19,454 nucleotides of DNA. Source: an uncultured bacterium. Its GTDB lineage: Bacteria; Hydrogenedentota; Hydrogenedentia; Hydrogenedentales; JAEUWI01. Below are positions 1 through 19,454 of this stretch, one piece after another. Positions within the stretch are counted from its first letter, which is position 1; every line of letters starts with the position of its first letter. The position numbers were made by a program, and so were the translations under genes. The notes below the pieces were generated by a model. It saw only the letters and a list, made by a program, of their open reading frames with translations. It did no database searches and was not told where the DNA came from. Location of the stretch: NCBI GenBank assembly GCA_963977445.1, contig CAXBPH010000122.1, positions 1-19,454 on the forward strand, read 5' to 3'.

Positions 1-1120
1 ATTGCTTATCCATCCCCGCCTCCTTGATGAAGGCTTCCGCCATCGCCTTTCGCCGTGGATTAATCATGACCGGTATGCCAAAACACGGCTTCGAATAAAT
101 CTGCGCAGGAAGGACGGCGTCGTAGGTCATCCCGTCGCCCACAATTGCCCGTATGATCTCATCAAACCGCGTTGTAAACCAGGGTTCCGAAATAAAGTGG
201 GGCCATCCCGTGTCGGCCATACTGCAGTTTACAACCAGTAATCGCAATATGCCCTCGGTCTCGCCGCCACATTGTCGCTTGAATAGCTTGGTACGAAGCT
301 TCTTTCCCCATTCCGACCAGGCGCATTCCTCCGCGCTCCCGACTTGAAAGAACAATTGGGTATCGGTGGATTGTGTGCCCCAATGGATGGTAATTTCGCG
401 CTCGTCAGAATCCTCGTAATATTCCTCGCAAGTAACTCGAATCTCGGTTTTCCCGCCGGGGCCATCCACTACCATGTCGGACGAGGGCCGCCCCTCGGAT
501 AGCCAGGCTTTGGCTTTTGCCTGGAATTCTATTAGCCAGGCGTGGAGCTCCTTCTCGGCGCTGGGAAACGTATAGGCGTAGAACACATCATCCTGGTTCC
601 ACTCGCCGGCTATTGATTTGGGACCGGCTTCTACGCGCAGCTCAAAGCCGCAAGGCATCTCAAGGTATCGCAGTATGGCTCGAAGATACTCCTTGACCAG
701 TTGAAATCCCGCAAAGTCGGTCGGTGTATAGATCTCGACGCGAACTTCGTCTTCTGATGATTGCAAAATTAAGTCGGGGCACTTGGAGGCACCTCCCGAT
801 TCTGGTGCCACAAGTTGGCTGCCAAAGTACGAGTGCAAATGTGCAAACAAGAGCAATTCGGCGCTGCGCTGCGCTCGTTCAAACGGTTTTTTCGTTTTGA
901 GTATCGATTTACCAATGGGTCCTGAGAGAGGTAGCCATGTATTTATAAGCTCCAGGAGTTCTTTTGAGGATTCGTAATGGGTATTGTTCAATAAGCGAAC
1001 AATCTCCAGCTCCGAACGCCCGGAATCAGGAATCGAAATTGATTTCGCGATTTCCGGGTAGTCGCCAAGTACTTGGTGTACTTTCTTGGATATGGGGTAG
1101 GTGACGCAGACCGTGCTCAT
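1..1120 (-). CDS. Hypothetical protein with PD-(D/E)xK nuclease-like signature (3'-truncated at window edge, >373 aa)
   Basis: Translated by hand. ATG at 1120 is preceded by GGAGGT (1127-1132), and 373 codons are open to position 2 (MSTVCVTYPISKKVHQ...AELLLFAHL...SKCPDLILQSSEDEVRVEIYTP...KLFKRQC...LLVVN...AGMDKQ). It is missing from the ORF track, presumably because the stop lies outside the window. The nuclease fold is an inference. Confidence 0.8.
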   Translation of the reverse strand, partial: MSTVCVTYPISKKVHQVLGDYPEIAKSISIPDSGRSELEIVRLLNNTHYESSKELLELINTWLPLSGPIGKSILKTKKPFERAQRSAELLLFAHLHSYFGSQLVAPESGGASKCPDLILQSSEDEVRVEIYTPTDFAGFQLVKEYLRAILRYLEMPCGFELRVEAGPKSIAGEWNQDDVFYAYTFPSAEKELHAWLIEFQAKAKAWLSEGRPSSDMVVDGPGGKTEIRVTCEEYYEDSDEREITIHWGTQSTDTQLFFQVGSAEECAWSEWGKKLRTKLFKRQCGGETEGILRLLVVNCSMADTGWPHFISEPWFTTRFDEIIRAIVGDGMTYDAVLPAQIYSKPCFGIPVMINPRRKAMAEAFIKEAGMDKQ

Positions 1121-1175
1121 CGGTTGACCTCCTCTACCGAGCCACGCGTTCTATTTGTAGCACACAACAAACTAT

Positions 1176-1199
1176 GGACAGCCGGGACGGCTATCCTAC
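1176..1199 (-). repeat. GTAG-type REP-like palindrome
   Basis: Minus strand reads GTAGGATAGCCG-TCC-CGGCTGTCC: a GTAG foot followed by an imperfect 9-bp hairpin, in the intergenic gap after pglX. Only one copy is present in the window. Confidence 0.45.
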
Positions 1200-1223
1200 A
1201 TTCTATCTTGTTCGTCAGGTCCC

Positions 1224-3185
1224 TCATCGTGCTTTCACCTCCGCCACAACGGCGTTGACATCGTCTTCGGTGAGCTTGCGGGGGCACCAGTCTACTTTGG
1301 TTGTGGCCTTACCGCTTTTGCTGGTCTTGGTGACTTCGGCCTCTTCCCACAGGGCCGCTTCGAGGTCGTGGGCGATGGCGAGGCTGCGGTCCTGGTGGGC
1401 GGCGCGGACGACGCGGTCGGGCCAGTAGCCCATGGCCAGGTGGGCCCAGTCGTAGTCGCCTTTTTCGAGTTTGGCCCAAGTGGCCTTGAGTACCTTCTGC
1501 CAGGGCTTGTGGCGGAATAGGGGCCAGAGGGGCGCGGCGGTGATCTGGACGCCGTCGTCGTGATTCGGGTGGTAGGTCGGGGCAATCTTCAGCAGGGTGT
1601 CGCGCAGTTCGATGAGTTCGAGCTCGAAGGCCTGGAGGGACTCGAATTGCTTCTCGTCCTCCGCCGTCCGTTCCGCGCCCTTGCTGCGCAGGGCCGTCAC
1701 GTCCGCGCTCACCTGTTTGAGTTTTGGCTCCACGTAGTCGTTGATGGCCGTGTAGAGGGTCTGGCTCGTCAGGCGGGGGTAATAGACCCACAGGGTGTAG
1801 CTGCCGCTCGTCGTCGTGAGGGGCCAGTAGATGGGCGCCTTGCGGCGGCTCTTGGAATAACGCTGGAGGTGAAAGGGGAAGAAATCCCGTTGTAGCCAGC
1901 GGCGCACGTCGCCGGGCACGGGCACGTCCACACGGGCCAGCACTTCCTCCACGAGGCGCGCCAGATCGTCCGGGTGGCCGGGGTCGTCCAACAGGATGCC
2001 GCCGTGGGCATGGAAGGGCGCGTCGCCGTCGGGCAACATGCCTGGACTCTTCGCGGGCAGCGGGTCGAAAGGTTCGGGTTCGGGAGGAGCATCGCGCTCG
2101 CCCGTGGCCAGACGCCAGTCGAAGCGGCCAAAGGCCACGCCCACGGCCCAGGAGAGAAGTCCCACGGTCGCGTCCGCTTCATCGTTGGATTCTTCTTCCG
2201 AACCGGCGTCGTCGATTACATCTAGCATATCTTCGGATTCAGGTAGCGCATCTGTTCCCATAGCAGCCACCCGGTCAGATTCGCAGAACCCGTAGAGTCT
2301 AAATGCGATATCGTCTATTCGCGTTTGAAATTCTGCGAGTTCAGACTCAATCGCCTCTGGCTTGAAGTCACTCAAAAGAGATTGCAATGCGGAAGGTAAT
2401 AGGAACGCGTGAGAATTTTCGTTTGCGGTATTTAATTTTCGTTTTAATGACCACGAGCGATGGGCAAGGGTTTGCAGTACGTCAGCCTCGATTGGATCCG
2501 GCTTTGCCCATGGCATACGCTGCAAAATTCCAACAATAAATTCTGGAAATCCGAATCTACCCAGAGCAGCTTTGAACAAGTAATCAAAGGCTGCGCTATT
2601 AAATACTGCAAGCGTCAGCAATTCATCTCCGAGTGCCGGAAACGCCGAGTAGCCGCGGACCGAGAATATACAGTCTGTTGGCATGAATTGAGGGGCGAAT
2701 CGACGAGCTCTCAGCGGCCACGTAAGGCCAGGACGTCGGAAATACTTGCGTTCTGTCTCGCCTAGCATCCAAACGTTGGAGCGAATATTACCTTTCGCGT
2801 TCAAGTTGCTTTTTATCTCTAGGCCATCGCAATTCCAGTTAACTACTAGGAATATATCGGTGTAAAAGGGTGAAAAGGCACCGCCCTTTGCGAATCCCGG
2901 CCATCGCCCATTGTCTGCCGAAACTTCCCACCACGCTCGTACAAATCGGAAATCGTCTGCAGTGGCTAACCCTTGCTTAACGGTGCGGGCCTCGTTCTCA
3001 AATGCAGGAAACTCCATAAACTTGTTGCGGACAGACTCACTGACCCAATAGGCAAAGGGCGATCCTGGAATCTGTCGGAAGTTGGCGGGATCAAGTTCGA
3101 ACACGCGATTATCTCTTGTCTGGATGGCTGCTAGTAGCGAACTCTGTTTATCCTTGTCGGTCAATATTCGTAAGAACGTGGTCAT
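1224..3185 (-). CDS. pglX: BREX PglX C-terminal part (target-recognition/specificity region), encoded as a separate gene
   Basis: 653-aa ORF with PglX C-terminal motifs FRQIPGSPFAYW, KQGLATADDFRFVRAWWEV, FAKGG, YSKSRRKAPIYW, HDDGVQITAAPLWPL and YDWAHLAM. Its ATG overlaps the upstream stop as ATGA (3182-3185). Confidence 0.85.
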   Translation of the reverse strand: MTTFLRILTDKDKQSSLLAAIQTRDNRVFELDPANFRQIPGSPFAYWVSESVRNKFMEFPAFENEARTVKQGLATADDFRFVRAWWEVSADNGRWPGFAKGGAFSPFYTDIFLVVNWNCDGLEIKSNLNAKGNIRSNVWMLGETERKYFRRPGLTWPLRARRFAPQFMPTDCIFSVRGYSAFPALGDELLTLAVFNSAAFDYLFKAALGRFGFPEFIVGILQRMPWAKPDPIEADVLQTLAHRSWSLKRKLNTANENSHAFLLPSALQSLLSDFKPEAIESELAEFQTRIDDIAFRLYGFCESDRVAAMGTDALPESEDMLDVIDDAGSEEESNDEADATVGLLSWAVGVAFGRFDWRLATGERDAPPEPEPFDPLPAKSPGMLPDGDAPFHAHGGILLDDPGHPDDLARLVEEVLARVDVPVPGDVRRWLQRDFFPFHLQRYSKSRRKAPIYWPLTTTSGSYTLWVYYPRLTSQTLYTAINDYVEPKLKQVSADVTALRSKGAERTAEDEKQFESLQAFELELIELRDTLLKIAPTYHPNHDDGVQITAAPLWPLFRHKPWQKVLKATWAKLEKGDYDWAHLAMGYWPDRVVRAAHQDRSLAIAHDLEAALWEEAEVTKTSKSGKATTKVDWCPRKLTEDDVNAVVAEVKAR

Positions 3186-5738
3186 GCTTGTTTCTCCAGT
3201 ACATAGGCGGCGGCTTCCACCATGGCGTCATCCATCACACCATGCCCCAGGTCGGCCATGACCTCCGGCGTCCCAATACCTAGAACGACCTCCTCGCGCC
3301 ATTTTTTGTAGCTAGAGAGAAAGAAACAGGTGCGCGAGGTGATTGCGCCAATACGCCCGCCCGTTCGCAAGAGCTCCATTCCCCGCTCGACAAAGATGGC
3401 CAGTAGGTCGTTCTTGCTGCGGGGATAAGCCTTCCCGAGTTGGGCTTTCGTGTTGCTGGCCAGGGCGCCGAAGGGGGGATTCATCACCACTACATCGAAG
3501 ACTTCGCGGCAGAGGTCAATAAGCCGCAGTCCCTGGAGGGCATCCTGGGCGAAGAGTCGTCCCTGATACGTAGACTGGGCGGCGTGGGCGAAGTCGGTGA
3601 GGGCGCCGCGGAGTCGATCTTCCGCCTTTTCCCATTGGGCCATGTCTTCCGCTTCGAAGAGATCGCCATGTTCCCCGAAGACCTGGCGAATGAGCCGGGG
3701 GAGTTCCCGCTCCACCTGGAGGAGGACGCCCAGCTCGGGCAGGCCCTTGAGGAGGGTGAGGGTTTTCTCGAAGAGTTCGGCATCGAGGAAGTCCAGTTGT
3801 TCGCTGAATTGTGCCCGCAATTCCGGCTCGGCGGGGGGGGGCCACGGCGGCCACCACATGGCCCTGGCCGATGCGGGGCCGGTCCTTCGCCGCCGTGCCC
3901 CCTTCGTGCCAGGCGCGCTGGGCGCGGAGCCAGAGGGCGAGGGAGGCGATCTGAGCGGCACGGGCATCGATATCGACGCCGTAAAGGTTGTGCTCGATGA
4001 TGAGGCGTGGGATGAGTCTGCGGAAGTTCGCCAGGGCTTCTTCTTCGGTGTATTCTTCACAGGTGATGTAGTCCGGCTTATTGCCACGAAAGGCATAGGC
4101 GGTCACCAGGCCCTCGTTGAGGAAGGCGTTCCAATCCGTCCCGGCCAACCGCCGGACGAAGGTGATGCCCGACCAAGCTTCGACTTTTTCAGGGCAGTAA
4201 AGGTGAAATCGACCAGGTGGGTGGAGCGGCCCGGGAGACTGTACGACCAGCATGGCCGTCTCGCGGGTGAGTGGCTGCCCCATGGCATCACAGGTCAGCC
4301 TGTCCCAGTTTCGAACCGAGACGCTGTCGGCCTTGATCCAACATGCGGGAAACTGGTCCCGGAATGATTCGTCGGCCTTCCAGGCTTCCTCGTAAATGGT
4401 CTGCATGAGATCAAAGGCGTAGAGGAGGAAGTGCCCACTGCCGCAAGCCGGGTCGAGGATCTTCAGTTCGCGGGGATCCTTCCGGGGCCGGTACGGCACC
4501 AGCACCGGCGCCCGGAGCAATGCTTCCTGGGAGCGATCCGCTCCTTCGCCCGCGCGCAGCCGGTCCAGAATTTCCTGCCCGGCCCGCATAGCGAGGCTGC
4601 CGCTTCGGAAAATCGTGCCACACCCACTTTGGCGATCCGCGCGCGCACACAAAAATAGAAAGTCCCACAATTCTTGCAAGGGCACCGCCTTCAAATCGTC
4701 CCGTGCCCGGTACTGCTCCTCTAGATGGTAAAGCTTCGCCGGACTGCCTTCCCGCGCGTATCCATCGACACAGTATCCAAGCTGAACAACGAGGTCGACT
4801 TGCTTTTTCTCCTCCTCCGGCCAGTCGGGGATCCTCCCCTGGCGCAACGCATCGGCCAGGGGTTTCACCCCGCCGCCGTATTCATCGTCCGCCGTCGACT
4901 TTGCGAGGAAAACGTCATTCGGCCGCCGGAGGAGGTACTGGCAGGTGTCTTTCAGGGCGGTCTGGCCCTGGCACATCTCATACCACGTACGCCCGAGGGT
5001 GTTGTCCACGAGGAACTCCACCACATAGCGCGGGGTGAAGAACTGGTTGCGGACGGCGAGCTCCCGGCTGTTGCGCGGGGCCTGGGAGGCATCGCGCATG
5101 GCCTTGCGCTCTTCCTTGGAATTGAAATATTGGTAGATCCAGCCGATGGCCTCGTCTTCCGCCCAGAGCATTGCCAGGTCGCCATGGTTGATCTCGGCCA
5201 GGAGCTCCAGGAGGGCGGTCTCCCGGGGGAAGAGTCGGCCCATGGGGGAATAGCGGTCGAAGAGGACGGGGAGATCGAGGGCGAACTCGTCGAAGACACT
5301 GAGGAGATAGCAACGGTAGGCGTCGCCCGTTTCCCCGAGGGCGGGCCCGGCAAGGCGCTTGTAAAGCTGGAAGCCCTTGGACTCATAGCCCTGGGCGACG
5401 GATTCGAGGAGGAGTCCCCGGGCCTCGGCCATGCGGAGGGCGCAGAGGCGGTTGAGAACGGTGAAGGCCTGCTCGCGGACGAGACGGTCGAGGGCGGCCT
5501 GGGTGTCGCGCTTGGGCATGTTGGCCAGCATGTGCTCCAGGATTTCCCGGAGGAGGCTGGCGGTCTCCCGGCCCCGGGCGTCCAGGGCGGTGAGCTGGTC
5601 GAGATCGGTGATGGTGCCCGACTTGGGGTCCAGGCCGTATTCATGCTGGAGTTGGCGCGTGAAATCGGTGCCCAGGAGGTCCCGGGCGGTGTTGACAAAC
5701 TTCTGGAGGCGGTTGCGTGTGGCGTTATCGAAGGCCAT
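3182..5738 (-). CDS. pglX: BREX adenine DNA methyltransferase PglX, N-terminal/catalytic part, frameshifted (+1) at a C9 tract (851 aa if C8)
   Basis: Frame 1 has MAFDNATRNRLQKFV, AFTVLNRLCALRMAEAR, IGWIYQYF, NQFFTPRYVVEFLVDNTLG, motif I ILDPACGSGHF and HNLYGVDID. After 3833-3841 the protein continues in another frame (PPAEPELR...FDVVVMNPPFG...DLGHGVMDDAMVEAAAY), which holds catalytic motif IV NPPF. Confidence 0.88.
3833..3841 (-). repeat. C9 homopolymer (G9 on + strand) at the pglX frameshift site
   Basis: + strand gcGGGGGGGGGcc. Minus strand GTG GCC CCC CCC CGC; deleting one C gives GCC CCC CCC GCC GAG CCG (A-P-P-A-E-P) and joins the two ORFs. Confidence 0.85.
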
Positions 5739-5744
5739 GGGGTA

Positions 5745-8700
5745 TTACTCCTCGAACCTAAAGGTGACTTCGATATCGCTGGTGATAGTGAGCTCGTTTT
5801 GCAGGATCTGGAGCTCCTGGATGAGGGCCTGGAGGCGCTGGGCGTCGTTTAGCGCCTTGGGAATGCGCACCTCGCGCCGGAGGGTTGTTTTGCCCTTCTT
5901 TTTCGCTTCCTCTTCCTCATCGAGGAGTCGCTTTCGCCGACGCTCCTCGCCCGTGCGGTGAATGCCCGCTTTTTGCGCACTGACCTGGTTCGCCAGCTCA
6001 ATTTCGTTGCACAAAAGGGACTGAATCCCTTGGATATCGTCGCTGGCCGCGATAATGTAGCCATCGAGCTTGCCGAGTTCCTGGGATTGCTCTTCCTGGG
6101 TCAATTCGAGCCACTCGGGAAGGTGCTGGAGGTCTTTTTGGGCTTCCTTGACCGCGGCCTGCTGGGTGTCGGCCATTTTCTGGGCCGTGTCGCGAATGGC
6201 GGCCTGGAAGTTGGACCGGGTGGTGTTCAGGTCGGCCTGGTGCTCGTGAAAATTCTTCTTCTCGAGCCGATCCTGGAGGTGGGCAATGTCTTCGGCGAGT
6301 TCGGTCTTGAGATTGCCGGAGCGGCCCGAGTTGGGGAAGCCCTTGATGGCGCTGTCCATCTCGCGGAGTTGTCGGATGGTTTTCTCCAGGCCGTCGCCGA
6401 GGGCCTTCACCACAGCCATGGCCCACTTGATGCCGTCGTAGAGGGGGGCATCTTCCCCGCCCAGGCGCTGGGGGGCGTCGGATGCGTCGGTGGAGAGAAT
6501 AGTGCCAATTTCCTCGTGGATGGCTTGAACGTCGTGGCAGCCGGGGAGGCCGAGGTTTTCCAGCTTGCCTGCAAGGGGTCCGCACCATTGCTGACACTTG
6601 GTGAGGGTCTTCATGGCGGCCTTGCTGATGTCTTCCTCCAGGGGCACGACGCCTTCGCCAGAGAGATCGGTGAGCCGTTCCGCCGCCCGGGCCAGGAGCT
6701 CGTTGGAGGGTTTGTCTTCCCGCAGGGCGACCCCGACCTTCTTGAAGGCGTTGTTGGTGCGGAGGGCTTCGATGGCTTGCTGGCCGTTCACGGTGACCTC
6801 GTGCCCGCCGATCTTGAGCTTGATCTCGCCGCTGACGAGGAGGGCAGCCACGAGATAGCGGAGGGTATCCTGGGACCAACCGAAGGGGGCGGCGGTAAAG
6901 TGATCCATGAGGCGCTTGCCCTCGGTATTGCCGTTGCGATCGAGGTAATCCTTGATGCTGACGAGTGCCTTCTGGTCGCTGCGGATCCGGGGGCTTCCAC
7001 CGGTCACCTCGACCAGACCGAGGGGGTCGGTCTTCACATTAGCGGCCTTTAGATTGCCCAGACGGAGGAAATCTTCGGCGAGGGACGTATCCAGGCGCAG
7101 GGGCGCTTCGTGGAAGCGGTCGAAGACCTGTTCTGCTACGCCCGACAGGTATTTCTTGCCTGCTTCGAGGACATCCTGGTGGAGGCTGTCTACTGCGGTA
7201 ATATCACCCTTGAAGACGAAGGACCCCTGGGCCAGGTGCTTCTTCAGCACCCGCTGTAGCTCGGCGGAGAGCCGTTCCGCCCGGTCCAATTGACCGGCAC
7301 AATATTCCTTGATCTCCTGATCGGGGTCGTTCTTGTGGCGCCGGGCAATTTCCTGGCACCGGAAAATCTCTCCGAGCGCACCGTCGGTCTGGGCATCGCT
7401 TCGGGCGACGAGGAAGATGGTAAAGCGTTCGCCCTGCTGCCGGGAGTCACCCACACGATCGGCACGGGCATGCTCGTATTCATCGGGGCTCACAAACTGG
7501 ATAACCGTCTGGATGGGGTTGCGGTCCCCTTCGAGGCTGCTGGCCATGGCGCCCGTTGTGGCCGACTTGATACCCGAGGTAATGGTCAAGGCATTGTGCA
7601 GCCGCGTGGCGGGGAGGGGTGAAAAGATTGCGCGCAGGGCATCGTTGAAAATGCGTCGCGTTTCCACGGCGCGCAGGGGCAACTGGGCCCGCTCCTGGTC
7701 GATGTCGTTGAGGCGCTCACTGAAGAAGCAAAGGCTGCCGTCCTTCTCGCCGAAAGGGACAAAGCCGTTGTTGATGAGTTCGGCGATGGCCGATTCCACG
7801 GCGTCGCGCTGGGATGGCGCGGCGATGCCCGGGTGCATGAGAGACGCGACGTTGTGCCGGTTGACGGGCATATTGCTGAGGATCTGCAAGATGGCCACGG
7901 TCTTGGCGATGTCCTGATGGAGGGCCGAATCGGGAAACTGCTGCCGGGCTTTCTCCACGGCACTGTGGGTCGTGGAAAAGGCGCGCCGGATATCCTTCTC
8001 CAGGCAGTCATAGAGCGTGACGGTGGTGGCGAGCCAGCCAAGTTCTTGATCGGCAACGGGTTTCTGGCCGGGTACACCTTCCACCAGCACGTCCTGGATG
8101 ACCTTGATAGCCGAGCGAAGGCCGATGCCACCGGTGGTCTTCGCCAATTGGCCGAGGAGATGCAGGAGGATTTCGAAGTGGGCCGGCAAAAATGGGTACA
8201 GATCGATGAAGGTCTTCTCGTCGAAGTCGGCGTCGTAGAACTTCGCGTCCTGGAGCTTGGTATTGTGGCGGAGCGCCTGCCCGTGCTGGGCGAAAAGGGC
8301 CTTGAGCTCCTTGTCGCCCGCCGGTGCCTTGCCCAACAGGCGCTTGGTGCAGATTTCCTTGATGTCCCGCGATTCCAGGTCCACCTGGATGGGGAAACGA
8401 TCTTTCAGCTTGAAGAGTTCGGGCGAATTGATGGCGGTGCGCGGGTCGTCCTCGGTGAGGGTTTGCTGGGCGGTACCGATAAACCAGACCTTGCCATCGC
8501 CGATTTTCTTGAGGTTTTCGGCGAGACCCTGGAGGTTCAGAATGAGGTTCTGTCGGGAACCCACATATTGGCCCACCTCGTCCACCACAAAGAGGATGTA
8601 TTCTTTCCCCGACGCTTCACGGACGATGTTGATCATTTCTTCCACCCGCTCGGTTTCGAAGCGAATATGCTCTCCGGCCTCTGTGTTGAATGAGGCGGGT

Positions 8701-9368
8701 GTCTTGAAAAGCTGCGGATACATGGCGTGCGCGACATCGGGAATGACGCTGTCGACGACGAGGGGATCGTCTTGAATATGCTTCCAGGGGACGCCCACCT
8801 GCTCATCGATACGCTGCTGAAATTCTTCGGTCCGTTCGTCCTGACGCACCTTTCGCTCGAAGGCAGCAACCTTCAGGTTTCGGGAGTAACCGGAGGCCTG
8901 AAGGACTTTGTAGTAGAGGACGGTGGAGATTTCTTCTTGCGTGGCACCGGCTACCATATCGCTGGCGAGATCGAGAAGAATAACTTTGGCCGGAAATTTC
9001 TTCGCCAGCGAGGTGAGCAGGGCCTTGGTCTGGGGACGCTCGAAGCGATTCTGAAAATGTTTGAGGAAAGGGTCGCCATCGACTGTCACGCTGTCGTCTA
9101 AGGCGAGACCGAGGTATTTTGTAAAGGAACTTTTACCCGACCCGTAGAAGCCAGACACCCACACGCCAACCTCGTTCTGGCCGCCGACTTCCATGGCAGT
9201 TTGCATCTTCTCGAGCAGTTTCTCACACTGTTCTTCGATACTTTCTGTGACGATGTATTCGCCGATTTCATTCTTGAGTCGTGTTTCCTCGTTGACTTTG
9301 TAGGTGATTACCTTTTCGATGGTGCGATGAATGTCTTTCGCCAGATCGAAGAGTTCCCTAATCTGCAT
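5745..9368 (-). CDS. brxC: BREX P-loop ATPase BrxC (1207 aa)
   Basis: Walker A VWVSGFYGSGKSSF, Walker B LFVVDEVGQY, TAQQ, KLKDRF, YPFLP and APFGWSQDTLR motifs. Start placed at ATG 9368 (MQIRELFD) because GGAGG precedes it and brxB ends at 9379. Confidence 0.92.
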   Translation of the reverse strand: MQIRELFDLAKDIHRTIEKVITYKVNEETRLKNEIGEYIVTESIEEQCEKLLEKMQTAMEVGGQNEVGVWVSGFYGSGKSSFTKYLGLALDDSVTVDGDPFLKHFQNRFERPQTKALLTSLAKKFPAKVILLDLASDMVAGATQEEISTVLYYKVLQASGYSRNLKVAAFERKVRQDERTEEFQQRIDEQVGVPWKHIQDDPLVVDSVIPDVAHAMYPQLFKTPASFNTEAGEHIRFETERVEEMINIVREASGKEYILFVVDEVGQYVGSRQNLILNLQGLAENLKKIGDGKVWFIGTAQQTLTEDDPRTAINSPELFKLKDRFPIQVDLESRDIKEICTKRLLGKAPAGDKELKALFAQHGQALRHNTKLQDAKFYDADFDEKTFIDLYPFLPAHFEILLHLLGQLAKTTGGIGLRSAIKVIQDVLVEGVPGQKPVADQELGWLATTVTLYDCLEKDIRRAFSTTHSAVEKARQQFPDSALHQDIAKTVAILQILSNMPVNRHNVASLMHPGIAAPSQRDAVESAIAELINNGFVPFGEKDGSLCFFSERLNDIDQERAQLPLRAVETRRIFNDALRAIFSPLPATRLHNALTITSGIKSATTGAMASSLEGDRNPIQTVIQFVSPDEYEHARADRVGDSRQQGERFTIFLVARSDAQTDGALGEIFRCQEIARRHKNDPDQEIKEYCAGQLDRAERLSAELQRVLKKHLAQGSFVFKGDITAVDSLHQDVLEAGKKYLSGVAEQVFDRFHEAPLRLDTSLAEDFLRLGNLKAANVKTDPLGLVEVTGGSPRIRSDQKALVSIKDYLDRNGNTEGKRLMDHFTAAPFGWSQDTLRYLVAALLVSGEIKLKIGGHEVTVNGQQAIEALRTNNAFKKVGVALREDKPSNELLARAAERLTDLSGEGVVPLEEDISKAAMKTLTKCQQWCGPLAGKLENLGLPGCHDVQAIHEEIGTILSTDASDAPQRLGGEDAPLYDGIKWAMAVVKALGDGLEKTIRQLREMDSAIKGFPNSGRSGNLKTELAEDIAHLQDRLEKKNFHEHQADLNTTRSNFQAAIRDTAQKMADTQQAAVKEAQKDLQHLPEWLELTQEEQSQELGKLDGYIIAASDDIQGIQSLLCNEIELANQVSAQKAGIHRTGEERRRKRLLDEEEEAKKKGKTTLRREVRIPKALNDAQRLQALIQELQILQNELTITSDIEVTFRFEE

Positions 9369-9378
9369 GCTGCCTCCC

Positions 9379-9954
9379 TTATCCGCCGACGTGGCAGGAA
9401 CGGTAATTGCCATCGTCGGGGTAAAAACCCAGAAAACTCAGTGTGCTCTTGCCCGCGCGCTTGCCAGGATAGAAAAACACCGTAGGTACATAAAACTTCT
9501 CAGACAAGGCACCCTCGATCGCACCGATGCGCATGTAGGGATGAAGCGCTTCCAGATCGGTCACGAGCAGGATGCCATTGTTAGCGTCTTTGAGTTCTTC
9601 CAGTTTGGCCGCCAGCCGCCTCTCGATGTCCTTCTCCTGCTCCAGCCGGTTGGCAATGGATGCATTCGCCTTTTCCCACGCCAGGGGTTGCCTGGAATCC
9701 GCGCGAAGCCAGAGTTTGCGCAGGGGCGCACTACGGACGATATCGAGCACGGCTTCCGCGATGGAGAAGGTATGCACCTCCCAACCCTCGTTTCTCAGTC
9801 GGGCTTCCCAAGCTGGCAACTGGCGCTTCACATCGAGAATGAGTTTCGGAGCAAACACGAGATAGTACACGGGCTCAAAGCTTGCGTGCGAAAGCTCCCG
9901 TCCGCGCCGAACGCGTTCGAGAAGTTCGTTGAAGTCATCCTTCATTGAGGGCAT
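9379..9954 (-). CDS. brxB: BREX BrxB (DUF1788-like)
   Basis: 191 aa with LLVTDLEALHPYMRIGAIE, VPTVFFYPG and LSFLGFYPDDGNYRS. It lies between brxA and brxC, with a GGAGG RBS before ATG 9954. Confidence 0.88.
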   Translation of the reverse strand: MPSMKDDFNELLERVRRGRELSHASFEPVYYLVFAPKLILDVKRQLPAWEARLRNEGWEVHTFSIAEAVLDIVRSAPLRKLWLRADSRQPLAWEKANASIANRLEQEKDIERRLAAKLEELKDANNGILLVTDLEALHPYMRIGAIEGALSEKFYVPTVFFYPGKRAGKSTLSFLGFYPDDGNYRSCHVGG

Positions 9955-10723
9955 ACCGCAATTCCTCCATGTTCTGACAGTTCCAACTTATCCGAACAAC
10001 ATTGCTGGCGGCCTGTAGAATCAGCAATCCGCGAAGTGCGAGGCGCTTCAGGAGATCCAATACCTCGTGACGCTCCAAGGCGAAGAGTTCCCAGTCGGGA
10101 TGGGCCATGATGCCGTTGTCGCCCACGCCCGCAAAATGAAGGTCATAGGCGATAACACAGGCGACCGTGGGACGGCAATGGTAGGGCACCATCTTTCGCA
10201 AATTTCCACGGCCCTTTTCCAGGAGTCCAAAGTCCGTACAACACCCCAGGAGATAGCTGGAGACCCGTTTGACTGTCGATTCGGACCAAAGACGGGTAGT
10301 TTTTCCACTTTGGTTGGCGCGAATCACAAATTCACGGGCTTGGTCGAGGTGGAGAGTGTCGTGCCCCGTGGCGTAGTGTGGCCAGTAAACTTGGGTAACA
10401 AAGTCGCGGAGTATTGCGTTTGCCCGACAGGTATAACGAAATAAGAGCTGTTGGATGTCGGCCGGTGAAAGCACGTTGCCCAGTTCTTTCAGGAGGGACG
10501 CTGGCTGTGCATTCTCACACAGATAGCGGGGCGCAAAGCATTCCATGACGACATTTCGAAGCCGTCGAGCAGAGACATTTGGAAACTGGCCTGATTCAAG
10601 TACCATGCGGCTGAGCGTGGTTGTATCCACACCTGGCTCCCATAAATTGAGCAATGTCTGTGTCTCTTGAATGAGTCCCAGACCGGCCTGGAGCTGCGTC
10701 GTATAAAGTCGGTTCTGGATCAT
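9935..10723 (-). CDS. brxA: BREX BrxA (DUF1819-like)
   Basis: 262 aa with YTTQLQAGLGLIQET, SARRLRNVVMECFAPRY, ILRDFV and WSESTVKRVSSYLLGCCTDFGLL. It overlaps brxE (ATGA) and brxB. Confidence 0.88.
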   Translation of the reverse strand: MIQNRLYTTQLQAGLGLIQETQTLLNLWEPGVDTTTLSRMVLESGQFPNVSARRLRNVVMECFAPRYLCENAQPASLLKELGNVLSPADIQQLLFRYTCRANAILRDFVTQVYWPHYATGHDTLHLDQAREFVIRANQSGKTTRLWSESTVKRVSSYLLGCCTDFGLLEKGRGNLRKMVPYHCRPTVACVIAYDLHFAGVGDNGIMAHPDWELFALERHEVLDLLKRLALRGLLILQAASNVVRISWNCQNMEELRYALNEG

Positions 10724-11226
10724 GGGTCTTCTTTAAAATAGGGAAAAGTCTTGATGCCAGCCGAAAAGGCAGCCAGATATAGCCCCCCCACATGCCGCCA
10801 GATATCTGGCTTAAACAGGTCTGTATGAGTTCCCACACATGTGGGTCCCTCGGCATTTTTGGGAGGGCGCTCGGTCAAGGATTCCAGCACGGTCTCCAGC
10901 GCCCCGTTGTCCCCCAGATCCAGCTCCCCCGGTTGCCCCAGCTGATGGATCAGCGTCTCGTGAAGTCCCTGCTCCAGTTCTTCAGGGAGCCTGAACAGGT
11001 GGTACGTCTTACCGACGCCAATAAAATGGTCGTGTGGGATAATGGCCGCTGCACACAAGGCATGGTACTGTGCCAGGCGGGTCGAGCGGGGAAACACTGG
11101 CGTCAGAAACGGCTCGCTCGTCTTACTGCTGAAGTTGGATTCCCACCACTTCGGCGTCTTTCGTTCACCGAGACCTCCGACTATGAGCCGTAAGAGGATC
11201 AGGTTCTTTTGCAGGGAATCGGGCAA
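10720..11226 (-). CDS. brxE: BrxE family protein
   Basis: Motifs LRLIVGGLGE, WWESNF, VFPRS, HDHFIGVGKTYHLFRLPEELEQ and FPYF. It is the first gene of the operon. The probable start is TTG at 11226, preceded by AGGAG (168 aa); the ORF track start at 11247 lacks an RBS. Confidence 0.82.
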   Translation of the reverse strand: MPDSLQKNLILLRLIVGGLGERKTPKWWESNFSSKTSEPFLTPVFPRSTRLAQYHALCAAAIIPHDHFIGVGKTYHLFRLPEELEQGLHETLIHQLGQPGELDLGDNGALETVLESLTERPPKNAEGPTCVGTHTDLFKPDIWRHVGGLYLAAFSAGIKTFPYFKEDP

Positions 11227-11328
11227 GTCTATCTCCTGAAAATACAAAAAACTCTAATTCTGTGGAGAGCGAGAGCCCCTTTCTGTGAAATGAGTCCCAT
11301 TGAATGAATCCAATAATCGCCCAATTAT

Positions 11329-11344
11329 TCCACTTCGAAGTGGA
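11329..11344. promoter_or_regulatory. Perfect 16-bp palindrome upstream of the BREX operon (candidate operator)
   Basis: TCCACTTCGAAGTGGA is its own reverse complement and lies about 100 bp upstream of the brxE start. The function is inferred. Confidence 0.35.
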
Positions 11345-11880
11345 GCCCTTCCACCACACGCAGGCTATATGAATAGCATAATAAGCACTTGAAATCAAAA
11401 GAATTAGGTTGCCTGATAGGTCCGGTGTGCATGGTGAGGTATCACTGGACGTGAAAAATCAATCTAGAGCGGTTTTCTGCTATTTCACTTTCGGTACCTG
11501 ACTATGGATCGTGGTCATATTTCGCAATGGCAGAGAAACGCGTGGGGAATCGCTTGACTGGAATGAGTACTGGGGACACAACTATATACCAACAAGAAAA
11601 GTCGTACATGCACTTTATTGTGCTCTCATACCCATTGGAGGGGCGGTGTCCCTTTCCCGCCGGAGCCGCCCGTCGATACGGTGAACCAGCACGAGCCCGT
11701 GCCCTGGGTCAAGGTGGAACCTCCGGGGGATTATGGGGACCTTGACGCAGGGGGCGGGTCCGTGCCATTTCTCGAAGGCAACGGCAGACATGGCGGACGC
11801 CACGGGGTAATTCAGACGCGACGGGCGGGTCTGGTGGGAAAGGCCCCCTTTCCTGCTGGTGAGCCCAGAGAGGGAGTGGT

Positions 11881-12783
11881 ATGAGTGAAATCGAGGAATG
11901 GTCAAAGCGACACGGCGATTCCCTACTTCTCGGTCTACCGATTCAAATGGCAAAGGCAAGTGAAGCTGTGTACGCCCTGTGCATGTTGGCGTCACAGGAT
12001 AAGCTCCTTGCAGAGGAAAGCAATAGACCATCGCACGAAACTTGGATTTGTTTTTATCGAAATCACAGGCGAGTCAGGACGGTCTTCTTTGACAGTTTCT
12101 TTCCAGCCTTGACAGCCCGAGAAGAACAGGTGGATGTCAGGGACGCTCTCAAGGAGAGAGTGTTTCAACGTCTTGAGAGAAAGGAAGCTACGTCGATCGC
12201 CGATTTGGAGTCATTGCTTGATTCGGAGTTTTCAAAGTGTGTCGAGTCGGAGAGAGGCCTTAGTGAAATCTTGGCTATACCGGAGGTTCTATTTTTCTTT
12301 CGTATTGCATTGCCTTGCTGGTATCAGTATGGACGAACACCTGGACAACTGTTTCGTAATTCACTCCGAGGATGCAAGGAGTCTATTTTGAAGCTTCTCA
12401 ATCTGGACCCCCGGATTCAAGAAGAACCCAAAATTCGTCATACGCTATTCGAAATGCAACGTAGTGAAACCTACAAGAAGAAGGTTTCAAGAGCCGTGAC
12501 AGGCTCTCTATATAGGCCTCCCTCGGAGGCTCAAGTCAAAATACTCTTGGCCGGACTAATAGATCGTTATCAACAGATATTGACTCGTACGATGCCGAAA
12601 TCCGGGCTGCCAATAGACGTTCCGAAATTGGGCGAGCAGAGCCTTCGCGACCTGTTTGATGCGGTTGCACAGGATAAGGGCTTGGAAATGGAGGAAGACA
12701 TTCCCGACAGTCCAGAGGCTTTTTACAAGGCAATTTATCGGAATCGTAAGACGTGGCCTAGTAGTCTGAATGATTTGATGTAA
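11881..12783 (+). CDS. Hypothetical protein (300 aa), helical, possibly DNA-binding at the C-terminus
   Basis: Long ORF with a GGGAG RBS before ATG 11881, co-oriented upstream of rep/xis. No family recognised. Confidence 0.75.
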   Translation: MSEIEEWSKRHGDSLLLGLPIQMAKASEAVYALCMLASQDKLLAEESNRPSHETWICFYRNHRRVRTVFFDSFFPALTAREEQVDVRDALKERVFQRLERKEATSIADLESLLDSEFSKCVESERGLSEILAIPEVLFFFRIALPCWYQYGRTPGQLFRNSLRGCKESILKLLNLDPRIQEEPKIRHTLFEMQRSETYKKKVSRAVTGSLYRPPSEAQVKILLAGLIDRYQQILTRTMPKSGLPIDVPKLGEQSLRDLFDAVAQDKGLEMEEDIPDSPEAFYKAIYRNRKTWPSSLNDLM

Positions 12784-12785
12784 TT

Positions 12786-12813
12786 CGGACAAATTATTTT
12801 CATTTTTTGTCCG
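12786..12813. promoter_or_regulatory. Inverted repeat CGGACAAA-N12-TTTGTCCG (candidate operator or terminator)
   Basis: Perfect 8-bp arms (12786-12793 and 12806-12813) with an AT-rich spacer, directly after the 300-aa gene and upstream of rep. Confidence 0.4.
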
Positions 12814-12888
12814 GGTGAAAGCGGGCAATTCCTCGTAGGCTGTGTTCATGTTTACCATGTATCACAGTAACAAGATGTCAACAGCAAA

Positions 12889-12942
12889 CGCCCGGCGTAA
12901 CGGGTTTCCGTGCGGCAGCACGGAAACCCCGTACGCTGGGCG
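12889..12942. other. Long GC-rich stem-loop upstream of rep (candidate origin or regulatory structure)
   Basis: Perfect GGGTTTCCGTGC-GGCA-GCACGGAAACCC (12902-12929), extended by CGCCCGGCGTA/TACGCTGGGCG. Confidence 0.5.
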
Positions 12943-12973
12943 CTTTGTCTTTGGCGAACGAGGAGAATGGCGT

Positions 12974-14206
12974 ATGTCTGAGAAAGTGCCCGAGCATGGT
13001 GGTGAGTTGAGTATCACCCACCATGCAAATCGTCAAGAACCAACAAAAGAGAAAGAAATACAGGATTCGGAAACGGGAGGTGAAGACACGGTCCATCTGG
13101 CCTTGGGTGTTCACTGGGAGAATTTTGAAGAGTTTTTCGGCTGTCTGGCTGTCGCCAAGGAGCAGGCCATCGAAAACCACGGCGCGTTGCGGCTGACCAT
13201 CCGGGGACGTCTGGTTGCGATAAAGCCTAAGGGAAAGAAAAGCGGGGGTGGCCGCGGCATGTACTATCCGATTTGCCTGAACACCCAGGGTTTCACGATA
13301 TGGCTGTCCGAGCATGCAAGCCCTATCGAGCAGACTCCCAACGTCTTGGTCGAAATGGGATCCGCTCTGCTCATGTCTACGCGCGGGCTCATGTCTGCCT
13401 TGGAAGAGCTCGTCATTCTGCTCGGTGAATTCGGCGGACAGGTCTTGTGGGACAAGATTTCACGGATAGACCTGTGCGCGGACCTCCCGAATGTCGACCC
13501 CCACGATCTAATTGACCTGGTTTATTTGGAGCAGACGGTATGCCGGGCGCGCATCGAACAGTTTTTCCGGGAAAGCGGGCGATGGCGCGGTATCCAGGTG
13601 GGACGCGGTGAATTGTTGGTTCGTATTTACGACAAATTCCACGAGGTTACACGCGCGAAGCCGGACCCGATAAAGCTGATTCTGCTTGAACGGTATCGGT
13701 GGGGCGGACCACAAGAAACGGCTTCTCGGGTAGAGTTCCAACTTCGTCGTGAGGCGGTGAAAAGTCTGGGTGTCGATACAGCTTCCGATTATCTCGCCCA
13801 ACGTGACAAGTTGGTGGCGTACCTGTGCGAGTCCTGGTTTCGTCTCGTCGATTCCGTGCCTGACCGGGAAAACAACAATACCCAACGAGCAGCCACACAC
13901 CCGCTTTGGTTGAATGTGACTGAGGCTTTCCGGGATTGGGCGGGCCATGGCGAAGCTATGGAACGGCAAACGCGGCGACCTTTCACTCGCGACCCTATTC
14001 GGTTGGTCAAGCAAGGTTTCGGATGCCTTCTGGCAGCAGTCTCTGACCTTCGCGATGGTGAGGAGGTTCGCCCAGATGAATTCGCGGCACTTGTAAAAGA
14101 GTGTATCGAATGGAACCTCGCCAAGATGAGCGAAATCGAGTTCTACCGGCGCTACCACGCCAAAGCCCTGCCCAAACTTGTGGAGCGTCCGCACGATGAG
14201 AAGTAA
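12974..14206 (+). CDS. Rep_trans-family replication initiator / MOBT-like relaxase (410 aa)
   Basis: Motifs DTVHL, NVLVEMGS, KISRIDLCAD, IQVGRGELLVRIYDK and SRVEFQLRRE match the SR(I/L)D...RIYDK...R.E pattern of Rep_trans proteins. Start set at ATG 12974 after AGGAGA (12961-12966). Confidence 0.82.
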   Translation: MSEKVPEHGGELSITHHANRQEPTKEKEIQDSETGGEDTVHLALGVHWENFEEFFGCLAVAKEQAIENHGALRLTIRGRLVAIKPKGKKSGGGRGMYYPICLNTQGFTIWLSEHASPIEQTPNVLVEMGSALLMSTRGLMSALEELVILLGEFGGQVLWDKISRIDLCADLPNVDPHDLIDLVYLEQTVCRARIEQFFRESGRWRGIQVGRGELLVRIYDKFHEVTRAKPDPIKLILLERYRWGGPQETASRVEFQLRREAVKSLGVDTASDYLAQRDKLVAYLCESWFRLVDSVPDRENNNTQRAATHPLWLNVTEAFRDWAGHGEAMERQTRRPFTRDPIRLVKQGFGCLLAAVSDLRDGEEVRPDEFAALVKECIEWNLAKMSEIEFYRRYHAKALPKLVERPHDEK

Positions 14207-14417
14207 CCGTGAAGAAGCTGCAGAAAAACTTCCCTATCTTTCACCCCGGGAACTGGCAGCACGATGGCGTTGCTCGCGCTCCAGTGTTGACCGTATTGCC
14301 CGGCGTATCGGACTTTCCCGCGTCTATCTAGGCGATGGGAGAAACGGCATCGTTCGGTATCTTAGAAAGGAGGTAGAAGCCTATGAAGAAACGAGGCGGA
14401 TTAAGCCCATCGCTTAA
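14196..14417 (+). CDS. Excisionase-like helix-turn-helix protein (73 aa)
   Basis: YLSPRELAARWRCSRSSVDR...GIVRYLRKEVEAYE is a small winged-HTH (Xis/HTH_17-like) pattern. It overlaps the rep stop and lies next to the integrase. Confidence 0.8.
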   Translation: MRSNREEAAEKLPYLSPRELAARWRCSRSSVDRIARRIGLSRVYLGDGRNGIVRYLRKEVEAYEETRRIKPIA

Positions 14418-14444
14418 CCCGCCTGCTACAGCGTAGCGCTGTGT

Positions 14445-14495
14445 GGTGCTCCCTCGGCAATGGAATCGCAAGTCCCGCCGAGGGAGTATCTTTTT
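14445..14495 (+). terminator. Rho-independent terminator between convergent xis and int
   Basis: Stem CTCCCTCGGC (14449-14458) / GCCGAGGGAG (14477-14486), extendable with G-U pairs, followed by TTTTT. Confidence 0.55.
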
Positions 14496-14523
14496 GATTA
14501 CGATATCATACCATCATCCGATT

Positions 14524-15678
14524 TTACTGGATACCACTCTGAATTTTCTCTCCGCTCTTCGAGACGTTCTGGTCGGTGCCGAATTCGACCGTTTCGCAGG
14601 TGCTTTCCGGGGTGATGCACGCATAGTGTCGTCGGCATATCTCGGGAGAATTACCCATCAACGTCGATATCTTATACAGGCTTTCACCCTTCATGGCGAG
14701 TTGGGACCCAAAGGTATGTCGATAGTCCAGGCAGGTGAACCTGATATGCTTTTTCTGGTTTGTGTTCCGTAGGTCACGGCTGAAATTGTCACAATCCCAT
14801 CGCTTTCCTTCCGGGCTCGGAAAGAACCAGTGGCCGGGCACAATCCGGGGCTGGTACGAGTCGAGATAGCCGCGCAGGGTACTGCTGATGGGTACCACCC
14901 GGTTGACCTTGGTCTTGGGTTCCCAGGATTCCCCATTCACCGTCTTGGCACGGACGCGAATCATGCCATGAGGGCCACTCTTGAAGTCCATATCTGTATG
15001 GGTGATCCAGAGAGCTTCTTCGCGCCGGAGCCCCGCATAGATGTAGACCGCCACCAACGTCTGAATTAGGGGGGTATCTTCGAGGGCCTGGAGCTGGGAG
15101 TCGATTTGTTCCAGTGTCAGGAAATTGATTCGGGGTGCTCTCTCCCGGTACCGCTTTACCCTGGTGACCGGGTTTCGGTCGCCGGGCATCTTGATACCCC
15201 GCTGGTCAATCGCCCAGGCAAAGAGCGTATGGAGTACCTCGCGGTAGCGGTTGGCGCTCTTGGGGCCCAGGCCACGGGTCTGAACCATGGTGCTAATGAA
15301 TTGGCTTACGTGGGCCGTGGTCACATCTTCCAGTCGGGCTGTCTCGATTCGGTGCTTCCCGGAGTCTTGTTGGGCTCGGGAAGCCTTGAGGGCGATGCAT
15401 ACAGGACCAAATGCCTCTCGAAGGTAGTGGAAGTCCGACTTCAGGCTGTTGCGGGTCTTATGCTGTCGCATGTACTCGACGTACTCTTCGAGAATTTCTG
15501 GAATTCGGGTCCGGGTGGGAACTGGGCTGTCGTCCTGGCGGAGAAGGGACGACTCAATTTGCCGGACCTTTTCCCTGGCGAGTTGCAGGGAGGTAGTTCC
15601 GAGGCCGACTCGTTTGGCTTTGCCGCCCACACAATACTGGGCGTAATAGGTTTTTCCGCGTTTGAGAAGACTTGCCAT
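14524..15678 (-). CDS. Tyrosine recombinase / phage integrase (384 aa)
   Basis: N-terminal arm-binding-like MASLLKRGKTYYAQYCVGGK; catalytic region IYAGLRREEAL, PKTK, DYRHTFGSQL, LMGNSPEICRRHY. GGAG RBS before ATG 15678; adjacent to a tRNA. Confidence 0.93.
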   Translation of the reverse strand: MASLLKRGKTYYAQYCVGGKAKRVGLGTTSLQLAREKVRQIESSLLRQDDSPVPTRTRIPEILEEYVEYMRQHKTRNSLKSDFHYLREAFGPVCIALKASRAQQDSGKHRIETARLEDVTTAHVSQFISTMVQTRGLGPKSANRYREVLHTLFAWAIDQRGIKMPGDRNPVTRVKRYRERAPRINFLTLEQIDSQLQALEDTPLIQTLVAVYIYAGLRREEALWITHTDMDFKSGPHGMIRVRAKTVNGESWEPKTKVNRVVPISSTLRGYLDSYQPRIVPGHWFFPSPEGKRWDCDNFSRDLRNTNQKKHIRFTCLDYRHTFGSQLAMKGESLYKISTLMGNSPEICRRHYACITPESTCETVEFGTDQNVSKSGEKIQSGIQ

Positions 15679-15737
15679 GGGTAGTATCTCCAGTGACCCC
15701 AAAGGTCACGTTGGCAAGCCCCATGTTTTCTACCCGA

Positions 15738-15758
15738 TTGTGTACAGTTTTGTGTACA
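15738..15758. repeat. Tandem TTGTGTACA direct repeats (candidate integrase arm-type sites)
   Basis: TTGTGTACA at 15738-15746 and 15750-15758, between the tRNA 3' end and the int start. Confidence 0.55.
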
Positions 15759-15774
15759 AAAGCCACATTTGGGC

Positions 15775-15811
15775 AAAGAAAAAGGGACCTGCGTATCTAC
15801 GCAAGTCCCTT
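15775..15811 (-). terminator. Terminator-like hairpin just 3' of the tRNA
   Basis: + strand AAGGGACCTGCGTA-TC-TACGCAAGTCCCTT (one mismatch), followed on the minus strand by a T-rich tract. Confidence 0.65.
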
Positions 15812-15821
15812 ATATCATTAA

Positions 15822-15898
<77 letters not shown>

Positions 15899-15917
15899 TC
15901 AGTTGTTGACAAGGAGT

Positions 15918-15947
15918 AGTGTACCAAATGAAACCTTAGCGATGCAA
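15918..15947 (-). promoter_or_regulatory. Putative sigma70 promoter of the tRNA
   Basis: Minus strand TTGCAT-N18-TACACT with an extended -10 TG, about 20 nt upstream of the tRNA. Confidence 0.4.
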
Positions 15948-15974
15948 CTTATAACTGGTGAAATAATCGTTTAC

Positions 15975-16442
15975 TTAAGATTCGTCGAAAATCGCTTTGA
16001 AATATTCCGGGTTATCCAGCAAGCGCAAGTCCACGTTCTTGAAGGACTCCACCTCTTCCCGCGATATGGGCGCATCGTGATCGTTGCCATAAGGGTCGAT
16101 CTTTCCGAGGGGCGTGTTGCCCAGGGGGGCCGCTCCCTTGGTGCCCGCGTCGATCTCTTCGTAGGTCACGTTGTCTTCCAGATCGTCTTCGTCATAAAGG
16201 CGATCAATCCGATCATGGAGGAAGTTTCCGAGCACTTCGTTGAGGTGGGCTCGCTTCACATCGGTGTCTTCCGATGACATAATTTCTTTGTCAAGCGCCA
16301 GAACGCGGCCGCAGAATACAGCGACCATGCCGTGGCACTCGGGGCAGGGCCCCACGATGATTGACCCCAATGGCGGGAGCATAATTTGCCCCTGGGCAGA
16401 GCAATGGGGGCACGTGACCTCGATAAGGGACAGCATAATCAT
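15975..16442 (-). CDS. Hypothetical protein with N-terminal zinc-ribbon (CPHC...CPEC) and acidic C-terminus
   Basis: 155-aa ORF with a GGAG RBS and two CxxC motifs 22 residues apart. No family recognised. Confidence 0.75.
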   Translation of the reverse strand: MIMLSLIEVTCPHCSAQGQIMLPPLGSIIVGPCPECHGMVAVFCGRVLALDKEIMSSEDTDVKRAHLNEVLGNFLHDRIDRLYDEDDLEDNVTYEEIDAGTKGAAPLGNTPLGKIDPYGNDHDAPISREEVESFKNVDLRLLDNPEYFKAIFDES

Positions 16443-16600
16443 ATATCTCCAAAGGCTTCACACAACGTAAGTGTATCATATCCCTGAGAAAAACAGGATA
16501 AAAATAGCTAAAATCGAATTAATCGATTTTATCAACACGTTGTCTCATTTCGAGACTGACTTGGTGGCACAGCACCAACTAGGCAACCGGGCAAGGCCGA

Positions 16601-17053
16601 TTACTGGGACGGAGAGGTGTCCAACTTGGCCTGGATAGCGTCCAGAAGGGCCTGCGACTCAGGCGTATCGGACGTTTTGCGATCATGCCAACCGGGGTAG
16701 GTCAGCAAGGTCACGCCGTAAGACTGCTTACGGGTGTCCAACGCAATATGGGTCTCGTTTTCTGAGACCGCTTCGATATCAAAGGTGTATTGATAGCGAT
16801 TGGGCTGGAGGTATCGGCGTTTCATGGGCGTGTAGGCCACAAAGGCCCCACGCTTGTCTCGCGTATAGATATCAAGCTCTTTTTCGCGAAGAATGTCTTT
16901 GACAGCTTGCCACGTGTCCTCAAAGGACGCATCCACCGAGATGTCATGGTTCTGGGCGAAGCCCGTCGTGTCGCTGGGCGCATGCACACAACCCTGAATC
17001 GCAACACTGGACATGGCCAGCATCGCCCCGGCGATTAGCATTCGTAGCTTCAT
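16601..17053 (-). CDS. Putative lipoprotein (150 aa)
   Basis: Signal peptide and lipobox-like MKLRMLIAGAMLAMSSVAIQG-C. Start at ATG 17053 after GGGAG. Confidence 0.75.
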   Translation of the reverse strand: MKLRMLIAGAMLAMSSVAIQGCVHAPSDTTGFAQNHDISVDASFEDTWQAVKDILREKELDIYTRDKRGAFVAYTPMKRRYLQPNRYQYTFDIEAVSENETHIALDTRKQSYGVTLLTYPGWHDRKTSDTPESQALLDAIQAKLDTSPSQ

Positions 17054-17133
17054 GAATATCTCCCGCATCGTAACGGTTCGTCATAGGGATTCGCGTCAAA
17101 CTATACCCCCTCGGGGGAACCCTGTGGAAGGCT

Positions 17134-17168
17134 AATCCCGCCGACCTGAATAATCAGCCGGCGGGATT
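17134..17168 (-). terminator. Hairpin downstream of tatA (putative terminator)
   Basis: AATCCCGCCG (17134-17143) / CGGCGGGATT (17159-17168) with an inner CTGA/TCAG stem; no clear U tract. Confidence 0.45.
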
Positions 17169-17188
17169 GATGCCAAAAACAATAGGGT

Positions 17189-17389
17189 TTACTCGGTCTT
17201 TTCAGCGTCAGACGGAACGTCTGCCGCAGGGGTGTCATCTTTATCTTTATCTTCGGGCTTCACCGAGGCTTTAAAGTCGTGAATCGCCGTCCCCAGCGAT
17301 TTTCCGACGCCACTCAGTTTACCGGTGCCAAAGACCAACACCACAATAATCATGATAATCGCCAATTCACCGATGCCTGGTGTCCACAT
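17189..17389 (-). CDS. tatA: Sec-independent protein translocase subunit TatA/E
   Basis: [42 protein letters not shown] helix, FG hinge, amphipathic helix ending in FK. AAGGAG RBS. Confidence 0.93.
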
Positions 17390-17576
17390 GGCTTACTCCT
17401 TTTGAACTCACGGTCCTACAATCCATTACTGGATTGGCAGTTTACGCGGTGGCCCCCTTCGCCTGATGCGCACATGCCTATGCAGACCAGCGGACGCCGA
17501 TGGTCCGACAGGCACCAACAGGGCACCCGGGAGGTGATAGCTGGGGGTGCTTCACCAACGCTTCTTGATCCCCTCT

Positions 17577-17605
17577 ATTATAAGTGGTGATTCGGGGTAT
17601 TACAA
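17577..17605 (-). promoter_or_regulatory. Near-consensus sigma70 promoter upstream of tatA
   Basis: Minus strand TTGTAA (17600-17605)-N17-TATAAT (17577-17582). Confidence 0.65.
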
Positions 17606-17724
17606 GTTGAAAACCACGGGAAAAGCCCAAGACTAATTGACAGAAGAACTCACGCGCGCGAGGCCTGACTATAGGGCTTCTTACTGTAGACCTTTGAAAC
17701 GGCTCACCACGTTAGTGGCCTGTC

Positions 17725-19454
17725 CTAAAGGTGCTTTCGCCATGCCACAAGTCCCACCATTGCCAGCCCCAGGAGGAAGAAATCTCCCAGATAGCGCTTC
17801 AGTGCTGCCTTGGAGGGTGGGCAGCCGCCCGGTGACGACGGATTCAGGAAGATGGTCAACTCCGTCTCGCTCAACGATTCATCCCTATTACTATCGATTT
17901 CATTAAACTGCGATTGGGTGAGCATGGGGATTCTAGCGCGCGCTTCTTCAAAGCTAAGTCCACCGCTGTTGTCTGAATCCAGGCTCCCAAAACTTGCCGA
18001 AAGACTTGTGGCGGCCTCAGAAGTAGTCGGTAGGGTCGAATCCATAGAAATCAACAACGGAATATTGATGTCGGGATCGTCCAGTGAACGAATCGCCGCA
18101 GTGTAGTTGACTGCCGTCGCACTAACCTTATACGCCTCAAAGGGAAGGGCTTGGAAAACATAATTAGCCCCTGCGACTTCCGTAGGCAACCCGTTGGGCG
18201 GATCGACGGTTACACTTCCGCCCGAAATCCCAGAACTTGTGTCTGAATCCCGAAGACCAACCGTAAGCGTGAATACCAAACTCAGGTTCGCCGTCGCCAG
18301 GCGCGGCTCAAAGTCCACGCTACCGACAACTTTCATCTTTATCTCATCGAAATCGTCGGTGCCGAAGTTGTTTCCTTCTGCGCTGACTATTTGTATTGTA
18401 TTTCGATTGTTGATGAAGTTTCCCCCAATGCTGTCGCCACCGAGGAAGGTATTTCCCCCGCTTCCCGTGTCATCCCCCACCACAACATCGCCCATATCAG
18501 GCACAGCAGTGGCCGCCGCCCCCTTTCGTGACGTCGGCTCTACGACGAATATCGCATCTTCTTCAATCGACTCAAATCGACTTCCCCGAATCGTCGCATT
18601 GGTTTCCAACGCACGAATACCAAACTCCACATTGTGAATACTGCAATTACTGATTTCCGACGCTGACGTGCCCAACCCGGAGAGCACAATACCGACAGAA
18701 CCTTGTATATTACGACCACCAAAATCCACATTGGCCACATCCATCTCGACATCACTGATTGCCAGAACCCGCCACCCGTCACCCGTGGTCGTAGGCAACT
18801 GGATAGAGAGATCACTCATAGCGGTCTGATTCGCCGCGATCACGGCCGTCGGCTGGCCGTCACTCCTGTTTGCCAGTGTCTGCTCCGGCGTTGGCGCGAT
18901 GATGGTTGCCCCATTGTCCTCAGGGTTAACACCCTTAATGGATACAAATGGAATCAACGTTACCGCTTCCTGGAAGGTTCCTGCGCCAAGCTGAATCTCT
19001 ATCGGGTTCAGCTCCGCAGCACACCCAGATAATTGCTCCAGCGTAAATTTAATTGACGCCCAGGGCCGGTTCACGCTTCCGTTGCCGGAGGTATCTGATC
19101 CCCCATTGTCTATCGAGGAAACGTATACGATATTCCCGGCCTTCACAATCCCCTCACAAATATCTTCACCTTCACCTTCACCTTCACCTTCACCTTCTCC
19201 TTCACCTTCTCCTTCTCCTTCTCCTTCTCCTTCTCCTTCTCCTTCTCCTTCTCCTTCTCCTTCACCTTCTCCTTCACCTTCGCCTTCGCCTTCACCAGCG
19301 ATAACCTGAGCGGAAAGTTCAGCTTGAGTCAGGAAACCATCGTTATCCGTATCAATCACGTCGAACTGTACCTGAGTCAATCCAACCACGACAGACTGGG
19401 CTTCGAGTATAGATAGTTTTCCATCCAGATCTACGTCTACCGTATCAAAGGACT
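17725..19454 (-). CDS. Large surface/secreted protein, C-terminal part (EF-hand-like pairs, GE linker, DUF1565/beta-helix-like domain, C-terminal membrane anchor); 5'-truncated
   Basis: The frame stays open to the right edge (SFDTVDVDLDGKLSILEA...DTDNDGFLTQAEL). It contains VYVS...GNGSVNRPWASI...LGAGTFQE, a second EF pair (DSDNSGGLSFEE, DSNRDESLSETE), and ends GGC...LGDFFLLGLAMVGLVAWRKHL. Confidence 0.85.
   Translation of the reverse strand, partial: SFDTVDVDLDGKLSILEAQSVVVGLTQVQFDVIDTDNDGFLTQAELSAQVIAGEGEGEGEGEGEGEGEGEGEGEGEGEGEGEGEGEGEGEGEGEGEDICEGIVKAGNIVYVSSIDNGGSDTSGNGSVNRPWASIKFTLEQLSGCAAELNPIEIQLGAGTFQEAVTLIPFVSIKGVNPEDNGATIIAPTPEQTLANRSDGQPTAVIAANQTAMSDLSIQLPTTTGDGWRVLAISDVEMDVANVDFGGRNIQGSVGIVLSGLGTSASEISNCSIHNVEFGIRALETNATIRGSRFESIEEDAIFVVEPTSRKGAAATAVPDMGDVVVGDDTGSGGNTFLGGDSIGGNFINNRNTIQIVSAEGNNFGTDDFDEIKMKVVGSVDFEPRLATANLSLVFTLTVGLRDSDTSSGISGGSVTVDPPNGLPTEVAGANYVFQALPFEAYKVSATAVNYTAAIRSLDDPDINIPLLISMDSTLPTTSEAATSLSASFGSLDSDNSGGLSFEEARARIPMLTQSQFNEIDSNRDESLSETELTIFLNPSSPGGCPPSKAALKRYLGDFFLLGLAMVGLVAWRKHL
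19165..19296 (-). repeat. Hexamer tandem repeat encoding (Gly-Glu)22
   Basis: 22 units of TTC(A/T/G)CC on the + strand, i.e. GGN GAA codon pairs on the coding strand. Confidence 0.95.

Follow-up and report, generated by a model that had tools for sequence, protein, structure and literature searches.

The window analysed here, a stretch of 19,454 nucleotides, carries at its left edge, behind a BREX pglX gene, a gene (hereafter the target) that belongs to a rare, compact and previously unnamed protein family of about 390 aa. The reading that I favour, with a little more confidence than doubt, is that its product is a nuclease of the PD-(D/E)xK fold with a relocated lysine, serving as an auxiliary effector in the pglX-pglZ slot of the BREX locus. 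Extra nucleases in BREX loci are an already known kind, and the target fits that kind; what appears to be new is the family itself, recognised by no Pfam, NCBIfam or PADLOC model, along with a variant arrangement of the predicted active site and the occurrence, in one assembly, of two copies of the gene paired with two BREX loci.

The target gene and two BREX loci

The target gene lies at 2..1120 on the minus strand. As the sequence-only reading had it, the frame is free of stops for at least 373 codons, and it stays open until it runs off the window; contig C122, one of 464 in the assembly, begins at window position 1, so that the truncation stems from the assembly and not from a stop codon. 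Since an identical 393-aa protein (P0002) is present in the protein database, and the paralogue described below (P0003) also has 393 aa, 373 of 393 codons are present here and about 20 C-terminal residues are missing from the window, the 3' end being lost at the contig end. The strong ribosome-binding site noticed earlier is the GAGGAGG at 1128..1134 (minus strand), 7 nt upstream of the ATG at 1120; likewise, the co-oriented position about 100 bp behind pglX is borne out, the spacer between the pglX C-terminal gene, which ends at 1224, and the target ATG measuring 103 nt. Between the pglX stop and the target start, at 1176..1196 (minus strand), a hairpin with a 9-bp stem and 6 G-C pairs is terminator-like by consensus match only.

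A word-indexed search retrieved 56 homologues of similar length, all of them unnamed or 'hypothetical' and none with a Pfam domain, and an exhaustive HMMER search of 1.84 billion proteins, its query being a 44-sequence profile of the family, retrieved 224 cluster representatives at E<=1e-3 and 104 at E<=1e-30. The dN/dS ratio between target and paralogue is 0.22 over 373 codons. On these grounds the target ORF is a real, conserved gene, and more than a chance reading frame.

The BREX locus of the window, read on the minus strand, opens with a BrxE-family gene (10720..11247), followed by brxA (9935..10723), brxB (9379..9954), brxC (5745..9413) and a split pglX, whose N-terminal, methyltransferase gene (3182..5738) and C-terminal gene (1224..3185; PADLOC PDLC02532, E 6.7e-276) overlap by ATGA at 3182-3185 and are recognised by separate PADLOC models, PDLC02526 and PDLC02532. 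The N-terminal gene lies in two frames, the change falling exactly at a 9-base homopolymer at 3833-3841 (G9 on the plus strand, C9 in the gene): the PglX of a second BREX locus, on contig C84, is matched by frame A before the homopolymer and by frame B beyond it; the loss of one base from C9, or the gain of two, would restore the frame, and the C84 pglX is without such a tract at the equivalent site. This is either a phase-variable gene caught off or a homopolymer assembly error. Beyond the locus, before the integrase gene of the window, three ORFs of 300, 454 and 138 aa (11881-12783 and 12842-14206, plus strand; 11615-12031, minus strand) gave no Pfam, NCBIfam or PADLOC match; a 554-aa ORF at 17725-19389 (minus strand), which has an EF-hand motif at its N-terminus and gave a weak TrAA12-like match, appears to be unrelated to the BREX locus.

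On contig C41 (L056), 55 nt precede a GmrSD-like gene (552 aa), after which come a CoiA-nuclease-like gene, pglZ and brxL. Because these first 55 nt are homologous to the C84 spacer between the target paralogue and its GmrSD-like gene, C122 (reverse strand) and C41 very probably belong to one locus, with about 100 nt missing between them. The CoiA-like gene (1758-2876, plus strand; 372 aa; weak nuclease-domain match, Pfam E 9.1e-06) is a second accessory gene, which sits between the GmrSD-like gene and pglZ; the C84 locus is without it. BrxL of C41 (5421-7490, plus strand) ends in a MIT_C / phospholipase-D-like domain (Pfam E 9.7e-50), which fits the HKD nuclease domain that the available text of PMC12839542 reports for the BrxL C-terminus.

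The C84 locus (L057) is complete, and comprises a brxE-like gene, brxA, brxB, brxC, a UvrD-like helicase gene, a fused pglX (1471 aa), the target paralogue, a GmrSD-like gene (551 aa, Pfam GmrSD_N), pglZ and brxL, with an ArdC-like gene at one end and an integrase gene at the other. The helicase gene (15063-17768, minus strand; 901 aa), placed between brxC and pglX, has no counterpart in the window locus. The pglX-pglZ slot proposed earlier for the target is seen directly in C84 and, for the window's own locus, is reached by way of C41; that this interval hosts extra genes is in print (PMC9009780; PMC12839542; both in the portions available). Genes for tyrosine recombinases of the phage integrase family flank both loci (window 14524-15702; C84 23762-24736 and 1890-2750; all on the minus strand), and both BREX loci probably reside on integrative mobile elements.

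Of the genes that the two loci share, the target is conserved best, at 81% amino acid and 83% nucleotide identity, followed by PglX in its N-terminal 458 aa (74% protein identity), BrxL (72%), the GmrSD-like protein (67%), BrxB (57%), BrxC and PglZ (55% each), BrxA (52%), PglX in its C-terminal part (38%) and BrxE (36%). By megablast, target, spacer and the final ~330 nt of pglX (window 1-1553) align between the loci as one block of about 83% identity. Within the target, residues 91-180 (581..850, minus strand), which hold the putative catalytic hairpin and the helix, strand and loop that follow, have diverged between the paralogues up to saturation (pS 0.83, pN 0.28), with flanks at lower dS (0.42 for residues 1-90, 0.22 for residues 181-373); the central segment is therefore much older or derived from another allele. 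Judging from these substitution patterns, the mosaic paralogues suggest recombination between the BREX loci, with segment 91-180 exchanged. Because the genome was obtained by binning (completeness 94%, contamination 0.67%), the two loci may come from two closely related strains.

Predicted fold and candidate active site

AlphaFold2, run with a 44-row alignment, gave a confident model of the target (pLDDT 88.9, pTM 0.88); the prediction of a homodimer (two copies, with alignment), at a score of 0.00, speaks neither for nor against a dimer. The lower Foldseek rows for the monomer model include CdiA-CT 4g6u (6.8), BsmI (6.6) and NucC (6.0), then Cdn1, Can2, Bse634I, McrC, BsaWI, Bax1 and BspD6I, and also PaqCI, PfoI, Cfr10I, Vsr and Hjc; restriction-endonuclease-type nucleases account for at least 14 of the first 25 rows, as judged by their titles. 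Within the top 993 chains are BsmI (6.7), Hjc (96-101 of 114-125 residues aligned), FokI, VRR-NUC (87 of 92 residues), EcoRV, HindIII and AvaII, as well as arenavirus cap-snatching endonucleases. The nuclease fold matches align about 130 residues, spread across model residues 65-353, and the model has the alpha-beta-beta-beta-alpha-beta core of PD-(D/E)xK proteins. A core of the restriction-endonuclease type, as expected by the sequence-only reading, is thus what the model offers, although nothing in PDB or BFVD was matched at E<=0.001. From the model, the target core resembles the restriction-endonuclease-like fold and the protein is most likely a nuclease.

In the classical PD-(D/E)xK layout, as given in the available text of PMC3424549, a Glu sits on the first helix, an Asp starts a hairpin strand and (D/E)xK follows on the next strand. 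The motifs singled out beforehand were all found, at the spacing described: AELLL with E88, KCPDLIL with D116, RVEIYTP with E129 and Y131, and more distally KLFKRQ (K278 to Q283) and LLVVN (residues 294-298). In the model the acidic residues occupy the expected helix and hairpin strands. E88 (codon 857..859, minus strand), on helix 79-102, is invariant in the 44 close relatives; D116 (773..775, minus strand), of the PD motif, stands directly before strand 117-120 and is invariant in the close-relative alignment A1; E129, with I130 and Y131 (728..736, minus strand), belongs to strand 125-131; and the KLFKRQ motif (272..289, minus strand) falls at the end of helix 270-281. Conservation across the wide family was read from a 43-member alignment, with identity down to 15-20%, in which E129, K278 and Q283 are invariant, E88, L44, P133 and R241 reach at least 90%, and position 116 is always D or E.

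The lysine expected two residues after the second acidic residue is missing. The earlier description, a Tyr where Lys is expected, is accurate for this protein; the catalytic role that it implied is unsupported, since family members have Y, F or T at position 131 and Tyr131 is therefore not a conserved functional replacement. As their invariance suggests, K278 and Q283 are better candidates for the role of the lysine than Tyr131, and K278 in particular is a candidate relocated catalytic Lys, presumed to approach the acidic residues in three dimensions. Relocation of the lysine is tolerated in the superfamily, according to the available text of PMC3424549.

Between core strands 158-167 and 291-298 lies a stretch of about 100 residues (168-269; 314..619, minus strand) that is outside the nuclease-fold matches; W195, W206, R241 and an STDT motif are conserved within it. 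Folded alone, with a 26-row alignment, it lost its strands and gave a poor model (pLDDT 67.3), unfit for a fold search. The inserted sensor domain suggested for this part of the protein found no support, and the stretch is probably integrated with the core, rather than being an autonomous domain, as far as the models indicate.

A rare family in variable neighbourhoods

Full-length members of the family are about 350-460 aa long in the HMMER search, whose best 150 rows (68-457 aa) contain no fused long forms. The window protein matched 0 Pfam and PADLOC families and no NCBIfam model; the only NCBIfam row of the paralogue, at E 0.083, has 12 bits against a cut-off of 230. For 24 remote relatives Pfam again gave 0 families, and for all 43 members of the wide alignment, at E<=5, it gave scattered chance matches, the commonest family occurring in 2 of 43 and VRR_NUC once, at E 0.11. 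A PDB sequence-profile search with A1 returned a single row at E 1.5, which is not meaningful. The PD-(D/E)xK assignment put forward earlier stands on the fold model and the placement of E88, D116 and E129, and no link to any nuclease family emerged at the sequence level from Pfam, NCBIfam, PADLOC or the PDB profile search. In the ESM Atlas every one of the nearest clusters is labelled 'hypothetical protein', and they share no Pfam family. As to distribution, the gene is missing from all 14 other genomes of the same taxonomic family, and across the phylum 2 of 135 genomes carry it, the second as a fragment only; plasmid and phage collections (tblastn) and viral contigs (scan) gave no match.

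A genome scan, limited to one genome per species, yielded 18 loci, and four ORFs on each side were taken in the 17 with flanks (120 ORFs). As to the expectation that homologues would lie near defence genes, a gene for GmrSD, PIN, Fic, Gp49, RES or AbiJ is at most four ORFs away in 9 of the 17 loci, a raw count that does not of itself demonstrate enrichment, and BREX genes are near none of the 17, all outside this genome. The neighbours are GmrSD_N with HNH in L007; PIN in L008, L011 and L023; Fic, plus Gp49 or DUF6088, in L009 and L015; RES/Xre and GmrSD in L013; and Fic in L019 and L020, with AbiJ in L019. Four more loci (L012, L014, L017 and L022) have transposases near the homologue. In one of these, L022 (10001-12207), the homologue was matched at residues 4-142 only and a Mutator-family transposase gene occupies 10969-12207; this copy is probably interrupted by an insertion sequence. 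Partial copies are also present in L017, L018, L023 and L024.

A metagenome scan yielded 31 loci, with ORFs called in 21, from 18 of which 82 ORFs were submitted to Pfam; L027, L033, L035 and some ORFs of L028, L036 and L037 were left out as duplicate arrangements. None of the 82 ORFs of these 18 loci is a BREX gene. The neighbours comprise PIN, DUF4041+T5orf172, SNase and WD40 (L026), a C5-methylase with HNH_2, and BrnT (L029), NYN (L030), type I HsdM/HsdS/RhuM (L038), MazF (L040) and Mrr_cat with an IrrE-like peptidase (L045), and at several loci, such as L043 and L048, the context is plainly housekeeping.

No neighbour, and no conserved small partner gene, is common across lineages; sharing is confined to close ones. 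A case in point concerns five Rhodothermales loci (L009, L012, L014, L015 and L021), in which a Gp49-like toxin gene and an antitoxin-like gene are directly upstream of the homologue, and where the trio of toxin, antitoxin and homologue, at about 9290-9997, recurs though the wider flanks differ. The small upstream ORF, which I take to resemble the HI1420-type antitoxin paired with a Gp49-like toxin, was considered as a universal partner and rejected, for these neighbours are common to close lineages only. Along the same line, two Latescibacterota loci share a ResIII helicase downstream and, beyond it, a PIN gene (Pfam). To sum up, the target family gives the impression of a gene that stands alone, in variable islands rich in defence genes.

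Proposed function, rival readings and known systems

In the mechanism proposed here, E88 on the first core helix, D116 at the start of the hairpin strand and E129 on the next strand would bind a divalent metal, and the role of the canonical lysine missing two residues after E129 would probably be taken by K278, together with Q283, on a helix predicted to return to the core after the ~100-residue stretch 168-269. The protein would then be a Mg2+/Mn2+-dependent nuclease, which probably acts alone, because the family has no constant partner gene, and which would be an auxiliary effector lodged, beside the GmrSD/BrxU-like type IV enzyme, in the pglX-pglZ slot of a BREX locus that is type 1-like. 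That the protein is catalytically active, that K278 plays this part and that the gene functions in defence is what I infer. A constitutive, non-specific nuclease would be toxic, and I would therefore expect some restraint on the target; it may consist in modification dependence, in sequence or structure specificity, or in activation triggered by infection. That the target backs up BREX when the latter is off, as was suggested earlier, is speculation, though the pglX of the window does go out of frame at its homopolymer.

It is unlikely, if conceivable, that the target is a catalytically inactive protein of the restriction-endonuclease fold which acts as a DNA- or nucleotide-binding sensor or as a regulator of BREX or of the GmrSD-like enzyme. 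Such a role would accord with the missing canonical (D/E)xK lysine, with the position of both copies directly upstream of a GmrSD-like gene, and with the inactive restriction-endonuclease domains for which the available text of PMC12839542 proposes sensor roles in BREX-related helicases. Yet inactive domains of this kind usually lose their acidic residues, whereas the target family keeps E129 invariant, E88 in at least 90% of members and D or E at position 116 even at 15-20% identity, and it has the invariant K278/Q283 pair; moreover, GmrSD is absent within four ORFs in 15 of the 17 homologue loci and BREX is near none, which makes a dedicated partner unlikely. An equally low probability is given to an abortive-infection toxin, an RNase or tRNase of the PD-(D/E)xK fold like CdiA-CT, which would stay idle until infection and then stop growth by RNA cleavage. 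The CdiA-CT domains (PDB 4g6v, 4g6u, 5j4a, 4zqu) are 10-15% identical to the target, which is three times larger, additionally has a helical region at its N-terminus and a further stretch within, and has neither a CdiA delivery region nor a CdiI-like immunity gene; neither long fused forms, among the best 150 rows, nor a conserved small neighbour, as in CdiA-CT/CdiI systems, accompany the family.

A mobile arrangement is shared by two further readings. On the first, which I regard as rather improbable, the target and the GmrSD-like gene form a mobile two-gene restriction cassette that passes from one BREX locus to another through recombination at the pglX 3' end, residues 91-180 being an exchangeable specificity module, so that the two copies cut different substrates (for instance, were this true, differently modified phage DNA) and provide cover when the phase-variable pglX is off at C9. 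On the second, the least probable, the target is a passenger without a role in defence, that is, a recombination or repair nuclease or a function of an integrative element, copied between BREX loci by recombination. The integrase genes flanking both loci, the transposases adjoining homologues in L012, L014, L017 and L022, the ~83% nucleotide block that spans the pglX 3' end and the whole target, pointing to recombination, and the Hjc-type resolvases among the fold matches would all suit a passenger. However, in both loci, divergent though they otherwise are, the target shares the orientation of the BREX operon and fits closely between its genes, its patchy occurrence (absent from 14 of 14 genomes of the family, present in 2 of 135 of the phylum) fits accessory defence better than housekeeping, and the plasmid, phage and viral collections hold no match. 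Hjc itself (PDB 1gef, 2wcw) has the canonical lysine and no long internal stretch, unlike the target, whose context is one of defence and mobile elements and not of replication or repair.

Returning to the auxiliary nuclease that I favour, its nearest parallel for the active site is PA4535 (PDB 1y0k), a PD-(D/E)xK variant with a relocated lysine whose motif is given as PD-EXX-K in the available text of PMC3424549; the target has no detectable sequence similarity to it, and its candidate K278 lies ~150 residues downstream, past the stretch that the fold matches leave uncovered. With its ~390 aa, the target may serve as a compact system in which to test a PD-(D/E)xK variant with the lysine apparently moved to a distant helix. 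Like Shedu (SduA, DUF4263), which is linked to BREX in the available text of PMC12839542, it is a single-gene candidate effector of the restriction-endonuclease fold in defence islands; unlike Shedu, it has no PADLOC or Pfam match at E<=0.01, DUF4263 included, and Shedu structures are not among its listed fold matches. Nor is it a core component of BREX, with 0 PADLOC and 0 Pfam matches and no BREX domains among the 120 and 82 neighbouring ORFs.

As to enzymes carried with BREX, BrxU and BREX give complementary protection, as stated in the accessible part of PMC8565348, and the target resembles BrxU/GmrSD in being a putative extra restriction layer of this sort. Directly downstream of both target copies, for the window copy by way of C41, comes a GmrSD-like gene, and it is this neighbour that carries GmrSD_N; the target itself is without DUF262 or DUF1524, and Pfam detected in it no reader of modified bases of the type IV kind (SRA, YTH or similar). 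The target adds a candidate single-gene effector to be tested beside BREX and GmrSD. Also, its identity between two divergent loci, above that of any core gene, makes it a useful marker of accessory-cassette exchange.

Insertions at this position have precedents, such as the two genes between pglX and pglZ in Salmonella LT2 (PMC9009780, in the portion available). More generally, auxiliary or 'backup' nucleases are embedded in the BREX loci of thousands of taxa, with PD-(D/E)XK the most prevalent and GmrSD/HNH second among these effectors, according to the text available from PMC12839542. Most of the extra nucleases of BREX loci are recognised only via existing models, and the target would be called 'hypothetical' by pipelines for annotation or for defence finding; it differs from the nucleases of that survey, so far as its available text describes them, in matching no Pfam, NCBIfam or PADLOC model and in being linked to BREX only in this genome. 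Like the BREX-embedded PD-(D/E)XK nucleases described there, it is a standalone gene with a predicted restriction-endonuclease fold, placed beside a GmrSD-type enzyme and upstream of pglZ.
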